From Candidatus Latescibacterota bacterium (GTDB lineage: Bacteria; Latescibacterota; UBA2968): a stretch of DNA of 64,000 nt. The notes under the pieces were generated by a model that searched no databases, had not been told where the DNA came from, and saw nothing but the letters and a program-made list of their open reading frames with translations. This document shows positions 1 through 64,000 of this stretch, one piece after another. The DNA lies in assembly GCA_965204745.1 (NCBI GenBank), contig OZ242010.1:4256001-4320000 (forward strand). The letters are read 5' to 3'. Position numbers and translations under genes: made by a program. Numbering within the stretch: position 1 is the first letter of the stretch; every line of letters starts with the position of its first letter.

Positions 1-1369
<1,369 letters not shown>

Positions 1370-2555
1370 GGCGTTGTTGCATAAATAGCAATTTCCTGCA
1401 AGTTGGGATAGCAAAAAGACAGGCTCCTTCGTAGATTGGGCATATAGATCACCAAACACCACTCACCCTTTCTCACCAGGAACCTGTCATGCCCAAGATA
1501 ACCGCTTCCCTGACCGCTGTCAAGTCCCCGCGTCGCCCGCGTCGCCCGCGCTGTGCGCCTGTCTATCGGGTCCGGAACTGGGCGGCCTACGAGGCCGGTC
1601 TCAAGCAGCGGGGCAGTCTGACGTTTTGGATTACGCCGCAAGCTCTTCGGGGGTGGTACCATCAAGGGCCAACGCAACGGGGGAGGCAAAACACCTTTTC
1701 AGATTTGGCTATTCAAACGGCGTTGATGGTGCGCTTGGTCTCTGCCTTGCCCCTGCGTCAAACCGAGGGGTTTCTCACGTCCATCCTGGCGTTGATGGGG
1801 GTGGCTTTGCGCGTGCCCGATCATACGACCCTCTGCCGGCGACAGGGCGATTTGAATGTGGATTTACCTGTCCAATCCCATCATGCGCCGATCCACTTAG
1901 TGGTGGATTCCACCGGCCTGAAAGTGTATGGCGAAGGCGAATGGAAGGTGCGTCAACACGGCTTTTGCAAGCACCGGACTTGGCGCAAATTGCACATCGG
2001 CGTCGATGAGGCCACCGGCGAGCTTGTCGCACAGACCCTGACTTCGGCAAGCGTTGATGACGCTTCGCAGGTCAACCCCTTGCTCGATCAAGTCCTGGCC
2101 CCTGTCCATACGATGGGTGCAGATGGCGGCTATGACAAACGCAAGGTCTTCAACACATGCGCCGCCCCCAAACAAGGAGCACCCATCCGACCTCTGATTC
2201 CCCCGCGCCATGACGCGAAAATTGAACAACACGGAAACAGGAAGGGCCCTCCCTTGGCCCGCGATGAAATCATCCGAGCCATCCGGCGTCAAGGCCGCCG
2301 ACAGTGGAAACGCACCCGTGGCTATCATCGTCGCTCGGTCGTTGAAACCCAACTATGCCGCTACAAACAACGCATTGGGCGGCAGTTGCGTGCGCGAAAT
2401 CAGGAGAACCAAGAAACGGAAGCGCGGTTGGGATGTGCGGTGCTCAATCGCATGATGAGGATCGCGAAACCCGTGTCCTATCCCAGAGAAAGAGGGGCTT
2501 AAATCTCGCGGGAAAGGGACGAACTTTGCCACGACAACATTTATGCAACAACGCC
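1370..2555 (+). mobile_element. IS5-family (IS903 group) insertion sequence, copy 1, apparently intact
   Basis: Perfect 17-bp terminal inverted repeats GGCGTTGTTGCATAAAT (1370-1386) and ATTTATGCAACAACGCC (2539-2555), similar to IS903 ends; contains a DDE transposase. Confidence 0.95.
1489..2502 (+). CDS. IS5/IS903-group DDE transposase
   Basis: Motifs YRVRNWAAYEAGLKQRGSLTFW, LPLRQTEGF, PDHTTLCRR, VDSTGLKVYGEGEW, WRKLHIGVD, ADGGYD and GYHRRSVVET. Confidence 0.96.
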   Translation: MPKITASLTAVKSPRRPRRPRCAPVYRVRNWAAYEAGLKQRGSLTFWITPQALRGWYHQGPTQRGRQNTFSDLAIQTALMVRLVSALPLRQTEGFLTSILALMGVALRVPDHTTLCRRQGDLNVDLPVQSHHAPIHLVVDSTGLKVYGEGEWKVRQHGFCKHRTWRKLHIGVDEATGELVAQTLTSASVDDASQVNPLLDQVLAPVHTMGADGGYDKRKVFNTCAAPKQGAPIRPLIPPRHDAKIEQHGNRKGPPLARDEIIRAIRRQGRRQWKRTRGYHRRSVVETQLCRYKQRIGRQLRARNQENQETEARLGCAVLNRMMRIAKPVSYPRERGA

Positions 2556-2632
2556 ACTGACTACTGACTACTGACTACTGACTACTGACTACTGACTACT
2601 GACTACTGACTACTGACTACTGACTACTGACT
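2556..2632 (+). repeat. Heptamer tandem repeat (ACTGACT)x11
   Basis: Read directly, immediately right of IS copy 1. Confidence 0.95.
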
Positions 2633-2640
2633 ACTCTCGT

Positions 2641-2669
2641 TTGACCTCAAATGAAGGGCGTATTATTCT
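2641..2669 (+). promoter_or_regulatory. Putative sigma70 promoter of the enolase-superfamily gene
   Basis: TTGACC-N17-TATTCT upstream of AGGAGG and ATG 2709. Confidence 0.45.
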
Positions 2670-2708
2670 CATGCCGCGACTATGTATCACCACAGGAGGG
2701 AATGGGCG

Positions 2709-3740
2709 ATGATCATCACACAACTCCGCGCAGTGCAACCCCATGCGAACCGGGCGCCGCAGGGATGGCGCGGCACACTCGGACAAATTCTCGTGCGGGT
2801 CGATACAGACGATGGCCTGTGCGGATACGGCGTTGGCGGGGGCGGTGCGGCCGGCATTCACGTCGTCGAGACCGCGTTGCGCGAAGTGCTCATCGGCGCG
2901 AATGCCGAAGATGTCGAGGGCTTGTGGGACGCGATGTATCGCCACACCGCGGCGTATGGGTACAAGGGCATTGCGATGATGGCGCAAAGCGGCGTGGACT
3001 TGGCATTGTGGGATCTGCGGGGCAAGCGCACGAACGAGCCCCTCGTGGAAGTGCTCGGCGGCGCGCCCAAAGCCGTGCCCTCGTATCGCACGGGCGCGCG
3101 GCGCGGCCTTGAGGAAGCCCTCGCGCAGGGGTACAAGGCCGTCAAGTTCGGCATTGGCGCGATGGACCCCCACGCGGAATTGGACGCCATCGCCGAGTTG
3201 TTTGCCGACATTCGAGCGGTGGCAGGGCCGGAGATTCAAGTGATGTGCGATGCGTCTATGGGGTGGGATGTGGAAGGCGCGTTGCGCGCTGCGGAGCGGT
3301 TGGTCGAGTTCGACTTGGCGTGGTTGGAAGAACCGCTTTTGCCCGAGGAGTTTGCGGGCTATGAACGGCTGATGCGCGAAAGCCCCATCCCCATTGCCAG
3401 CGGCGAGCACGAATACACGGCGCGGGGGTTTGAAGCCCTGATGCAACGGGGCTTGCACGCGATTTATCAACCCGATGTGTGTTGGTGCGGCGGCTTGACC
3501 GAGTTGGTCAAAATTTACGACTTGGCAAAACGCTACAATGTATCGGTCTGCCCCCACCGAGGCGGCGAAGTGTGGGCACTGCACGCGATTGTCGCGCTCG
3601 ATCCCGATCCCTTAGCGGAAAGCGGCCGCCCGTGGATGACATGGGTGCAAAATCAACCCCGCGTCACAACTGGCAACATCGCCCCCAATGATGCGCCGGG
3701 CTTCGGCGTTTCATTTGCCGATGACCTGTGGGCGCGATAA
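2709..3740 (+). CDS. Mandelate racemase/muconate lactonizing enzyme family protein (enolase superfamily)
   Basis: SGVDLALWDLRGK, KAVK, MCDAS, WLEEP, ASGE, QPD..WCGGLTE and CPH. Start moved to ATG 2709, behind AGGAGG. Confidence 0.92.
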   Translation: MIITQLRAVQPHANRAPQGWRGTLGQILVRVDTDDGLCGYGVGGGGAAGIHVVETALREVLIGANAEDVEGLWDAMYRHTAAYGYKGIAMMAQSGVDLALWDLRGKRTNEPLVEVLGGAPKAVPSYRTGARRGLEEALAQGYKAVKFGIGAMDPHAELDAIAELFADIRAVAGPEIQVMCDASMGWDVEGALRAAERLVEFDLAWLEEPLLPEEFAGYERLMRESPIPIASGEHEYTARGFEALMQRGLHAIYQPDVCWCGGLTELVKIYDLAKRYNVSVCPHRGGEVWALHAIVALDPDPLAESGRPWMTWVQNQPRVTTGNIAPNDAPGFGVSFADDLWAR

Positions 3741-3768
3741 CCCTATCCACCCGTGTAAAGGCGGTTTG

Positions 3769-3797
3769 TTGACGCTCTTTTGAATTTCGGCTATATT
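3769..3797 (+). promoter_or_regulatory. Putative sigma70 promoter of hicB
   Basis: TTGACG-N17-TATATT, then AGGAGG before ATG 3828. Confidence 0.55.
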
Positions 3798-3827
3798 GCA
3801 CAACGGAAATGGCGTTAGGAGGTCAAG

Positions 3828-4031
3828 ATGAAATTGAAAATTTTGATTTATGAAGCCGAAGAAGGTGGGTACTGGGCAGAAGTGCCGGCTTTGCGGGGAT
3901 GTGTCTCGGAGGGCGAAACACTGGACGAGACCTTGATGAACATTAAAGAAGCCGCATTGGGTTGGCTGGAAACAGCGTCTGAAAGGCATCAACCCATTGA
4001 AAAAGCACGCCTCGCAGAGAAGAGATATTAA
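3828..4031 (+). CDS. hicB: HicB-family (UPF0150) antitoxin
   Basis: EEGGYWAEVPALRGCVSEGETLDETLMNIKEAALGWLE matches the short HicB signature; strong RBS. Confidence 0.88.
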   Translation: MKLKILIYEAEEGGYWAEVPALRGCVSEGETLDETLMNIKEAALGWLETASERHQPIEKARLAEKRY

Positions 4032-4546
4032 CAGTGCCAGTACACGGAAATAGGGATCTCAAAAAAGGAACGCTTGGAAAATGATTAGGTTCTGTTGACA
4101 TTTACGAGCAAAGCAACTGGCTTGATCGGTTTATCGAGAAAATCAAGCCCTATCGCAGAATATGCTCTCGGTTTGAGAAACTGGAATAGTCTCTCCTTAT
4201 CGGGACCTACCCCCCTAACCCCCCTTCCTGCGAGGAAGGGGGGAACTGTGAGCGGTTTTGCGAGGGGATTGATGAGGGTTTAATCGCTTTATGCCCTCGC
4301 GCAATGCCATCAGAGCAACCAGAGCGAGAAGACATCAAAGGGACTTTACTCCCCTTTCCTCGTAGGAAAGGGGCCGGGGGATAGGTCCCCTCGTGCAACG
4401 CCATCAGAGCAACCAGAGCGAGAAGACATCAAAGGACCAAACGCCTTAAATGAGCAAGAAGCAACACAGTTGCTACCTCTGTGCGTAACGTGAAAAAAAT
4501 GAAATGTCAACACGACCTAAAAGATTCGAGATTGAATTTAGGCTGA
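4022..4546 (+). pseudogene. hicA: HicA toxin remnant (5' part deleted, internal stop, split by a MITE)
   Basis: The frame from 4022 reads EILTVPVHGNRDLKKGTLGK*. With MITE 4088-4517 and one TA removed it continues LKDSRLNLG*, matching the HicA C-terminus (TVPVH..DLKKGTL..ILKD.GL). Confidence 0.75.
4088..4517. mobile_element. MITE derived from an IS5-family element, carrying REP-like palindromes
   Basis: Imperfect 16-bp TIRs GGTTCTGTTGACATTT and AAATGTCAACACGACC, with TA on both sides. Contains the transposase C-terminal relic YEQSNWLDRFIEKIKPYRRICSRFEKL and CCCCTTCCT..AGGAAGGGG hairpins. Confidence 0.85.
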
Positions 4547-4621
4547 TTCATTCCCTGCTGAAATGCTTTTATTTTTTGTGACGATGCAAGGCGTGACCAC
4601 TTCTTGCGCTGATCGAACAAT

Positions 4622-4660
4622 AAAAACCCCGGTATCATCTTTCGATGACGCCGGGGTTTT
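4622..4660 (-). terminator. Rho-independent terminator downstream of trxA (possibly bidirectional)
   Basis: AAAAACCCCGG...CCGGGGTTTT hairpin. Confidence 0.75.
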
Positions 4661-4684
4661 GTGTTGTGAATGGGTCTGGTTGCA

Positions 4685-5011
4685 TCAGGCGAGGACCGCT
4701 TTGAGCTTGTCTTCTATCGCGCTTTTGGGCACCGCGCCGATGAGTTGATCCGCTTGTTTGCCATCCTTAAAAATGAGCAAGGTGGGGATGCTGCGAATGC
4801 CGAACCCCCCTGCGGTCTGTTGCGCGTGATCCACATCCACTTTGCAAACCTTCACGCGGCCTTCGTATTCTCGAGCGAGTTCTTCGATGCTCGGCGCGAC
4901 CATCCGGCACGGGCCGCACCAAGTCGCCCAAAAATCCACCAGCACTGGAATGTCTGAATCGACGACCTCTGACTGGAAATTTTCATCTGTAATATTCAAT
5001 GGACTGCCCAC
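4685..5011 (-). CDS. trxA: Thioredoxin
   Basis: VLVDFWATWCGPC active site, IRSIPT, 108 aa. Confidence 0.96.
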   Translation of the reverse strand: MGSPLNITDENFQSEVVDSDIPVLVDFWATWCGPCRMVAPSIEELAREYEGRVKVCKVDVDHAQQTAGGFGIRSIPTLLIFKDGKQADQLIGAVPKSAIEDKLKAVLA

Positions 5012-5080
5012 TTTGAAACTCCTTTCGAATTGGGGTTGGTGTGCGAGGGTGTGTTAAACTACCAAGTTTGTATCGGATTG

Positions 5081-6094
5081 TCAAGGGGATGCGCGGCAAA
5101 TGCGGTACGCGAGGTGGGCGAGAATTTCGTGCGGTGGGCCGCCGCTGGATTTGAGGCGATTGTCCGCGTCGAGCAAGATCTCGTGGGCCTGCCAGAGGGT
5201 TTGATCGTCAAAATTGCGGACCTGATCCAGATAGTTCTGGGCGAAAAACGCGGGCACTTTGAGACGCGACGCCATCGCACTTCTAGACAGCCGTTGACCC
5301 GATACCCAGTGCGCGCGCCGCAAAATCCCAAAGTGACGCACGAGCAGGGCGACCGTGCCGGCCGGGTGTTCCCCCTGTTCGCGCAACCGCCCAATGATGG
5401 CCTGCGCCTTGCCCAACTGCCGGTGCCCGAGTGCGTCTGCGAGTTCAAACACCGTGACTCCGCGCGTGTTGTCGATCACCTCTGCGACGTGTTCCCGCGT
5501 GATGGACTTGTCGGCCGTGGCGACGAGGAGCTTTTCGATTTCGCTGTTCAACTCGCGCAGATTTGACCCGATGCTCATGTGGAGCAAATGCGCTGCTGCC
5601 GGCGCGATCTGCCTGCCCAGGGTTTTGACGTGCGTCTGGATCCATCCCGGGATTTTATTGTCATAAGGCGGGCGAAACTCGATGGCAACCGCGCGTTTTC
5701 TCAGTTCTGAAAACAGTTTTTTGCGCCCATCGGGTTTGGTCGCCGTGACGATAAACGCCGTCGTTTCGGGAGGCGATGCGAGGAGGGGCACGAGTTCGGG
5801 AGTCGCTGAATCGAGCAAGCGATCCGCGTTTTTGAGCACGACCACGCGGCGCGGCGCCATCATGGGAAAGGTGAGAGCCTGCGAAATGACCTGCGAAATC
5901 TCGGCCTCTTCGGCCCGATAAATGTCGAGGTTGAACGTGCGAGCTTCGGGTTCGACCAAGGCGTCAATAAGCCCGTCGACGAGTTGATCGCGCTGGAAGT
6001 CTTCCCGTCCATAAAAATAATACAGCGGCGCGACCGTGCCCTTTTTGACCGCGTCGAGCACCTGAGCGGGCGATATTTTGCGCGAGCGTTGCAT
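5081..6094 (-). CDS. holA: DNA polymerase III delta subunit
   Basis: PLYYFYGREDF, TFPMMAPRRVVVLKN, DGRKKLF, ELNSEIEKL, VFELADAL and DADNRLKSS; ATG 6094 preferred. Confidence 0.9.
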   Translation of the reverse strand: MQRSRKISPAQVLDAVKKGTVAPLYYFYGREDFQRDQLVDGLIDALVEPEARTFNLDIYRAEEAEISQVISQALTFPMMAPRRVVVLKNADRLLDSATPELVPLLASPPETTAFIVTATKPDGRKKLFSELRKRAVAIEFRPPYDNKIPGWIQTHVKTLGRQIAPAAAHLLHMSIGSNLRELNSEIEKLLVATADKSITREHVAEVIDNTRGVTVFELADALGHRQLGKAQAIIGRLREQGEHPAGTVALLVRHFGILRRAHWVSGQRLSRSAMASRLKVPAFFAQNYLDQVRNFDDQTLWQAHEILLDADNRLKSSGGPPHEILAHLAYRICRASP

Positions 6095-6233
6095 GAAGTT
6101 GTCCAATGAGTTTGCGAATCTACGGAATGGAGTACATAGCGATTGGGTGGTTGGGCGGCCTCTCCCGTCTTGCCTCTCCCGTCTTACCCGTAGCTAGGGG
6201 TTGGGCGAAGACTGACCACTGACCACCGCCGAT

Positions 6234-6419
6234 CTAAAGGTCTTTGAAATCCGCGTCTTGAATCTGCGACTCGTCAATGTCGCGCAAGGGTTCTTTCTTT
6301 TTGGCCTCTCGCGCAAAGGGCCGCATCAACATCGCGCGAACCAACCGCCCCACAAATCGCAACAAGAGAATGACGAGCAAGGCGATGAGAAAGATGCGAA
6401 GCAACATAAATATCTCCAT
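6234..6419 (-). CDS. Small single-TM hypothetical protein
   Basis: Hydrophobic N-terminus and acidic C-terminus IQDADFKDL; co-oriented upstream of holA. Confidence 0.7.
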   Translation of the reverse strand: MEIFMLLRIFLIALLVILLLRFVGRLVRAMLMRPFAREAKKKEPLRDIDESQIQDADFKDL

Positions 6420-6430
6420 GCCTTAACGGT

Positions 6431-6709
6431 TTAAGTGATATCCGTTTCAACCAAATGTTTGTAGTACGCTCCTTTGGACATCGTGCAGGTCGCAATTTGA
6501 TGGTATTGAGTTTTTGAAACATGTAGTTGCATGCGAATTGCTTTCAGCAGGCCCTCGCCAATATCTCGGTTGCCGCGGCTGACATAAGTCGTCACACACA
6601 ATCTGCCGGTAGCTGCGTCTTCGAGTACCCATCGCTCGTGCTTTGTACCTTTGCGTTTCACAAAATTGAGTTTTCTGAGAACCTTTCTGCGGTGTTCGTT
6701 AAAATTCAT
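6431..6709 (-). CDS. Putative HicA-like toxin
   Basis: 92 aa, basic; RKGTKH resembles the HicA G-x-H motif; VSRGNRDIGEGLLKAIRMQL; overlaps the upstream ORF. Confidence 0.6.
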   Translation of the reverse strand: MNFNEHRRKVLRKLNFVKRKGTKHERWVLEDAATGRLCVTTYVSRGNRDIGEGLLKAIRMQLHVSKTQYHQIATCTMSKGAYYKHLVETDIT

Positions 6710-7082
6710 GGCGAAAAACTTTCTCCAAAAAACTGCGGCGATTTTTCATATACGGCGTGATATTGTCTCCATATTCCCGAATCGTCTGGAGTTCATCACT
6801 GGCGTTTGTCATAAGATTGTGCAACGACGCCATCCAGTTGTCATTGCTACCGGCAATGATACTGTGATCAGCCTCAAAATACGCGGCCCACGAACCGTCA
6901 CCAAACCCTTCGAGCACGATGGGCCACTGCCCAGAGGGCAAGGGCAACTTGAATTGCAAACAAAAAAGCGGGTCATCGGAGGATGGATCTTCTCGCGTTG
7001 CCTCCGTAGAGTTGAACGTCAAGAGATCATCCGTGAGGACGACATGACCTGTTACAGGACTGTGCAAAGGTTTGAGATCCAT
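6699..7082 (-). CDS. Hypothetical acidic protein, putative cognate antitoxin (HicB-like)
   Basis: 127 aa, acidic; overlaps the toxin-like ORF by 11 bp; both are AT-richer than their neighbours. Confidence 0.5.
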   Translation of the reverse strand: MDLKPLHSPVTGHVVLTDDLLTFNSTEATREDPSSDDPLFCLQFKLPLPSGQWPIVLEGFGDGSWAAYFEADHSIIAGSNDNWMASLHNLMTNASDELQTIREYGDNITPYMKNRRSFLEKVFRHEF

Positions 7083-7100
7083 CTCATTTCCTTTCCAAAA

Positions 7101-10100
7101 TCAATCCGCGGCACTGTGGCGATAGGCGGTGTCGCGGGTTGTCGATTCGATCTCCGGCGTGCCAAACCACCGCCAGATCAGGCTGATCAACACCGCACGA
7201 TGACCAGTGTGAGGGCCGTGGCAAATGCGAGCCCAAAGATGACGGCCACGCCCATTGGCCCCCACCACTGGCTGCTGCGCCCCCCAATTTCCCACGAAAA
7301 GGTAAAAAAGTCAAAACTAATGCCGGTGGCAAGGGGCAACAACCCGAGAATGGTGGTCATGGCCGTGAGAATGACGGGGCGAAATCGGACGACGCCTGCG
7401 CGTATGATTGCGTCTCGCGCCGAAAGCCCGCGCTGGCGCAACTGCGCGGTATAGTCGATCAAAACAATCGCGTTGTTGACCACCACGCCCGCAAGGCTGA
7501 TCACGCCAATGCCCGTCATGAGAATCCCAAAAGGCGTTCGCGTGACGATCAGGCCAATCAGCACGCCGATCAAAGACAAGACGACGGACGTGAGAATGGC
7601 AAAGGGCAGGGTCAGGGAATTGAATTGCGTAATCAAAATCAGCGCGATGCCGGCCAAGGCCACGAGAAAGGCTTTGGACAGGAAGGCGATGGCTTTTTGC
7701 TGTTCTTCATTTTCACCCGCATAGCTGATTTGGTAGCCCGGTGGCAAGGGAAAATCGGACAGGGCAGCCTGTACGTCGCGCATCGCCGCATCCGAGGTGC
7801 GGTCTTGAACTTTGCCTTCGATGGCGATCACGCGCTTGAGGTCTTTGCGCCGAATGCTACCAAATCCCCCGCCTGTCTCGATGCGCGCAACCGCGCTGAT
7901 GGGCGTGATTTTGCCGTCTTTTTCGATGGTGATGCGCGCGAGGTCCGCAAGGGTATTGCGCTCGTCCGGCTCGAAGCGCACCCGGATGTCGTATTCGTCT
8001 TCGCCCAGCCGATATTCAGAGGCGTCTGTGCCGTAGATGGCCGAGCGCACCGTAGAGGCGATCAAGCGCGTATTGAGGCCCGTCAGCGCCGCGGCTTCGC
8101 GGTCGACGACGATGCGGATTTCGGGGCGCCCGCGGTCGTAATCGTCTTTGAGATCGACGATGCCGGGCACGTCGGCCACCAGGCGTTTGATGCGCGCGGC
8201 CAATTCGCCCAAAACCTCGAAGTTTTCGCCGGAGACCTCGACGCTGATGGGCGCGCCCACCGGAGGGCCGGCGCGTTCTTTGGTCAACTCGATTTCAGCG
8301 CCGGTCAGGTCTCGGAGTTTGCCGCGGATTTCCTCGATAGTCTCAAAAGAGGATTGCCGGCGCAGGCTTTCGTCGACGAAGTCGATGGAAATGCGACTGG
8401 CGTGGGAAACGCCTTCGCCGCCGGCAAAACCACCTCCACCCGCCACCCCCACGTTGGCGACGTAAGTTTCAACATCGGGCATATCGGCGAGAATGGATTC
8501 GATCTGGCGCGCCAACCCATCCGATGTTTCGAGATTTGTGCCCGACGGGGCGCGCACGTCAATATAGGCGGTATTGGGTTCGATCTCGGGGAAAAATTCG
8601 ATGCCTCGGCCCAAAAAGATGTACGCCACGACCACGAGCATGAGGGCGGTTGTCGCCCCCAACAGGGTTCGCACCGGGAAATGAAGTGCGGTTTCGAGGC
8701 CATGCCGATAGGCGTTGAGCACGCGCTGCTGCGCGGGTTTTTCGACCGGGGCGCGCACGGTCATAAAAGACGCGCAAAAGGTGGGGTTGATAACGAGGCC
8801 CACCAAAAGAGATGAAAACAGGGTGATGATCAAGGTGATGGGCAAATATTTCATAAACTCGCCCATGATTCCGGGCCAGACGATCATGGGGGCAAACGCG
8901 CACAAGGTCGTCAGCGTTGAGGTCACCACGGGCCAAGCGACTTCGCCCGTGCCTTCCAAGGCGCCCCGGAGATGGGATTGGCCTTCTTGCCGGTGGCGGT
9001 AGATATTTTCCACGATGACTATGGCATTGTCCACGAGCATGCCCAAGGCGAGGATCAGGCTAAACAAAACGATCATGTTGAGGGTCATGCCCATCAGTGA
9101 AATCGCGACAAAAGAGATGAGCATGGAAAGGGGAATGGCGATGCCGACAAAAAAGGCATTGCGAACCCCCAAAAAGAAAAAGAGCACCAAAATGACGAGG
9201 ATCAAGCCGGAGACGATATTGTTTTCGAGGTCTTTGACCATCATGCGAATGTCTTCGGATTGATCGCCCAAAATGGTGACCCGCGTGCCCGCGGGCAAGG
9301 TGGGGATCAAGTCGTCGAGCAGGGTTTTGATGTGATCGGCGATGGCGATCAAATTTTCGCCGCTGCGCTTGACGATTTCGAGGCTCACGCTGGGTTTCTG
9401 GTTGAGGCGGGCGAAAGTTGCGCGCTCCTTAAACCCATAGACGACCTCGGCCACATCGCGGATATAGACCGCGCGGCCCTGCCGCGCTTTGATGAGCAGG
9501 TCGCCGATTTGGGAAACGGATTCGAGTTCGCCGGGCACGCGCACGGCGTATTTGTACGCGCCCATAGCCACGCTGCCGCCGGGCAGGGTCAAATTTTCGC
9601 GCCGAATGGCGTCGATCACGTCTTGGATGGCGAGTTTGTACGCGCTGAGGCGGTCGGGGTCCACATCGACTTGGACTTCGCGTTCGAGCCCGCCTGCTAC
9701 GCGCACTTCGAGGATGCCGGGGATGGTCTCAATTTGGTCCGCGAGGTCTTCGGCGATTTTTTTCAGGCGAACGAGGCCGTAATCCCCCGACAATGCGACC
9801 AGCATCATCGGAATATTGGAAAAGTTGATTTCAAAAACAGCGGGATCGTCTGCGTCATCGGGGAGGTCTGGCTTGGCCAAATCGACCTTGTCTTTGACGC
9901 GCTGAAACGCGTCGTCGAGATCGACCTTGGGATGAAATTCGACCGTGATCGACGAGGCGCCCTCGACCGAACTCGAGCGGATCACCTTGACGTTTTCAAT
10001 GCCTTGAAGCTCTTTTTCCAAGGGGCGAGTGACGAGGTTTTCGACATCCTGCGGCGAGGCGCCGATGTACGGCGTGGTGACGATGATAACCGGAATGGCG

Positions 10101-10219
10101 ATATCGGGCGACGCCTCGCGGGGCAGGGACAAATACGCCGAAGTGCCCGCGATGATCAAGATGCCGACAAAAACGTACACGGTCATGCGGTGTTTGAGCG
10201 CGTATGCGGTGATGGTCAT
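7101..10219 (-). CDS. RND efflux permease (AcrB/AcrD/AcrF family) with a 1-bp frameshift near the 3' end
   Basis: GMLVDNAIVIVENI, GVVVNNAIVLID, RFRPVILT. The track ORF stops at 7187 (VIVRC*); one extra C restores VIVPVLISLIWRW...SAAD* ending at 7101. Confidence 0.93.
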
Positions 10220-11265
10220 TTGCTCTGTTCCCGGTATTTGACGATCACGTGGTCGCCATCGATGAGGTCTCGCCCCCCTTTGACGACGAGTTGATCCCCG
10301 AAGGACAAGCCCCGTTGGACGACCACGCGGTCGGCTTCTGCCGCGCCTAGCTCGAGGGGTCGTAGCCGTGCGGTATTGCCGTCAACGACAAAGGCCACGG
10401 GCCCGGTTTCGCGTTCGAGAACGGCTTCTCGGGGGATGACGATGACCTCTCGGTAGATGCGCCGCACGGCTTTGAGCGTGCCGATCATGCCGGGGCGGAT
10501 GCGGCCCGTTGGGTTGGGCAGGTGGACTTCGATGGGAAAAACCCGTTGCGCCGGTTCTGCGGCGGGGCCAACCTGCGCGATAGCACCTGCAAATGTCTCG
10601 CGTGGAAGCGCGTCCAAACCAAGGGTGACGCGGCTGCCTTTGCCAAAATCGACGATTTCGCTCTCGGCCACCCAGGCGGCAACGCGCAGGCTATCGGTTT
10701 GCACCAGCCGAAATGCGGCCCCGCCCTGCGCGATTCGTTGCCCCTGCGCGATGTACCGCTTGGCTATCTGCCCGGAAAAAGGCGCGCGAACACGCCCATA
10801 AGCGATGCGATGCGCGAGGGTTTGCGCCGCTGATTTGGCGCGGTGAAAATCGTATTCTGCGGCAAAATGCGCCCGTTCGGAAATCGACCCCTCCGAGAAG
10901 AGTTTTAGACTGCGGTCGTAATTGTAGGTCTGAAATTTGAGATTGGCCTCGGCTTCGATAAACGCGGCTTCCAAAAGCTCTAAATCGAGTTGTGCGAGCA
11001 CATCGCCGCGTGTGACCCCATCCCCCACCTCTTTGTGAATGGCGATGACCACGCCCGATTCGAGGACGCTGAGGGTCACGTCGCGCCAGGCATTTACCGT
11101 AGCCGAGAGGCGGCTGTATTGGACGAGCGAATCGGGTTTGATCGCCAAGGTCGAGACATTGGTGGCGCGCTCGACGATCCCATTCCTTTGCGCGGCAGAG
11201 TCCTCGCCACAACCCACATGGATCAATAGCAACAGGCAGGGGATCAAAAACTTGTGCGACGTCAT
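10216..11265 (-). CDS. RND periplasmic adaptor (MFP), probable lipoprotein
   Basis: Lipobox-like HVGC; VRAPFSG, IRPGM, IVIPREAV; 4-bp overlaps with both neighbours. Confidence 0.92.
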   Translation of the reverse strand: MTSHKFLIPCLLLLIHVGCGEDSAAQRNGIVERATNVSTLAIKPDSLVQYSRLSATVNAWRDVTLSVLESGVVIAIHKEVGDGVTRGDVLAQLDLELLEAAFIEAEANLKFQTYNYDRSLKLFSEGSISERAHFAAEYDFHRAKSAAQTLAHRIAYGRVRAPFSGQIAKRYIAQGQRIAQGGAAFRLVQTDSLRVAAWVAESEIVDFGKGSRVTLGLDALPRETFAGAIAQVGPAAEPAQRVFPIEVHLPNPTGRIRPGMIGTLKAVRRIYREVIVIPREAVLERETGPVAFVVDGNTARLRPLELGAAEADRVVVQRGLSFGDQLVVKGGRDLIDGDHVIVKYREQSK

Positions 11266-12665
11266 GGGTTATCCTCTGAAACGTTCGGCTCGCCCAAAAT
11301 GCCCGCGCTGCGTTCCAACTGCACGAGGGCGACCGCGAGATCGCGTCGTGCCCGGGCGAGTTCGGCTTCGGCGCGCTGTAAGGTGAGTTGTCCGTCGATG
11401 ACTTCGAGTTGGGTGCCCACGCCGTTTTCATATCGGGATTCGGCGATTTTCATGCCTTGCCGGGCGAGGTCAACGGCCTGTTGCTGCGCCCGTTTTCTGG
11501 CGAGAAGTTCCAGGACATTGCGCCGCGCTCGCACGACGGTGAACCGCACGTCGCGCTCGGTCTGCTTTCGCGCCAACTCGGCGCGCCGCGTGTCGGCACG
11601 GGCTTGGGCCACCCGCGCACGGGTGCGAAAGCCGTCGAAGATGGGGATTTTGAGGGTGACGCCCGAAAACCAACTCTGGCGAAAATCGCCCTTGGCAAAC
11701 TCAAATTCGTTCTTTTGCGCTTGCCACTGTCCATTGACGATCAAATCCAGGGTCGGGCGCGATTCGGATCGGGCAACGGCCTCCGTGCGTTGGCGCATTT
11801 CGACCTCGAGGCGGCGTTGCCGCGCCAGGGGACGCATGCGCGTGGCGAGATCGATCAGGTCTGCCTCGGTGCCGTGGGATAAAAGATCGGGTTTGTCGCG
11901 AAAAGTCCCGTGCGGCGCGATGGGTTCGCCATGATCGAGGCCGATCTGATTTTTGAACGCAAGTGCCGCCAAGACACGCGCATTTTCCGTGCGGATGGAG
12001 TCCGTCCGCAATTCGGCCACCTGCACCTGTGCGCGCAACAAATCGTAATTTGACACGCGCCCGGCCTCGCGCAACTTTTCCACGCGCCCGAAATTTGCCC
12101 GCGCCCGCGCCACGGCCAATTCGCTGACGCGCACGAGTTCCCAAGCCAGCAACAGATCGTAAAAAGCCGTTTCGACCCGCGTGTGTACGTCCTGTTGCAC
12201 AGCGCGCACCTGCTCCGTTGAAAAGGCCGCAACCAGACGCGCAATCCGCAGGCCGGCGAACGATTTCCCCCCGCCGAAAAGGGGTTGTCGGATGCCGATA
12301 GTACCGCTGAGGTTGTTGTGCGCGCCCACGGTAAATTGTTGTTGGCCCGCTGGTGTGTCAAAGAAAAAGGTGGGCAACAAATAGTTGCGCGTGTACTGCA
12401 AGGTAAGATCGAATTGGGGGAGAAAATCGGCCATGCCTTCGCGGATCTGGAGGCGCGAGTTGTGCAGGTCTTCACGCGCGATTTGCAGATCTTCATTGTG
12501 CGATAGCGCGTGCTGCAAACTCTCTTCGAGCGTCAGGGGGCGGGAATGGGCTTTGGGAAGCCCGAAAGCGAGAATCAGAAGCCCGATGCGATACAGGCAT
12601 CGGCAAACAAAAATGTATGTCATCGGCATTTGGAGAGGTTGGGATTTACGGATGTCGGCATCCAT
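11262..12665 (-). CDS. TolC-family outer membrane efflux protein
   Basis: LTLEESLQHALSHN, LPQFDL, LKIPIFDG, RYENGVGTQLEVID; exact start uncertain. Confidence 0.92.
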   Translation of the reverse strand: MDADIRKSQPLQMPMTYIFVCRCLYRIGLLILAFGLPKAHSRPLTLEESLQHALSHNEDLQIAREDLHNSRLQIREGMADFLPQFDLTLQYTRNYLLPTFFFDTPAGQQQFTVGAHNNLSGTIGIRQPLFGGGKSFAGLRIARLVAAFSTEQVRAVQQDVHTRVETAFYDLLLAWELVRVSELAVARARANFGRVEKLREAGRVSNYDLLRAQVQVAELRTDSIRTENARVLAALAFKNQIGLDHGEPIAPHGTFRDKPDLLSHGTEADLIDLATRMRPLARQRRLEVEMRQRTEAVARSESRPTLDLIVNGQWQAQKNEFEFAKGDFRQSWFSGVTLKIPIFDGFRTRARVAQARADTRRAELARKQTERDVRFTVVRARRNVLELLARKRAQQQAVDLARQGMKIAESRYENGVGTQLEVIDGQLTLQRAEAELARARRDLAVALVQLERSAGILGEPNVSEDNP

Positions 12666-13518
12666 GCGAGCATAGTCTGTCTGCCAGGGTCAGCGCTTGG
12701 GCGGTTTCTGCGACATCGTGGACCCTCACCATGTGTACGCCTGCGAGGGCGGCGACAGTGGCGGCGGCAAGGCTACCCGCCAAGCGGTGGCGCGGATGGT
12801 CTTGCGGCGCGGTGAACTGCTTGCGCGATGGCCCGATGAGAACCGGGTATCCCAAGGCGTGGAACTCGGGCAATCGGCCGAGGAGGGCGATATTGTGCGC
12901 GTACGCCTTGCCAAACCCCAACCCCGGATCGACTGCGATCTGCGACCGCGCAATGCCTATCGCTATCGCCTCGTCGATTCGCGCCCGCAAAAAATTGGAC
13001 ACATCGACCACCACATCCTCGTAAACCGGATTTTGCTGCATGGTCGCGGGCGTGCCTCGCATGTGCATTAGAATAATCGCGGCTCCCGTGTCTGCGATCA
13101 ACTCGCCCATGCGGGCGTCAAATCTAATGTCGTTGACAATCGTCGCGCCGCTGTCGATGGCCTGCCGCGCGACGGCGGCTTTGGTCGTATCTATCGAAAT
13201 GGGAATGTCGATTTGCGGCGCAATCGCTTTGATAATGGGCAGGATGCGATCCAATTCTTCTCGTGTAGAAACCGGGGCCGCCCCTTTGCCATAAGGCCCG
13301 GCCGGGCGCGAGGATTCGCCCCCAATGTCGATGATGTCGGCCCCTGCTTCGACCAATGCGAGCGCGCGATCAATCGCTTTGCCCGATTCGCAATAAAGGC
13401 CCCCGTCCGAGAACGAATCCGGCGTGACATTGAGCACGCCCATAATCAGCGTGCGCTGACCGAGCGAGAGGGACGCGCCGCAATGGGAAAGTCGGTATGT
13501 GGGACGGAGGTGTTTCAT
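12646..13518 (-). CDS. folP: Dihydropteroate synthase
   Basis: IMGVLNVTPDSFSDGG, DIGGES, ISIDT, DPGLGFGK, SRK, RVHDV; start set at ATG 13518. Confidence 0.96.
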   Translation of the reverse strand: MKHLRPTYRLSHCGASLSLGQRTLIMGVLNVTPDSFSDGGLYCESGKAIDRALALVEAGADIIDIGGESSRPAGPYGKGAAPVSTREELDRILPIIKAIAPQIDIPISIDTTKAAVARQAIDSGATIVNDIRFDARMGELIADTGAAIILMHMRGTPATMQQNPVYEDVVVDVSNFLRARIDEAIAIGIARSQIAVDPGLGFGKAYAHNIALLGRLPEFHALGYPVLIGPSRKQFTAPQDHPRHRLAGSLAAATVAALAGVHMVRVHDVAETAQALTLADRLCSHGCRHP

Positions 13519-13564
13519 AAAATAAAAAGAGATGGCAACCGCCATCTCTTTGAGAAGGGGAAGA

Positions 13565-15730
13565 TCAGTCGCCCGATGGCTGTTTTTCTGTTTTCGAGGC
13601 GTCCGTGGCCTCCTCAACTGACGGGGGTTCGTTTTCAGCGGGGGGCGTCTCTGTCGCGTCGGGGCCTTCTTTGGCGCGTCCGTTTGGCGCGGGTTTTTCG
13701 AGCTCCTCGCCCGCCAATAAGTGATCGAGTTGCACGTCGTCTAACGTTTCGTGCTCGAGCAGTGCCGCGGCCAAGCGGTGAACCTCGTCGATATTGTCGC
13801 TGAGCAACTGCTCGGCGCGCGACTCGGCTTTGAGCACGAAACTCTTGATCTCCTCATCGATCATTTCGGCGACCCTGTCGCTGTGATCGCGCCGCTGTGC
13901 CATTTCGCGTCCGAGAAAAATCTCGTCATTTTCCTGCCCGTAAGCAATGGGGCCGAGTTTTGGACTCATGCCCCAATCGCAAACCATCTGCCGCGCGATA
14001 TTGGTCACCGTGCGGTAGTCCTGTTGCCCCCCGGTCGTGATCTCGCCGAAGACGAGCTTTTCCGCAATTCGCCCGCCGAGCGCGTACGCCAAGACCGCCT
14101 CGCAATAACTCTGCGGATAGGTGTGCCGCTCGTCAATCGGCAAGGTGTGCGTCACGCCGAGCGCCCGCCCGCGCGGAATGATCGTCACTTTGTGCAGGGG
14201 GTCGCATTCCGGGATGAGCTTGGCAACGAGTGCATGCCCGATCTCGTGATAGGACGTGAGGCGTTTTTCCTTCTCGGAAATGACCATGCTACGCCGCTCT
14301 GCGCCCATCATCACCTTGTCCTTGGCATCTTCAAAGTCGCCCATCGTCACGCGGTCGCGGTTGTTTCTCGACGCCAAAAGCGCGGCTTCGTTGACCAGAT
14401 TGGCGAGGTCCGCCCCTGACAGGCCGGGGGTGCTGCGCGCGAGCACCTGCAAATTGACGTCGTCCGAAAGCGGCGTGTTGCGGGTGTGAACCTTCAAAAT
14501 GCCCTCGCGCCCGCGCACATCCGGGCGATCCACCACAACTTGGCGGTCAAACCGCCCGGGGCGCAACAGCGCGGGATCGAGCACGTCCGGGCGATTGGTG
14601 GCCGCGATGAGAATGAGACCCTCTTTGGATTCAAAACCATCCATTTCGACGAGGAGTTGATTGAGGGTTTGCTCGCGCTCGTCGTGCCCGCCGCCAATGC
14701 CCGCGCCCCGGTGCCTGCCCACGGCGTCTATCTCGTCGATGAAAATAATGCACGGCGCGTGATTTTTTCCCTGCTCGAAGAGATCGCGCACCCGCGATGC
14801 CCCAACGCCGACGAACATCTCGACAAAATCCGAGCCGCTCATCAAAAAGAAGGGCACGTCCGCTTCGCCCGCAACCGCGCGCGCCATGTGCGTTTTGCCC
14901 GTGCCCGGCGGCCCGACCAAGAGCACGCCTTTGGGAATGCGCCCGCCCAAGCGTTGAAATTTGCGCGGGTCTTTCAAAAACTCGATGATCTCCTGCAATT
15001 CCTGCTTGGCTTCTTCGGCGCCTGCGACGTCTTTGAACGTGATTTGGGTCTTATCTTCCGAGACCAGCTTGGCCTTGCTCTTGCCAAAGCTGAACGCGCC
15101 CTTAGGCCCGCCTTGCATCTGCCGCAAAATAAAAATCCAAAGCCCGATAAACAACAGCCACGGGAGAAAATTGAAAAAGTAATTGAGCCAGTTGGACGGC
15201 TTTTGAAAGCGGAAGTCAACTCCGTAGTTGAGCCACTCTTCGCGGGACGGGGTCTCGGCATCCACCACGCCCAAGTTCACGACAAAATCTTGAAACTTGT
15301 ACTGCTGCGTGCGCCCCGGCCTCGGCGGGGTAAATTCTTCCCCGACCAGGCGACCGTGAAATTCGTTGTCGAGAACAATCGCGCTCTGGATTTTGCCGGC
15401 TTCGAGATAATCTCGGTACTCCTTGTAACTGAGCACGACATCGCTAGAGGGATCGCTGCCGAAAAACTTGGACGCAAAAATCGCCACCAGCAAAAAAAAG
15501 ACCCAGAAAGCCAAGGGCTTTGAAATGCGCCGCCACCGGGGCCGCTCGTCATCATTCGCCTCTCCCTTGCGGTCGGCATTATCCCGCTTGAGCACGGAAA
15601 AATGGGGCCGCCGATCTTTTTTTTCTTCGGGCGCGTCGTCTTTGGGATCTTTGGAATCGCGATCAGGCGTTTCGTCGGACAAAGGCGTTTCTTCATCCGG
15701 TTTCGAATCCCTGTCTTTGGGATCGGTCAT
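13565..15730 (-). CDS. ftsH: ATP-dependent zinc metalloprotease FtsH
   Basis: [47 protein letters not shown]; start set at ATG 15730. Confidence 0.98.
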
Positions 15731-15743
15731 GAATGCCTCTTTT

Positions 15744-17144
15744 TTAGTGTGTGATGGTCGATAGCAGGCCACCGCAAAATGTGGCTTTGAGCACGCGCCG
15801 AGTTCCCGATGTGACCGGGGCGATTCGCGCTCGTCTCAGGCCGACGACCCATAAAATCGTCTCGCCGCTGACCAGCAGGGGCATCTCGCCGCGCAAGGGC
15901 CGGGGAATTTTGCTGTCGCCGAGCAACCTGCTCACTTTCTTTTTTCCGTGCATGCCAAAGGGGTAAAACCAGTCGCCGGGCCGGGGTGAACGGAGATGTA
16001 GCGCGTTGTGAGGAAGTCGATCCAAGTCGAAAAAGGCGGTGTGATCCCCTGCGTTTTGCAAGCGTGCAGAATCGACATGTTCCAAAATGTTCACAGAGAA
16101 TTTGCCGTTGATGTGAAGGGCAATGCCGGGTTTGACCAGCAGGTTATACGCCCGTGATGGATGGGCGATGATGAGCGCGTCGCCCGTGCGATGAGCGGAA
16201 ATTTCCGGCGTGATTTGAACGCTGTGCCCAAAAGAAATGTCGAGAATGCGTTCGACAACGCGGAAACCGATGGCGTTTGCACGCGCCCGCAGGGCAAAGA
16301 GTGCCAGCCGAATCAGGCGCCGCCGAAGGGATATATGATAACCGAAAAAACGCCCGATATCAAGGATAATTTTTCGCTCGTCGCGGTGCAACAGGGCTTC
16401 TGAAAACGCTTGTTGTGCAAGGTGTTCGAGATGCGCGTCGTCATCTTGCAACAGGGTTGCCGCGCGTGCGAGAACGCGCTCGATTTGAGGGTTGTAAGCA
16501 CTTTGCAACTGGGGGATCAAGTCTGCGCGAATGCGGTTGCGTAGGAATTTGGGGTCGCGATTGGTCTCATCGTACCGCACCTGCAACTTGCGCGCGCGCA
16601 CGTACTCTTCGATTTCCGACCGGGAAAATGCGAGCATGGGGCGAATCCAACACCCTTGTGACATGGGGCGAATCCCGCCCAAGCCCGTCAGCCCTGCACC
16701 GCGAACGAGGCGCGACAACACGGTCTCTGCTTGGTCGCTCTGCGTGTGCCCCAGCGCGATGCGATGCGCGCCGGTTTGTCGCTTTACCGCGCGGAGAAAG
16801 GCCCGTCGCGCGTCGCGTGCCGCTTCCTCGATTGATCGCTTGTTCTCCTTTGCTCGCCGCGCCACATCTTCCTTTTGGATATACACCGGATAGCTTTGGG
16901 CGATCCGGTTGACAAACGCCGCGTCCGCATCCGCATCGGGCCGCAGTTGGTGGTTGAGATGCGCCACGTAAAGCGCGAGTCGCCACGTCGCCTCGAGCCG
17001 GCAGAGCAGGTCGAATAAGGTCATAGAGTCCGGCCCGCCGGATAGGGCGACGACCACCCCATCCCCCGGCGCGATCAGGCGTTCTTTTTGGATATACGCT
17101 TCAACGCGGGGCAACAGATCAAACATGTGGTCTTTCAAATTCAT
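15744..17144 (-). CDS. tilS: tRNA(Ile)-lysidine synthetase
   Basis: [38 protein letters not shown]; tilS-ftsH-folP synteny. Confidence 0.96.
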
Positions 17145-17215
17145 TGCAAAAATTAGACGCCCGGATAGGGGTTGGGGTTTCCCGTATTGAAGTGGTCAGT
17201 GGTCAGTAGTCAGTA

Positions 17216-17611
17216 GGTCGTGTTGACATTTTATTTTTTCACGTTACGCACAGAGTAGCAACTGTGTTGCTTGCTGATTTAAGGCGTTTGGTCCTTTGAT
17301 GGCTTAGGTTGCTCTGATGGCGTTGCGCGAGGGGACCTATCCCCCGGCCCCTTTCCTACGAGGAAAGGGGAGTAAAGTTCCTTTGATGGCTTATCGCTCT
17401 GGTTGATCTGATGGCGTTGCGCGAGGGCATAAAGCGATTAGAAATCCCTCATCAATCCCCTCGCAAAACCGCTCACAGTTCCCCCCTTCCTCGCAGGAAG
17501 GGGGGTTAGGGGGGTAGGTCCCGATAAGGAGCGATTGTCCGAGTTTCTCAAACCGAGAGCCTATTCTGCGATAGGGCTTGGTTTTTTTGCTAAACCGCTC
17601 AAGCCAGTTGC
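17216..17611. mobile_element. Second copy of the IS5-derived MITE (inverted, one TIR lost)
   Basis: TA then GGTCGTGTTGACATTT at 17216; body is a diverged reverse complement of 4088-4517; relic NWLERFSKKTKPYRRIGSRFEKL; preceded by GTGGTCA/GTAGTCA heptamers. Confidence 0.8.
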
Positions 17612-17644
17612 AGGGCGCGTAGGCGCGTGGGGATTGTTTCTTCC

Positions 17645-19264
17645 TTAAAAATACGTATTCAACCGCATCTCCACGCCTTTGAACGGCAGTACCTGATAGC
17701 ACGTTCCAGAGGTGCAAGCCGTGCCGCCGCGGCGTTCGCCTGCGAAGATGATGGCGTCGAAATGCGTGCCAAACCGCGCGTTGAGATTGAGGGAGTAGAA
17801 CGTGCGGTTGCCCGTTTCAATCTCGAAAGTTTCCACGCGATCCACTTCAAACGGGTCTGTCGTGTGATCGATGGCAAGGGCCGCGCCAAAGCCGCGCCTG
17901 TTGTGGTGGAACGAGAGCACGCCGTACGCGTTGGCAAAGCTCGGTTCGTTTTCAAAGTGGACCGCGCGTTGATATTGCATGTCCAAGCCGAGCGTATGTC
18001 CGTTGCCAAGCGTGGTTTCCAAAACCGCGCCGGTCGTGCGGTGCGCGTCAATGTTGTTGAGATCGTCTTTGCCCCAATTAAAAAAGATCGTGGCATTCAG
18101 ATTGTCGAATTTGTACAGATCAAACGCCAAGTGTCTTTCGTTAAAAAAGGTCTGCACAGTCGGCGCCAAATCATTGCGCGCATAGCTGACATTGGCCGTA
18201 AAATTGCCCAACTCGGGCCGCGTGTACGTGGCTTCGATCTGATAGCCTTGCTCGTTGGTCAGCAACAACACATGCGTGGCGCGGTTGAGCAAAAAGACCG
18301 TATGTTCGCGGATGAGCGAAGGCGGGTCATTGAAGCCCAACGCCATGTTGTCGTAACGCTTGTACTCCACGCTCAACCCCAAGTGCGCGCCGCCCACATT
18401 GCCCGATACGTACAGGCCGTGCCCATCAACGCCGCTTTCCCGCCGAGCGTATTCGCCGTAAAAATTGCCGTACAAGCCCGTGTCGCCTAGCAATGGCGAC
18501 AAGTCGAAATCGGCAAACCCGGACCACGCCCAATTATTTTCCACCAGCGAATCCCTAGGCGCGATGTGAATGCCCGTGCTCCCGATTCTGAAATTGGAAA
18601 AGAGCCGTGCGGCAATTTCGCCGCCCGCGACCCAATCGCCGCGCCGGGAAACACCGCGCGGAGGCCTGCCGGTCTTGGCCCCAGGGGGAATGTCGCTCAG
18701 TGCGGGGCGACCGATCAGGGCTTGGGCCTCCAATCTGTCGCCTGTCCAGGCGGCAATCGCGCCTTCGAGGTCTTGCACAGGGGAATAGCGCAAGCGATAA
18801 CTCGCGCTTTCGAGCACCACGCCGGGCAATTCAAATGCGCGCAAAGTAAGCCCGCGCCCGAGAATCGCGTAGTAATTGCCGATCTCCAAACGCGCAGTGC
18901 CGTTATTCCACCTTGCGTATTTCTGCGTGATCTGATACGTCTCCCGGTCCGCGCCCCAGGTGTTATACACTTCTGCCCGCAACCCGGCCTGCAATCCCCT
19001 TTGCGTGAAGTCGATGTTGAACTGGTTGTAAGCCGTGGAGATGGCCGTGGAATCCGACCCCGGCACTTCCCCGCGTTGCACTTCCGTGAGCCCCGAAAGG
19101 GTCATTTGCGCGGAAACGGGCAGTGCAAAAGCCACGAGCAACCACAGATAACCACAGACAACCGCAGGTGAAAACCGAGCCGTGGCATTCCGTGCATGGG
19201 CAGAATCGACGTTCAGCCCCAACGTCTTGTACCTGTCTGAAAATGGCGACCTACTCGGGTTCAT
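17645..19264 (-). CDS. Outer-membrane protein, DUF6029-like
   Basis: Signal peptide; GNYYAILGRGLTLRAFE; C-terminal GGTACTSGTCYQVLPFKGVEMRLNTYF ending in Phe; coupled to a TlpA gene. Confidence 0.7.
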   Translation of the reverse strand: MNPSRSPFSDRYKTLGLNVDSAHARNATARFSPAVVCGYLWLLVAFALPVSAQMTLSGLTEVQRGEVPGSDSTAISTAYNQFNIDFTQRGLQAGLRAEVYNTWGADRETYQITQKYARWNNGTARLEIGNYYAILGRGLTLRAFELPGVVLESASYRLRYSPVQDLEGAIAAWTGDRLEAQALIGRPALSDIPPGAKTGRPPRGVSRRGDWVAGGEIAARLFSNFRIGSTGIHIAPRDSLVENNWAWSGFADFDLSPLLGDTGLYGNFYGEYARRESGVDGHGLYVSGNVGGAHLGLSVEYKRYDNMALGFNDPPSLIREHTVFLLNRATHVLLLTNEQGYQIEATYTRPELGNFTANVSYARNDLAPTVQTFFNERHLAFDLYKFDNLNATIFFNWGKDDLNNIDAHRTTGAVLETTLGNGHTLGLDMQYQRAVHFENEPSFANAYGVLSFHHNRRGFGAALAIDHTTDPFEVDRVETFEIETGNRTFYSLNLNARFGTHFDAIIFAGERRGGTACTSGTCYQVLPFKGVEMRLNTYF

Positions 19265-19745
19265 CTGAGGTTTCCTCTTCGGGTAACAGGACTTTTAATG
19301 AGTCGATGAGCGGTTGCACATCGGACAGTCCGGCCTGCCGCAACACAATTTCTCGATCAGGCGCGATGAGGAGTGTCGTGGGCAAGGCCCGAACTTGCAT
19401 GCGTTTCATCACCGAGCCATCCGCGTCAATGGCAATGGGAAAGGTGATGTTGCGCCCTTTCAGAAACGGGCGAATCCGGTTCTGACCGCGCGGGCCGTCT
19501 TCGTTGACGCCCAAAACCGTGACCCCTCTCTCGGCGTATTCGGCGTGGATTTTCTCCAACTTGGGCATTCCCTTGATGCAGGGCTTGCACCACGTCGCCC
19601 AAAAGTCGAGAATCACAGGGCCTTTTTCCAACAGCGCGGACAATTTCACCCGCTCGCCATTCGGAGCCGGCAAATTAAAATCGGGCACTTCGGTTGCCTG
19701 CGCCGCAGACGCCATGAACAGGTAGAGAACGAGAACTCGCTTCAT
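19251..19745 (-). CDS. TlpA-family thiol:disulfide oxidoreductase
   Basis: Signal peptide, PDFNL, LDFWATWCKPC, ALPTT; start near 19745 behind GGAGG. Confidence 0.9.
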   Translation of the reverse strand: MKRVLVLYLFMASAAQATEVPDFNLPAPNGERVKLSALLEKGPVILDFWATWCKPCIKGMPKLEKIHAEYAERGVTVLGVNEDGPRGQNRIRPFLKGRNITFPIAIDADGSVMKRMQVRALPTTLLIAPDREIVLRQAGLSDVQPLIDSLKVLLPEEETSDEPE

Positions 19746-20093
19746 GATGCACCTCCAAAAAGAACGATGAACAGGTCGGCCCCCAACCATTGGACGCCAT
19801 CCACCTGTTCATAATTAAGACCATTTACCACCCGATGTCAACCACCTGTTGCCACGTAACGTACTCCCCTTGCTGAATCAGAGGGGATCCTAAAAGCCAT
19901 CCTTCAGCGGAGATTGTCCTATCAACAAGGTATCCCCCCGTTGAAACTGGAGGGTCTTACGGGCTATTTAGATAACCGCGTATCCGCCCTCTTGCTACCA
20001 AACTTCTCGTGCCATATATTGAAGCAATCCGCCCCATCGCTTGGGGTTGAGGGGCCGGGCGGACTGACAACTGACAACTGACAGGAGATTATC

Positions 20094-21143
20094 ATGACTT
20101 CAATCGGCATTATCGGACTGGGATTCATGGGCATGACGCACTACCGAGGCATTCGACAGGTGCAGGGGGGCGGCGTGGCGGCAATCTGCACGCGCGATCC
20201 CAAAAAGCGAGCCGGCGATTGGCGCGGGTTGGGCGGCAATTTTGGCGAACCGGGTGGCATCGAAGACCTGTCGGGCATTCGCAACTATGATAAAATTGAC
20301 GATCTGCTGTCCGACGAGGCCATTGATCTGGTCGATATTTGCCTGCCGACCGCGCAACACTGCGAGGTCGCCATCGCTGCGATGCGGGCGGGCAAGCATG
20401 TGCTAATTGAAAAGCCCATCGCGCTCAGCCTTGAGGACGCGGATCGCATGGTGCAAGTTTCCGAACAGACGGGACGATTGATGATGGTCGCGCAGGTTTT
20501 GCCCTTTTTTTCCGAGTATGCCTATCTCAAGCAGGTGATCGAAGGTGGGGAATACGGCGACGTGCTCGGCGCGCATTTTAAGCGCGTCATTTCGCAACCC
20601 AACTGGTCGTCCGCATTTGCCAACATGGAAAAGAGCGGAGGGCCGGGCGTGGATTTGCACATCCACGATACGCATTACATCATGGTGGTGTTCGGCCGGC
20701 CAGACCGCGTGGTGTCTTCGGGCAGGTTGGTGCGAGACCGGTATGTGGAATATCTTTCGACGAATTATCAATACGATAGCCAGCCAGCGTTGTGCATCAC
20801 CTGCGCTTCGGGTGCGATTTCGCAACCGGGGCGGGCGTTTACGCACGGGTTTGAGGTCTATTTGGAGCGGGCCACCGTGCTCTACGAATTTTCGACCTTG
20901 CGCGGCAAACCCGTTGTGACCATGCCCGTGACCTTGCTGACCGATGATGGCGAGGTGCGCGAACCCAGCTTGGGCGATGGCGATCCCGTCGTTGCATTCA
21001 CCCGCGAAATCCAAGCCGCTGTCCACGCCGTAGAAACCGGCGAAGTCCCCAGCGAACTATCGGGCGAAAACGCCGCAGACGCCCTCCGCCTGTGCTTCGC
21101 AGAAGTCGAATCCGTCAAACGCAGACGCGCAGTGAGCGTTTAG
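20094..21143 (+). CDS. Gfo/Idh/MocA-family oxidoreductase
   Basis: IGIIGLGFMG, GKHVLIEKP, DLHIHD; AGGAG RBS preceded by (ACTGACA)x3. Confidence 0.93.
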   Translation: MTSIGIIGLGFMGMTHYRGIRQVQGGGVAAICTRDPKKRAGDWRGLGGNFGEPGGIEDLSGIRNYDKIDDLLSDEAIDLVDICLPTAQHCEVAIAAMRAGKHVLIEKPIALSLEDADRMVQVSEQTGRLMMVAQVLPFFSEYAYLKQVIEGGEYGDVLGAHFKRVISQPNWSSAFANMEKSGGPGVDLHIHDTHYIMVVFGRPDRVVSSGRLVRDRYVEYLSTNYQYDSQPALCITCASGAISQPGRAFTHGFEVYLERATVLYEFSTLRGKPVVTMPVTLLTDDGEVREPSLGDGDPVVAFTREIQAAVHAVETGEVPSELSGENAADALRLCFAEVESVKRRRAVSV

Positions 21144-21185
21144 CAACCAGCCCTTCACCGCTCGTAATTGGCGGTTAATTACAGC

Positions 21186-21290
21186 AATAAGCCAGAATAA
21201 GCCAGAATAAGCCAGAATAAGCCAGAATAAGCCAGAATAAGACAAAATAAGACAAAATAAGACAAAATAAGACAAAATAAGACAAAATAG
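21186..21290. repeat. Decamer tandem repeat, (GCCAGAATAA)x5 then (GACAAAATAA)x~5
   Basis: Read directly; flanked by the direct repeat GGCGGTTAATT (21170-21180 and 21290-21300). Confidence 0.95.
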
Positions 21291-21294
21291 GCGG

Positions 21295-22697
21295 TTAATT
21301 GGCCCTCAAGCGTTTCCACTTAGATCCGTATCCGTGGCCTATAGGAGTAGCCAAGCCCAGTATCCTTAGAGTAGCCAAATCCTCGCGTATCTGACGTTTG
21401 CTAGCTGACAATTCAAGCCGTGCGTGTATCTCGCGCAACGCCAATCCTTTGCGAACCTCGTTCAGCAATGCAAGGATGACCTGTTGCCGCTCAGTCAGGT
21501 CGTGGCCTACTCGCTGGGGCGGCACGTAGCGGCTGGGGCGAAATCGCACGGTTACGCAACCGGATACATCCTCTATCTCAGGTTGCGGTAGTCCGGCAGA
21601 TGTCACTAACTCTGCCATCTTAATCGTCCCACTCCCCCATTGCTCAATAATGCCGCGCCGGTAAAACGCATTGGCAATCAGCGGGTTCCAAGGCTGCGAC
21701 TCATGCGCCATAAAAAGTAACGCAGGCGTTAGCCCAAAGTGCAGGGGACCGGTTGAGGTAATTTCCAAGCGGTCGTCGTAGATGCCCACAGACACTGAAC
21801 CGCCGCCGCTGGTGTAATCCCGGTGACACAGGGCGTTGGCCAAGGCTTCTCGCAACGCCAGTGGTGGGTATAGCGGTTCATCTACCCGCACAAAAGAGTC
21901 TGGCACAACGCGCCCGGCAACGGGCAGGTTCTGGATCAAGAAATGCTCTGCATGGGAGAGAAGCGCGAAGGCATTGCCGCGAAATTGGCGATTGTCGAGA
22001 AATTCAGTGCGACCAACGCCGCGAAACCGAGCGACTCGCAGTAAGCACTGCGGCATCTCGGCTTCTAGCCGGGCGTTGTTGCCAAACAGCACGAGCGCGG
22101 CACGCAAAAGCACGCCATCTTTGACGAGACCCAGGCCGCGCAACAATTCGTTGGGTTCTCGACTAATCGGATTAGCCGTTCTCCCGCGGCGGATGATTCA
22201 TCAACCGTGCGCTGGAGTTCAGCCAGGTCCAAGTCATCAACTGACCAGCCGACAGCAGGCTGGTTTTCCCATCGCTGTTCGCCGTGAACGCGTTCCAGAA
22301 ACATCTGGTCTTCGGCGTCTCGGGGCATACGCCAATTCGTGTTCCCAACGCGCCGATAGGCATTGCCTCGGTATCGGTAGGGAATCATATCCCCGCGATT
22401 CACTCTAACCACCAGTACTTCGCGTCCACCTGCAAGGGGAACCCGGTCAATGCTTGGAAAGGCCGGAGGCTCAATCCGCTGGAACTCCGCGCTTACATCC
22501 TCAATCGTGCGCTCACCCACTTGTTGTCCCGTCACCACGCCTTCCGGTGTGACGCCAATGAAAATGATGCCGCCGCGGTTGTTGAGCATGGCGCAAACCG
22601 TCTTGGCCGCCTCGCGTCGTTCGCCAGTGGTCTTTTTCAACTCCAATGTTTCGGACTCGCCGGCTGCAATTAGTCTTGTAATATCATCGAGCATCAT
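21295..22697 (-). pseudogene. Schlafen/AlbA_2 + RecG-C-like (HATPase_c_4) + HTH protein, split by a 1-bp frameshift near 22195
   Basis: N-part GESETLELKKT, VCAMLNNRGGIIFIGV; C-part YPPLALREALANALCHRDY, IYDDRLEITSTG, PWNPLIANAF, EQWGSG. One added base gives TVDE-x-IRRGRTANPISREPNELLRGLGL. Confidence 0.82.
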
Positions 22698-22716
22698 CGT
22701 CAATTCTCTCCCGATT

Positions 22717-24117
22717 TCACCGCATTTTGACGCTGGGAATCGCTGTGCCTTGGGCGGCGGCGATAGAGAGGCCGGCGGCTTTGGCAAGGGTCGCGGATAT
22801 GCTTTCTAGGCTTTGCCCGTCAAAGGATTGACCGCCGATGATTTGCGGGCTGACGATGAGTGCGCGGGCCGAGGGTTGGTCGAACAGCGCGAATGTCGCG
22901 CCGTTGCCATAACGCGCCATCGCGCTCATGGCATCGTGAAATTTGGAAATGGCGTCCGCAGACACATCGCTGGCTTTGATTTCCACAAACAGAATGTCGG
23001 GAAGTGCCGCATGCATGGCGGTTCGCGTGACCTGATCGATAAACGCGCTGCCGAGTTTGCGGCTTTCTTCATTGTCCATCAGCACGCCCGAGACCAACTT
23101 GCCGAATGCCTCGTCCTTGATGACCTTTTTGAGTTTGAGGGCTTCTGGCGTCAGTTTGGGTTTGACCATGCGGTCGATATACCGCTGTGACTTGCCCTGC
23201 TCGATGGCAGTGCCGAGTTCTTCTTCGATGATGGTTGCAATTTTTTGTAGGCTTGGGGCATTGACCGCAAAGGGGCTGTACTTGTCCCCATAGCCCTTGG
23301 CTTTGCTGGCCGTGGGCGGAATTTTCTTTTCCCCGGACTGGTAAAACGCGAGCGTGCGCGTGTGCGACCTGTCCTCGATGGCTTTGTTGTGGTATTCAAA
23401 CAGCGAAGGCGCGGCGAGGTTCTTGCCCTTGAGCGCGTTGGGCGATGCCGTTTGCACCGTCGCCATCCAATCGCGGGGATTGTCCGGATATGCCACTTGG
23501 TCGAACAACGCGCCCCTGTAAGTCAAATAGGCCGGGATATGCGACTCGGAGTCCGCGCCGGTAATCGCGACGATGACCAACCCCTTGGACAAACTCTGAT
23601 CCGCCAACACAAACGATTGAACCGCGCGCTCGATCAGCGCGTATTGCGCCGGTGTCAAATCCTCGACCGTGAGCGTGATGCGACTGCCCCTGCCGCGTCC
23701 GCCCTGCCCGCGTCGCCCCTGCCCGCCACCTTGGAGTCCCTGAAACTCGCGGATGACCGCGCCAAAAACCGCGTTAAATTCCGGGCGGGACGTATTGGGG
23801 ATTTTGCGAAAAAAGAGTTCGAGTTGTTGCTGCCGTACCGGAAACAGGTCGTCCCACTTTCTCGCCTGATCCAAAATGTACACCCGAATGGGCGCGGGCA
23901 TCTGATTGAGAATCTGCCCATGGGCTTCGAGGAGCTTTTGGGCATCCCACGGGAAATCCGCGTATTGCCCCCGTCTGCCGGCGCGCAAATCCCCACCACC
24001 GCCACCACCGCGTCCACCGCCGCCACGGCCGCCGCGCTGGGCGAAAACATCTGCCATATCCAAGGCGCACAATGTTGCGCCCATCAACACAATTGAAATC
24101 CATCTCGAAACTCGCAT
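22717..24117 (-). CDS. Hypothetical exported protein with RGG-rich segments
   Basis: 466 aa, signal peptide ending VFA-Q, two Gly/Arg-rich tracts; no family recognised. Confidence 0.75.
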   Translation of the reverse strand: MRVSRWISIVLMGATLCALDMADVFAQRGGRGGGGRGGGGGGDLRAGRRGQYADFPWDAQKLLEAHGQILNQMPAPIRVYILDQARKWDDLFPVRQQQLELFFRKIPNTSRPEFNAVFGAVIREFQGLQGGGQGRRGQGGRGRGSRITLTVEDLTPAQYALIERAVQSFVLADQSLSKGLVIVAITGADSESHIPAYLTYRGALFDQVAYPDNPRDWMATVQTASPNALKGKNLAAPSLFEYHNKAIEDRSHTRTLAFYQSGEKKIPPTASKAKGYGDKYSPFAVNAPSLQKIATIIEEELGTAIEQGKSQRYIDRMVKPKLTPEALKLKKVIKDEAFGKLVSGVLMDNEESRKLGSAFIDQVTRTAMHAALPDILFVEIKASDVSADAISKFHDAMSAMARYGNGATFALFDQPSARALIVSPQIIGGQSFDGQSLESISATLAKAAGLSIAAAQGTAIPSVKMR

Positions 24118-24171
24118 GTTGCCCCCCTCTTCAGTGGTGAGTCCGCGCCCATCAACCGCAGCCCTGCCGGT

Positions 24172-24957
24172 TCAAAGATTTTGATCGAGCCAGTCCAACA
24201 CATCTGCCCACGCGCTGCCCTGTGCGAGCAAATCGAGGCCGTGCCCCGTGCCCTGATAGCCGATCACAGCGGTGACGCCTTGGGTCAAGCCCGACATGGT
24301 TTGGGACGAGGTATAGGCATAGCCATCGCCAAAAGCCGCCAAAAAGAGAATGTTGCGCGGCGCGAACCCGGGTATGTTCGTCCCGATGAGCACTTCGCGC
24401 GCCTGATTCTCGCGGAAGGAGGGCGACACCGAGACCGTCGCTTTGATATCCGACACCAAGCCCGCGCTCACAAACGCGATGTCCGCGCCGATGTCCGTGC
24501 CCACGACGCCGATGCGGTTGGGGTCTGCCTCCGGGCGGGTTTTGAGAAATGCAACCGCAGCCTCGACATCTAACGGCATCTGGTTGAAGTCCTCGACGGA
24601 AAAGTTTTCGATAGTGAACGCTTGGCCGTTGCGAAAGATGCTGTTGCCATGCCCGCGCAGGTCAAACGCAAGGGCCACGTAGCCCCGCTCCACGACGAGT
24701 TCCGGCACAAAGCCCGCCCATTGACCGTGATTTTCATTAAACGGGTGGATCAAGATCACCGCAGGGCGCGGCCCGGTCAGGTGCGAAGCGGAAAACAGCG
24801 TGCCAAACAACGAGAATCCATCCGCGGTTTGAAACTGCACGGGTTGCAACCGCACAGAACGCACCACGGCGTCAGGCGACATTGTGGGCATCGTCATCTC
24901 CGTACCGCCACATCCCCCCAAAACTGCAACGAGCACAATCCATAACCCGAGGCGCAT
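24172..24957 (-). CDS. Alpha/beta hydrolase-fold lipoprotein
   Basis: Lipobox LGGC; VILIHP, FDLRGHGNS, RIGVVGTDIGA, GTGHG; start ATG 24957. Confidence 0.85.
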   Translation of the reverse strand: MRLGLWIVLVAVLGGCGGTEMTMPTMSPDAVVRSVRLQPVQFQTADGFSLFGTLFSASHLTGPRPAVILIHPFNENHGQWAGFVPELVVERGYVALAFDLRGHGNSIFRNGQAFTIENFSVEDFNQMPLDVEAAVAFLKTRPEADPNRIGVVGTDIGADIAFVSAGLVSDIKATVSVSPSFRENQAREVLIGTNIPGFAPRNILFLAAFGDGYAYTSSQTMSGLTQGVTAVIGYQGTGHGLDLLAQGSAWADVLDWLDQNL

Positions 24958-25068
24958 GACCAATGTCCTTTTGCTTTCGACTGCGTTTGTGTGTATGTTT
25001 CCCTCGATATATGGCAACATAATGCAATCTAACCGAAATAGCAAGCGGGGACGCCTGCGGAGGAGATT

Positions 25069-25245
25069 ATGCCGGAACTCACGCGCTACGATTTGATTTT
25101 GATGGTCATTACGGGCGGCATTTTTGTGGTGGGTCTGTGGTCCACCATCTTCGCCTTTCTCTATGGATTCTTGAAGCGGTTGGACAAGATCATCTCGCTC
25201 TTGGAACGAGAGGCGAGAGAAGCGACCACAGATGAACGCGAATGA
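25069..25245 (+). CDS. 58-aa single-TM small protein (below the ORF-track cutoff)
   Basis: GGAGGAG RBS, then MPELTRYDLILMVITGGIFVVGLWSTIFAFLYGFLKRLDKIISLLEREAREATTDERE*. Confidence 0.7.
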   Translation: MPELTRYDLILMVITGGIFVVGLWSTIFAFLYGFLKRLDKIISLLEREAREATTDERE

Positions 25246-25325
25246 CCGGACGGTTTAATCCGCGGAAAAAAAACCTTGCCATCGCGGGTCGGGCGAGCAC
25301 GGGAGGGGGCACTCACTTCTCGCAG

Positions 25326-26090
25326 TTACAGCAGGCGTTCGCGGTCGAGCATGCGGCGGAGGGCGAGGAAGATGCACAAGGCCCCCAACGCGACAATGCC
25401 CACGCGATTGAGGATGACGCGGTTCGTCCACAGGTTGGGATCGAGATTGGAGGGGGGTTCAAAGGGTTTGAGAAAGAGGTCGTAGGCCGAGTTGGTCAAC
25501 GTATTGCCACCTATTTCTACTTCCGATTCCGGCGAGGTCAAAAGCAAAATCGCGATCAAAATGCCCACGGCGATCATGCCCGCTGCATTGCTGCTGCGGC
25601 ACAGGACCGAAAAGAGGAATGTGAGGCCCACCATGAAAAACGCGGGGAACCAGGCATTGAGCCCGCCCCAAATGAAGGGGAACTCGGCAAAGAAAAAATA
25701 GGCGATGGCACTCATCGCCATCAGGGTGGCGAACAACACGGCGCAGATCGTCACGATCCGCACGGACCAGGTGGCGTAGTGGCTGATCGCGGTGCTGAAC
25801 AGAATTTCGAGGGTGTTCTTATCGCGCTCGCCCGCGACCATGTCCATCGTCAAATAGATCGCGAGCACCGTGCCCGGCACTTCGACCAAGACATTGAGGG
25901 CTTGCTCCACGGAAAATCCCTCGCCCGGGTACCAGAGCGCGAACGCGTACAAAATCGCGTAGTAGCTCAAAACGCCACCGCACATAAAAATCACTTTGCG
26001 GTGAAGCGCGATTTGCATGCTCAAGGCGTGCAATTTGCCGACCGAGAAAAGCAACTCACGCCAGGTCAGGTTGTTTGTGTCGGTTGCCAT
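25326..26090 (-). CDS. ABC-2-type permease
   Basis: About six TM segments; ERDKNTLEILFSTAI motif; start ATG 26090 overlaps the end of the RND-ABC fusion. Confidence 0.82.
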   Translation of the reverse strand: MATDTNNLTWRELLFSVGKLHALSMQIALHRKVIFMCGGVLSYYAILYAFALWYPGEGFSVEQALNVLVEVPGTVLAIYLTMDMVAGERDKNTLEILFSTAISHYATWSVRIVTICAVLFATLMAMSAIAYFFFAEFPFIWGGLNAWFPAFFMVGLTFLFSVLCRSSNAAGMIAVGILIAILLLTSPESEVEIGGNTLTNSAYDLFLKPFEPPSNLDPNLWTNRVILNRVGIVALGALCIFLALRRMLDRERLL

Positions 26091-29000
26091 GTCGCAAGAG
26101 GTAGAGGTACGCGTCTTCGAGATTGGGTTCGACCGCCCGCGCTTCGGGAAGCGGAGATGCGGCGAGAAAGCGCGCGCGAATCCCGCCCGGCACGCGCACA
26201 TGGGCAATCAGGTCCAAGTCGCGCTCTAGGGCGTCAAACCGCGATTCGCTCAACAGGGCTTCCCACACCCTGTCGCGGGCGAGTTCGCGCATCGCTAGCG
26301 GCGTGCCCGCGTAGAGGACTTTGCCTCGGTCGAGCACGGCCAAGCGGTTGCAACTGCCGGAAATATCTTCCACGATGTGCGTGGAAAAAATGATGATCTT
26401 CTCTTGGCTAAATCGCGCCAGCAAGTTTCTGAAGCGGATGCGTTCCAGTGGATCCAGGCCCGCTGTCGGCTCGTCCACCACGATCACCTGCGGCAGGTGC
26501 AACAGGGTTTGGGCGATGCCTACGCGCTGTTTCATGCCGCCGGAGAACGCGCCGATAGGGTCGTCTCGCCTGTCCCACAGGTTCACCTGTTCCAAGCACG
26601 CTTGGACGCGCTTGCGCCGTGCTACGGTGTCTTTGAAGCCCTGCAACAGGGCGCGGTATTCCAGATAATCGCCCGCGGACATGTGCGAGTACAGGCCGAA
26701 GTGCTGCGGCAAGTACCCGATCACGCCTCGCATGTTTTGGTGGTTGAGCGGGGTCTTGCCATTGACGAGCACGGAGCCGTAACTCGCGGACAACACCCGG
26801 CACGCGATCCGCATCAAGGTGGTCTTGCCCGCGCCATTGGGGCCCAAAAGCCCGAACATCCCGCGCGGAATATCCAAGCTCACGCCGCCGAGGGCGCAAA
26901 ACTGCGGCCGGGGAACCCCGATGATGGGCACGGCGGCTGCGCCGCGATACGCGATGCCCTTGAGAAAGCCCAATCGCCCCGGCATATTTTCCGGGTTGAC
27001 GCGCCCAGACGCGACTCGGTTTGCCAAGAACGCGGTCAGGTGGTAGAGGAGATAGACCGCCGCGCAGGCAATGGTCAATGACAGCAGGTTCAACCGCCAG
27101 TGGATAAAAGCCACAAAGGACAGCGGCAGGATTGCGCGGGCGAGTTTCAACAGAAATCGGTTTTTGAGCTGAACCCCGCACGTCGTTGCGAAACCGCGCG
27201 CGAGGTGATGGATGAGGCCGCACAGGCCGAGGGCGGTCAGAAAGATCCACATCCCCGCTTCAAAATAAGTCTCCAAATAGACGAGCAGGGCGAGCAAGGG
27301 CAATTTCCACCACAGGCTGTCCCGCTGATCGACGATCAACCGCGCGCCGCGTTGTTCGCGCCGCTTAAACCGATCCCATTCGCGCCTGAACTGCCCGGGC
27401 GCGCCGTAAATTTTCGTGAGGTTGCGGATTTGGAGATATTCCACGTCGCCAATTTGATCGCGGGCCGCGATGCGCGCGCGGTGAACGCGCTGTACCAGCC
27501 ACGCGCCGGTCATGCAGATGATCCACGCGGGCAGGGCCAAGAGGCAGGTCCAGAACAAACTCTGGTAATAATCGTCGACGAAATAGGTCGCCCCCGCGGC
27601 GACTGCGCTGCCCAAAGCAACGCCGACCCAGCCGATGTCTGCCAACCACGCCTTGACTTGGTCGATGCCCATATAGACCACGGGGATGAAAATCAGGGTG
27701 GAGACCATCGAAACCCCCATGCCGCCGAGCACGGTAATGGCGAACGGGGGCCAAATTTCGTAATCCCCGCCGAACTTGAGGGCCAGGGGCAACACGCCCA
27801 AAATGGTGGTGGCCGAGGTCATCAAGATGGGGCGCACGCGGGAGCGGGACGCGGCCAGCACAGCGCGTTCTCGCCTGAACCCGTGCCGGAAGCGCGAGGT
27901 GCTTATCGCGTCTATGAGCACGATGCCATTGTTGACGGCGATGCCGAGCAACACGATGAAGCCGAGGATTGCCATCGGCGCTTCTTGAGACGCGAGGCCC
28001 GTGCCGGACAAGATCAGCGCCCAGCAAGAGCCGATGATCGCCGTGGGCAAGGTGCAAAGGATGATGAGGGGCGCGGAGAGCGATTCGAACAGCGAGGCGA
28101 GGATCATGAAAATCAACAGCGCGGCAATGCCGATCATCCAGTAGTAGATCGTCTCTTCTTCGGCCTCGACGATTTCGATGGCGTAGCCGGTGGGCAACAC
28201 CATTTCGGCGACCACGTCTTGCACGTACGCCCGCGCCGCGTCCAACAGGGGTTGAGACGCCAAAATTTCGTCTGCAAACCGGTAGGACACGATCACGCGC
28301 CGAGATTGGTCGGTCCGCAAAATCATGCTGCGACCTTGGTCCCGACGCACATGCGAGACTTCGGACAGGGGCAAGTGCGTGCCGCCCGCGCCGAGGATCG
28401 GGGTTTGGCGCAAGCCCTCGATGCCGTCGCCCTCTTCTTCCGGATCTTCCACATTGCGAATTTCAATGGGGATTTCCGCGCCGTCCGGGGCGAGAAAGGA
28501 CACAGTGGCGCGCGCGCCGCGCGGGTTGGCGTCGCCCACGGCATTGAGCACGGTTCGCACTTGCAGGCGGCGGTCGAACATGATGGCCTCGTCCGGCAAG
28601 ACGTGGACTTCGGGCGCGCCGCGTTCCGCGTCGGGCTGGATGCTGTTGGGATCGATTTCCTCCACTTCTTCGAGGCGGAAGGCCAGGTCCTCGGCGATCA
28701 TCTGCAGCACGGTGAAATCGTACCCGCGAATCACAGCGGTTTCCGCGGGCGCGCCGCCTTCCAAATTGAACCCGCCGGAGGAGCGCGCGCGACTGCTGCC
28801 GCGAATGCCGCCGCCACCCCCGCCGCGGCCCCCGCCTCGGCCCGTGCGGGCAATCGGCTCGTAGCTCACTATGGCGTTTTCCGCGCCGCCAAACGCGTCG
28901 GTGTCCTCGAGCGTTTCCTTGATGAGATCGACCGAGATGCCGCCGCGGTCCGCCAGGGGCAAGAGCTCGACATTGATGGTGGCCTGCGTTTCCCGGATGC

Positions 29001-30765
29001 TGGTGACAAAGCGTTCGATGCCCTCGGCTTCGCGCACCGCGCTTTCCACCTCGCCGACCGCTGCGTCCAATGCCTCTAAGGTCGTGCCTTCGGGCATGCC
29101 GATGTAAATGGCGAACCGGTTTTGCTCTCGGCGGACGTCGCGTTGCAGCATGAAGATCAACGAGATGATGAGGGTGATGATGAGCGCGCCGGCGATGCCG
29201 AGGGAAACGCCGATGCGGTGGCGCAAGCCGGTTTTGAGGCAGATCGTGTACATCTCGATGAGCCTGCCGGTTTCGGTTGGCGGCCGAGATGCCAGGGACA
29301 GGGTTTTGGACGCAAGGGCCGGCACCAAGGTCAGGGCGACCAAGAGCGAGGCGAGCAGGGGGAAGGTCATGGACAAGGCGAGTTCGCGCAGCAGGTCTTG
29401 ATAATCGCTTTGGATGAAGACCACGGGCAAAAAGACCGTGACGGTTGTCGCGGTGGCCGCGAGCACGGCGCGGGCGACTTCGTCCGTGCCCAAGCGCGCG
29501 GCTTCGTTCGGGGATTTGCCCTGTTCGTAGTGCTTGAAGATGTTCTCCATGACCACGATGCCATTGTCGGTCAACATGCCCACGGCCAGGGCCAAGCCGC
29601 ACAGGGAGAGCACGTTCAGGCTGAGGTCCCACAGGTACATCAAGTTGAACGTGAGCAACAAGGAACAAGGGATGGCGAGGATGAGCACTGCGACAAAGCG
29701 CAGGTTTCGCAAGAACAAGAACAAAACAAAAAGCCCGAGCACGCCCCCCGCGCCCGCGGCTTGTTTGAGGGTGCTGAGGGCTCCGTCCATGATCTCGGCT
29801 TGGCTTTGCGCGATAGCGAGTTGGATGTTTTCCGGGGCGAGGTCCGCATTGACGCGGGCAATCGTGGTTGCGAGTTCTTCTGCGACTGCGATCAGGTTGG
29901 CCTCGTCGTCTTTTTGAATGCGGATGCCCACCGCGGGCTTGCCGTTGATGCGCTGGATGTCGGCGCGTTCCTGAAGGCCGTAGCGAATTTGCGCGATGTC
30001 GCCGAGGTGCAAGGGCAGTTCCGGTTTGATGACGAGTTGGCGGATTTGTACGAGGTCCGTGAATTGCCCGCGGATGCTGACCGCGTACACGCGTTCCCCG
30101 TCGTGAACCTCGCCGAGGTATTGCCTGCGCGTGTTGAACGCCTCGATGCGGTTGCGGACGTCTGACATGGAGAGTTGGTGCGCTTGCAACAGGGCGGGAT
30201 CCGCGATGATTTCGATGGCGGCGCGTTGTCCGCCGAGCACTTGTGCGTTGACCACGCCGTCGACCGCTTCGAGTTCCGGGCGGATTTTCTCTTCGGCAAA
30301 TTCGCGCAGCCAATTTATGTCGCCATCTGCCAAGACGTGAATTTGCATCACAGCGGCCGAGAGGTCGGACGAGTCAAAGCGCTGTACGTCGAGGCGCGTG
30401 CGCTCGGGCAACATCGGTTGGAGGCGCGTCAGCCGGCTTTCGAGTTGTAGCAACGCAAATTTCATGTCCGTATCCGGCGCGTACGCCACGCGCACGCCCC
30501 CGTTGTTTTCGCGGGAAAAGGATTCGAACGCCTCGATGCCCTCGAGTTTGCCGATTTCCTCTTCGATGGGCATGACCAATTCGCGCTCGACCTGTTCGGG
30601 CGAATAGCCCTGTTGCCTGGCCGTGACATAGACTTGGGGCGACACGTATTCCGGAAAAATCTGCACCGGCAATCGGTAGAGGGAGATCGCGCCCATGATG
30701 CCCAATGCCAAAAAAAACATGGCCGTGGTCACGGGCCTTCGCACGGCAAATCCCGCAAGGGTCAT
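26056..30765 (-). CDS. AcrB-family RND permease fused to extra TM helices and a C-terminal ABC ATPase
   Basis: RND motifs GMLTDNGIVVMENI, GIAVNNGIVLID, RVRPILMT; then GPNGAGKT, YLPQHFG, FSGGMKQR, VIVVDEPTAGLDP and STH in one 1569-aa frame. Confidence 0.93.
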   Translation of the reverse strand: MTLAGFAVRRPVTTAMFFLALGIMGAISLYRLPVQIFPEYVSPQVYVTARQQGYSPEQVERELVMPIEEEIGKLEGIEAFESFSRENNGGVRVAYAPDTDMKFALLQLESRLTRLQPMLPERTRLDVQRFDSSDLSAAVMQIHVLADGDINWLREFAEEKIRPELEAVDGVVNAQVLGGQRAAIEIIADPALLQAHQLSMSDVRNRIEAFNTRRQYLGEVHDGERVYAVSIRGQFTDLVQIRQLVIKPELPLHLGDIAQIRYGLQERADIQRINGKPAVGIRIQKDDEANLIAVAEELATTIARVNADLAPENIQLAIAQSQAEIMDGALSTLKQAAGAGGVLGLFVLFLFLRNLRFVAVLILAIPCSLLLTFNLMYLWDLSLNVLSLCGLALAVGMLTDNGIVVMENIFKHYEQGKSPNEAARLGTDEVARAVLAATATTVTVFLPVVFIQSDYQDLLRELALSMTFPLLASLLVALTLVPALASKTLSLASRPPTETGRLIEMYTICLKTGLRHRIGVSLGIAGALIITLIISLIFMLQRDVRREQNRFAIYIGMPEGTTLEALDAAVGEVESAVREAEGIERFVTSIRETQATINVELLPLADRGGISVDLIKETLEDTDAFGGAENAIVSYEPIARTGRGGGRGGGGGGIRGSSRARSSGGFNLEGGAPAETAVIRGYDFTVLQMIAEDLAFRLEEVEEIDPNSIQPDAERGAPEVHVLPDEAIMFDRRLQVRTVLNAVGDANPRGARATVSFLAPDGAEIPIEIRNVEDPEEEGDGIEGLRQTPILGAGGTHLPLSEVSHVRRDQGRSMILRTDQSRRVIVSYRFADEILASQPLLDAARAYVQDVVAEMVLPTGYAIEIVEAEEETIYYWMIGIAALLIFMILASLFESLSAPLIILCTLPTAIIGSCWALILSGTGLASQEAPMAILGFIVLLGIAVNNGIVLIDAISTSRFRHGFRRERAVLAASRSRVRPILMTSATTILGVLPLALKFGGDYEIWPPFAITVLGGMGVSMVSTLIFIPVVYMGIDQVKAWLADIGWVGVALGSAVAAGATYFVDDYYQSLFWTCLLALPAWIICMTGAWLVQRVHRARIAARDQIGDVEYLQIRNLTKIYGAPGQFRREWDRFKRREQRGARLIVDQRDSLWWKLPLLALLVYLETYFEAGMWIFLTALGLCGLIHHLARGFATTCGVQLKNRFLLKLARAILPLSFVAFIHWRLNLLSLTIACAAVYLLYHLTAFLANRVASGRVNPENMPGRLGFLKGIAYRGAAAVPIIGVPRPQFCALGGVSLDIPRGMFGLLGPNGAGKTTLMRIACRVLSASYGSVLVNGKTPLNHQNMRGVIGYLPQHFGLYSHMSAGDYLEYRALLQGFKDTVARRKRVQACLEQVNLWDRRDDPIGAFSGGMKQRVGIAQTLLHLPQVIVVDEPTAGLDPLERIRFRNLLARFSQEKIIIFSTHIVEDISGSCNRLAVLDRGKVLYAGTPLAMRELARDRVWEALLSESRFDALERDLDLIAHVRVPGGIRARFLAASPLPEARAVEPNLEDAYLYLLRHGNRHKQPDLA

Positions 30766-33700
30766 GGCGATTTCCCCCTGAGCCGGTCGATCATTTCGTA
30801 CATGGTGGGAATGATGAGCAGGGTCATCAAGGTGGAGGTGACCAAGCCGCCGATGACGGCGATGGCCATGGGCGCGCGCAATTTCGCGCCTTCGCCAAAG
30901 CCGAGGGCCATCGGCAACAGGGCGAGGATGGTGGTCGCGCTCGTCATCACGATGGGCCGAAGGCGATCCTGCCCGCCCTGCAACACGGCTTCCCGCAGGC
31001 CTAGGCCCTCGCGCCGGAGTTGGTTGATGCGATCCACGAGCACGATGGCGTCATTGACCGCGATGCCGCCGAGCATGATGATGCCGATGTAGGCCATCAC
31101 GCTGAGGGGTTCGCCCAAAAAATAGAAGGCGAAGACCACGCCCACGCCGGCCAAGGGCACGGAAAACATGACCGTGAACGGGTGGAGCACGGATTCAAAC
31201 AGGGAGGCCATGACCATGTACACGAGCGCGATAGAGAGGATCAGCGCGAATTTGAGGCTCGCAAAGGATTCCCTGCGCTCGCGCTCTTCCCCGCCGATGG
31301 CGATGCGATAGCCAGAGGGGATGGCCATGGTTTGGATCGCTGCGCGGATTTCTCCGATAGCCTCGCTCAACACGCGGCCCTCGGTCAAGTAGCCGGTGAC
31401 GCGGCCCACGCGCCGTTGGTTTTCCCGTAAAATTTCGCGCGGGCCTTCGATGATATTGAGGTCCGCGATATCGCCCAAGGTCAAGACCGCGCCCTCGGCG
31501 CCATCGATTCGGATGGTTTGCAGGGCGTTGAGGTCGATGTCGCGGTATTTGACGCGAATGTCGCGCGCGCGCTGGTCCTTGGACAATTCGCCTGCGACTT
31601 CGCCGGACAACTGCCGTTCCAAGGTGCGGCTGATGGTTTGCGTGGTCAGGCCAAAGGCGGACGCGACTTCGTCTCGGATAGCGAGATCGACTTCGGGTTG
31701 CCCGCCCTGAAAGCTGGTTCGCACATTGTACACCGCGGGCAGGGATTCCAGGCGCGCTTGGAGTTCTTTTGTGATGCGCGCCAAAATGTCGAGGTTTTCC
31801 CCAGACACCTCCACTTGAATGGGCGCGTCTCGTCCGGCCATGACGCCTTCGAGCGCGGTTTCGTGCAATTTGTACTTGACTTCGATATCGGGCAACGCGC
31901 TCAGTACGGGATCGAGATCGCGCACCAGTTCGCTCACATTGCGCGAGCGGTCCGAATGCAGCGCCACAGAGAGGGTTGCGCGGTTGGGGCCAGAGGGATC
32001 ATCCGCGCCGGAGATGCGCGCCGGGTCGAGGCCCACGCGTGCGTACACGTGCGAGATGTCGCGCCCGCCAATGGCTTCCACGATCTCTTTGGCGCGCAAG
32101 GCGAATCGGTCGCTCAGTTCCACGCGCGATCCCTCGGGCAAGGTGAGGTCGATTTGAAACAGCCCTTGGTCCTCGCGGGGGATAAATTCGGTTTGCACCG
32201 CGCGGGCGATGTACCCGGTCGCGCCGATCACCAGCGCGGCGACGCCGATCAGCGCGAGTTTGTGGTTCAACACGCCGTTGAGGAATCGGTAGTAAGCGCC
32301 CGAGCGCAGGGAGGTGTGACGCGCGGTTTTGATGCGGCGAAAAACGCGCGACGTCAGCATGGGGATGGTCGTCATGGCGACGACCAGGGATGACAGCAGG
32401 GAAAACGCGACGGTCCACGCCTGATCTTTGAAGAGTTCGCCGGCCAAGCCCTGCAAATAGACGATGGGCAAAAACACGGCCACGGTCGTCAGGGTGGAGG
32501 CCAAAATCGCCACGCCGACTTCGGTCGCGCCTCGGCTCGACGCGGTGCGTGCATCTTCCCCGGTTTCGAGGTGGCGATAGATGTTTTCGATGACCACGAT
32601 TGCATTGTCCACCAGCATGCCCGCGCCCAATGCCAAGCCGCCCAGGGTCATGATGTTCAGGGTCAGCCCCTCGAAGTACATGAGGGTAAAGGTCGCCAGC
32701 ACGGATATGGGAATCGCCAGGCCGATGACCAGGGTGACGGTCCAACTCCGCAGGGCGATCAGCAACACCAGAATCGCCAAGATCGCGCCGTGGATGGCCG
32801 AGGTTTCGACTTCGCCCACCGCTTCTTCCACGAATCGGGCTTGGTTTTCGACTGTGGTAAAGCGCAACCCGCCCAAGTCCGCCCGCATGTCGTCAATCGC
32901 GTCCAACACTTCGCGCACGACAGCGACCGTATTGCTGCCGGCCTCTTTGTAAATGGCGAGGCCCACGCACTCGCGGCCATCGAGGCGGGCGATGGTTTCG
33001 CGCTCTCGGTACACCAAATCGACCGTGCCCACATCGCGCACGCGCACCGGCACGCGGTCGCCGGACACCGCGCCGCCCGTGCCGCGCTTTTCGCCCACGA
33101 TGACCTCGCGCACGTCGTCGATGTCGTCCAAGCGGCCCAGGGCTTTGACCAGGTACGACTGCTGATTTTCTCGAAGCGTCCCCCCGGACACGTCTGCATT
33201 GGCTTGTCCGATGCGGTTGACGATGGCGTCGGGCGTGAGCCCAAAGGCTTCGAGCAAGTAGGGGTTGAGCAAAACGCGGACTTCTTTTTCCGCGCCGCCT
33301 TCCACTTCGGCAGAGGCCACGCCTTCGAGGGCTTCCAATTTGGGTTTGATCAGCAGATCGACCGTGCCCACGAGCGCGTCGAGTTCCGCGCCCTCTTCTG
33401 CGGTGATCGCGATTCGCATAACCGCGCGGGCGAGCGGGTCTTCGCGGTTCACGTTCACTTGCGACACGTCCTCATTTTGCGCGTATCGGCCCACCCTTTT
33501 TTGAATGTCGAGCAAGCCGAAATCCATGTCCGCATCCCACGCAAATTCCGCGACGACCACGCCTTGGCCCGAGCGCGTTATCGAATACACGCGCTTGACG
33601 CCCTGAATGGTGCTCACGTCTCGCTCGAGTCTGCGCGTGTAGCGTTCCTCGATTTCACGGGGGGATTTGCCCGGCGCGCTCAGGTCGATGGTGACCACGG

Positions 33701-33827
33701 GCGTTTGCAGATCCGGGAGCAGGTCCGTGCCCAGGCCATTGAGGGAAATCCAGCCGAGCAAGACCACTGCGAGCGTGCCCATGGCGATGGTGACCGGATA
33801 GCGCGTTGAAAATTCCGGCAGGTTCAT
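30762..33827 (-). CDS. AcrB-family RND permease
   Basis: GMLVDNAIVVIENI, GIAVNDAIVLVD, RLRPIVMT; 1021 aa. Confidence 0.95.
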   Translation of the reverse strand: MNLPEFSTRYPVTIAMGTLAVVLLGWISLNGLGTDLLPDLQTPVVTIDLSAPGKSPREIEERYTRRLERDVSTIQGVKRVYSITRSGQGVVVAEFAWDADMDFGLLDIQKRVGRYAQNEDVSQVNVNREDPLARAVMRIAITAEEGAELDALVGTVDLLIKPKLEALEGVASAEVEGGAEKEVRVLLNPYLLEAFGLTPDAIVNRIGQANADVSGGTLRENQQSYLVKALGRLDDIDDVREVIVGEKRGTGGAVSGDRVPVRVRDVGTVDLVYRERETIARLDGRECVGLAIYKEAGSNTVAVVREVLDAIDDMRADLGGLRFTTVENQARFVEEAVGEVETSAIHGAILAILVLLIALRSWTVTLVIGLAIPISVLATFTLMYFEGLTLNIMTLGGLALGAGMLVDNAIVVIENIYRHLETGEDARTASSRGATEVGVAILASTLTTVAVFLPIVYLQGLAGELFKDQAWTVAFSLLSSLVVAMTTIPMLTSRVFRRIKTARHTSLRSGAYYRFLNGVLNHKLALIGVAALVIGATGYIARAVQTEFIPREDQGLFQIDLTLPEGSRVELSDRFALRAKEIVEAIGGRDISHVYARVGLDPARISGADDPSGPNRATLSVALHSDRSRNVSELVRDLDPVLSALPDIEVKYKLHETALEGVMAGRDAPIQVEVSGENLDILARITKELQARLESLPAVYNVRTSFQGGQPEVDLAIRDEVASAFGLTTQTISRTLERQLSGEVAGELSKDQRARDIRVKYRDIDLNALQTIRIDGAEGAVLTLGDIADLNIIEGPREILRENQRRVGRVTGYLTEGRVLSEAIGEIRAAIQTMAIPSGYRIAIGGEERERRESFASLKFALILSIALVYMVMASLFESVLHPFTVMFSVPLAGVGVVFAFYFLGEPLSVMAYIGIIMLGGIAVNDAIVLVDRINQLRREGLGLREAVLQGGQDRLRPIVMTSATTILALLPMALGFGEGAKLRAPMAIAVIGGLVTSTLMTLLIIPTMYEMIDRLRGKSP

Positions 33828-34879
33828 GGCGCGTCTCCAACGACCCGCACGCGGGTTCGCGGTCTGAGGGTTTCGTAATTGCTCGATATCAACTGCTCGC
33901 CCGGTGCGAGGCCGACGATGATTTCCACGCGGCGCCGGTCTTCGAGGCCGGTTTCGACTGCGCGCTGTTGGGCGCGGCCCTCTTCTTCCACAAAGACGAC
34001 CTTTTGGTTGCGCCTACGCAAGATGAGTTGGCGCGGGATGAGCACGACGTTTTGGCGCGATTCCACGATGATGTCCGTTTTGACGAACATGCCCGCGCGC
34101 AACAGCAAGTCCGGGTTGTTCACCAGGCCCACGACTTTGACCGTGCGCGTGGCCGGATCCAGCGCGGGATCCATTTCCACGATCTCGCCCTCAAATACCG
34201 CATCCGGCAAGGCGTAGTTGCTCACGCGGATGCGCTGGCCCAATTTCACGGAGATGATCTGCGCGTTTGGGATTTTCAGATCGACGAACACCTGCGAGTA
34301 ATCCATGATTTTTGCGATGGGGGTGTTGGGCGTGACCAACGTGCCCTGCGTGATGTCCGCGCGTTCAGACAACATCCCACCAATGGGCGCGACGATGCGG
34401 GTTTTGTCGATTTTGATGAGGGCGTCTCGGTAGTTGGCATCGGCTTCGGCCCAGGCTTTGCGCGCATTTTCAACGGCCATTGTCGTGGACAGTTGCCGGC
34501 TGAACAGGGTTTCTTGTTCGTCCAAGGTGCGCTTGGCGGTTTCAACCGCGAGTTTTCGCGCTTGCACGCGCGCGCCGACGACCCATTCGTCGCTGTCGAG
34601 TTTGGCGACGACTCGCCCTTTTTTGACTTCAGAGCCTTTGGCGAGCAAGCGGTTGTTCCCATCCTCGCTCCAGTACAGGTGGCCCCGAATTTCCGTGGAG
34701 ATATAGGCTTCGCGCACGGGGCGCAAGGTGCCCGTGGCGGTGACGATAGCCTCGATGGTTCCGGTTTCCACGGATTGCACGGTGACCGGCATTGCGAGAT
34801 CGACCGTGCGCTGTTCCGGTTGGGTGTTGCAAGCGGTGAGCCAGCATAGCGCGATGATCAGTGGGATGTGGAACTTCAC
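33824..34879 (-). CDS. RND periplasmic adaptor (MFP), probable lipoprotein
   Basis: GTG start behind GGAGG; lipobox LTAC; IVAPIGG, DPATRT, LRAGMF. Confidence 0.92.
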   Translation of the reverse strand: MKFHIPLIIALCWLTACNTQPEQRTVDLAMPVTVQSVETGTIEAIVTATGTLRPVREAYISTEIRGHLYWSEDGNNRLLAKGSEVKKGRVVAKLDSDEWVVGARVQARKLAVETAKRTLDEQETLFSRQLSTTMAVENARKAWAEADANYRDALIKIDKTRIVAPIGGMLSERADITQGTLVTPNTPIAKIMDYSQVFVDLKIPNAQIISVKLGQRIRVSNYALPDAVFEGEIVEMDPALDPATRTVKVVGLVNNPDLLLRAGMFVKTDIIVESRQNVVLIPRQLILRRRNQKVVFVEEEGRAQQRAVETGLEDRRRVEIIVGLAPGEQLISSNYETLRPRTRVRVVGDAP

Positions 34880-34906
34880 GGGTGTCCTCCGAGTTGTCAG
34901 TTGTCA

Positions 34907-35290
34907 GGTTGTATTGACATTTCATTTTTTTTGACGTTACGCACAGATTAGCAAATGTGTTGCTTGCTCATTTAAGGAGGACCTATCCCCCGGCCCCTTT
35001 CCTACGAGGAAAGGGGAGTAAAGGCCCTTTGATGGCTTCTCGCTATGGTTGCTCTGATGGCGTTGACCGAGGGCAGAAAGCGATTAAGGAGGACCTATCC
35101 CCCGGCCCCTTTCCTACGAGGAAAGGGGAGTAAAGGCCCTTTGATGGCTTCTCGCTATGGTTGCTCTGATGGCGTTGACCGAGGGCAGAAAGCGATTAAA
35201 AATTCCTCACATCTTCCCCTCGGAAAACCGATCCTCGTTCCCCCTTCCTCGCAGGAAGGGGGTTAGGGGGTAGGTCCCGATCTCGATAAG
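34907..35290. mobile_element. Third MITE copy, with an internal tandem duplication of ~110 bp
   Basis: GGTTGTATTGACATTT end next to (GTTGTCA)x2; the unit GGACCTATCCCCCGGCCCCTTTCCTACGAGGAAAGGGG...GCGATTAA occurs twice. Confidence 0.78.
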
Positions 35291-35304
35291 CCGTCCCATT
35301 CCGT

Positions 35305-38300
35305 TTAAAACCCAAATTGTCCGCCGGGGCCGCGTCTGCCAGGGCCGCCGGGACCTCGTCTTCCGCCGTCGCCACGGCCGCCATCCGGGCCGCCGCGCCC
35401 GCGGCCGAACATGAATGTGGGCAGGTCGTCGTCATACGCGTCGGGATTTTGTGGATCGAAGAAACGCCAGCGCACGGCATCGGCATACAGGCCCCGCTCG
35501 GCGCGGTCAGAGAGTTCGACCGCGGCCTCTTCGCCCTCGGCAAATGCGTATCGCCCCAAGTGATTCCATCCGGCTTTCATCTGGTCGCGTTCCATTTCGA
35601 GGGTGTCGGCCTTGCCCCCGTGGAAAACCGTGAGGGTAAAGCGTTCGCCGATGCGCGCGCGCCTCGCCATAGAGGGATCGAGAAAGTAAAAGCCCACGTC
35701 GAACAGCCCGGCTTTGGGAATGCGCGCGGTCCACACGGCCGGTTGCGCGCCATCGCCCCCGCGCTTTCGCCGATAATTCGTTTCAAATCGCCCGAACGCC
35801 ATGGGCATGACGTGCTCGCGCCAGTTGTCGCCTTTTAGGCCCGGGCGAAAATAGCGCGTCTCGCGGCGGATGGGCATGGAAAACCCGTCGTCGTCATTAT
35901 CGACGATGATCTCGAGCGGCCCCGACTCGTCGCCGGTCACGTCTTTGATGTACGTGGTCGGAAAGCCCTCGGTGACCTTTTCGGGCACGCGCACGGGCGA
36001 GACCAAGGGCCGCCGGTTGCGCGCGAAGAAGGGTTCGACCATCACGCGAAAGGGCTGATCCCAAAGCACCATCGACACTTCGATTTCCCGGCCGCCTTCG
36101 ATCTCCACGCCCTTGACGGCCTCATCGCCCCGGCCCGAAGCGGTAATTTGCACATAGCCCCGGCCCGGTTCGCTGTTTTTGATGCGGACGATCAGTTGAT
36201 AGACCACCATGCCAAAGCCGTCGTCCATCTTCATGGCTTTGACCCGCGTGAGGGTATAGCCCGGGATTTCCGTGCCGAAGATCCAATCGTCGACCAACCG
36301 CTGCATTTTGCGGCTGTTTTCGCTGGCGGTGGTATCGCCGATAGCCGCACGTTCAAAGGTGGAGAAGTCGATGGCGTCGTATTTGTGATTTTGGTCGATG
36401 TCGTCCAAGATACTGCGAAATGTTTCCTCGCCCCAAAAGGCTTCCATCATCTGAAAGAGCGCGGGGCCTTTGGCGTCGAGCACTTGGCGGTACAGGCCGG
36501 CCTGTTTTTCGGGATCCAACTCGGCAAATGACTTGTGTTGCATCTTGGCGACCAGCGTGTCCCAGCGCGCGCTCGATCCCCGATTGCGACCTCGGGGGCC
36601 ACCGCGCCCTCGGTCCCCAAACCCGCCGCGCCGCCGGGCGTAAAACGCAGCCGTCATGTCCGTGCTCAAATCGTCTTGGATGTACATGGGCATGCCCTTT
36701 TTGAGCAGGGCGTAGTGGTCGCCCACAAATTGCTTGTCGTAGGCCCAAAGCTGAATCACCGGGCTGCGGAACAGGCCGCCGGTGGTTCTGCCGCTTTCCT
36801 CTTTGGAGAAGAAGGTGGCGAAGACCGCGCGCACCAACAGGTCTTTTTTGATGTCTTTGGGTTCTCGGTTGCCGCGCGAGGCTTTTTGGTACCGCGCAAA
36901 ACTTCGGGTGAATTGCTGTTGCATGAGCACGTCTTCTTCGACCATCAACACGCCCGGCAGGGTCAGACCGCCCTTTTCCTCCCAGCCCTCGTAGTACCAC
37001 TGAATGTGGAATGGGATTTCCACGAGGGAGAGGCTCGGATAGGGATAGGCCATGCCGGATTCCTGTTCCATCGCATCCATGATTTGCCCGAGGGCGCGCG
37101 TGATTTCCCCTTGGGCGTCTTCAAAAAATTTGACGGGCCGCAAGTGCGAGGGGTGGACGTAAAGGGCACAGGCGATGTCGTGAATGGTGGCGCGATACAC
37201 CCGATAGACGCCTGCGTTGAGCGAGAGCACGGGTACGGGTTTTTCAATGACCCAGTGCCGCGTGACCTGCGTATCGAGGGTATCGGCGTCACCGGCCTGG
37301 CCTTGGGTGATGACTTCGAGGCCGCGCGGGTACGCGATCTGCAAGTTCGCCGTGGAGAACGAGACCGGGCGTGCGTTTTCGTACCCGTAATCCACGCCTG
37401 CGACCGGGTACCAACGGCTGCGCGGGGGCAGGAAGACGGATTCATCGCGGATCCACGCGGTCAGAGTGCCTTTGTTGAACACGTTTCTGCGCTTGGGCAA
37501 TTTGGGTCTGGCTTTTTCTCGGCGGAGATCGAAGCCATCCGTGTCGATGTCCCCTGCGTACTTCAGGGTTAGGGCGAGTTCTCGTTCCGACTGCAAGGGC
37601 GCGTGCGGTATGACGCGGATCGCGCTACCGATGCGTTCCCAAGGGATGGCCCGCCCGTCGCCATGGGTGAGGCTTTGGAGTTCAAACCCGGGATTGAGGG
37701 ACAAGATGAGGGTGTCGAGCGGGGTTTCGTGTGGATTTTTCAGGGTGATCGTGCCCGATGCTGCGAGCGGGTCTTTGTGCAAGAGCGTCACCTCGAGGTC
37801 GTAATGCGCGATTTCCGCGACTGGCAGATGGGCGACCGCTTCTTGTTGCGCGCGCAGGGATTGGCGATAGGCTCGCGCGTCTCGCGCTTGGGCATCCATA
37901 AAAAAGTAAAGCCCGGCGGCCAAGCCAAAGCCGGCCAAGGCGCAACCGCGGCCAAACCACCGTGCGGTCAAAGAGTGGGCGAGCCGGGGATAGCGATCAA
38001 TTGAAAAGCCGAAAAGGCCAATGCCGAGCAGGACGTAGAACAGGCGTTGCAACCCCACCTGCGATAGGTCCGCCAAGCCGATTAAGTCCGAGTAATACAG
38101 GGGGGCGTAAAACGCGCCGAAATCGTAGATGCCGCCGTATCGACTGCCCAAGAATGCGATCACGACCAACAAGTACCCGATGACGATGAGGGCCACCGCT
38201 GCTTGCCGGCGCAACAACGCGCCCAAGAAGAAGGTCAAAGACGACATGAAGATCAGGGCGGGCAGGTTCATCAGCACGAGGTAGCCGATATAGGGTTCGA

Positions 38301-38730
38301 TGTTGAACGGATTGCCGGTCATGCTGATCTTCGCCGCTTGGATGCCCAAGGTCAAGAGCAACACGCCGAGGCTCAACAAAACGAGCGCGCTGACGACGCC
38401 AAAATATTTCCCGGCGACGAGTTCCGCTGTTGAGATGGGACGGCCCGCGACCACTTCGTAGATGTGCGCCTGTTCGTCCGCGGCCCGGAAATCGCCCACG
38501 ATGAACGCGATGACGATGGTTTGCAAAAAGCTGTACAGGTAAAACGGGACGTAGGCTTCGATGCCGATGGGCATTTCGCGGCCACTGGCTTCGACGAGCG
38601 CGAAGACAATGCCGAGCAAGACCGGAATGCTCACGCCAATGCTGCCCAAGATGCGAAATTTTGTGGTTCTCAAAAGCATTTTGCGCTCATAACGCGCAAC
38701 GCCGAGGATGTTTTGGAGGATGGAGAGCAT
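35305..38730 (-). CDS. ABC-2 permease fused to an M1-aminopeptidase-like domain and a golvesin/xanthan-lyase-like C-terminal domain
   Basis: TM N-terminus (VARYERKMLLRT, RPISTAELVAGK); HYDLEVTL..LSLNPG, RWYP, YPYPSLSLVEIP; C-terminal IIVDNDD..GWNHLGRY..YADAVRW; no HEXXH seen; start ATG 38730. Confidence 0.8.
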   Translation of the reverse strand: MLSILQNILGVARYERKMLLRTTKFRILGSIGVSIPVLLGIVFALVEASGREMPIGIEAYVPFYLYSFLQTIVIAFIVGDFRAADEQAHIYEVVAGRPISTAELVAGKYFGVVSALVLLSLGVLLLTLGIQAAKISMTGNPFNIEPYIGYLVLMNLPALIFMSSLTFFLGALLRRQAAVALIVIGYLLVVIAFLGSRYGGIYDFGAFYAPLYYSDLIGLADLSQVGLQRLFYVLLGIGLFGFSIDRYPRLAHSLTARWFGRGCALAGFGLAAGLYFFMDAQARDARAYRQSLRAQQEAVAHLPVAEIAHYDLEVTLLHKDPLAASGTITLKNPHETPLDTLILSLNPGFELQSLTHGDGRAIPWERIGSAIRVIPHAPLQSERELALTLKYAGDIDTDGFDLRREKARPKLPKRRNVFNKGTLTAWIRDESVFLPPRSRWYPVAGVDYGYENARPVSFSTANLQIAYPRGLEVITQGQAGDADTLDTQVTRHWVIEKPVPVLSLNAGVYRVYRATIHDIACALYVHPSHLRPVKFFEDAQGEITRALGQIMDAMEQESGMAYPYPSLSLVEIPFHIQWYYEGWEEKGGLTLPGVLMVEEDVLMQQQFTRSFARYQKASRGNREPKDIKKDLLVRAVFATFFSKEESGRTTGGLFRSPVIQLWAYDKQFVGDHYALLKKGMPMYIQDDLSTDMTAAFYARRRGGFGDRGRGGPRGRNRGSSARWDTLVAKMQHKSFAELDPEKQAGLYRQVLDAKGPALFQMMEAFWGEETFRSILDDIDQNHKYDAIDFSTFERAAIGDTTASENSRKMQRLVDDWIFGTEIPGYTLTRVKAMKMDDGFGMVVYQLIVRIKNSEPGRGYVQITASGRGDEAVKGVEIEGGREIEVSMVLWDQPFRVMVEPFFARNRRPLVSPVRVPEKVTEGFPTTYIKDVTGDESGPLEIIVDNDDDGFSMPIRRETRYFRPGLKGDNWREHVMPMAFGRFETNYRRKRGGDGAQPAVWTARIPKAGLFDVGFYFLDPSMARRARIGERFTLTVFHGGKADTLEMERDQMKAGWNHLGRYAFAEGEEAAVELSDRAERGLYADAVRWRFFDPQNPDAYDDDLPTFMFGRGRGGPDGGRGDGGRRGPGGPGRRGPGGQFGF

Positions 38731-39007
38731 GGCGTGTTCCTCAATAGAAGCGGTTAAACGCTGATAGCTACTTTTGTGATTAGACCTAACATTTACAAAT
38801 GGAGTTCCCAAAGTGAAAGAATTAGACCAACTGTCGTCCTCGCGCCACAACACACGCACTTGGGCAAATGGATTGTGGCGGCGAAAATGGGAAATCATAA
38901 CCCTATATTTTTTAATGGCATCTGCTCAATTTTGTCTTGCGTCTCGTGGGTTTCGGGCTATATTAGCGTCAATGCTATGACGAGACCATGCGAGATGGGA
39001 GTGCTGC

Positions 39008-39316
39008 ATGACGACGACCAAAAGGGCCATTGCCTTGGAAATTTCCGAGCGTTTGGGAATCAAAAAACAACTGGCCTACGATATGGTGAATACACTTTTT
39101 GACATTATGCGCGAGAACCTGATCGATGGCAACCGAATCGAGATTCGAGGCTTTGGCGTGTTGGGGGTCAAGCCGACCAAACCCAAGCCCGCTGCCCGCA
39201 ACCCCCGCACGGGCGAGATCGTGTACGTGCCCGCCCGGCGGAAGAGCTATTTCAAAGCGGGCGTTCTGATCAAGAAGGAGTTGTACAAGCCATTGGAGGA
39301 AATCGAGAAAAGCTAA
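39008..39316 (+). CDS. HU/IHF-family DNA-binding protein
   Basis: IEIRGFGV, ARNPRTGE, FKAG. Confidence 0.95.
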   Translation: MTTTKRAIALEISERLGIKKQLAYDMVNTLFDIMRENLIDGNRIEIRGFGVLGVKPTKPKPAARNPRTGEIVYVPARRKSYFKAGVLIKKELYKPLEEIEKS

Positions 39317-39373
39317 GCGGTATAGCCACAAGAGGTACGAGTGGGGTACAACTGGCGACAGCCCGTTCACAGG

Positions 39374-39414
39374 AAAACAAAAAGGTCCAGCCAAAAGCTG
39401 GACCTTTTTGTTTT
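39374..39414 (+). terminator. Bidirectional rho-independent terminator
   Basis: Perfect 18-bp stem AAAACAAAAAGGTCCAGC / GCTGGACCTTTTTGTTTT. Confidence 0.85.
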
Positions 39415-39488
39415 GTCAGGACCTCTTCCCGATTACTCGCTACGATCCGTTGTAGGCGCCGCCTGTGCCTATTTTGAAAAAAAGATAC

Positions 39489-39516
39489 TTGACAGGCGGA
39501 TTGACGGGCTTATATT
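39489..39516 (+). promoter_or_regulatory. Putative sigma70 promoter heading the surface-protein locus
   Basis: TTGACA-N16-TATATT. Confidence 0.55.
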
Positions 39517-39686
39517 CTCCCGCGTTGACCGAGTAGGTCTCAACCACAAAGGGGTTTGGCTGTTATGACAATTCAGACTTCACATCCTACTTTTTTTGGC
39601 GTTCACACCGGCACCGCGACGGCTGGTGTGAGGTCTTTTTTGCCTGCCCACAACTTAACACAACTTATTGTTTTCATTAGATTTTC

Positions 39687-39699
39687 GGGGGGGGGGGGG
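39687..39699 (+). repeat. Poly-G tract (G13) inside a short leader ORF
   Basis: Read directly; lies within ORF 39556..39738. Confidence 0.9.
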
Positions 39700-39841
39700 C
39701 ATTTCCCCTTATCGCCTTCCCCTATCTGTATTGTCTGACCAAAATTCCACCGTCCAATTTGCACCATGTCGCATCCCTCCTGATCAATTTTTTCCGTCCG
39801 TCTTTCCCCCATTCGTTTCATTCTTCCAAAACATTTTCTTT

Positions 39842-39897
39842 AGCCGGCTCAGTTCCTGCGTGGCAACCCCTTGAGGAACAGCCGGCTTATTTTTTTG
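39842..39897 (+). terminator. Terminator-like hairpin downstream of the poly-G leader
   Basis: AGCCGGCT..GTTCCT / AGGAAC.AGCCGGCT followed by a T-run. Confidence 0.6.
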
Positions 39898-39935
39898 TTT
39901 TCACTGACAATGCGAATTTTGAGCACATCTGCTTG

Positions 39936-40284
39936 GTGGATTCCAGGCTGATTGTCCTCACACAAGCAACACGCAACGGCGTCGATAATACCGCGGAGGG
40001 TGCCGACAAGTGGTTGTCATTATCGACCTATCACACTACGGCATACGTACACATAGAGGAGGGATGAGATGCGACTTTTTTGTCCTACCGCATAACCAGG
40101 AAAGCTTAAACCTCTTTCCCTAGCCAGCAGTTCAATCTATCGCAGTTTTATCAGCAAATTGGGGCTGGAAACCCTATGCTAATTCACAACAGGAGATTAA
40201 GACCATGATTAAATTGGCACAACTGGCCTTGTTGGCCTTGGCAATGCTTGCGACCCTGTTTTCTGGGACTGGATTTGCTTTTGA
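39936..40284 (+). repeat. ~350-bp direct repeat, copy 1 (leader + RBS + signal-peptide codons)
   Basis: Matches 41443..41795 apart from a 4-bp GGCG indel. Confidence 0.95.
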
Positions 40285-41275
40285 AGGGAGGAAGTTACGA
40301 AAGGGAACCTCGGCTATGAAGCTCACGCGGTTGCTGATCTTCGGAACCGTTCTGCTGGTCATGTGCTTTGCTTATGCCTGTGGAAAGGACGATCCGAGCG
40401 GTAGCGGTAGCGGCGGTGGCAGTGGCGGTACGCCCAAGATGTACTGGACGGACGCACTCTGGACAGGAAGCCGATTTACTGATGGTAAGATTCAGCGTGC
40501 CAACTTGGATGGCTCCAATGTCGAAGACCTCATCACCACAGGATTGGGTAATCCAGTTGGCATCGCGCTGGATGTGGGACGCGGAAAGATGTACTGGACG
40601 GAAAGGCGCATGGAGAGGATTCAGCGTGCCAACTTGGATGGCTCCCAGGTTGAAGACCTCATCACCACAGGATTGCGTTTTCCATATGGCATCGCGCTGG
40701 ATGTGGGACGCGGAAAGATGTACTGGACGGAGTGGATCGCGGGTAAGATTCAGCGTGCCAACTTGGATGGCTCCAATGTCGAAGACCTCATCACCACAGG
40801 ATTGAGAGAGCCACTTGGCATCGCGCTGGATGTGGGACGCGGAAAGATGTACTGGACAAACAAGGACTTAGACGGTGACGGTCGCACGTCTAAGATTCAG
40901 CGTGCCAACTTGGATGGCTCCAATGTCGAAGACCTCATCACCACAGGATTGAATGCGCTAGCTAGCATCGCGCTGGATGTGGGACGCGGAAAGATGTACT
41001 GGACAAACACGGACTTAGACGGTGACGGTCGCACGTCTAAGATTCAGCGTGCCAACTTGGATGGCTCCAATGTCGAAGACCTCATCACCACAGGATTGGG
41101 GGGGCCAGAGGGCATCGCGCTGGATGTGGGACGCGGAAAGATGTACTGGAAAAACACGGACTCCGGCGGTCGCACGTCTAAGATTCAGCGTGCCAACTTG
41201 GATGGCTCCAATGTCGAAGACCTCATCACCACAGGATTGAGGCCACCTGTTGGCATCGCGCTGGATGTGCGGTAG
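40205..41275 (+). CDS. Six-bladed YWTD (LDLR class B-like) beta-propeller lipoprotein; native start probably ATG 40316
   Basis: Six repeats KMYW-x(n)-KIQRANLDGSNVEDLITTGL-x4-GIALDVGRG; lipoprotein signal MKLTRLLIFGTVLLVMCFAYAC from 40316. Confidence 0.92.
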   Translation: MIKLAQLALLALAMLATLFSGTGFAFEGRKLRKGTSAMKLTRLLIFGTVLLVMCFAYACGKDDPSGSGSGGGSGGTPKMYWTDALWTGSRFTDGKIQRANLDGSNVEDLITTGLGNPVGIALDVGRGKMYWTERRMERIQRANLDGSQVEDLITTGLRFPYGIALDVGRGKMYWTEWIAGKIQRANLDGSNVEDLITTGLREPLGIALDVGRGKMYWTNKDLDGDGRTSKIQRANLDGSNVEDLITTGLNALASIALDVGRGKMYWTNTDLDGDGRTSKIQRANLDGSNVEDLITTGLGGPEGIALDVGRGKMYWKNTDSGGRTSKIQRANLDGSNVEDLITTGLRPPVGIALDVR

Positions 41276-41448
41276 TGCCGTCAACGGTGGCGGCAGTGGT
41301 GGTGGAGGGGCCTGTTCGGTGGGGCAGGTGTTGAGTCCGGGGCAGAGTTGCACCGTCAATATTCCCAATATCAATGTCGGCAGTAATCGGTTCGTGGTCC
41401 GCTCCGATGGATCGGGGTGTTACGGCAATATCTGCGCGGGTAGTGGAT
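41270..41448 (+). pseudogene. Out-of-frame, truncated Cys-rich domain after the propeller
   Basis: An alternative frame reads GSAVNGGGSGGGGACSVGQVLSPGQSCTVNIPNINVGSNRFVVRSDGSGCYGNICAGSG and is cut off by repeat copy 2. Confidence 0.6.
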
Positions 41449-41795
41449 TCCAGGCTGATTGTCCTCACACAAGCAACACGCAACGGCGTCGATAATACCG
41501 CGGAGGGTGCCGACAAGTGGTTGTCATTATCGACCTATCACACTACGGCATACGTACACATAGAGGAGGGATGAGATGCGACTTTTTTGTCCTACCGCAT
41601 AACCAGGAAAGCTTAAACCTCTTTCCCTAGCCAGCAGTTCAATCTATCGCAGTTTTATCAGCAAATTGGGGCTGGAAACCCTATGCTAATTCACAGGCGA
41701 CAGGAGATTAAGACCATGATTAAATTGGCACAACTGGCCTTGTTGGCCTTGGCAATGCTTGCGACCCTGTTTTCTGGGACTGGATTTGCTTTTGA
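41443..41795 (+). repeat. ~350-bp direct repeat, copy 2
   Basis: Matches 39936..40284. Confidence 0.95.
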
Positions 41796-42276
41796 TGGAA
41801 ACAGGGCGGGATTTATTCTTGGAATTGGAGGCGGTGGCGGGTATGCCCGCGATAGGGATACTTTTTTTGATGTGTCTAAGTCAAGTTTCGCCGGGAAAAC
41901 AGATTTTCTCATTGGATATGCGCCGAGCAATCGGCTGGCAATAACTTGGTCAAACAAAGTTTCCTGGTATGATTGGAAGTGGCCTGACTACGACTATGAC
42001 GGATTCTTTGCTTCCAACGGTACGGCTGGACTTGGAATTACTTACTTTCTGTCCGAAGATATAAATGCGAATTTCGTTCAGGCAGTAGTTGGATACAATG
42101 TTGTTTTCGCACCATTTGATGATGTGGGCTCTTCTGGAGGATTTGGACTCGGTATTGGCGTTGGGCGCGAAGTCTCAAAGAATTGGATCATAGGTTTAGA
42201 CGCGACTTGGGGCAGACCTGAAGAAGACGTAACGACATTTGGTATCGGTGTATATTTTTCGCATATCTGGTACTGA
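41716..42276 (+). CDS. Small outer-membrane beta-barrel protein
   Basis: Signal peptide ending GFA-F; alternating Gly/aromatic strands; C-terminal FGIGVYFSHIWY; AT-richer than the core genes. Confidence 0.8.
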   Translation: MIKLAQLALLALAMLATLFSGTGFAFDGNRAGFILGIGGGGGYARDRDTFFDVSKSSFAGKTDFLIGYAPSNRLAITWSNKVSWYDWKWPDYDYDGFFASNGTAGLGITYFLSEDINANFVQAVVGYNVVFAPFDDVGSSGGFGLGIGVGREVSKNWIIGLDATWGRPEEDVTTFGIGVYFSHIWY

Positions 42277-42488
42277 TGCGAATAAAGGGTTAAACCCGTC
42301 GCGTCCTTCTCGGTGCTTGCAGTGTGTGGATGGTCGTGCGTCCCAACCAGAGTTGTCAGATCAGCATGGGTTGTCTTGCGTTGTTGTTGTGTGGCTCAGT
42401 GTTCGGGGGGCGTGGAGATCGCGCTTTTTGAAAAGGCTTCGGGCGACGCCTATTCTAAAGTCGCCCAAACTTTCACAAGGAGCGAGTG

Positions 42489-45400
42489 ATGCGTAAACTG
42501 ATTTTGTCAACGGGCTTGTGTATGACCGCGCTCACAGCGCTGGTCTTTGTGGTCTATCAAGTCGCAGCCGAACCGGATGCCCAAGGCGGCGCGGCCACAG
42601 GGGAATCTTCCCCGATTTCTGAACGGCGAGCGAAAGTTGCCGCTGGTGCCAATGCCAATGCGCGGCTGTCGCTCGATCTGATTCCCAATGGCGGCGCGGG
42701 CGATCAGAGAGATAATGAAGTCACATCGGGCACCGCGTCTGGACGAGATACGATTGCCATTGAGGTTTTTGCAACCGGCGTGACCACCTCTTTGATCGGC
42801 ATGCAACTTCAGTTTGCCTTTGATGCGACTCTGTTGACCTTTGTCAAAGCGGAGAACCGCGCGTTTGTCTTTAACGTGCCACAACCGACGGGCACGGACT
42901 TCGCGGCGTTTTCGCCGGTTCGTTTGGCGTCGTCGGGTTTTCTGGCACGGGCAGAGTTCACCACGGCGCCCGATGTTACGGGCCGGGAATTTTCCATTGG
43001 CCTTGGGTTGGTGACGCTTTCTGAAAGTTTGTCCTCGAGCGATACGCTCACCACGACAAGCCGGATCTCGTTTAACGTTCCGACGACTTCCACGCCCGAT
43101 TTTAATGGCAATGGGAAGGTGGACTTTCCCGATTTCTTGGCGTTTGTCGCGCAATATGGCGCCCGGCGCGGGGATAGCAGATACGAAGCGAAGTACGATT
43201 TGAATAGCGATGGCGCGATAGACTTTCAGGATTTTCTGACTTTTGCCAGCAGTTATGGTCAGTCAGTGCCCCCTTCTGGTGGCGGGAGTCGCAGTCCGGA
43301 TCTGGTCGTTGAAGCGCCGTCGGTCAGCAATAGCACGCTGACGCCCGGTCAATCCTTCACCCTGCAAGCCACCGTTCGCAACCGGGGCACGGGGCCATCA
43401 GCTGCGACGACCTTGCGTTATCATCAATCGTCCGACGCGACGATCACGACCAGCGATAGGTCTGTGGGCACGGACGCAGTCAGCGTGCTTTCGGCTTCGG
43501 GCACGGGTTTGGAATCGATCCCTCTGACCGCGCCTTTGACCCCGGGCACGTATTACTACGGCGCGTGTGTGGCAAGCGTCAGCAACGAGAAAGATACCAG
43601 CAACAACTGCTCGACCGGCGTGCGCGTGACGGTCGGTGGTGGCGGTGGTGGCGGTGGCGGGAGTCGCAGTCCGGATCTGATCGTTGAATCGCCGTCGGTC
43701 AGCGATAGCACGCTGACGCCTGGGCAATCCTTCACCCTGCAAGCCACCGTTCGCAACCGGGGCACGGGGCCATCAACCGCGACGACCTTGCGTTATCATC
43801 AATCGTCCGACGCGACGATCGCGACCAGCGATAGGTCTGTGGGCACGGACGCAGTCAGCGTGCTTTCGGCTTCGGGCACGGGTTTGGAATCGATCCTTCT
43901 GACCGCGCCTTTGAGTGCTGGCACGTATTACTACGGCGCGTGTGTGGCTGCGGTCAGCGGCGAGACCGATGTCAGCAACAACTGCTCGACCGGCATCCGA
44001 GTGGTCGTTGGCGCGCCAGACCTGGTTGTACAATCGCCATCGGTGGATAATACCACGCTGACGCCGGGGCAGTCGCTCACGCTAAGCGCGAAGGTTCACA
44101 ATCAAGGCATGGCTGAGGCGGCGGCGACGACCCTGCGCTATTATCGCTCAACCGACGCGACGATCACCACCGGCGACACAGAAGTCGGCACGGATAGTGT
44201 GAACCGCTTGGCGGCCCGCAACGGCCTTGATACCTCGGTTCGGCTGACCGCGCCAGCGGCCACGGGCACGTATTACTACGGCGCGTGTGTGGCTGCGGTC
44301 AGCGGTGAGAAAGATACCAGCAACAACTGCTCGACCGGCGTCCAAGTGATCGTTGGCGCGCCAGGCTTGCTCGTGCAATCGCTGACGGCGAGTAATACCA
44401 CGCCGACGCCGGGGCAGTCGATCACGCTTCGCGCGACGGTGGGTAATCGAGGCACGGCGGCGGCGACCGCGGCGACCCTGCGCTATTACCAATCGTCTGA
44501 CGCGACGATCACGACCGGCGACACAGAAGTCGGCACGGCGGATGTGATAAGCACCCTGGCGGTGGGAGCGACGAGTGTGCAGTCGAGCAGTGTGACGACG
44601 CCAGCGACCGCGGGCACGTATTACTACGGCGCGTGTGTGGTAGCGGTCAGGGGCTCGAGCGATAACTGCTCGGCCGGCGTCCGAGTGGTCGTTGGCGCGC
44701 CAGACCTGCTCGTGCAATCGCCATCGGTGGATAATACCACGCCGACGGCTGGGCAGTCGATCACGCTACGTGCGACGGTGCTCAACCGAGGCACGGCGAC
44801 GGCCGCGGCGACCACCCTGCGCTATTACCTCTCAGCCGACGCGACGATCACGACCGGCGACACAAAAGTTGGCACGGCGGATGCGATAAGCGCCTTGGCG
44901 GTGTCGGCGACGAGTGAGCAGTCGAGCAGCGTGCCCGTGTCAGCGATCCCCGGCACGTATTACTACGGCGCGTGTGTGGTTGCGGTCAGCAACGAGAAAG
45001 ATACCAGCAACAACTGCTCGGCCAGCGTCCGGGTGACCGTTGGCGCGCCAGACCTGGTCGTGCAATCGCCATCGGTGGATAAGACCACGGCGGCGACGGC
45101 GCAGTCGCTTACGCTAAGCGCGACAGTGCGTAATCAAGGCACGGGGGCGGCGACGACGACCACCCTGCGCTATTACCTTTCAGCCGACGCGACGATCACG
45201 ACCGACGACACGCCAGTCGGCACGGACGCAGTCAGCGCCCTGGCGGTGTCGGCGACGAGTGTGCAGTCGAGTAGCGTGCCCGTGGCAGCGATCCCCGGCA
45301 CGTATTACTACGGCGCGTGCGTGGATGCGGTCAGCGGCGAGAGCAACACCACCAACAACTGCTCGACCGGCGTCCGGGTGACCGTTGGTACTCCAGACCT

Positions 45401-48400
45401 GCTTGTGCAATCGGCATCGGTGGATAATACCACGCTGACGCCGGGGCAGGCGTTCACGCTTCGCGCGACGGTGCTCAACCGAGGCACGGCGGCGGCGGCG
45501 ACGACGACCCTGCGCTACTATCAATCGTCCGACGCGACGATCACGACCGGCGACACAGAAGTCGGCACGGCAGATGCGATAAGCGCCCTGGCGGTGTCGG
45601 CGACGAGTGAGCAGTCGAGTAGTGTGACCGCACCAGCGACCGCGGGCACGTATTACTACGGCGCGTGTGTGGCGAGCATCGGCGAGAGCAACACCGACAA
45701 CAACTGCTCGACCGGCGTCCAAGTGATCGTTGGCGCGCCAGGCTTGCTCGTGCAATCGGTGTCGGTGGACGATACCACGCCGACGCCGGGGCAGGCGATC
45801 ACGCTTCGCGCGACGGTGGGTAATCGAGGCACGGCGGCGGCGACAGCGGCGACCCTGCGCTACTACCAATCGTCTGACGCGACGATCACGACCGGCGACA
45901 CAGAAGTCGGCACGGCGGATGCGATAAGCGCGCTGGCGGTGTCGGCGACGAGTGAGCAGTCGAGTCGTGTGACTGCGCCTTTGACCGCGGGCACGTATTA
46001 CTACGGCGCGTGTGTGTTAGTCAGGGGCTTGAGCGATACGAACAACAACTGCTCGGCCGGTGTCCGAGTGGTCGTCGGCGCGCCAGACCTGCTCGTGCAA
46101 TCGCCTGCGGTGGATAATACCACGCCGACGACAGGGCAGGCGTTCACGCTAAGCGCGACGGTGTTCAACCGAGGCACGGCTGAGGTAGCGGCGGCGACCC
46201 TGCGCTATTACCGCTCAACCGACGCGACGATCACGACCGGCGACACAGAAGTCGGCACGTCGGATGCGATAAGCGTGCTGGCGGTGTCGGCGAAGAGTGT
46301 GCAGTCGAGTAGCGTGACTGCGCCTTCGACCACGGGCACGTATTACTACGGCGCGTGCGTGGATGCGGTCAGCGGCGAGAGCAACACCAACAACAACTGC
46401 TCGGCCGGCGTCCAAGTGACCGTTGGCGCGCCAGACCTGCTCGTGCAATCGCCTGCGGTGGATAAGACCACGGCGACGCCGGGGCAGGTGCTCACGCTCC
46501 GCGCGACGGTGCGTAATCAAGGCACGGCGACGGCGACAGCGACCACTCTGCGCTATTACCAATCGTCTGACGCGACGATCACCACCAGCGACACGCAAGT
46601 CGGCACGTCGGATGCGATCAGCGCGCTGGCGGCGTCGGCGACGAGTGAGCAGTCGAGTAGCGTGACCGCGCCAGCGGCAGTGGGCACGTATTACTTTGGC
46701 GCGTGTGTGGCAAGCGTCAGTGCCGAGAGTGCGACGAACAACAACTGCTCGGATGGCGTGCGCGTCATGGTCGTTGTTCCTGACCTGATCGTTGAATCGC
46801 CTTCGGTGGACGATACCACGCCGACGCCGGAGCAGTCGATCACGCTTCGCGCGACGGTGCGTAATCAAGGCACCGGGCAGGCCGCAACGACGACCCTTCG
46901 CTATTACCGCTCAACCAATGCGACGATCACGACCGGCGACACAGAAGTTGGCTCGGCGGATGCGATCAGCGCGCTGGCGGCGTCGGCGACGAGTGAGCAG
47001 TCGAGTAGCGTGACGGCGCCAACAACCGCGGGCACGTATTACTACGGCGCGTGTGTGGCAAGCGTCAGCGGCGAGACCGATGTCAGCAACAACTGCTCGG
47101 CCGGCGTCCAAGTGACCGTTGGTGCGCCAGACCTGCTTGTGCAATCGCCTTCGGTGGACGATACCACGCCGACGCCTGGGCAGTCGATCACGCTAAGCGC
47201 GACGGTGCGTAATCAAGGCACGGCCGAGGCCGCGGCGACGACCCTGCGCTATTACCAATCGTCTGACGCGACGATCACGACCGACGACACAGAAGTTGGC
47301 TCGTCGGATGCGATCAGCGCCCTGGCGGCGTCGGCGACGAGTGAGCAGTCGAGTAGCGTGACCGCACCAGCAACCGCGGGCATGTATTACTACGGCGCGT
47401 GTGTGGCAAGCGTCAGTGCCGAGACCGATGTCAGCAACAACTGCTCGGGCAGCGTCCAAGTGACCGTTGGCGCGCCAGACCTGGTTGTGCAATCGCCTTC
47501 GGTGGACGATACCACGCCGACGCCTGGGCAGTCGCTCACGCTAAGCGCGACGGTGCGTAATCAAGGCACGGCCGAGGCCGCGGCGACGACCCTGCGCTAT
47601 TATCAATCGTCTGACGCGACGATCACGACCGACGACACAGAAGTTGGCTCGTCGGATGCGATCAGCGCGCTGGCGGCGTCGGCGACGAGTGAGCAGTCGA
47701 GTAGCGTGACCGCACCAGCAACCGCGGGCACGTATTACTACGGCGCGTGTGTGGATGCGGTCAGCGGCGAGACCGATGTCAGCAACAACTGCTCGGCCGG
47801 CGTCCAAGTGACCGTTGGTGCGCCAGACCTGCTTGTGCAATCGCCTTCGGTGGACGATACCACGCCGACGCCTGGGCAGTCGATCACGCTAAGCGCGACG
47901 GTGCGTAATCAAGGCACGGCCGAGGCCGCGGCGACGACCCTGCGCTATTACCAATCGTCTGACGCGACGATCACGACCGACGACACAGAAGTTGGCTCGT
48001 CGGATGCGATCAGCGCCCTGGCGGCGTCGGCGACGAGTGAGCAGTCGAGTAGCGTGACCGCACCAGCAACCGCGGGCATGTATTACTACGGCGCGTGTGT
48101 GGCAAGCGTCAGTGCCGAGACCGATGTCAGCAACAACTGCTCGGGCAGCGTCCAAGTGACCGTTGGCGCGCCAGACCTGGTTGTGCAATCGCCTTCGGTG
48201 GACGATACCACGCCGACGCCTGGGCAGTCGCTCACGCTAAGCGCGACGGTGCGTAATCAAGGCACGGCCGAGGCCGCGGCGACGACCCTGCGCTATTATC
48301 AATCGTCTGACGCGACGATCACGACCGACGACACAGAAGTTGGCTCGTCGGATGCGATCAGCGCCCTGGCGGCGTCGGCGACGAGTGAGCAGTCGAGTAG

Positions 48401-50360
48401 CGTGACCGCGCCTTCAACCGCGGGCACGTATTACTACGGCGCGTGTGTGGTAGCAGTCAGCGGCGAGACCGATACGAACAACAACTGCTCGGCCGGCGTC
48501 CAAGTGACCGTTGGCGCGCCAGACCTGCTTGTGCAATCGCCTTCGGTGAATGATACCACGCCGACGCCTGGGCAGTCGATCACGCTAAGCGCGACGGTGC
48601 GTAATCAAGGCACGGCTGAAGCGGCGGCGACGACCCTGCGCTATTACCAATCGTCTGACGCGACGATCACGACCGGCGACACAGAAGTTGGCTCGTCGGA
48701 TGCGATAAGCGCGCTGGCGGCGTCGGCGACGAGTGAGCAGTCGAGTAGCGTGACCGCGCCAGCGACCGCGGGCACGTATTACTACGGCGCGTGTGTGGCA
48801 AGCGTCAGTGCCGAGACCGATGTCAGCAACAACTGCTCGGCCGGCGTCCAAGTGGTCGTTGGTGCGCCAGACCTGGTTGTGCAATTGCCTTGGGTGAGTA
48901 GTACCATACGGGCGACTGGGCAGGCGCTGACGCTAAGCGCGACGGTGCGTAATCAAGGCACGGCTGAGGCGGCGGCGACGACCCTGCGCTATTACCAATC
49001 GTCTGACGCGACGATCACCACTGGCGACACAGAAGTTGGCACGTCGGATGCGATAAGCGCACTGGCGGCTTCGGCGACGAGCGCGCAGTCAAGTAGCGTG
49101 ACCGCGCCAACGACCGCCGGCACATATTACTACGGCGCGTGTGTGGCAAGCGTCAGCGGCGAGAGTGCTACGAACAACAACTGCTCGGCTGGCGTACGCG
49201 TCACGGTCGTTGTTCCTGACCTGATCGTTGAATCGCCTTCGGTGAGTGATACCACGCGGGCGCCGGGGGAGTCGCTGACGCTAAGCGCGACGGTGCGTAA
49301 TCAAGGCACCGGGCGGGCCGCGGCGACGACCCTGCGCTATTACCAATCGTCTGACGCGACGATCACCACTGGCGACACAGAAGTTGGCTCGTCGGATGCG
49401 ATCAGAGCGCTGGCGGCGTCGGCGACGAATGCACAGTCGAGTAGCGTGACTGCTCCAGCGACCACCGGCACGTATTACTACGGCGCGTGTGTGGATGCGG
49501 TCAGCGGCGAGATCAACACCAACAACAACTGCTCGGGTGGCGTGCGCGTCACGGTGAAGCCGTCCAAGATGTACTGGGTGGGTGAGCACTGGACAAGAGG
49601 CCAATGGAGGCCTAAGATTCAGCGTGCCAACTTGGATGGCTCCAATGTCGAAGACCTCATCACCACAGGATTGAATTTGCCAAATGGCATCGCGCTGGAT
49701 GTGGGACGCGGAAAGATGTACTGGACGGTATATTGGTTCTCCCTTAACCAGGGTAAGATTCAGCGTGCCAACTTGGATGGCTCCAATGTCGAAGACCTCA
49801 TCACCGCAGGAGTGCATTCTACAGGTGGCATCGCGCTGGATGTGGGCCGCGGAAAGATGTACTGGACAAACCTGAGCGCGGGTAAGATTCAGCGTGCCAA
49901 CTTGGATGGCTCCAATGTCGAAGACCTCATCACCACAGGATTGGGGACGCCAGAAGGCATCGCGCTGGATGTGGGACGCGGAAAGATGTACTGGACGGAC
50001 TCTTACAAGCAAAAGATTCAGCGTGCCAACTTGGATGGCTCCAATGTCGAAGACCTCATCACCACAGGATTGACTGTGCCATTGGCCATCGCGCTGGATG
50101 TGGGACGCGGAAAGATGTACTGGACGGACTCTGACACGAATAAGATTCAGCGTGCCAACTTGGATGGCTCCAATGTCGAAGACCTCATCACCACAAAAGA
50201 CCCATTTTACATCGCGCTGGATGTGGGCCGCGGAAAGATGTACTGGACGGACACTGGCACGAATAAGATTCAGCGTGCCAACTTGGATGGCTCACTGATC
50301 GAAAATATCCAGCCCACAGGAACGTGGAATCCATATGGCATCGCGCTGGATTTGCGGTAG
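42489..50360 (+). CDS. Giant surface protein: signal/anchor, cohesin-like domain, dockerin-like EF-hand pair, 18 CARDB-like repeats, C-terminal six-bladed YWTD propeller
   Basis: DFNGNGKVDFPDFLAF and DLNSDGAIDFQDFLTF; 18 copies of PDL.V.SPSV..ATVRN.GT..TLRYY.S.D..GTYY(Y/F)GACV..NNCS; six KMYW..IALD repeats. Confidence 0.93.
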   Translation: MRKLILSTGLCMTALTALVFVVYQVAAEPDAQGGAATGESSPISERRAKVAAGANANARLSLDLIPNGGAGDQRDNEVTSGTASGRDTIAIEVFATGVTTSLIGMQLQFAFDATLLTFVKAENRAFVFNVPQPTGTDFAAFSPVRLASSGFLARAEFTTAPDVTGREFSIGLGLVTLSESLSSSDTLTTTSRISFNVPTTSTPDFNGNGKVDFPDFLAFVAQYGARRGDSRYEAKYDLNSDGAIDFQDFLTFASSYGQSVPPSGGGSRSPDLVVEAPSVSNSTLTPGQSFTLQATVRNRGTGPSAATTLRYHQSSDATITTSDRSVGTDAVSVLSASGTGLESIPLTAPLTPGTYYYGACVASVSNEKDTSNNCSTGVRVTVGGGGGGGGGSRSPDLIVESPSVSDSTLTPGQSFTLQATVRNRGTGPSTATTLRYHQSSDATIATSDRSVGTDAVSVLSASGTGLESILLTAPLSAGTYYYGACVAAVSGETDVSNNCSTGIRVVVGAPDLVVQSPSVDNTTLTPGQSLTLSAKVHNQGMAEAAATTLRYYRSTDATITTGDTEVGTDSVNRLAARNGLDTSVRLTAPAATGTYYYGACVAAVSGEKDTSNNCSTGVQVIVGAPGLLVQSLTASNTTPTPGQSITLRATVGNRGTAAATAATLRYYQSSDATITTGDTEVGTADVISTLAVGATSVQSSSVTTPATAGTYYYGACVVAVRGSSDNCSAGVRVVVGAPDLLVQSPSVDNTTPTAGQSITLRATVLNRGTATAAATTLRYYLSADATITTGDTKVGTADAISALAVSATSEQSSSVPVSAIPGTYYYGACVVAVSNEKDTSNNCSASVRVTVGAPDLVVQSPSVDKTTAATAQSLTLSATVRNQGTGAATTTTLRYYLSADATITTDDTPVGTDAVSALAVSATSVQSSSVPVAAIPGTYYYGACVDAVSGESNTTNNCSTGVRVTVGTPDLLVQSASVDNTTLTPGQAFTLRATVLNRGTAAAATTTLRYYQSSDATITTGDTEVGTADAISALAVSATSEQSSSVTAPATAGTYYYGACVASIGESNTDNNCSTGVQVIVGAPGLLVQSVSVDDTTPTPGQAITLRATVGNRGTAAATAATLRYYQSSDATITTGDTEVGTADAISALAVSATSEQSSRVTAPLTAGTYYYGACVLVRGLSDTNNNCSAGVRVVVGAPDLLVQSPAVDNTTPTTGQAFTLSATVFNRGTAEVAAATLRYYRSTDATITTGDTEVGTSDAISVLAVSAKSVQSSSVTAPSTTGTYYYGACVDAVSGESNTNNNCSAGVQVTVGAPDLLVQSPAVDKTTATPGQVLTLRATVRNQGTATATATTLRYYQSSDATITTSDTQVGTSDAISALAASATSEQSSSVTAPAAVGTYYFGACVASVSAESATNNNCSDGVRVMVVVPDLIVESPSVDDTTPTPEQSITLRATVRNQGTGQAATTTLRYYRSTNATITTGDTEVGSADAISALAASATSEQSSSVTAPTTAGTYYYGACVASVSGETDVSNNCSAGVQVTVGAPDLLVQSPSVDDTTPTPGQSITLSATVRNQGTAEAAATTLRYYQSSDATITTDDTEVGSSDAISALAASATSEQSSSVTAPATAGMYYYGACVASVSAETDVSNNCSGSVQVTVGAPDLVVQSPSVDDTTPTPGQSLTLSATVRNQGTAEAAATTLRYYQSSDATITTDDTEVGSSDAISALAASATSEQSSSVTAPATAGTYYYGACVDAVSGETDVSNNCSAGVQVTVGAPDLLVQSPSVDDTTPTPGQSITLSATVRNQGTAEAAATTLRYYQSSDATITTDDTEVGSSDAISALAASATSEQSSSVTAPATAGMYYYGACVASVSAETDVSNNCSGSVQVTVGAPDLVVQSPSVDDTTPTPGQSLTLSATVRNQGTAEAAATTLRYYQSSDATITTDDTEVGSSDAISALAASATSEQSSSVTAPSTAGTYYYGACVVAVSGETDTNNNCSAGVQVTVGAPDLLVQSPSVNDTTPTPGQSITLSATVRNQGTAEAAATTLRYYQSSDATITTGDTEVGSSDAISALAASATSEQSSSVTAPATAGTYYYGACVASVSAETDVSNNCSAGVQVVVGAPDLVVQLPWVSSTIRATGQALTLSATVRNQGTAEAAATTLRYYQSSDATITTGDTEVGTSDAISALAASATSAQSSSVTAPTTAGTYYYGACVASVSGESATNNNCSAGVRVTVVVPDLIVESPSVSDTTRAPGESLTLSATVRNQGTGRAAATTLRYYQSSDATITTGDTEVGSSDAIRALAASATNAQSSSVTAPATTGTYYYGACVDAVSGEINTNNNCSGGVRVTVKPSKMYWVGEHWTRGQWRPKIQRANLDGSNVEDLITTGLNLPNGIALDVGRGKMYWTVYWFSLNQGKIQRANLDGSNVEDLITAGVHSTGGIALDVGRGKMYWTNLSAGKIQRANLDGSNVEDLITTGLGTPEGIALDVGRGKMYWTDSYKQKIQRANLDGSNVEDLITTGLTVPLAIALDVGRGKMYWTDSDTNKIQRANLDGSNVEDLITTKDPFYIALDVGRGKMYWTDTGTNKIQRANLDGSLIENIQPTGTWNPYGIALDLR

Positions 50361-50391
50361 TGCCATCAACGGTGGCGGTGGCTGTTTTTAA

Positions 50392-50612
50392 GAGGACCTA
50401 TCCCCCGGCCCCGTTACTCGCTACGCTTCGTTGTAGGCTACGCCTGTGCCTACGAGGAAAGGGGAGGAAAGCGCCTTTGATGGCTTAATCAAGGGTTGCG
50501 CTGATGGCATTGACCGAGTGCATAAAGCGATTAAAAATCTCTCACGCCATCCCCTCGCAAAACCGCTCGCCATGCCCCCTTCCTTTAAGGAAGGGGGTTA
50601 GGGGGTAGGTCT
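50392..50612. repeat. Partial copy of the MITE/REP-like palindromic unit
   Basis: GGACCTATCCCCCGGCCCC..CCTACGAGGAAAGGGG..CCCCCTTCCT..AGGAAGGGGGTTAGGGGGTAGGT; no TIR retained. Confidence 0.75.
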
Positions 50613-50626
50613 CCCTCGCAATCCCC

Positions 50627-50669
50627 AACCGCAGGATATAAGACGGGGCGAACGCACACGGCGGGGCGG
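50627..50669 (+). repeat. 43-bp direct repeat left of the Rpn array
   Basis: AACCGCAGGATATAAGACGGGGC(G/T)AACGCACACGGC(G/A)GGGCGG; second copy at 54084..54126. Confidence 0.85.
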
Positions 50670-50775
50670 TAGTGCGGCGCGGCTGGGGAAAATCACTTGA
50701 CAGCGCGAGCGGGATTGCGGATTATTTATTTTGTTCCGCAAGTCGTTCAAACCATAGCACATCAGGAGGCGTCTC

Positions 50776-51765
50776 ATGGCAGAATACGATACGATTCCCA
50801 AGCAGTTGATGCACCTCTACCCGCAAGACCTCATCCGCTTGGCACTCGGACGCGAGGAGGTCGAAATTGAAGTTGAAGAAGTCCTCGACACCGAACTCCC
50901 CAAGGTGGAAACGCGCCTGGTCGATAGCCTTATTCGCGTGCGGATCGATGGCGAGGAAGCCTTGATCCACATCGAATTTCAAACCTCGGATAGCGCGAAT
51001 ATGGCTCGTCGCATGGCTTCCTATATCATTCGTCTCATCGAGCAGTATGACTTGCCGGTCTATTCCTTTGTCATCTATCTGCGTCCCAATGCCGGGCGGA
51101 GCGATAAGGGATTTTTCCGCCAAGATCATGCGGACTTCCCCGTGCTGGTGCGCTACAAGGTGATTCGGTTGAGCGAGCTGGACGGGCAGGGCATTCTTGA
51201 AGGCGACCAGGCCGGCTTGCTTCCTTTCGCGCCCTTGATGAAGCCGCCTGTGGGGATGGGTTCCGAAGATTGGTTGCGTGCGTGTGTTCGCAAGGGCGAT
51301 TCGGTTTCGTTGGATGAGGCAGACAAGGCGAATTATTTGGGTAGCTTGGCGGTCTTGAGTGGGTTGGCGTATGATCCTGCCACCATCAACCGAATTTTTT
51401 CCCAGGAGGGTTTTATGGACGCGATTATGCGTGAGTCATCGTTTGCCCAGTACCTCGAGGAGCGCGGCATTGAGCGCGGCATCGAGCAGGGAATCGAGCG
51501 CGGCATTGAGCAGGGAATCGAGCGCGGCATTGAGCAGGGAATCGAGCAGGGAATCGAGCAGGGAATCGAGCAGGGCGTTGAACGAGGCATTCGAGAGAGC
51601 ATCCGAGAAGCGTTGGCGATTCGCTTTGATGCAGGTGTGGCCGGTCAGTTCGCCGCTCGCATTGCGACCATCGACGATTTGCAACGGCTCAAGCAGTTGC
51701 TTCGCTCGGCGATGCAAGTGGATGATCTGGCGGCCTTTCAGCGCGTGTTGGATGCGGAAGCCTAA
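50776..51765 (+). CDS. Rpn/YhgA-like PD-(D/E)XK nuclease, copy 1
   Basis: [36 protein letters not shown]; (G-I-E-Q/R)n coiled coil; DUF4351-like C-terminus. Confidence 0.9.
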   Translation: MAEYDTIPKQLMHLYPQDLIRLALGREEVEIEVEEVLDTELPKVETRLVDSLIRVRIDGEEALIHIEFQTSDSANMARRMASYIIRLIEQYDLPVYSFVIYLRPNAGRSDKGFFRQDHADFPVLVRYKVIRLSELDGQGILEGDQAGLLPFAPLMKPPVGMGSEDWLRACVRKGDSVSLDEADKANYLGSLAVLSGLAYDPATINRIFSQEGFMDAIMRESSFAQYLEERGIERGIEQGIERGIEQGIERGIEQGIEQGIEQGIEQGVERGIRESIREALAIRFDAGVAGQFAARIATIDDLQRLKQLLRSAMQVDDLAAFQRVLDAEA

Positions 51766-51791
51766 CGCGATTCCCTGTCAGGAGGCGTCTC

Positions 51792-52865
51792 ATGGCAGAA
51801 TACGATACGATTCCCAAGCAGTTGATGCACCTCTACCCGCAAGACCTCATCCGCTTGGCACTCGGACGCGAGGATGTCGAAATTGAAGTTGAAGAAGTCC
51901 TCGACACCGAACTCCCCAAGGTGGAAACGCGCCTGGTCGATAGCCTCATGCGCGTGCGGATCGATGGCGAGGAAGCCTTGATCCACATCGAATTTCAAAC
52001 CTCGGATAGCGCGAATATGGCTCGTCGCATGGCTTCCTATATCATCCGCCTCATCGAGCAGTATGACTTGCCGGTCTATTCCTTTGTCATCTATCTGCGT
52101 CCCAATGCCGGGCGGAGCGATAAGGGATTTTTTCGCCAAGATCATGCGGACTTCCCCGTGCTGGTGCGCTACAAGGTGATTCGGTTGAGCGAGCTGGATG
52201 GGCGCGGCATTCTTGAAGGCGACCAGGCCGGCTTGCTTCCTTTCGCGCCGTTGATGAAGCCGCCTGTGGGGATGGGTTCCGAGGACTGGTTGCGTGCGTG
52301 TGTTCGCAAGGGCGATTCGGTTTCGTTGGATGAGGCAGACAAGGCGAATTATTTGGGTAGCTTGGCGGTCTTGAGTGGGTTGGCGTATGATCCTGCCACC
52401 ATCAACCGAATTTTTTCCCAGGAGGGTTTTATGGACGCGATTATGCGTGAGTCATCGTTTGCCCAGTACCTCGAGGAGCAGTTCAAGGAACAGTTTCTTG
52501 AGCAGGGCATTGAGCAGGGCATCGAGCGCGGCATTGAGCAGGGAATCGAGCAGGGCATCGAGCAGGGAATCGAGCAGGGCATCGAGCGCGGCATCGAGCA
52601 GGGAATCGAGCAGGGAATCGAGCAGGGAATCGAGCAGGGAATCGAGCAGGGAATCGAGCAGGGCATTGAGCGCGGGGGTAGAGAACATACCATTGCCGCT
52701 ATCCTCGACGTGTTGGAGATTCGCTTTGATGTGGTCGTTGCCGGTCAGTCCGCCGCTCGCATTGCGACCATCGACGATTTGCCGAGGCTCAAGCGGTTGC
52801 ATCGTGCAGCGGTGCAAGCGGATGATCTGGCGGCCTTTCAGCGCGTGTTGGATGCGGAAGCCTAA
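51792..52865 (+). CDS. Rpn/YhgA-like PD-(D/E)XK nuclease, copy 2 (divergent C-terminus)
   Basis: N-domain nearly identical to copy 1; C-terminus GGREHTIAAILDVLEIRFD. Confidence 0.9.
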   Translation: MAEYDTIPKQLMHLYPQDLIRLALGREDVEIEVEEVLDTELPKVETRLVDSLMRVRIDGEEALIHIEFQTSDSANMARRMASYIIRLIEQYDLPVYSFVIYLRPNAGRSDKGFFRQDHADFPVLVRYKVIRLSELDGRGILEGDQAGLLPFAPLMKPPVGMGSEDWLRACVRKGDSVSLDEADKANYLGSLAVLSGLAYDPATINRIFSQEGFMDAIMRESSFAQYLEEQFKEQFLEQGIEQGIERGIEQGIEQGIEQGIEQGIERGIEQGIEQGIEQGIEQGIEQGIEQGIERGGREHTIAAILDVLEIRFDVVVAGQSAARIATIDDLPRLKRLHRAAVQADDLAAFQRVLDAEA

Positions 52866-52891
52866 CGCGATTCCCTGTCAGGAGGCGTCTC

Positions 52892-53977
52892 ATGGCAGAA
52901 TACGATACGATTCCCAAGCAGTTGATGCACCTCTACCCGCAAGACCTCATCCGCTTGGCTCTCGGACGCGAGGATGTCGAAATTGAAGTTGAAGAAGTCC
53001 TCGATACCGAACTCCCCAAGGTGGAAACGCGCCTGGTCGATAGCCTTATTCGCGTGCGGATCGATGGCGAGGAAGCCTTGATCCACATCGAATTTCAAAC
53101 CTCGGATAGCGCGAATATGGCTCGTCGCATGGCTTCCTATATCATCCGTCTCATCGAGCAGTATGACTTGCCGGTCTATTCCTTTGTCATCTATCTGCGT
53201 CCCAATGCCGGGCGGAGCGATAAGGGATTTTTTCGCCAAGATCATGCGGACTTTCCCGTGCTGGTGCGCTACAAGGTGATTCGGTTGAGCGAGCTGGACG
53301 GGCGCGGCATTCTTGAAGGCGACCAGGCCGGCTTGCTTCCTTTCGCGCCGTTGATGAAGCCGCCTGTGGGGATGGATTCCGAAGATTGGTTGCGCGCGTG
53401 TGTTCGCAAGGGCGATGAGGTTTCGTTGGATGAGGCAGACAAGGCGAATTATTTGGGTAGCTTGGCGGTCTTGAGTGGGTTGGCTTATGATCCTGCCACC
53501 ATCAACCGAATTTTTTCCCAGGAGGGTTTTATGGACGCGATTATGCGTGAGTCATCGTTTGCCCAGTACCTCGAGGAGCAGTTCAAGGAACAGTTTCTTG
53601 AGCAGGGCATTGAGCAGGGAATCGAGCGCGGCATCGAGCAGGGAATCGAGCAGGGAATCGAGCAGGGAATCGAGCAGGGAATCGAGCAGGGAATCGAGCA
53701 GGGAATCGAGCAGGGAATCGAGCAGGGAATCGAGCAGGGAATCGAGCAGGGAATCGAGCAGGGCATTGAGCAGGGAATCGAGCAGGGCGTTGAACGAGGC
53801 ATCCAAGAGAGCATCCGAGAAGCGTTGGCGATTCGCTTTGATGCAGGTGTGGCCGGTCAGTTCGCCGCTCGCATTGCGACCATCGACGATTTGCAACGGC
53901 TCAAGCAGTTGCTTCGCTCGGCGATGCAAGCGGATGATCTGACAGCCTTTCAGCGCGTGTTGGATGCGGAGATCTGA
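52892..53977 (+). CDS. Rpn/YhgA-like PD-(D/E)XK nuclease, copy 3
   Basis: Nearly identical N-domain; longest 12-bp repeat tract. Confidence 0.9.
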
Positions 53978-54083
53978 CGCGCATCCCTTAACGACACAAG
54001 CCTTCGCATGCTGACCCTGAACGAATCGATTCGGGGCCAGGCTATGCGAGGGCTTGTGCGTACATAGGACAATGGCGGGCGAT

Positions 54084-54126
54084 AACCGCAGGATATAAGA
54101 CGGGGCTAACGCACACGGCAGGGCGG
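54084..54126 (+). repeat. 43-bp direct repeat right of the Rpn array
   Basis: Matches 50627..50669 with two mismatches. Confidence 0.85.
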
Positions 54127-54287
54127 AGATGGGCTGGGTACGCACGGGTGGCGGCGCGGACGGGCACGCACGGGTGGAGAGTATGGGAGAAGTCACACCC
54201 ATGCGAGTCGCGCTGGCTTGACTTTGAAAGCAAAAGATACTAAACTTGACGAAAGTTCAAGCGGTGTGGATACAATGAGGAGAGGTT

Positions 54288-54899
54288 ATGAATCTGGTGC
54301 TTCGGCAGGTGGTTTTGACGTGCGTTTTGATCGGCGCGGCAGTGGCGTCAGAGCAAGGCGATGCACTGCTCGAGATGGTCAAGAGCCGGGACCGGGCCAT
54401 TCAGGCTATCGTGCGATCAGAGACCGGGGGCGACACGGCCGAAGAGCGCGCCGAGCTCAAGGCCATCGTCGGCGAGTTGTTCGATTTTGAAACCTTTAGC
54501 CGGGAATCACTGGGGCGAGATTGGGCCGCGCGAACCGCAGCGGAGCGCGAGGAATTCATCGCCGTAAACCGGCGGTTGATCGAGAAAAATTACGCGGACC
54601 CCGCGCTTTATACCAAAGCGGAAAAGATCGACTACACGGGTGTGGAGGTCGAAGACGCCGAGGCTATCGTCAAAACCGAAGTGCATTACAAGCGCGAGAC
54701 GAGCACCATCGACTACAAACTCCACCTCGTCGAGGGCAAGTGGTTGATTTACGATATGGTCATCGACGAGTTGAGCGTTGCGCGCAGCAACCGGTCGCAG
54801 TTTCGTCGGGAGATCCGCAAATCCAATTTTGCCGGGTTGCTGAAAAAATTGAAGCAAAAACTGCGCGAAGACGCGGCGGATGAGAAAGGTGGCACTTAA
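54288..54899 (+). CDS. MlaC/Ttg2D (HpnM-like) lipid-binding periplasmic protein
   Basis: Signal peptide; FDFETFSRESLGRDW, IDYKL..KWLIYDMVIDELSVARSNRSQF. Confidence 0.88.
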   Translation: MNLVLRQVVLTCVLIGAAVASEQGDALLEMVKSRDRAIQAIVRSETGGDTAEERAELKAIVGELFDFETFSRESLGRDWAARTAAEREEFIAVNRRLIEKNYADPALYTKAEKIDYTGVEVEDAEAIVKTEVHYKRETSTIDYKLHLVEGKWLIYDMVIDELSVARSNRSQFRREIRKSNFAGLLKKLKQKLREDAADEKGGT

Positions 54900-57326
54900 T
54901 TGATCAAAGCCTATTTTCGCTTTTTGGCGGGTTGGACGTATCGGCACTACAAAAGCATTCTTGTGGTGTCGATTTTGTTGACGGCCTTTTGTAGCATTTT
55001 TGCGTACAAACTCGGGCGCAAGCTCGAGACCGATATCGTGGCGCTGATCCCAGAAAATTATCAGAGCGTGAAAACCCTCGAAGAGATCAAACAGCGCGTC
55101 GGTGGCGTGGGCAGTTTGACGGTTTTGGTGCAAAGTCCGGATTTTGAGGCCAACACCCGGTTCGTCGAGGATTTGGCGCGCGAATTGAGGGGCGAGGAGT
55201 ACGCGCAATACATCAATTTTGTCGATTACAAGAACGACGTGGAATTTTATCGCAAAAACGCGCTACTGTTCATGGAAACGGACGATTTGGATGACATACT
55301 CACGCGCATCGACGACTACATCATCCAAGAAAAACTGAAATTGTCCCCCCTGTACATCGCGCTCGACGAAGACGAGGCCACGCTCGACTTTTCGGATATC
55401 GAAGCCAAGTATCGGTCGTCGGGCAATGGGCACGACGCGTATTACGTCAATCCGGACCGCACCATCTTGGCCTTGGAGGCCAAGGCCGCGGGCACGGTGA
55501 GCAACATCGGGTTTGCCACAGAGATGAAGCGGGTCATTCAAGCGGCTATCGACAAACTCAACCCGCGGCATTACCACGCCGAGATGCTGATCGAATACGG
55601 GGGGCCGTTCAAGAATAAGATCGACGAGTACGATACGATTTTGCGCGACGTGCGCTCCACGGCCATCGTCGCTGTTTTGGGCATTGTCGCGCTGTTGACG
55701 TTGTACTTCCGCCAACCCTGGGCGGCTTTTTTTGTCGCAGTGCCGCTGGTGATGGGCTTGGTTTGGGCCTTTGCCATCACCTATTGGGCTATCGGCAACT
55801 TGAACACGATGACCGTGTTTTTGTTCGTGATCTTGTTCGGACTGGGGATCGATTTTGGCATTCACATGTTTGCGCGCTACCTCGAGAGGCGCGTAGCACA
55901 GGGGGATGTGCAATCGTCTATCGAAACGATGTTGACCCAAACCGGGCAGGCCATCGTGACCGCCGCGCTGACCACGTCTATCGCGTTCTTCTCCTTGACC
56001 CTGACGGATTTTCGGGGGTTTTCCGAATTTGGATTTATCGTGGGCGTGGGCATTTTGATGTCGCTGGTGTCGATGACGACCGTGTTGCCGGCCGTGTTGG
56101 TGCTGGCGGACAAAAAATTGGGCTGGATCCGCATGCGGCCCGTTTGGGGGCACAACTGGGGCGGCGAGCGCGGGCATTTTCCATACCCGTGGCTCGTGCT
56201 TTTCTGCGCGTTGGTGATCACGGTCTATTTGGGCTGGCATTTGCGGGACATCGACTTCGAGTACGATTTTACCAACTTGCGCTCCAACTTGCCCGCGTCT
56301 GTCAAGGTCAAGCAGAAAATGGCGACGATTCCGAAATACGGCAATGAGTCGCAATCGTACAGCATCGTGCTGGCAGACAACAAAGCGGACCTCGACGAGA
56401 TCGTGGCGGCATTGGAAAAGAAAATGGCCGAAGACGACGAGACCCCGACCATCCACAAAGTGAAAACCCTGTGGACCGAGTTGCGCGAACAGGATGAGAA
56501 ATTGGCGATCATCGGCGAGATTCGCGCCTTGGTCAATGGCGAAGGCGCGAAGTTGATCCGCGGAGAACAAAAGGCCAAAGTCGATTCCCTGCGCGATTTG
56601 TTGGAGGTGCAAAAATTGGCGGTTGGGGATTTGCCGGAAAATTTGCTGAAGCAATTCGAGACCATCGACGGCAGCCAAGCCTACTTCGCGCAAATTTTGC
56701 CGAGCGTGCAGTTGCGAGATGGCAAAAAGGCGATTGCATTTGCCGAAGACACGCACGAGATCCGCACCGCGTCCGGCAAGGTGTTTTACTCGTCGAGTTC
56801 CAATATCATTTTTGCCGACATGCTGCGCCTGATGCTGCGCGACAGCCCGCGTGCGATAGTGTTGACGCTCTTGGTCGTCATGCTCATCGTGCTGATCGAT
56901 TTTCGCAGTTTTCGCGCCTTGCTGATCATCTTCCCCCTGGTCTGCGGCACGGTTTGGATGTGCGGGTCATTGTACTTGCAGGACGTCAAGCTCAATTTTT
57001 ACAATATCGTGGCATTGCCCACCATTATCGGCATGGGCATCGACAACGGCGTGCATCTGTACCACCGGTACCGAGAGGAAGGGCCGGGGTCGATGCCGCT
57101 CGTGTTGCGAAGCACAGGGGGCGCGATGCTGATTTCCATGCTGACGACGATGATCGGCTTTTTCGGGTTGATGACCGCGACCCATCCCGGGCTCAACGCG
57201 ATTGGCCGGTTGGCGATGATCGGGTTGTTGACGTGTTTTGTGACCGCGGTGCTGGTGTTGCCCGCGATTTTGGAAGTGCTCGAAGGCAAGAGGTGGCGGC
57301 GGGAAAATGGACAGAACGCGAAATAG
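54900..57326 (+). CDS. MMPL/RND-family lipid exporter (HpnN-like)
   Basis: GLGIDFGIH, GMGIDNGVH, ALTTSIAF, LTTMIGF; TTG start directly after the upstream stop. Confidence 0.9.
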   Translation: MIKAYFRFLAGWTYRHYKSILVVSILLTAFCSIFAYKLGRKLETDIVALIPENYQSVKTLEEIKQRVGGVGSLTVLVQSPDFEANTRFVEDLARELRGEEYAQYINFVDYKNDVEFYRKNALLFMETDDLDDILTRIDDYIIQEKLKLSPLYIALDEDEATLDFSDIEAKYRSSGNGHDAYYVNPDRTILALEAKAAGTVSNIGFATEMKRVIQAAIDKLNPRHYHAEMLIEYGGPFKNKIDEYDTILRDVRSTAIVAVLGIVALLTLYFRQPWAAFFVAVPLVMGLVWAFAITYWAIGNLNTMTVFLFVILFGLGIDFGIHMFARYLERRVAQGDVQSSIETMLTQTGQAIVTAALTTSIAFFSLTLTDFRGFSEFGFIVGVGILMSLVSMTTVLPAVLVLADKKLGWIRMRPVWGHNWGGERGHFPYPWLVLFCALVITVYLGWHLRDIDFEYDFTNLRSNLPASVKVKQKMATIPKYGNESQSYSIVLADNKADLDEIVAALEKKMAEDDETPTIHKVKTLWTELREQDEKLAIIGEIRALVNGEGAKLIRGEQKAKVDSLRDLLEVQKLAVGDLPENLLKQFETIDGSQAYFAQILPSVQLRDGKKAIAFAEDTHEIRTASGKVFYSSSSNIIFADMLRLMLRDSPRAIVLTLLVVMLIVLIDFRSFRALLIIFPLVCGTVWMCGSLYLQDVKLNFYNIVALPTIIGMGIDNGVHLYHRYREEGPGSMPLVLRSTGGAMLISMLTTMIGFFGLMTATHPGLNAIGRLAMIGLLTCFVTAVLVLPAILEVLEGKRWRRENGQNAK

Positions 57327-57335
57327 GATACGGCG

Positions 57336-58130
57336 ATGAATTTTTATTTGGGCTTGGGCATCAGCGCGGTCTCTGGGCTGTACACGTCTTTGTGGGGCGC
57401 GTTTAAGGACGCGCCCTACGAGGGGTTTAAGCGCGGCACATTTCCCCGAAGCGCGTATTTTCACCTAGCGATTTTTTGCGTCTTGTATTTCGCGCCCCTG
57501 CCCTGTCAGGCCGATTTTTTCGCGCTTGGATGGGTGCAGGTCTTTTTTTTACTCATGGGCATCGAGCGGTTTTTGGCCGAGCTTTACAAGGGGTTTTTCC
57601 GCACAGAAGATCAGGGCAAGTACTTCGTGCCGTCTCGCATTACGTTTTTCGGGCGGTACGTCGGCAGCGATGGCTTGCGCTATGTGGTGGGCAGCGCGCT
57701 GGTGCTCGGGGTTTTCGCGGTGCTGATGATTCCCACGCCGATAGCGTCGTTCTCGGGCTTTCTCCTGATCGCATATCTCACGGGCTTGCTGGTGTCCCTC
57801 GGCGGTGCGTACAAGGACGCGCCCTTCGAGGGTTTTCACGCGCTCAAATTTCAGCGGTCCTGCGTGGTGCTGGCGGTTTGCGCGCCCCTGTTTTACTTTT
57901 TGAACGATCCCCTGCATCCCATTTCCCTGGGCTTTTTGGTCTATATGAATGGCGGCTTGGAACGCTTTATCGTGGAGTATTACAAAACCTACGTCCAACG
58001 CACCATGTCCGGCAAGTTCCGCCCGGATTTGCCGCGCATTCAGCAGTATGTGGCTACGCGAGAAAAATTCCACTACGCGGCCCTCGCCATCATCGCGGGG
58101 TTGATTGGGTTGTACGTCTATGAGGTGTAA
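57336..58130 (+). CDS. Hypothetical polytopic membrane protein with an internal two-fold repeat
   Basis: WGAFKDAPYEGF..ERFLAELYK and GGAYKDAPFEGF..ERFIVEYYK. Confidence 0.8.
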   Translation: MNFYLGLGISAVSGLYTSLWGAFKDAPYEGFKRGTFPRSAYFHLAIFCVLYFAPLPCQADFFALGWVQVFFLLMGIERFLAELYKGFFRTEDQGKYFVPSRITFFGRYVGSDGLRYVVGSALVLGVFAVLMIPTPIASFSGFLLIAYLTGLLVSLGGAYKDAPFEGFHALKFQRSCVVLAVCAPLFYFLNDPLHPISLGFLVYMNGGLERFIVEYYKTYVQRTMSGKFRPDLPRIQQYVATREKFHYAALAIIAGLIGLYVYEV

Positions 58131-58165
58131 GGCCGTTCGCGCTTTGGGCCGGGGGATGGGTTGGG

Positions 58166-58312
58166 ACTGACAACTGACAGTATTCAGTGGTCAGCCCCCA
58201 CCTGCCCCTACCGCCCAAGTAGTCAGTAGTCAGTCCCCGCCCGCTCTCCACCGCTATGTTCGTTAGAATTAGTCAACTGACAACTGACAACTGACAACTG
58301 ACAACTGACAAC
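58166..58312 (-). repeat. ~140-bp heptamer-bordered element, copy B (inverted relative to copy A)
   Basis: Reverse complement of 1228..1369; ends in an (ACTGACA)n tract next to IS copy 2. Confidence 0.85.
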
Positions 58313-59488
58313 GGCGTTGTTGCATAAATAGCAATTTCCTGCAAGTTGGGATAGCAAAAAGACAGGCTCCTTCGTAGATTGGGCATATAGATCAGCGAAA
58401 CAACTCACCCTTTCTCACCAGGAACCTGTCATGCCCAAGATAACCGCTTCCAAGACCGCCGTCAAGTCCCCGCGTCGCCCGCGCTGTGCGCCTGTCTATC
58501 GGGTTCGGAACTGGGCGGCCTATGAGGCCGGTCTCAAGCAGCGGGGCAGTCTGACGTTTTGGATTACGCCGCAAGCTCTTCGGGGGTGGTACCATCAAGG
58601 GCCAACGCAACGGGGGAGGCAAAACACCTTTTCAGATTTGGCTATTCAAACGGCGTTGATGGTGCGCTTGGTCTATGCCTTGCCCCTGCGTCAAACCGAG
58701 GGGTTTCTCACGTCCATCCTGGCGTTGATGGGGGTGGCTTTGCGCGTGCCCGATCATACGACCCTCTGCCGGCGACAGGGCGATTTGAATGTGGATTTAC
58801 CTGTCCAATCCCATCATGCGCCGATCCACTTAGTGGTGGATTCCACCGGCCTGAAAGTGTATGGCGAAGGGGAATGGAAGGTGCGTCAACACGGCTTTTG
58901 CAAGCACCGGACTTGGCGCAAATTGCACATCGGCGTCGATGAGGCCACCGGGGAGCTTGTCGCCCAGGCCCTGACCTCGGCAAGCGTTGATGACGCTTCG
59001 CAGGTCAAACCCTTGCTCGATCAAGTCCTGGCCCCTGTGATATGATGGGTGCAGATGGCGGCTATGACAAACGCAAGGTCTTCAACACATGCGCCGCCCC
59101 CAAACAAGGAGCCCCCATCCGACCCCTGATTCCCCCGCGCCATGACGCGAAAATTGAACAACACGGAAACAGGAAGGCCCCCCCCCCTCGCTCGCGATGA
59201 AATCATCCGAGCCATCCGGCGTCAAGGCCGCCGACAGTGGAAACGCACCCGTGGCTATCATCGTCGCTCGGTCGTTGAAACCCAACTATGCCGCTACAAA
59301 CAACTCATTGGGCGGCAGTTGCGCGCACGAAGTCAGGAGAACCAAGAAACGGAAGCGCGGTTGGGATGTGCGGTGCTCAATCGCATGATGAGGATCGCGA
59401 AACCCGTGTCCTATCCCAGAGAAAGAGGGGCTTAAATCTCGCGGGAAAGGGACGAACTTTGCCACGACAACATTTATGCAACAACGCC
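58313..59488 (+). mobile_element. IS5-family (IS903 group) insertion sequence, copy 2
   Basis: Same 17-bp TIRs and same orientation as copy 1. Confidence 0.95.
58431..59435 (+). pseudogene. Frameshifted IS903-group transposase
   Basis: Versus copy 1: a -1 indel near 59039 giving TGA at 59043-59045, and a +1 indel in a C10 run near 59180. Confidence 0.88.
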
Positions 59489-59576
59489 GTTGTCAGTCGT
59501 CAGTTATCAGTCCGCCTAGCCCAAGCCCCAAGCAATCAGTGCTTAGTGGCGGGAGGCCAAAGGCGGATGGCTTTTT

Positions 59577-60389
59577 TCACGGCTTTGCAAACAGAAACGC
59601 GGCGAGGCCCAAAACCATCCCCGCTTTGAGAAGATGGCTCAGAAAATTGAGTTCGCGTTGCCACAAGCGGATGAGGACAAAGATGAGCAGAACGTCTAAG
59701 GCGATAATCAGGCCGAGATACACCGGGCCATAAATGCCGATGAGCGCGGGCAATGGGGTCGCGATGATGAGCAGGGCAAAAATACTGGTGATCAAAACGC
59801 GCGTGCAGGGTTCGCCCCAAGCAATGGCCGTGGTGCTGCCCGGCAACTGGCGGTCGCCCGCGCTGTCCTCCAAGTCTTTGAGCAACTCGCGGCCCAAGTG
59901 AAACAGGAACGCAAACCCCGCAACGAGCCACGGCGCAGCCATGGCTTGCACAGCCGCGCCCCCGTACAGAAATGCCAATCCCCCGAGCGCGCTGACCATC
60001 ACATTGCCGATCAGGGGCACGCGCTTGAGATGCGTATTGTACACGATCAGACTTGCTATGGCAACGAGGGCCATGGCGAGCGCGGATGTCGGCAAAGCAC
60101 AGGCGATCAGGAAACCAGCGACAAACAAGAGGCCCATTTCCACGCGCGCAAATGCAGGGGACAAGCGGCCCGATGGCAACGGACGATGCGGTTTGTTCAG
60201 CCGGTCTTCCGCGACGCCGCACAGGTCATTGTGTACATTCCCTCCCCCCACAATCAGCGCGGCGGACAGCGCGGCGAAAATCAGGGGTTGCGTAACTTCG
60301 CGGATGCCCAACCACCCCCCGAGCAACACAGCCGCAAAGGCGATGAGGCAGTTGATCGGCCGCGGGAGTTCGAGGGCCGCATAATTCAT
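59577..60389 (-). CDS. UbiA-family prenyltransferase, DGGGP-synthase-like
   Basis: RPINCL, GGNVHND..EDRLNKPHRPLPSG, YNTHLKRVPLIGN, RELLKDLEDSAGD; start ATG 60389. Confidence 0.88.
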   Translation of the reverse strand: MNYAALELPRPINCLIAFAAVLLGGWLGIREVTQPLIFAALSAALIVGGGNVHNDLCGVAEDRLNKPHRPLPSGRLSPAFARVEMGLLFVAGFLIACALPTSALAMALVAIASLIVYNTHLKRVPLIGNVMVSALGGLAFLYGGAAVQAMAAPWLVAGFAFLFHLGRELLKDLEDSAGDRQLPGSTTAIAWGEPCTRVLITSIFALLIIATPLPALIGIYGPVYLGLIIALDVLLIFVLIRLWQRELNFLSHLLKAGMVLGLAAFLFAKP

Positions 60390-60393
60390 GGCA

Positions 60394-62073
60394 TTACTCC
60401 AATTCCGTCGCATCTCGAATCGCGTACCGATAGCCCTGTTCCGTGAGAAAGGTCTGCCGGTTGCGGGCAAATTCTTGTTCGCGGGTGTCGCGGGTGACGA
60501 GCGTGTAAAAGTGGGCCATGCCCCCATCGGATTTGGGGCGCAGGATGCGACCGAGGCGTTGCGCTTCTTCTTGGCGCGAGCCATAGGTACCGGAAATCTG
60601 AATGGCGACACTCGCATCCGGCAGGTCGACGGCAAAATTGGCGACTTTGGACACGACGAGGAGCGAGAGTTCGCCCCGCCGAAACGCCTCGTACATGCGG
60701 TCGCGGTCTTCGGTCGGAGTCTTGCCCATAATCACGGGCGCGCCGAGTTCTCGGGCCACTTGTTCGACTTGGCGGATGTATTGTGCGATGACCAGAATTT
60801 GTTCGCCCTGGTGCTTTGCGATCAGGTGTTTGATCAACGGGATTTTGTCCACATTTTCAGATGCCATGCGAAACTTGGCGTGTCCATCTGCTACCGCGTA
60901 GTCGAGCCGCCGGCCCTTTGGCAGGGGCAGGCGAATTTCACAGCATTCCGCGGTCGCAATCCACCCGCTCGATTCGAGTTCGCGCCAGGGCACGTCGTAG
61001 CGTTTGGGGCCGATCAGGGAAAAAACATCGGTTTCCAAACCGTCTTCGCGCACGAGCGTGGCGGTCAATCCCAAACGCCGGCGGGATTGCAATTCCGCGG
61101 TGAAGCGAAACACGGGCGCGGGCAAGAGATGCACCTCATCGTAAATAATCAACCCCCAGTTGCCCTCGTTGAACAGCCCGAAATGCGGGAACTCGCCATC
61201 TCGGGTTTTGCGATAGGTCAAGATATTGTACGTGGCAATGGTGATGGGCCGAATCTCTTTGCGCTCCCCGGAATATTCGCCGATCTGCTCGGGGGTCAGG
61301 CTGGTTTTGTCCAAGAGCTCTGCTTTCCACTGCCGAGACGCCGTGATGTTGGTGGTCAAAATCAGGGTCTCGCACTGAAGCGCGTTCATCGCGGCCATGC
61401 CCACGATGGTCTTGCCCGCGCCGCACGGCAAAACCACTGTGCCGCTGCCGCCGTCCGGGCCTCCGCCCGCGTGGAAAATATCCACGGCCTCGCGCTGGTA
61501 ATCGCGCAGCGCGAACGCACGGCCCGACAGGGCGATTTTGCGATGCTGAAATGCGAGGGTTCTGCCCGTGAGATAGCCCGCGCGGTCTTTGACCGGGAAC
61601 CCGATGCGCGTGAGGGCTTGTTTGAGATGCCCCCGGTACATGGGCGAAACCCGGATGCGGTGCGCGTCGAGCCGTTTTTCCAAATAGGGCTGGACGAGTT
61701 TGTGGCGGCAAATTTCGACGATGATCAACGGGTCTTCAGAAGACAGGATGAGCGCGCCATTTTCCCTGTCGAGATGCACCTTGCCATACCGGCTCATGGC
61801 CTCGCGGATTTCGACGCCCACATTTTGCGGAATCTCGTACTTGCCGTAGGTCTCGAGGGTGGCGATGATTTCCTCGGTGGTGACGCCTGCCGCGGCCGCA
61901 TTCCACAGCGAGAGGGGGTTGATCCGGTACGTGTGCATGTGCTCCGGGCTTTTCTCCAACTCGGCAAACCGCACGAGTCGGTCGCGCGCCGCTTCGTAGT
62001 GGGGCGAATTGACCTCCACGAGCACGGTGAGATCGCTCTGGATGATGAGGGGATTTTCGGGTTTGTAGTTCAT
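60394..62073 (-). CDS. XPB/Ssl2-like DNA repair helicase
   Basis: PLIIQSDLTVL, FAELEKSPEHMHTYRI, LRDYQ, LPCGAGKT, DEVH, GLTAT, SRQEEAQRLGRILR. Confidence 0.95.
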   Translation of the reverse strand: MNYKPENPLIIQSDLTVLVEVNSPHYEAARDRLVRFAELEKSPEHMHTYRINPLSLWNAAAAGVTTEEIIATLETYGKYEIPQNVGVEIREAMSRYGKVHLDRENGALILSSEDPLIIVEICRHKLVQPYLEKRLDAHRIRVSPMYRGHLKQALTRIGFPVKDRAGYLTGRTLAFQHRKIALSGRAFALRDYQREAVDIFHAGGGPDGGSGTVVLPCGAGKTIVGMAAMNALQCETLILTTNITASRQWKAELLDKTSLTPEQIGEYSGERKEIRPITIATYNILTYRKTRDGEFPHFGLFNEGNWGLIIYDEVHLLPAPVFRFTAELQSRRRLGLTATLVREDGLETDVFSLIGPKRYDVPWRELESSGWIATAECCEIRLPLPKGRRLDYAVADGHAKFRMASENVDKIPLIKHLIAKHQGEQILVIAQYIRQVEQVARELGAPVIMGKTPTEDRDRMYEAFRRGELSLLVVSKVANFAVDLPDASVAIQISGTYGSRQEEAQRLGRILRPKSDGGMAHFYTLVTRDTREQEFARNRQTFLTEQGYRYAIRDATELE

Positions 62074-62095
62074 GATCGTAGTGGAGCGTGAGGTA

Positions 62096-63793
62096 TCATT
62101 CATCTTTTTTTCGCGCAACTGTCACATAATACGCGCCCGCGAGGCGATTGCCATCGTCATCGAGCCACCACGATTGCAAAGTCGCAGGGCCGCGCGGCAA
62201 ATCCACTGTAAAAGAGGCAAAGCGATCATCGGAGCGCACGTCTATCGCCCGTTCGACCTCGCCAATTTGCATCCACGCCCGCGCCACGGGCAGGGCTTTG
62301 CCCGGCATCAACGCGCCGTCGACGCCTTCCATCACAGGGGCTGCTGCTGAAATTGCAAGGCCGGATTCTTCGGGCCAGCGGCGCAAGGCGATTTCGTATT
62401 TGCCCGCTTGTTCCACCGCGAGTTGCCACACACCGCTGTCCATCACGCACCCGCGCACCCCGCTGGGATTGTCGCAATAGACCCCCATCCAATCGCAACT
62501 GGACAACCGCGTGGGGTTTTCCGCAGTTGAGCCGATGGCGATGGGAAAGTAATGGCCGAGATTTTCGCCCACCTCGTCCCACCACGCCTCGTAGTGCGCC
62601 CGCATCGCTTGCACGACATCGGGGTGTTGCTCGGCGATATTCCGCGCTTGCCCGGGGTCGGCATCGAGGTGGTACAGTTCGGCATCATCCACCAACCGCC
62701 AGCGGTTCCAAATCACCGCGGCATTGCCCTGGCGCGTGGTTCGGTTGCCCGTTGGCACGAGGTGCCCGTATTGCACGACGAACATTCTGTCTGCCAATTC
62801 GTCTTCCCCGCGCAAAAGGCCGCCCAGGGAAACCCCGTCAAAAGCCGCGTCTTCGGGCGCGTCCAAGCCGCACAGGGAAATCAGGGTCGGCAACACGTCC
62901 GTGCCGTGCGCGGGACTGGGAATGTCGCGCGGGTTGCCCAACGCCCCATCGGGCCAACGCACGAAAAACGGCACGCGATGCCCGCCCTCGTACAGCGTGG
63001 TCTTTTTGCCGCGCATGCCCGCGTTGTACACGGACTCGCCCGTTGCAGTGCCATTATCGGTCATGAAAATCAACAGGGTATTGTCGCGCAACCCGGTTTC
63101 TGTGAGAACCGCATCCAACTTGCCCATGTTCTCGTCGATATTCGCGATCATCCCGTAAAAACTGGCGACATTGTAAGGCACCTGCGCGAGGTAGGGCTGG
63201 CGATACTCGTCGGGCACCCACAGCGGGGTATGGGGCGCGTTGGTGGCGATGTACGCGAAAAACGGCGCGTCGCCCTGCGCTTTGATCCAGTCTATCGCCT
63301 CGTCGAACCACACATCCGTGCAGTATCCTTCAAACGCCTCTAGCGCGCCGTTGTGCCGATAGTGGTCGTCAAAATAATCATTGCCAAAATAATCCGCAAC
63401 CGACGTAATGCCCCACGCGGGATGGTGAATCGTTTCGTGAAATCCCCGATCTTGCGGGCGATACGGATAATTGTCGCCCAAGTGCCATTTTCCAAAATGG
63501 CCCGTGCGATACCCATTGCGGGCAAAAATATCCGCCATAGTCGGCAATTCCGGATTCATCAGCGACCGCCCCATGCACACAAATGTCGCGCCATTGCGAA
63601 GCGCGTCTTGCCCGGTCAACAATTCCCCGCGCGTGGGCGTACACATCGGCGCGACGTGAAAATCCGTGAACCGAACGCTCTCGGTGTATAGCGCGTCCAA
63701 ATGCGGCGTTTTGATGATCGGATTGCCATGGCAGGCCAAATCGCCATAGCCCTGATCATCTGTCAACACAAAAATCACATTGGGTTTGTCCAT
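62096..63793 (-). CDS. Arylsulfatase (S1, Cys-type formylglycine)
   Basis: PNVIFVLTDDQG, CTPTR, GKWHLG, TDNG, YEGGHRVP. Confidence 0.95.
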   Translation of the reverse strand: MDKPNVIFVLTDDQGYGDLACHGNPIIKTPHLDALYTESVRFTDFHVAPMCTPTRGELLTGQDALRNGATFVCMGRSLMNPELPTMADIFARNGYRTGHFGKWHLGDNYPYRPQDRGFHETIHHPAWGITSVADYFGNDYFDDHYRHNGALEAFEGYCTDVWFDEAIDWIKAQGDAPFFAYIATNAPHTPLWVPDEYRQPYLAQVPYNVASFYGMIANIDENMGKLDAVLTETGLRDNTLLIFMTDNGTATGESVYNAGMRGKKTTLYEGGHRVPFFVRWPDGALGNPRDIPSPAHGTDVLPTLISLCGLDAPEDAAFDGVSLGGLLRGEDELADRMFVVQYGHLVPTGNRTTRQGNAAVIWNRWRLVDDAELYHLDADPGQARNIAEQHPDVVQAMRAHYEAWWDEVGENLGHYFPIAIGSTAENPTRLSSCDWMGVYCDNPSGVRGCVMDSGVWQLAVEQAGKYEIALRRWPEESGLAISAAAPVMEGVDGALMPGKALPVARAWMQIGEVERAIDVRSDDRFASFTVDLPRGPATLQSWWLDDDGNRLAGAYYVTVARKKDE

Positions 63794-63985
63794 CTACGCC
63801 CCGTCCTTTCCAAAAACCACATCATCGCCAAATCGCTTTCGGCCCTTTGCGGCAGGGCCGACAATATCCACCTTGCCCTGCCCATCACGCAACGCCCCAG
63901 CCGGGATACTTATCGGGATCCGCGAATACCTGACCGAGATCGAGAAATCCTCTGGCGCCGCGTTTGCCGTACTCAAATGGGTCAT
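63794..63985 (-). CDS. Small hypothetical protein
   Basis: GGAGG RBS, 63 aa, stop adjacent to the sulfatase start; no family recognised. Confidence 0.4.
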   Translation of the reverse strand: MTHLSTANAAPEDFSISVRYSRIPISIPAGALRDGQGKVDIVGPAAKGRKRFGDDVVFGKDGA

Positions 63986-64000
63986 GTGTCGCCTCCATCC

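Follow-up and report, generated by a model that had tools for sequence, protein, structure and literature searches.

A conserved bacterial gene cluster encodes an RND permease fused to an ABC ATPase

Organization of the gene cluster

The window analysed here is a stretch of 64,000 nucleotides from a Candidatus Latescibacterota bacterium (assembly GCA_965204745.1, contig OZ242010.1, positions 4,256,001 to 4,320,000). ORF analysis places in it a cluster of five genes, here called A, B, C, D and E, all co-oriented on the minus strand (Table 1). The original prediction had described such a set with the last four genes overlapping, and this was borne out, with overlaps of 4 nt between B and C, 4 nt between C and D, and 35 nt between D and E. 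The spacing between A and B is 425 nt and holds two tandem copies of a 112-nt repeat, which has 84 matches across the genome and is a genome-wide intergenic element, not a part of the machine. Homologues of A span just 92-93% of its long ORF, so the likely true start is M57 at 38730, and the N-termini of homologues point to the ATG at 26090 as the likely true start of E. A start of A at 38730 agrees with the end coordinate of the original prediction.

Table 1. Coordinates of the genes, protein regions and repeat of the cluster in the window.
Feature	Coordinates	Strand	Description and basis
Gene A	ORF 35305-38898; likely 35305..38730	-	1,141 aa from M57; ABC-2/NosY-like membrane domain, M1-aminopeptidase-fold putative pseudoenzyme, beta-sandwich and Golvesin_C domains, Gly/Arg-rich tail
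A, residues 1-300	37831..38730	-	Membrane domain, about seven helices; hydropathy, AF2 helices, weak ABC2_membrane_3/5 matches
A, residues 306-818	36277..37815	-	M1 aminopeptidase fold without zinc motif; Foldseek, HExxH absent
A, residues 825-1090	35461..36258	-	Beta-sandwich and Golvesin_C; Pfam PF25275 E 2.7e-13, AF2 strands
112-nt dispersed repeat	34972..35199		Two tandem copies in the A-B spacer; TRF: period 112, 2.0 copies, 100% match
Gene B	33824..34879	-	RND-type periplasmic adaptor (membrane fusion protein), 351 aa
Gene C (RND1)	30762..33827	-	Complete RND permease, 1,021 aa
Gene D	26056..30765	-	RND2, six extra TM helices and ABC ATPase; 1,569 aa, one frame
D, residues 1-1044	27634..30765	-	RND permease body; ACR_tran in two stretches, MdtB 9lyq_B E 1.9e-70
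D, residues ~640-675	28741-28848	-	Gly/Arg-rich insert in the second periplasmic loop; present in 15/15 displayed homologues
D, residues 1046-1091	27493..27630	-	TM13 and TM14 hairpin; AF2 helices 42-63, 66-98 (model numbering), hydropathy, charge counts
D, residues 1110-1120	27406..27438	-	ATPase strand 1, LQIRNLTKIYG; conserved block I.I.NLTKIYG.PGRF.REW
D, residues 1147-1252	27010..27327	-	Four membrane helices TM15-18 between ATPase strands 1 and 2; AF2 helices 143-163, 167-192, 199-221, 224-248 (model numbering)
D, residues 1290-1569	26059..26898	-	Rest of ABC ATPase and C-terminal beta domain; ABC_tran 1294-1435
Gene E	ORF 25326-26207; likely 25326..26090	-	Small six-helix ABC-2-like permease, 254 aa from likely start

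The fusion protein D and its conservation

The D protein combines two Pfam domains, ACR_tran, matched in two stretches with 593 bits, and ABC_tran, matched with 93.5 bits (cut-off 25). The link between them is short and conserved, and consists of TM12, the TM13-TM14 hairpin, which is predicted to bring the chain back to the cytoplasm, about 18 residues, and then ATPase strand 1, in which L1116, K1118 and Y1120 are found in 110/110 homologues. The original prediction of an ATPase appended to an AcrB-like protein stands as far as the fusion is concerned, but the ATPase is no simple appendage, as four membrane helices are inserted after strand 1. Strand 1 does not directly precede strand 2 (near residue 1290), and about 170 residues that include these helices lie between the two; the TM15-18 insert is found in all phyla, though it is variable. 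Despite this insert, the ATPase appears in the structural model to fold normally, with strand 1 in its usual place, model residues 103-106 aligning to residues 1-2 of solved NBDs. The model matches TM_1403 (4yer_B) with a Z of 26.7 and an rmsd of 3.3 over 262 aligned residues (model 103..556 against chain 1..305, VIA-align), 220 of the 230 residues of LptB (4p31_B) are aligned from its residue 2 onward, Foldseek retrieves NosF, ABCA7 and LptB, and the MacB NBD is also among the structural matches (5lj6, Z 24.1).

The loops of D contain 25 Lys and Arg residues on the predicted cytoplasmic side versus 1 on the periplasmic side, and the charges around TM15-18 are consistent with an in-out-in-out-in path, so that the topology check proposed with the original prediction places the ATPase, as predicted, in the cytoplasm. 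The domain carries Walker A (GPNGAGKT), Q-loop, signature (FSGGMKQR), Walker B and D-loop (VVDEPTAGLD) and H-loop (STH), which confirms the motifs listed earlier, and K1314, Q1354, S1408-G-G-M, D1431, E1432 and H1463 are invariant in 110/110 homologues.

The single reading frame claimed for the fusion held up wherever it could be followed: D is open in one frame in all 72 related loci with enough upstream sequence, and both PF00873 and PF00005 occur on each of the 120 database matches listed, 109 of which are 1,480-1,700 aa long. The junction is also crossed by contigs from two studies. In run X1, which may be the source sample, one contig of 9,625 nt spans 25900-30900 unbroken with 21 substitutions and 0 gaps, and in run X2, from a separate study, another spans 25900-28055, likewise with 0 gaps; none of the four runs checked has a listed insertion or deletion. 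The gene is present in 84/168 genomes of the phylum and 20/20 of the genus, the fusion is kept across at least five phyla, and the order of the five genes is conserved among related loci. Its occurrence in Bacteroidota, mentioned in the original prediction, was also confirmed, with Mangrovibacterium and Gaoshiqia as examples. Of 1.84 billion representatives, only 130 were found to contain the linker/insert module, and in 23/23 of those of at least 1,480 aa an RND body precedes it. The idea that the fusion is an assembly artefact, a frameshift artefact or a pseudogene, in favour of which nothing was found, is refuted by these locus, contig and genome counts and has a negligible chance of being correct; the fusion is real and conserved. 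A full-text literature search found no description of this gene cluster.

The RND pump and the ABC permeases

Both C and D belong to the full-length HAE-1-like RND family (PF00873). ACR_tran covers residues 5-1013 of C with 775 bits, and neither C (615 bits) nor D (495 bits) reaches the NF033617 RND_permease_2 cut-off of 1,250 bits. As predicted, both retain the TM4 motif, GMLVDN in C and GMLTDN in D, together with R.RPI.MT. The proton-relay residues of TM4 (Asp) and TM11 (Arg and Thr) are conserved in both families: D400, R978 and T983 of D are invariant in 110/110 homologues, down to about 40% identity, and D407, R957 and T962 of C, as well as N925 in TM10, are found in 64/64 homologues, with D926 in 55/64. 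In the alignment to MdtB, the equivalents of AcrB D408 and K940, the second TM4 Asp and the TM10 Lys, are Asn in both proteins, so the proton path is unlike that of pumps studied to date and is presumed to work. The DN (TM4) and NN (TM10) pattern of D also occurs in an ordinary unfused RND permease at 7187-10219, in a canonical OMF-MFP-RND operon of the same window, and hence does not mark a loss. On these residues, both engines, RND and ATPase, look functional.

The adaptor B scores 187 bits with TIGR01730 (RND_mfp, cut-off 94.9) and also matches HlyD_D23, as expected for a tripartite RND system, and lies upstream in 62/64 loci, while C lies upstream in 66/68. No TolC-like gene lies within 25326-38898; the nearest one, at 11262-12665, is in a separate OMF-MFP-RND operon, and six OEP genes are present elsewhere in this genome. 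The original statement that the operon lacks TolC is correct here but is not a general rule, since 20/80 related loci carry a TolC-like gene within the cluster, at three different positions. Judged from its gene content, the RND side appears to be a true tripartite pump, and two RND paralogues with a single adaptor fit the heteromeric pump proposed earlier. This arrangement resembles MdtABC-TolC, which also has two adjacent RND paralogues with one adaptor gene, and an outer-membrane factor may likewise come from the cluster or from elsewhere. Among solved structures, MdtB (9lyq) ranks first as a relative of both C (9lyq_B, E 1.4e-98) and D. Nevertheless, C and D share only about 32% identity and both are distant from MdtB by HMMER, MdtB has DD in TM4 and KN in TM10 where C and D have DN and NN or ND, and D bears six extra helices and an ABC ATPase.

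The E protein has six hydrophobic segments by hydropathy, and scores just under the gathering cut-offs of PF12679 (ABC2_membrane_2, 27.0 vs 27.2 bits) and PF12698 (ABC2_membrane_3, 26.8 vs 31.6 bits). Its gene directly follows D on the same strand in 71/71 loci, and D and E are present without adjacent A, B or C at three loci (L058, L065 and L076); a fourth, L067, also lacks the three neighbours, and its contig stops before the position of E. A complex prediction for D residues 1034-1569 with E gave 0.57 against 0.00 for the best control and was graded as weak support, the mark being reached by 116 of 157 solved complexes and by 2 of 215 mismatches, with scores of 0.60 or less in 18 of the 157 solved complexes and in both passing mismatches. 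The runs share at least 85% of contacts and the partner pLDDT is at least 71, although the pass may reflect likeness, because solved NBD-permease complexes exist and self-made alignments were used. The ATPase of D very probably serves an ABC-2-type permease, with E as the probable partner, which upholds for E the original suggestion that it serves two such permeases.

The other candidate permease is A, whose approximately seven helices would leave its C-terminal domains outside the cytoplasm. Homologues of A are 1,080-1,250 aa long, some are labelled as a multi-copper enzyme maturation permease subunit by JGI, and the AF2 model has a pLDDT of 78.6 and a pTM of 0.74. The ectodomain shares the multi-domain M1 fold with IRAP, ERAP1 and PepN (Foldseek E values of 1e-18 to 1e-15 over about 650-680 columns), and its alignment to IRAP (4p8q_A) has an E value of 1.9e-18 over 673 columns at 11% identity. 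In contrast to these aminopeptidases, the ectodomain is below the Pfam Peptidase_M1 threshold (E 0.012, 15.7 bits against 27.7), is joined in one chain to a membrane domain and to Golvesin_C, and lacks the HExxH zinc motif, which occurs in 0/106 homologues. The earlier description as M1-like is thus right for the fold and wrong for the peptidase zinc site, and the ectodomain appears from its sequence to be a catalytically dead pseudoenzyme. A is adjacent in 58/62 loci and its family is about as rare as that of D (125 proteins at E <= 0.001), which suggests that A belongs to the system. Comparison by hhalign finds the membrane domain of A only faintly similar to E (probability 14.8%, E 0.0018), which leaves an E/A heterodimer as a guess, and at one locus (L063) a separate ABC ATPase gene lies beside A, which may thus use another motor there.

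Proposed arrangement and competing readings

The cluster may be seen as encoding a composite envelope exporter in which two transport modules are tethered together, a reading to which we give about an even chance. Most likely, the ATPase of D powers a tethered ABC-2 transporter, formed by E with A, beside an MdtBC-like RND pump. The first module would be the RND pump, with the paralogues C and D and the adaptor B, and by analogy with MdtBC, reportedly MdtB2C in stoichiometry, C and D may form a heterotrimer; its outer-membrane channel would be encoded elsewhere in this genome and inside the cluster in other lineages. The second would be a type-V (ABC-2, NosFY/GldAF-like) transporter, with the C-terminal domain of D as its ATPase, kept at the membrane through the six extra helices, four of them inserted after strand 1. 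Its membrane subunits would be E and, in clusters that have A, the N-terminal domain of that protein; A would carry the dead M1-fold ectodomain into the periplasm. Two D chains would pair their ATPase domains to give two ATP sites, and ATP hydrolysis would drive E and A, either to extract a substrate from the cytoplasm or the inner leaflet or to work the A ectodomain mechanically, while the RND module, driven by the proton gradient, would expel the substrate, which the original prediction took to be a peptide or polymer, across the outer membrane. The data show the fusion and its conservation, the intact motifs, the predicted topology and the linkage of the genes. The subunit contacts, the 2:1 stoichiometry, the passing of substrate between modules and the joint use of ATP and the proton gradient in one pathway are what we infer, and the fusion and linkage by themselves establish no common substrate of the two modules. 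What counts against the composite exporter is the mismatch between trimeric RND pumps and ABC ATPases that work in pairs, with three ATPase domains on a D homotrimer, and also the occurrence, in some lineages, of D and E with none of C, B and A next to them.

Known systems share parts of this design. The fold of the D ATPase is closest to TM_1403, NosF, ABCA/ABCG and LptB, and, as in NosDFY and GldAFG, the permeases are of the NosY/ABC-2 kind and the presence of a large partner domain in the periplasm suggests that ATP from the cytoplasm powers work outside it. However, the D ATPase is fused to an RND permease and interrupted by an insert of four helices, an apparent M1-fold pseudoenzyme fused to a permease takes the place of a beta-helix protein as periplasmic partner, and the cluster lies in neither an N2O-reductase nor a gliding context. 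Among the NCBIfam ATPase models, D matches GldA best (TIGR03522), but the identification of D as GldA was rejected, its 174.4 bits being under the equivalog cut-off of 402.6. MacAB-TolC likewise unites an ABC motor with an adaptor and a TolC-type channel in a single export system, but MacB has a four-helix FtsX-type membrane domain and docks the adaptor itself, whereas here the adaptor is RND-type (TIGR01730) and is accompanied by RND permeases and ABC-2-like ABC permeases.

The evidence for two intact modules would fit equally well a tether for co-assembly only, in which an ordinary ABC-2 transporter, made up of the D ATPase, E and perhaps A, is co-localised with an ordinary RND pump or kept at a fixed stoichiometry to it, but the two act on different substrates or steps, with no hand-over or mechanical coupling. 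This is also favoured by the lineages in which D and E stand without adjacent C, B or A and by the second ATPase gene at L063, but it has to contend with a fusion kept at every locus followed and in at least five phyla and with the conserved order of five genes, and the exclusivity of the linker/insert module behind RND bodies argues for a functional tie stronger than co-localisation; we regard this reading as rather doubtful. The ATPase could instead act on the RND body itself, by gating, resetting, assembling or directly powering RND2, so that D would be an ATP-assisted RND pump with E and A as accessories. The short conserved covalent link, six extra helices that could pack on the RND membrane domain, and the missing equivalents of AcrB D408 and K940 would suit such a pump, but the same DN/NN pattern in the unfused permease of the window and the invariant TM4 Asp and TM11 Arg speak against it. 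Moreover, the ATPase is of the ABC-2/NosF/LptB kind, which is not known to act without a dedicated permease, a candidate permease is invariably adjacent, and the complex prediction, at the level of weak support, puts E with the C-terminal part of D; direct action on the RND body is thus unlikely. The divergent second periplasmic loop of D, with ACR_tran in two stretches around a Gly/Arg-rich disordered insert, and its lower score than C against RND models (593 vs 775 bits) could indicate that RND2 is a non-transporting scaffold that anchors the ABC module to an RND1-adaptor-channel pump or to the envelope. The invariance of D400, R978 and T983 is difficult to account for unless proton coupling is under selection, and D occurs without C at some loci, which makes a scaffold very improbable. 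D itself joins a complete proton-type RND pump subunit to an ABC motor, in a cluster conserved in several bacterial phyla.

The gene cluster and its conservation

The usual teaching is that RND and ABC pumps are alternative export engines, each energised separately. In the cluster analysed here, one RND and one ABC engine occur in a single polypeptide, the 1,569-aa product of gene D, with the catalytic residues of both retained. D consists of an RND permease (RND2) followed by six additional transmembrane (TM) helices and an ABC ATPase, and it is accompanied by genes for an ABC-2-like permease with an M1-fold ectodomain (A), an RND adaptor (B), a second RND permease (C, RND1) and a small ABC-2-like permease (E). 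The names given in public records are "efflux RND transporter permease subunit", "ATP-binding cassette domain-containing protein" and "hypothetical". The start of A was placed at M57 because its homologues span only 92-93% of the long ORF, and the start of E was chosen in agreement with homologue N-termini. The genes overlap by 4 nt (B/C), 4 nt (C/D) and 35 nt (D/E).

Features of the window and of related loci, with occurrence among the 80 loci where counted
Feature	Coordinates	Strand	Description	Occurrence
Gene A	35305-38898	minus	ORF; likely start M57 (38730)	58/62, adjacent to D
Gene B	33824-34879	minus	RND adaptor; TIGR01730, 187 bits (NCBIfam)	62/64, upstream of D
Gene C	30762-33827	minus	full RND permease; ACR_tran, 775 bits	66/68, upstream of D
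Gene D	26056-30765	minus	RND permease (593 bits); ABC_tran at residues 1294-1435	
Gene E	25326-26207	minus	ABC-2-like permease, just below Pfam thresholds; likely start ATG 26090	71/71, downstream of D, same strand
A-B spacer	34880-35304		425 nt	
Repeat in A-B spacer	34972-35199		two tandem copies of 112-nt element with internal hairpins	
Gly/Arg segment of D	28741-28848		residues ~640-675, second porter loop	
Gly/Arg tail of A	35308-35415			
Hydrolase after E	24172-25044	minus	alpha/beta hydrolase (DLH/Hydrolase_4)	
466-aa ORF	22717-24117	minus	downstream of the hydrolase; no Pfam match at E <= 0.001	
Canonical efflux operon	7187-12665	minus	OMF-MFP-RND	
OEP/TolC-like gene	11262-12665	minus	canonical operon	
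Adaptor gene	10216-11265	minus	canonical operon	
Unfused RND gene	7187-10219	minus	canonical operon	
356-aa protein	40205-41275	plus	LDL-receptor class B (beta-propeller)	
2,624-aa protein	42486-50360	plus	at least 18 CARDB repeats, DUF11, LDL-receptor class B repeats	
Hydrolases after E	L055:12506-14359; L060:13616-14590		alpha/beta hydrolases	
Carboxypeptidase after E	L063:12929-14788		M14 carboxypeptidase	
Beta-lactamase-family protein after E	L080:12543-13922			
AbiEi/AbiEii pair	L076:8903-10466		toxin-antitoxin pair inserted between D and E	
Separate ABC ATPase gene	L063:5367-6263	minus	beside divergent A and a TolC-like gene; C and B not adjacent	

Neighbours were counted by tblastn of the window proteins against 80 loci holding a D-type fusion, with the loci offering enough room as denominator, and the five-gene neighbourhood of the original prediction recurs in most of them (Table). 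In nine loci, most of them Acidobacteriota by record title, A is encoded on the other strand, and a small clade (L058, L065, L067 and L076) has D without adjacent A, B or C. In three of these four loci E still follows D, and the contig of the fourth, L067, ends just past D. Since E is found after D wherever the sequence reaches, even where A, B and C are missing, D and E form the invariable core of the system.

An HMM built from nine TolC-like proteins detected a TolC-like gene inside 20 of the 80 clusters, a query with a single OEP (TolC-like outer-membrane factor) protein being less sensitive (8 loci). Its position varies: after E in six loci, between A and B in nine loci of Bacteroidota, before B in four and beside a divergent A in one. 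The earlier statement that the operon encodes no TolC thus describes this window correctly but does not hold for the family, and the presence of such genes within clusters links the RND side with an ordinary tripartite pump that crosses the outer membrane. Six OEP genes are located elsewhere in this genome.

The hydrolase gene and the 466-aa ORF beyond E were excluded from the conserved unit because tblastn gave no match for either in the 80 loci (E <= 1e-5). Non-orthologous hydrolase or peptidase genes just after E recur in several unrelated lineages (Table). The 112-nt unit of the A-B spacer has 84 matching places in the 5.48-Mb genome, where it frequently forms short tandem arrays, and so resembles a REP/MITE-like dispersed intergenic repeat, which makes the spacer a lineage-specific insertion outside the system. 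An Rfam scan for RNAs upstream of A (38600-40300) returned nothing beyond one miRNA match of chance level (E 0.74), and no RNA data set containing the stretch was listed. The CARDB and beta-propeller proteins encoded on the plus strand, the smaller one ahead of the larger, are probably cell-surface proteins.

Reality, rarity and architecture of the fusion

When the C-terminal third of D was used as a database query and matches were restricted to similar total length, all 120 matches listed carried both PF00873 and PF00005, with identities down to ~40%, and 109 of them were 1,480-1,700 aa long. The linker region specific to this family was sought in 185,579 species genomes by pattern and tblastn; 80 of the 125 confirmed places were retained, and the RND body and the ATPase share one open frame in all 72 loci with enough upstream sequence. 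In public sequencing runs, one contig of run X1, which may be the source sample, spans the whole of 25900-30900 with 21 substitutions and no gap, while a contig of run X2, from a separate study, covers 25900-28055 gap-free; across four runs, no insertions or deletions were listed over 25900-30900. The probability of an assembly artefact, an explanation to which the original prediction was exposed, is consequently negligible. Some aligned contigs contain joints, all with a shorter side of 26 letters or fewer (90% likeness); these were put down to other organisms or repeats. D is present as a single copy in the genome.

The region between the RND body and the main ATPase (TM13-14, the first strand and TM15-18, called the linker/insert) is rare, since an exhaustive profile search of 1.84 billion representative proteins gave only 130 matches. 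In all 23 matches of at least 1,480 aa it lies at ~1022-1316, directly behind the RND body. Short matches were considered as unfused forms and rejected, as one terminus falls within the profile or within RND TM11-12 (P0246, P0334, P0357). The exception among those examined is P0270, a 526-aa protein with a Met start at TM13, which could be a free-standing linker/insert/ATPase form or a truncated gene call.

By record title, the fusion is retained across Latescibacterota, Gemmatimonadota, Acidobacteriota, Bacteroidota and genomes of KSB1/Calditrichota type (titles KSB1 and Calditrichota), the nearest relatives being Latescibacterota with 87% identity in the linker. The module is found in 84 of 168 genomes of the window's phylum (34/52 among high-quality genomes) and in 20 of 20 of its genus. 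Occurrence in Bacteroidota, put forward in the original prediction, is borne out by the cultured carriers Mangrovibacterium marinum DSM 28823, M. lignilyticum, Gaoshiqia sediminis and G. hydrogeniformans.

Beyond the twelfth RND helix, D has two hydrophobic helices (~residues 1046-1091), a strongly basic stretch with the block LQIRNLTKIYGAPGQFRREW, and four further helices (~1147-1252) that vary in length and sequence, and only past these does the remaining ATPase begin, with ...AL.GV.L.I..GMFGLLGPNGAGKTT. The block LQIRNLTKIYGAPGQFRREW, conserved in all phyla, is the first beta-strand of the ABC ATPase with its following turn, and its L1116, K1118 and Y1120 are kept in 110/110 homologues. An AlphaFold2 model of residues 1005-1569 (52 homologues, pLDDT 78.0, pTM 0.54) has the same order of elements, and its best Foldseek matches for the ATPase are TM_1403, NosF, ABCA7, MetN and LptB. 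VIA-align superposes the model on TM_1403 (4yer_B; Z 26.7, rmsd 3.3, 262 aligned) and on LptB (4p31_B; Z 25.4, 220/230 residues aligned), placing model residues 103-106 onto residues 1-2 of the solved ATPases. In the model the detached strand thus takes its normal place, and the four helices are an insertion into the ATPase domain. It is unusual for an ABC domain to be built with four membrane helices behind its first strand. The loops of D contain 25 Lys and Arg residues predicted inside and 1 predicted outside, in keeping with the expected cytoplasmic ATPase; with the two plus four extra helices, D is an 18-helix protein. Three low-confidence, disordered Gly/Arg-rich segments are predicted to be periplasmic, two in A (its tail and residues ~755-785 of the long ORF) and one in D; the D segment is Gly-rich in each of the 15 homologues shown, which represent several phyla.

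The two ABC-2-like permeases

Homologues of A range from 1,080 to 1,250 aa, and Golvesin_C is present in nearly all of them; in A itself, Pfam matches ABC-2 weakly at the N-terminus and places Golvesin_C near the C-terminus. Its model (1,141 aa, 57 sequences, pLDDT 78.6, pTM 0.74) consists of an N-terminal membrane domain of about seven helices, then beta, mixed and helical domains that jointly match M1 aminopeptidases, and finally a beta-sandwich, the Golvesin_C domain and a disordered Gly/Arg-rich tail. The ectodomain aligns with IRAP (4p8q_A; E 1.9e-18, 673 columns, 11% identity) and also matches ERAP1 and PepN, and given the seven helices it should be periplasmic. While the fold resembles that of M1 peptidases, the active site is missing in A, the HExxH zinc motif occurring in none of 106 homologues, which makes it an M1-fold pseudoenzyme. 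E has six hydrophobic segments and only a faint likeness to the membrane domain of A (hhalign probability 14.8%).

A candidate composite exporter

The reading that we favour, and to which we give an even chance, is a composite exporter in which the D ATPase powers an ABC-2 transporter of E and A tethered to an MdtBC-like RND pump. The ATPase domains of D would dimerise, as argued for by their canonical signature and D-loop motifs and by D being the sole ATPase gene of the cluster, and the dimer would drive a type-V ABC transporter formed by E and probably A. On the RND side, C and D would assemble into a trimer like that of MdtBC, together with B and a channel in the outer membrane; in a D2C trimer the number of ATPase domains would be exactly two. 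The ABC part would extract the substrate or work the ectodomain of A, after which the RND part would expel the substrate. Complex prediction for D residues 1034-1569 with E, using custom alignments, scored 0.57 against 0.00 for the best control, graded as weak support; scores up to 0.60 are given by only 18 of 157 solved complexes and by both passing mismatches. The mark itself is passed by 116/157 solved complexes and 2/215 mismatches, the runs had at least 85% contact agreement with partner pLDDT of at least 71, and the pass may be owed to solved ATPase-permease complexes. The peptide-binding fold modelled for A and the recurrent hydrolase or peptidase gene after E hint at a possible peptide-like cargo, as leads only.

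The composite exporter would work like several known systems and is a member of none. It shares two RND permeases and one adaptor with MdtABC-TolC; NosDFY and GldAFG also combine an ABC-2 motor and a partner in the periplasm, the GldA model giving D 174 bits (cut-off 402.6); and in MacAB-TolC an ABC motor likewise belongs to a tripartite pump, whose permease is of another type.

ATP and the proton gradient could act on a single substrate path in one trans-envelope machine, which we regard as a tentative possibility: the two D subunits of a D2C heterotrimer would pair their ATPase domains beneath an E/A permease pair abutting the RND membrane domain, and ATP-driven extraction or flipping, or movement of the A ectodomain, would feed RND entry directly. 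Mere co-assembly of the ABC and RND modules without such coupling is rather unlikely, the conserved fusion and gene order speaking against it. Improbable to a further degree is an ATPase acting on the RND body, to which it is joined in one chain; E, the predicted partner of the ATPase region, accompanies D in every locus with room.

That RND2 might be a passive scaffold bears on the proton relay, the residues of TM4, TM10 and TM11 in the RND membrane domain. The best solved relative of both C and D is MdtB (9lyq_B), and whereas AcrB and MdtB have a second Asp in TM4 and a Lys in TM10, C and D, aligned to MdtB, have Asn at both positions. In the unfused RND of the window's canonical operon, TM4 has DN and TM10 has NN just as in D, so the pattern is not decay of a fused copy. 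In D, D400 (TM4), R978 and T983 (TM11) and the TM10 Asn pair are invariant or nearly so, and in C, D407, N925, R957 and T962 are kept in 64/64 homologues and D926 in 55/64. With the relay so preserved, a scaffold role is very unlikely. The ATP-site motifs of D are all invariant in 110/110 full-length homologues.

No description of an RND-ABC fusion was found in the full-text literature searched, which lay outside subscription journals and TCDB, and a mechanically coupled ABC-RND hybrid would be, to our knowledge, a transporter class without previous description. New in this work are the invariable D-E core, the TolC-like genes of some clusters, the M1-fold pseudoenzyme nature of A, the relay pattern of D shared with an ordinary pump of the same genome, the rare and exclusive linker module, and the contig-checked junction. 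Because cultured carriers exist, the question of coupling is directly testable. If the modules are coupled, this would be the first dual-energy exporter, and it would lend itself naturally to testing how the inner-membrane and trans-envelope steps of transport are linked.

Follow-up and report, generated by a model that had tools for sequence, protein, structure and literature searches.

A genome-wide family of YWTD propellers with near-constant framework DNA and hypervariable loops on one face in a Latescibacterota bacterium

Two genes, A and B, in a 64,000-nt stretch of Latescibacterota DNA (the window) each encode a C-terminal six-bladed YWTD propeller, in which blades that are nearly identical at the DNA level carry short hypervariable loops. 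Near-identical framework DNA together with loop differences on one face of the fold typically marks a rapidly evolving family of binding proteins, and we consider it probable that genes A and B encode members of a multigene family, secreted or exposed on the cell surface, whose framework is homogenised while the diversity of the loops is kept, or selected, for binding. The bacterium, whose genome is closed (5.48 Mb), is sponge-associated, the stretch being present in sponge metagenome runs.

Both genes are open frames containing the six YWTD blades each that an earlier sequence-only reading had assigned to them (Table 1), and the last blade is cut by the stop codon in each. The c1 block is identical at 60 of 60 positions in 8 of the 12 window blades; the remaining four copies differ at 4, 2, 5 and 14 positions, the copy with 5 differences carrying a 6-nt deletion. 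Likewise, c2 is identical at 39 of 39 positions in six of the ten full-length copies, the others differing at 1, 1, 1 and 3 positions. The near base-identity proposed for both blocks across the 12 blades was thereby confirmed, and all 24 loop strings quoted in support of it were correct. The accompanying claim that everything between the blocks varies holds for six codons, which are hypervariable, but V1 and V2 also keep fixed positions, the family consensus being x-x-P-x for V2 and T-D-x-x-T-[D/N] for V1. V1 ranges from 18 to 36 nt in length among the window blades, and V1 is more aberrant in P18 and P19 than in any other of the 24 propellers of the genome. In 80 canonical 129-nt blades collected genome-wide, synonymous choice is near-fixed (Ile2 ATT, 80/80; Glu13 GAA, 78/78; Leu15 CTC, 79/79; Gly19 GGA, 75/75; Pro23 CCA, 69/70), so that conservation of the blade is not due to chance, and codons 21, 22, 24, 40, 41 and 43 encode 11–17 different residues each. 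In gene B, Pfam detected CARDB (1.7e-182, 18 stretches), Ldl_recept_b (3.7e-38) and Dockerin_1 (3.7e-05). Tandem Repeats Finder resolved the CARDB array into 16.2 copies with 86% matches, plus a 375-nt pair; within it a unit of two repeats (696 nt) occurs in duplicate, the copies matching at 99% with a 605-nt exact run from 47064. Gene A has an alternative putative start (MKLTRLL...) at 40316.

Table 1. Features of the window, in window coordinates.
Feature	Position	Strand	Remarks
Gene A, 356 aa	40205-41275	+	ORF call
Gene A N-terminus		+	Signal/lipoprotein-like (judged by eye), followed by a Gly/Ser linker and a single six-bladed YWTD propeller
Propeller P18 (gene A)	40436..41272	+	
P18 closing strand and first V1 loop	40436-40486	+	Ahead of blade 1
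P18 blades	40487-40615, 40616-40744, 40745-40891, 40892-41038, 41039-41179, 41180-41272	+	
Constant block c1, 60 nt, first copy	40487..40546	+	KIQRANLDGSNVEDLITTGL; opens every blade of both genes
V2 loop of blade A1 (x-x-P-x)	40547..40558	+	D-to-A loop; hypervariable codons 21, 22, 24
Constant block c2, 39 nt, first copy	40559..40597	+	GIALDVGRGKMYW
V1 loop of blade A1	40598..40615	+	Consensus T-D-x-x-T-D; hypervariable codons 40, 41, 43
197-aa gene between genes A and B	41683..42276	+	ORF
Gene B, 2624 aa	42486-50360	+	ORF call
Gene B order		+	Signal peptide (judged by eye); dockerin/EF-hand-like segment, 18 CARDB repeats, C-terminal six-bladed YWTD propeller (Pfam)
Gene B CARDB array, 348-nt units	43278..49543	+	Tandem Repeats Finder
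Propeller P19 (gene B)	49566..50357	+	
P19 segment ahead of blade 1	49566-49613	+	
P19 blades	49614-49754, 49755-49883, 49884-50012, 50013-50141, 50142-50264, 50265-50357	+	
Propeller repeat arrays	40487-40857, 40744-41269, 49754-50351		Tandem Repeats Finder, 85-91% matches
Three tandem weakly Rpn-like genes (recombination-promoting nuclease / putative transposase)	50776..53977	+	ORFs, TIGR01784

Cataloguing the blades of the whole genome with an nhmmer blade profile revealed a family larger than the two window genes, with 142 blades in 23 arrays that make up 24 propellers, 22 of them six-bladed and two five-bladed. The blades are 43 residues long, with an amino acid identity of 0.79–0.82 over whole blades, and are distributed over about 15–17 genes (17 frames holding propellers), with one to five propellers per protein. 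Most of these frames are long and several have signal-peptide-like N-termini, signal peptides of the propeller proteins being assigned by eye; two overlapping pairs look frame-broken, and one frame is a fragment of 208 aa. Partner domains are CARDB, Calx-beta and dockerin-like, and one gene combines propellers with a transmembrane Ser/Thr kinase; no EGF module was matched among the propeller proteins. A framework scan found the same framework in metagenome-assembled genomes labelled Latescibacterota, Poribacteria, Acidobacteriota, Gemmatimonadota, Chloroflexota/Dehalococcoidia, Planctomycetota and Gammaproteobacteria.

Recurrence of the same loops in new combinations had been predicted, and within the genome it is indeed commoner than chance and mostly beside different neighbours. 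Identical V2 loops form 23 pairs against 2.4 expected, a number that none of 2000 shuffles reached, and identical V1 loops form 40 pairs against 7.3 expected. Both neighbouring loops differ in 14 of 25 identical-V2 pairs, and the neighbours of such pairs show an hv identity of 0.669 against a baseline of 0.541, with 7 of 46 identical. Re-assortment of loops by recombination is compatible with these figures, and so is the copying of whole blades with rapid change of the loops afterwards. Programmed diversification resembling lamprey VLRs or cassette antigenic variation would go further, the constant blocks serving as recombination substrates for frequent shuffling of loops between blades and genes within the population, possibly with the help of the Rpn-like nucleases. 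Identity blocks of about 50–70 nt, long enough for homologous recombination, flank each loop; identical loops are about 5–10 times commoner than chance; a five-bladed propeller and the two frame-broken genes show that the arrays are unstable; and of about 12 propeller loci, 4 have an Rpn-like gene (about 21 loci) no more than 5 kb away. We nevertheless regard such a programme as unlikely. Neither an incomplete expression locus nor a silent cassette bank was found among the propeller frames of the genome, most of which are long, and no dedicated enzyme was found, the Rpn-like match to TIGR01784 (4.7e-07, 29.9 bits) falling under the family cut-off of 52.1. Moreover, two of the four Rpn-like associations represent a single segmental duplication, the one that includes gene B and the Rpn-like trio of the window, and the neighbours of V2 pairs are only partly unlinked, which whole-blade copying with divergence fits as well. 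The genome contains no diversity-generating retroelement; its sole reverse transcriptase is of the retron Ec67 type, with no propeller closer to it than about 169 kb, and no reverse transcriptase or template repeat adjoins a propeller. Of the VLR-like combinatorial repertoire initially envisaged, what stands is a set of about 24 distinct germline faces, whereas no expression-locus or cassette system was seen among the propeller frames. Short-read contigs end at every propeller repeat and would not display within-sample variants or joints, of which none was seen.

To return to homogenised blades with diversified loops, synonymous divergence of the scaffold was compared with variability of the loops. 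In 78 in-register blades, the framework has pS 0.102 and pN 0.061, and the six loop codons have pS 0.302 and pN 0.588, near saturation. Loop divergence is independent of framework divergence: among all 2415 blade pairs a mean of 9.3 of the 18 loop nucleotides differ, and about 9 do so even in the 20 pairs whose frameworks have no more than one difference in 111 nt. Gene B and its paralogue at genome positions 3233188-3240804 align over 6782 nt with 96.8% identity, and over the 2132 codons of the N-terminal and CARDB parts pS is 0.056 and pN 0.017, a low divergence that is not a clean clock because recent conversion could cause it; of their 15 aligned loop codons 20% are identical (pN 0.498), which is close to random. 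The kinase-propeller gene was compared with a homologue of the same architecture in a species of the same genus, whose orthology is unproven because its flanks are not syntenic and this genome encodes at least five paralogues of the kinase. The kinase has pS 0.354, pN 0.040 and 91.6% amino acid identity, and 16.7% of the 36 loop codons are identical (pN 0.533). Within the loop codons pN/pS is only about 1 to 2, at values near saturation, and recombination breaks the assumptions of site-model tests for positive selection.

A recent burst of blade or domain amplification, with unconstrained loops drifting neutrally and neither homogenisation nor selection for diversity, appears improbable in the light of these comparisons. 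It would account for blades that are near-duplicates, loops included (P07.4/P07.5, 99.2%; P12.1/P12.2, 98.4%; P16.3/P16.5, 99.2%), for one Acidobacteriota locus whose loops match one another as closely as the framework does (hv identity 0.91), the state predicted just after amplification, and for the loop-codon pN/pS near 1 between the kinase-propeller gene and its homologue. However, loops are already saturated at 0–1 framework differences per 111 nt and do not scale with framework divergence, and their pN of 0.50–0.59 exceeds the synonymous divergence of the framework (0.07–0.10), the duplicate body and the kinase. Furthermore, the kinase-linked propeller is older than the split from its homologue, yet has the framework codons of this genome (synonymous pS 0.169 to same-genome propellers against 0.308 to the homologue). 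Acidobacteriota, Bryobacterales and Poribacteria loci have a framework pS of 0.03–0.06 within a locus but 0.46–0.78 against this genome, with a framework pN of 0.11–0.18. Other lineages thus have the same protein framework written in their own synonymous codons, which points to concerted evolution of the framework by gene conversion, and a single recent tandem amplification does not explain the framework identity seen in these comparisons. Framework pS between this genome and G016 is 0.132, barely above the within-genome 0.10–0.11, while that of FtsH for the same pair is 0.323; this low value, which simple within-genome conversion leaves unexplained, suggests interspecies exchange or constraint at the DNA level.

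The AlphaFold2 model of the gene A propeller (pLDDT 90.2, pTM 0.90) and its best structural matches, LRP6 (Foldseek E 7.6e-21), LRP4, ApoER2, LDLR and nidogen (TM about 0.8, 24–30% identity), establish these as true six-bladed YWTD propellers. In each four-strand blade, V1 (the strand B–C loop) and V2 (the D–A loop) alternate with the DGS and GRG loops, so that all twelve variable loops of the model lie on one face, as had been anticipated. In the LRP6–DKK1, nidogen–laminin and LRP4–agrin structures, the ligand sits on the top face made by these loops. That the propellers are instead enzymes of the six-bladed lactonase or streptogramin-lyase type, with loops that tune substrate access rather than protein binding, seems very unlikely: gene A does match Pfam Vgb_lyase (7.1e-12, 45.2 bits) and SGL (8.8e-05) weakly, and the summed scores are higher in multi-propeller proteins, but in gene A both fall under their cut-offs of 50 and 26.3 bits, whereas Ldl_recept_b (E = 6.3e-44, 6 stretches) reaches 148.6 bits with a cut-off of 21. 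In addition, the top structural matches are all receptor propellers, NCBIfam Vgb models reach 17 bits where 600 is required, and no invariant candidate catalytic residues stand out among the loop positions. Least credible of all is that assembly or polishing imposed one consensus on all repeats, since, difficult as repeats are to assemble and with two genes frame-broken, exact framework words can be found, free of mismatches and deeply covered, in short-read contigs from three further studies, related genomes assembled separately have the same architecture, and unique loops are not a product of polishing.

Under our preferred reading, the 129-bp repeats would be homogenised across blades, genes and loci by gene conversion or unequal recombination, while five to six codons per blade in V1 and V2 would be spared homogenisation and change much more rapidly than the remainder of the gene, insertions in V1 supplying extra variety. 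Selection for differing binding specificities, rather than mere tolerance, is the likeliest reason for this turnover. The product would be a germline repertoire of about two dozen distinct putative binding faces, borne on adhesin-like stalks (CARDB, Calx-beta, dockerin-like) and, in one gene, joined to a transmembrane Ser/Thr kinase. A polymorphic surface molecule of the host or of a microbe is the probable ligand.

In diversity-generating retroelements and in cassette antigenic variation (Borrelia vlsE), constant and short variable segments alternate in a surface-exposed binding or antigenic protein, as they do in the apparently extracellular propeller proteins here. Unlike in retroelement systems, variation extends beyond adenine-templated positions and includes length changes, and no reverse transcriptase or template repeat is adjacent; unlike vlsE, no silent cassette array is seen among the propeller frames. 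The animal LDL-receptor-family propellers (LDLR, LRP4/5/6, ApoER2, megalin, nidogen) share PF00058, the six-bladed fold and a YWTD motif closing the strand ahead of V1. Their blades are diverged, their loops conserved and an EGF module follows, whereas here blades are homogenised, loops hypervariable and EGF unmatched. Among known systems, the nearest parallel is offered by the high-internal-conservation (HIC) WD40 propellers of the fungal het-d/het-e NLRs. According to the available portions of PMC1805685, PMC11761791 and PMC4986451, Podospora anserina het-d, het-e and het-r (HNWD/NWD) have WD40 repeats of about 42–43 residues that are 80–100% identical and evolve in concert both inside and across about 10 loci, with four hypervariable codons in each repeat that lie on the interaction surface and are subject to diversifying selection, reshuffled repeats being proposed as the origin of new specificities. 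As far as those portions go, the 24 propellers resemble them in blade identity, in 5–6 hypervariable codons on one face and in homogenisation within and between loci. They differ in being YWTD, bacterial and apparently extracellular rather than WD40, fungal and cytoplasmic, in having CARDB, Calx-beta, dockerin-like or kinase partners without NACHT, NB-ARC or death effector, and in a blade number almost fixed at six instead of variable at 10–11; RIP, a fungal mutator, does not apply to them. Among the eukaryote-like repeat proteins of sponge symbionts, tandem pfam00058 (LDL-receptor class B) repeats were flagged as noteworthy in poribacterial single-cell genomes (PMC3909097), and sponge Latescibacterota, Poribacteria and Acidobacteriota were described as rich in repeat proteins, with sponge-enriched genes reported as laterally transferred (PMC8163846). 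In their available portions these two accounts give domain counts, without a DNA-level constant framework, hypervariable codons or concerted evolution.

Around the propeller genes, the Rpn-like genes contain expanding 12-nt EQGI repeats and have 29 tblastn matches in the genome. The gene between A and B encodes a product without a Pfam or NCBIfam match. A second copy of this gene's upstream region and signal peptide stands ahead of gene A, where 356 nt at 39936-40287 match 41443-41798 at 98.6%.

Genes A and B each end in a propeller of six blades, and every blade alternates two constant blocks, c1 and c2, with two variable loops, V2 and V1. The sequence-only reading had reported near-identical blocks separated by loops that differ from blade to blade, and this was borne out: all the loop strings that it quoted for the two genes were correct, c1 was letter-identical in 8 of the 12 window blades, and c2 was letter-identical in 6 of the 10 full-length copies, the remaining copies having one to three mismatches. 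Both genes matched the YWTD family PF00058 (Ldl_recept_b) in tandem and above the gathering score, gene A at 148.6 bits over six stretches (cut-off 21) and gene B at 130.2 bits over five. The base composition of the propellers (GC 0.53-0.55, GC3 0.65-0.66) showed no clear sign of foreign origin against the window (GC 0.58).

Several repeats surround these genes. The segment duplicated in front of gene A corresponds to the upstream region and first 27 codons (signal peptide) of a 197-aa gene at 41683, so the long frame of gene A encodes two signal peptides in a row, the first one borrowed and the second its own. In gene B, the tandem duplication of a two-repeat CARDB unit, with an exact run of 605 nt, indicates that the stalk is likewise being remodelled by recent repeat duplication. 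The three weakly Rpn-like nuclease/transposase genes each carry their own expansion of a 12-nt EQGI/ERGI repeat; the gene has 29 tblastn matches in the genome, and the triplet also follows the gene B paralogue. Elsewhere in the window, an AcrB-type RND transporter (ACR_tran) is joined in one frame to a C-terminal ABC ATPase, an unusual fusion if real, and Tandem Repeats Finder marked a tandem duplication and microsatellites with perfect or near-perfect 7-nt and 10-nt units (CAGTTGT, ACTGACT, CAACTGA, AATAAGACAA).

Coordinates of the propeller genes, blade parts and other features (w, window; g, source genome)
Feature	Position	Strand	Description
Gene A	w 40205-41275	+	356 aa; signal-/lipoprotein-like N-terminus (judged by eye), Gly/Ser linker, one propeller
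Gene B	w 42486-50360	+	2624 aa; signal peptide, dockerin/EF-hand-like segment, 18 CARDB repeats (348 nt), C-terminal propeller
Blade part c1			60 nt; encodes KIQRANLDGSNVEDLITTGL
Blade part V2			12 nt
Blade part c2			39 nt; encodes GIALDVGRGKMYW
Blade part V1			18-36 nt
Duplicated segment	w 39936-40287 and 41443-41798		356 nt, 98.6% identity
CARDB unit duplication	w 47064-48464		696-nt unit (two repeats), 99% identity
Rpn-like triplet	w 50776-53977		TIGR01784 29.9 bits, below cut-off 52.1
EQGI/ERGI expansions	w 51460-51581, 52500-52671, 53600-53787		one per Rpn-like copy
RND/ABC frame	w 26056-30765	-	1569 aa
Second RND pump gene	w 30762-33827		adjoins RND/ABC frame
Tandem repeats	w 34972-35199, 1228-1261, 2556-2635, 21186-21289, 58274-58312		exact 112-nt tandem duplication and microsatellites
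Gene B duplicate	g 3233188-3240804		segmental duplicate
Rpn-like triplet, second	g 3229974-3232767		after gene B paralogue
Kinase-propeller gene (locus L115)	g 2540588-2542798		homologue at L016:603-2777
Second kinase-propeller copy	g 5180254-5181921		propeller P24 severed from kinase
Split family gene	g 3279492-3286476		overlapping frames
134-nt blade	g 4563951-4564084		2 nt excess; splits gene g 4562463-4568137
Reverse transcriptase (RVT_1)	g 5010819-5011442		retron Ec67 family, 708 bits
Same reverse transcriptase gene, locus coordinates	L009:1369-3105		RT/endonuclease fusion

The source genome is closed (5,482,115 bp), and we searched the whole of it by blastn with the two blocks and then with an nhmmer profile of the blade core. 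This yielded 142 blades in 23 arrays, forming 24 propellers at about 12 loci, of which 22 have six blades, P02 has five and P24 is a broken copy. The propellers lie within 17 open frames, one of them a 208-aa fragment and two pairs overlapping as if frame-broken; one gene holds five propellers. Eleven further family genes matched PF00058 at 1e-30 to 1e-227, and Pfam partner domains were CARDB, Calx-beta, PPC, LapA-like, dockerin/EF-hand and, in one gene, a Ser/Thr protein kinase (Pkinase). The closest public relatives are labelled Latescibacterota or Latescibacteria, and sponge metagenome runs from two studies cover 23-46% of the words sampled from the stretch. Three family genes look broken, and may be pseudogenes or reflect sequencing errors: one split by a blade of aberrant length, one by overlapping frames, and a second kinase-propeller copy with a fragmentary propeller.

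Synonymous choice in the framework is almost fixed. Across 80 canonical 129-nt blades the codon at a given framework site was ATT in 80/80, GAA in 78/78, CTC in 79/79, GGA and TTG in 75/75 each, and CCA in 69/70. By contrast with this constant framework, codons 21, 22 and 24 in V2 (consensus x-x-P-x) and codons 40, 41 and 43 in V1 (consensus T-D-x-x-T-D) each take 11-17 residues, with an entropy of 2.5-3.6 bits. In 78 in-register blades, synonymous and nonsynonymous divergence (pS and pN) were 0.102 and 0.061 for the framework, compared with 0.302 and 0.588 for the six loop codons; the raw pN/pS within the loop codons is 1-2. Loop residues are enriched in D, G, R, S, T, N, Y and W, and V1 is more unusual in the window's two propellers than in any other member of the family, long insertions being found otherwise only in P08. 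Amino acid identity of whole blades was 0.817 within propellers and 0.786 between them (framework only, 0.885), and nucleotide identity was 0.887 and 0.864, respectively.

The AlphaFold2 model of the gene A propeller (pLDDT 90.2, pTM 0.90) has 24 strands in six four-stranded blades. Its best PDB matches by Foldseek are the LRP6, LRP4, ApoER2, megalin, LDLR and nidogen propellers (TM about 0.8, 24-30% identity; LRP6 3s2k_B, E 7.6e-21 and TMq 0.82; LDLR 1ijq_A and nidogen 1npe_A, both 0.80). In animal YWTD receptor complexes, the top face of the propeller is the ligand-binding face. The modelled strand order, KMYWT, V1, IQRAN, DGS loop, EDLI, V2, GIALDV, GRG loop, makes V1 and V2 alternate loops of a beta-meander and therefore places them on the same face in every blade, as had been supposed from the sequence; the two loops are thus predicted to share one propeller face, a placement read from strand order. 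In the strand convention A-D, as given in the part of PMC3797127 that deals with it, V1 is the B-C loop and V2 the D-A loop, and such loops form the top face.

Loops and framework diverge independently of each other. Twenty blade pairs with 0-1 framework differences per 111 nt still differ in their loops at 6-9 of 18 nt on average, against a mean of 9.3/18 nt over all 2415 pairs. The same decoupling is seen in whole genes. Gene B has a segmental duplicate, aligned over 6782 nt at 96.8%, and the duplication takes in the three downstream Rpn-like genes. In this pair, 2132 N-terminal and CARDB codons gave a pS of 0.056 and a pN of 0.017, and the framework of blades 3-6 a pS of 0.068; the 15 aligned loop codons are 20% identical, with a pN of 0.498, and large insertions re-model the first two blades. 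Over its full length, the kinase-propeller gene aligns with L016, an identically organised gene from a different species of the genus. Between these two genes the kinase domain is 91.6% identical in amino acids (pS 0.354, pN 0.040), the propeller framework 85.5% (pS 0.272, pN 0.067) and the 36 loop codons 16.7% (pS 0.508, pN 0.533). In both pairs, loop pN exceeds the linked synonymous divergence. Because the L016 flanks matched nothing in this genome over 200 nt or longer, and because the kinase has at least five paralogues here, we call L016 a homologue rather than an ortholog.

At synonymous sites, the blades of the kinase gene are nearer to other propellers of the same genome (pS 0.169) than to the L016 homologue (0.308). 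Loci of other lineages share the protein framework with this genome (pN 0.11-0.2) but use their own synonymous codons (pS 0.46-1.0), and several are internally homogenised, with a within-locus framework pS of 0.058 in Acidobacteriota (L014), 0.051 in Bryobacterales (L023), 0.026 in Poribacteria (L082), and 0.030 and 0.075 in two loci (L011 and L010) of G016, a genome of another species of the same genus. Over the 63 of 79 loci with at least three in-register blades, the medians were 0.43 for within-locus framework pS and 0.54 for loop pN, showing that the variable-loop design is common to the whole family. Framework DNA identity is thus a lineage-specific state, extreme in this genome, which is the signature of concerted evolution. 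One recent tandem amplification does not account for the loop/framework decoupling, the duplicate pair, the kinase homologue and the other lineages.

We therefore consider it likely that the family is a germline repertoire of predicted surface-displayed binding modules whose framework is homogenised while its loops diversify. The framework would be homogenised by gene conversion and unequal recombination between the 129-bp repeat units; dense loop mismatches, together with selection against loss of diversity, would shield the loops from erasure by conversion; and new loop variants and insertions would be favoured through altered ligand specificity. The habitat makes polymorphic molecules on sponge or microbial surfaces the best guess for the putative ligand. 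The kinase fusion suggests that at least one family copy acts as a sensor: the gene consists of a Ser/Thr kinase, a hydrophobic segment, ARQEE coiled-coil-like repeats (these two read by eye) and a homogenised propeller, the predicted outer domain of a transmembrane kinase. This propeller starts at a different strand from those of genes A and B, so that its closure is a different circular permutation.

The sequence-only reading had proposed that loops are shuffled among blades and genes into a combinatorial repertoire for host or phage recognition. At the nucleotide level, 117 of 138 V1 and 117 of 137 V2 segments are distinct, and identical pairs were far more frequent than expected (V2, 23 observed versus 2.4; V1, 40 versus 7.3; 0/2000 shuffles reached either count), showing that loops get copied. 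Both neighbouring loops differ in 14/25 of the identical-V2 pairs, and both match in none of the 25; the V1 codons beside identical-V2 pairs have an identity of 0.669 versus a background of 0.541, with 7/46 identical. Near-identical whole blades (98-99%; P07.4/P07.5, P12.1/P12.2 and P16.3/P16.5), and a blade with rare framework variants (KIQC...IVLDVV) at differing positions in P07, P13 and P23, show that blade-sized exchange between genes occurs. Of 119 blades, 73 are closest to a blade at a different position of a different propeller, 13 to one at the matching position of a different propeller, and 33 to a blade of their own propeller; these counts do not separate the models, since the differences are dominated by loop codons. 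The recurrence of identical loops, mostly with other neighbours, speaks for shuffling, but copying of entire blades with rapid loop change afterwards is as good an explanation as crossover within the constant blocks. Overall, the observation behind the proposal holds and extends to 24 propellers, and its interpretation is supported in part.

Programmed shuffling is an unlikely explanation. Assembly of the cassette or VLR type would involve an incomplete expression locus and silent donor cassettes, with somatic or population-level variants; no silent cassette bank was seen in the genome, most propeller copies lying in long open frames. A diversity-generating retroelement was rejected: such systems have a nearby reverse transcriptase, a template repeat and adenine-specific variation, whereas the sole RVT_1 gene here is a distant retron, about 169 kb from the nearest propeller, and loop variation spans all bases and includes indels. 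This retron Ec67-family gene (locus L009) is of the anti-phage type and unrelated to the propellers.

We give an equally small chance to the framework blocks being kept DNA-identical as crossover sites, with blades and loops exchanged among the 24 propellers, and perhaps among co-resident species, fast enough to maintain standing binding-face variation within one sponge. Compared with G016, this genome has a framework pS of 0.132, hardly above the within-genome values of 0.102 and 0.108 and well below that of FtsH between the same genomes (0.323). This low divergence is at odds with simple within-genome conversion, and exchange between species or a constraint on the DNA are possible causes. 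The crossover-site reading would take in both the low framework pS between the two species and the flanking Rpn-like genes; if true, it would represent a bacterial recombination-driven receptor repertoire for symbiont-host or symbiont-phage recognition. Between gene B and its best G016 match, only the gene family itself aligns (about 74%). In the comparison of the genome-wide blades with loci L010-L013 (G016) and L111, this low synonymous divergence may indicate propeller-repeat exchange between species. Metagenome contigs scanned with gene A contained no conspecific copy (11 loci, best 54% identity), and no RNA run figured among the public runs listed for the stretch. Four public runs consist of short contigs that break at each repeat, with longest pieces of about 50-110 nt on the stretch; bins 40865-40895 and 41020-41050 had no cover even in the best-matching run, possibly the source sample itself, and the only variant called, 40550 A>G, comes from one contig of run X1 and may stem from a paralogue.

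That the loops drift neutrally after a recent burst of copying is less probable still, loop divergence being saturated even in blades with virtually identical frameworks. An enzymatic role for the propellers is very unlikely. Because exact framework words also occur in contigs of three other studies, a polishing artefact is ruled out, and an origin of the pattern in assembly or polishing is hardly credible.

By fold and sequence, the family belongs to the YWTD/Ldl_recept_b propellers, with the PF00058 match and the six-bladed LDLR/LRP6/nidogen fold. It differs from the animal receptors in lacking the EGF-like module that follows the propeller there, a feature of animal architecture and not of the repeat definition; no EGF family was among the Pfam matches of genes A and B and the 11 paralogues. 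Its closest analogue in evolutionary mode is the high-internal-conservation (HIC) WD40 repeats of the Podospora het-d/het-e/het-r NLRs, which the portions of PMC1805685, PMC11761791 and PMC4986451 consulted describe as ten loci under concerted evolution within and between loci, each repeat having four hypervariable codons that lie at the interaction surface. The propellers reach the 80-100% within-gene repeat identity of HNWD-type HIC repeats (0.817 within propellers), slightly below the 85% HIC criterion stated in part of PMC4986451; they share concerted evolution within and between loci, the comparison of this genome with G016 excepted. HIC repeats also have a few hypervariable codons under diversifying selection on the interaction surface; in the propellers the hypervariable codons are modelled on one face, their pN exceeds the linked synonymous divergence and their raw pN/pS is 1-2, and diversifying selection may act on them. 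The family is nevertheless not an HNWD member, since it has another repeat family, another domain context and another apparent cell compartment and comes from another kingdom; the cytoplasmic NLR architecture is lacking, with no NACHT/NB-ARC or effector domains among the Pfam matches of genes A, B and the paralogues.

The means by which a sponge recognises, tolerates or attaches its symbionts are not yet settled; eukaryote-like repeat proteins are the usual suspects, so far handled mainly as domain counts. The present family offers defined candidates: a well-folding framework of about 30 kDa with some 30 variable residues predicted on one face, present two dozen times in this genome and hundreds of times across symbiont phyla, with one copy fused to a predicted transmembrane kinase. 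Should host or microbial ligands bind to the variable face, the proteins would form a natural binder library with specificities readable from sequence and testable in vitro. A 2014 paper (PMC3909097, in part) pointed to LDL-receptor class B repeats in Poribacteria, and the sections seen of PMC8163846 and PMC12993501 report sponge symbionts to be enriched in repeat proteins; in the open full-text literature searched, we found no description of bacterial YWTD propellers whose framework is constant in DNA while the loops are hypervariable. With this family, the HIC mode of receptor evolution familiar from fungal NLRs would reach bacteria and an extracellular fold; the family also offers a clean case of how gene conversion and selection may split a repeat into constant and variable parts. 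A useful internal contrast to it is provided by a different YWTD propeller protein of 270-299 aa that is conserved in five species of the same genus (L102, L103, L104, L106 and L107), which ends in CCF, has no obvious signal peptide, and has diverged blades and conserved loops.
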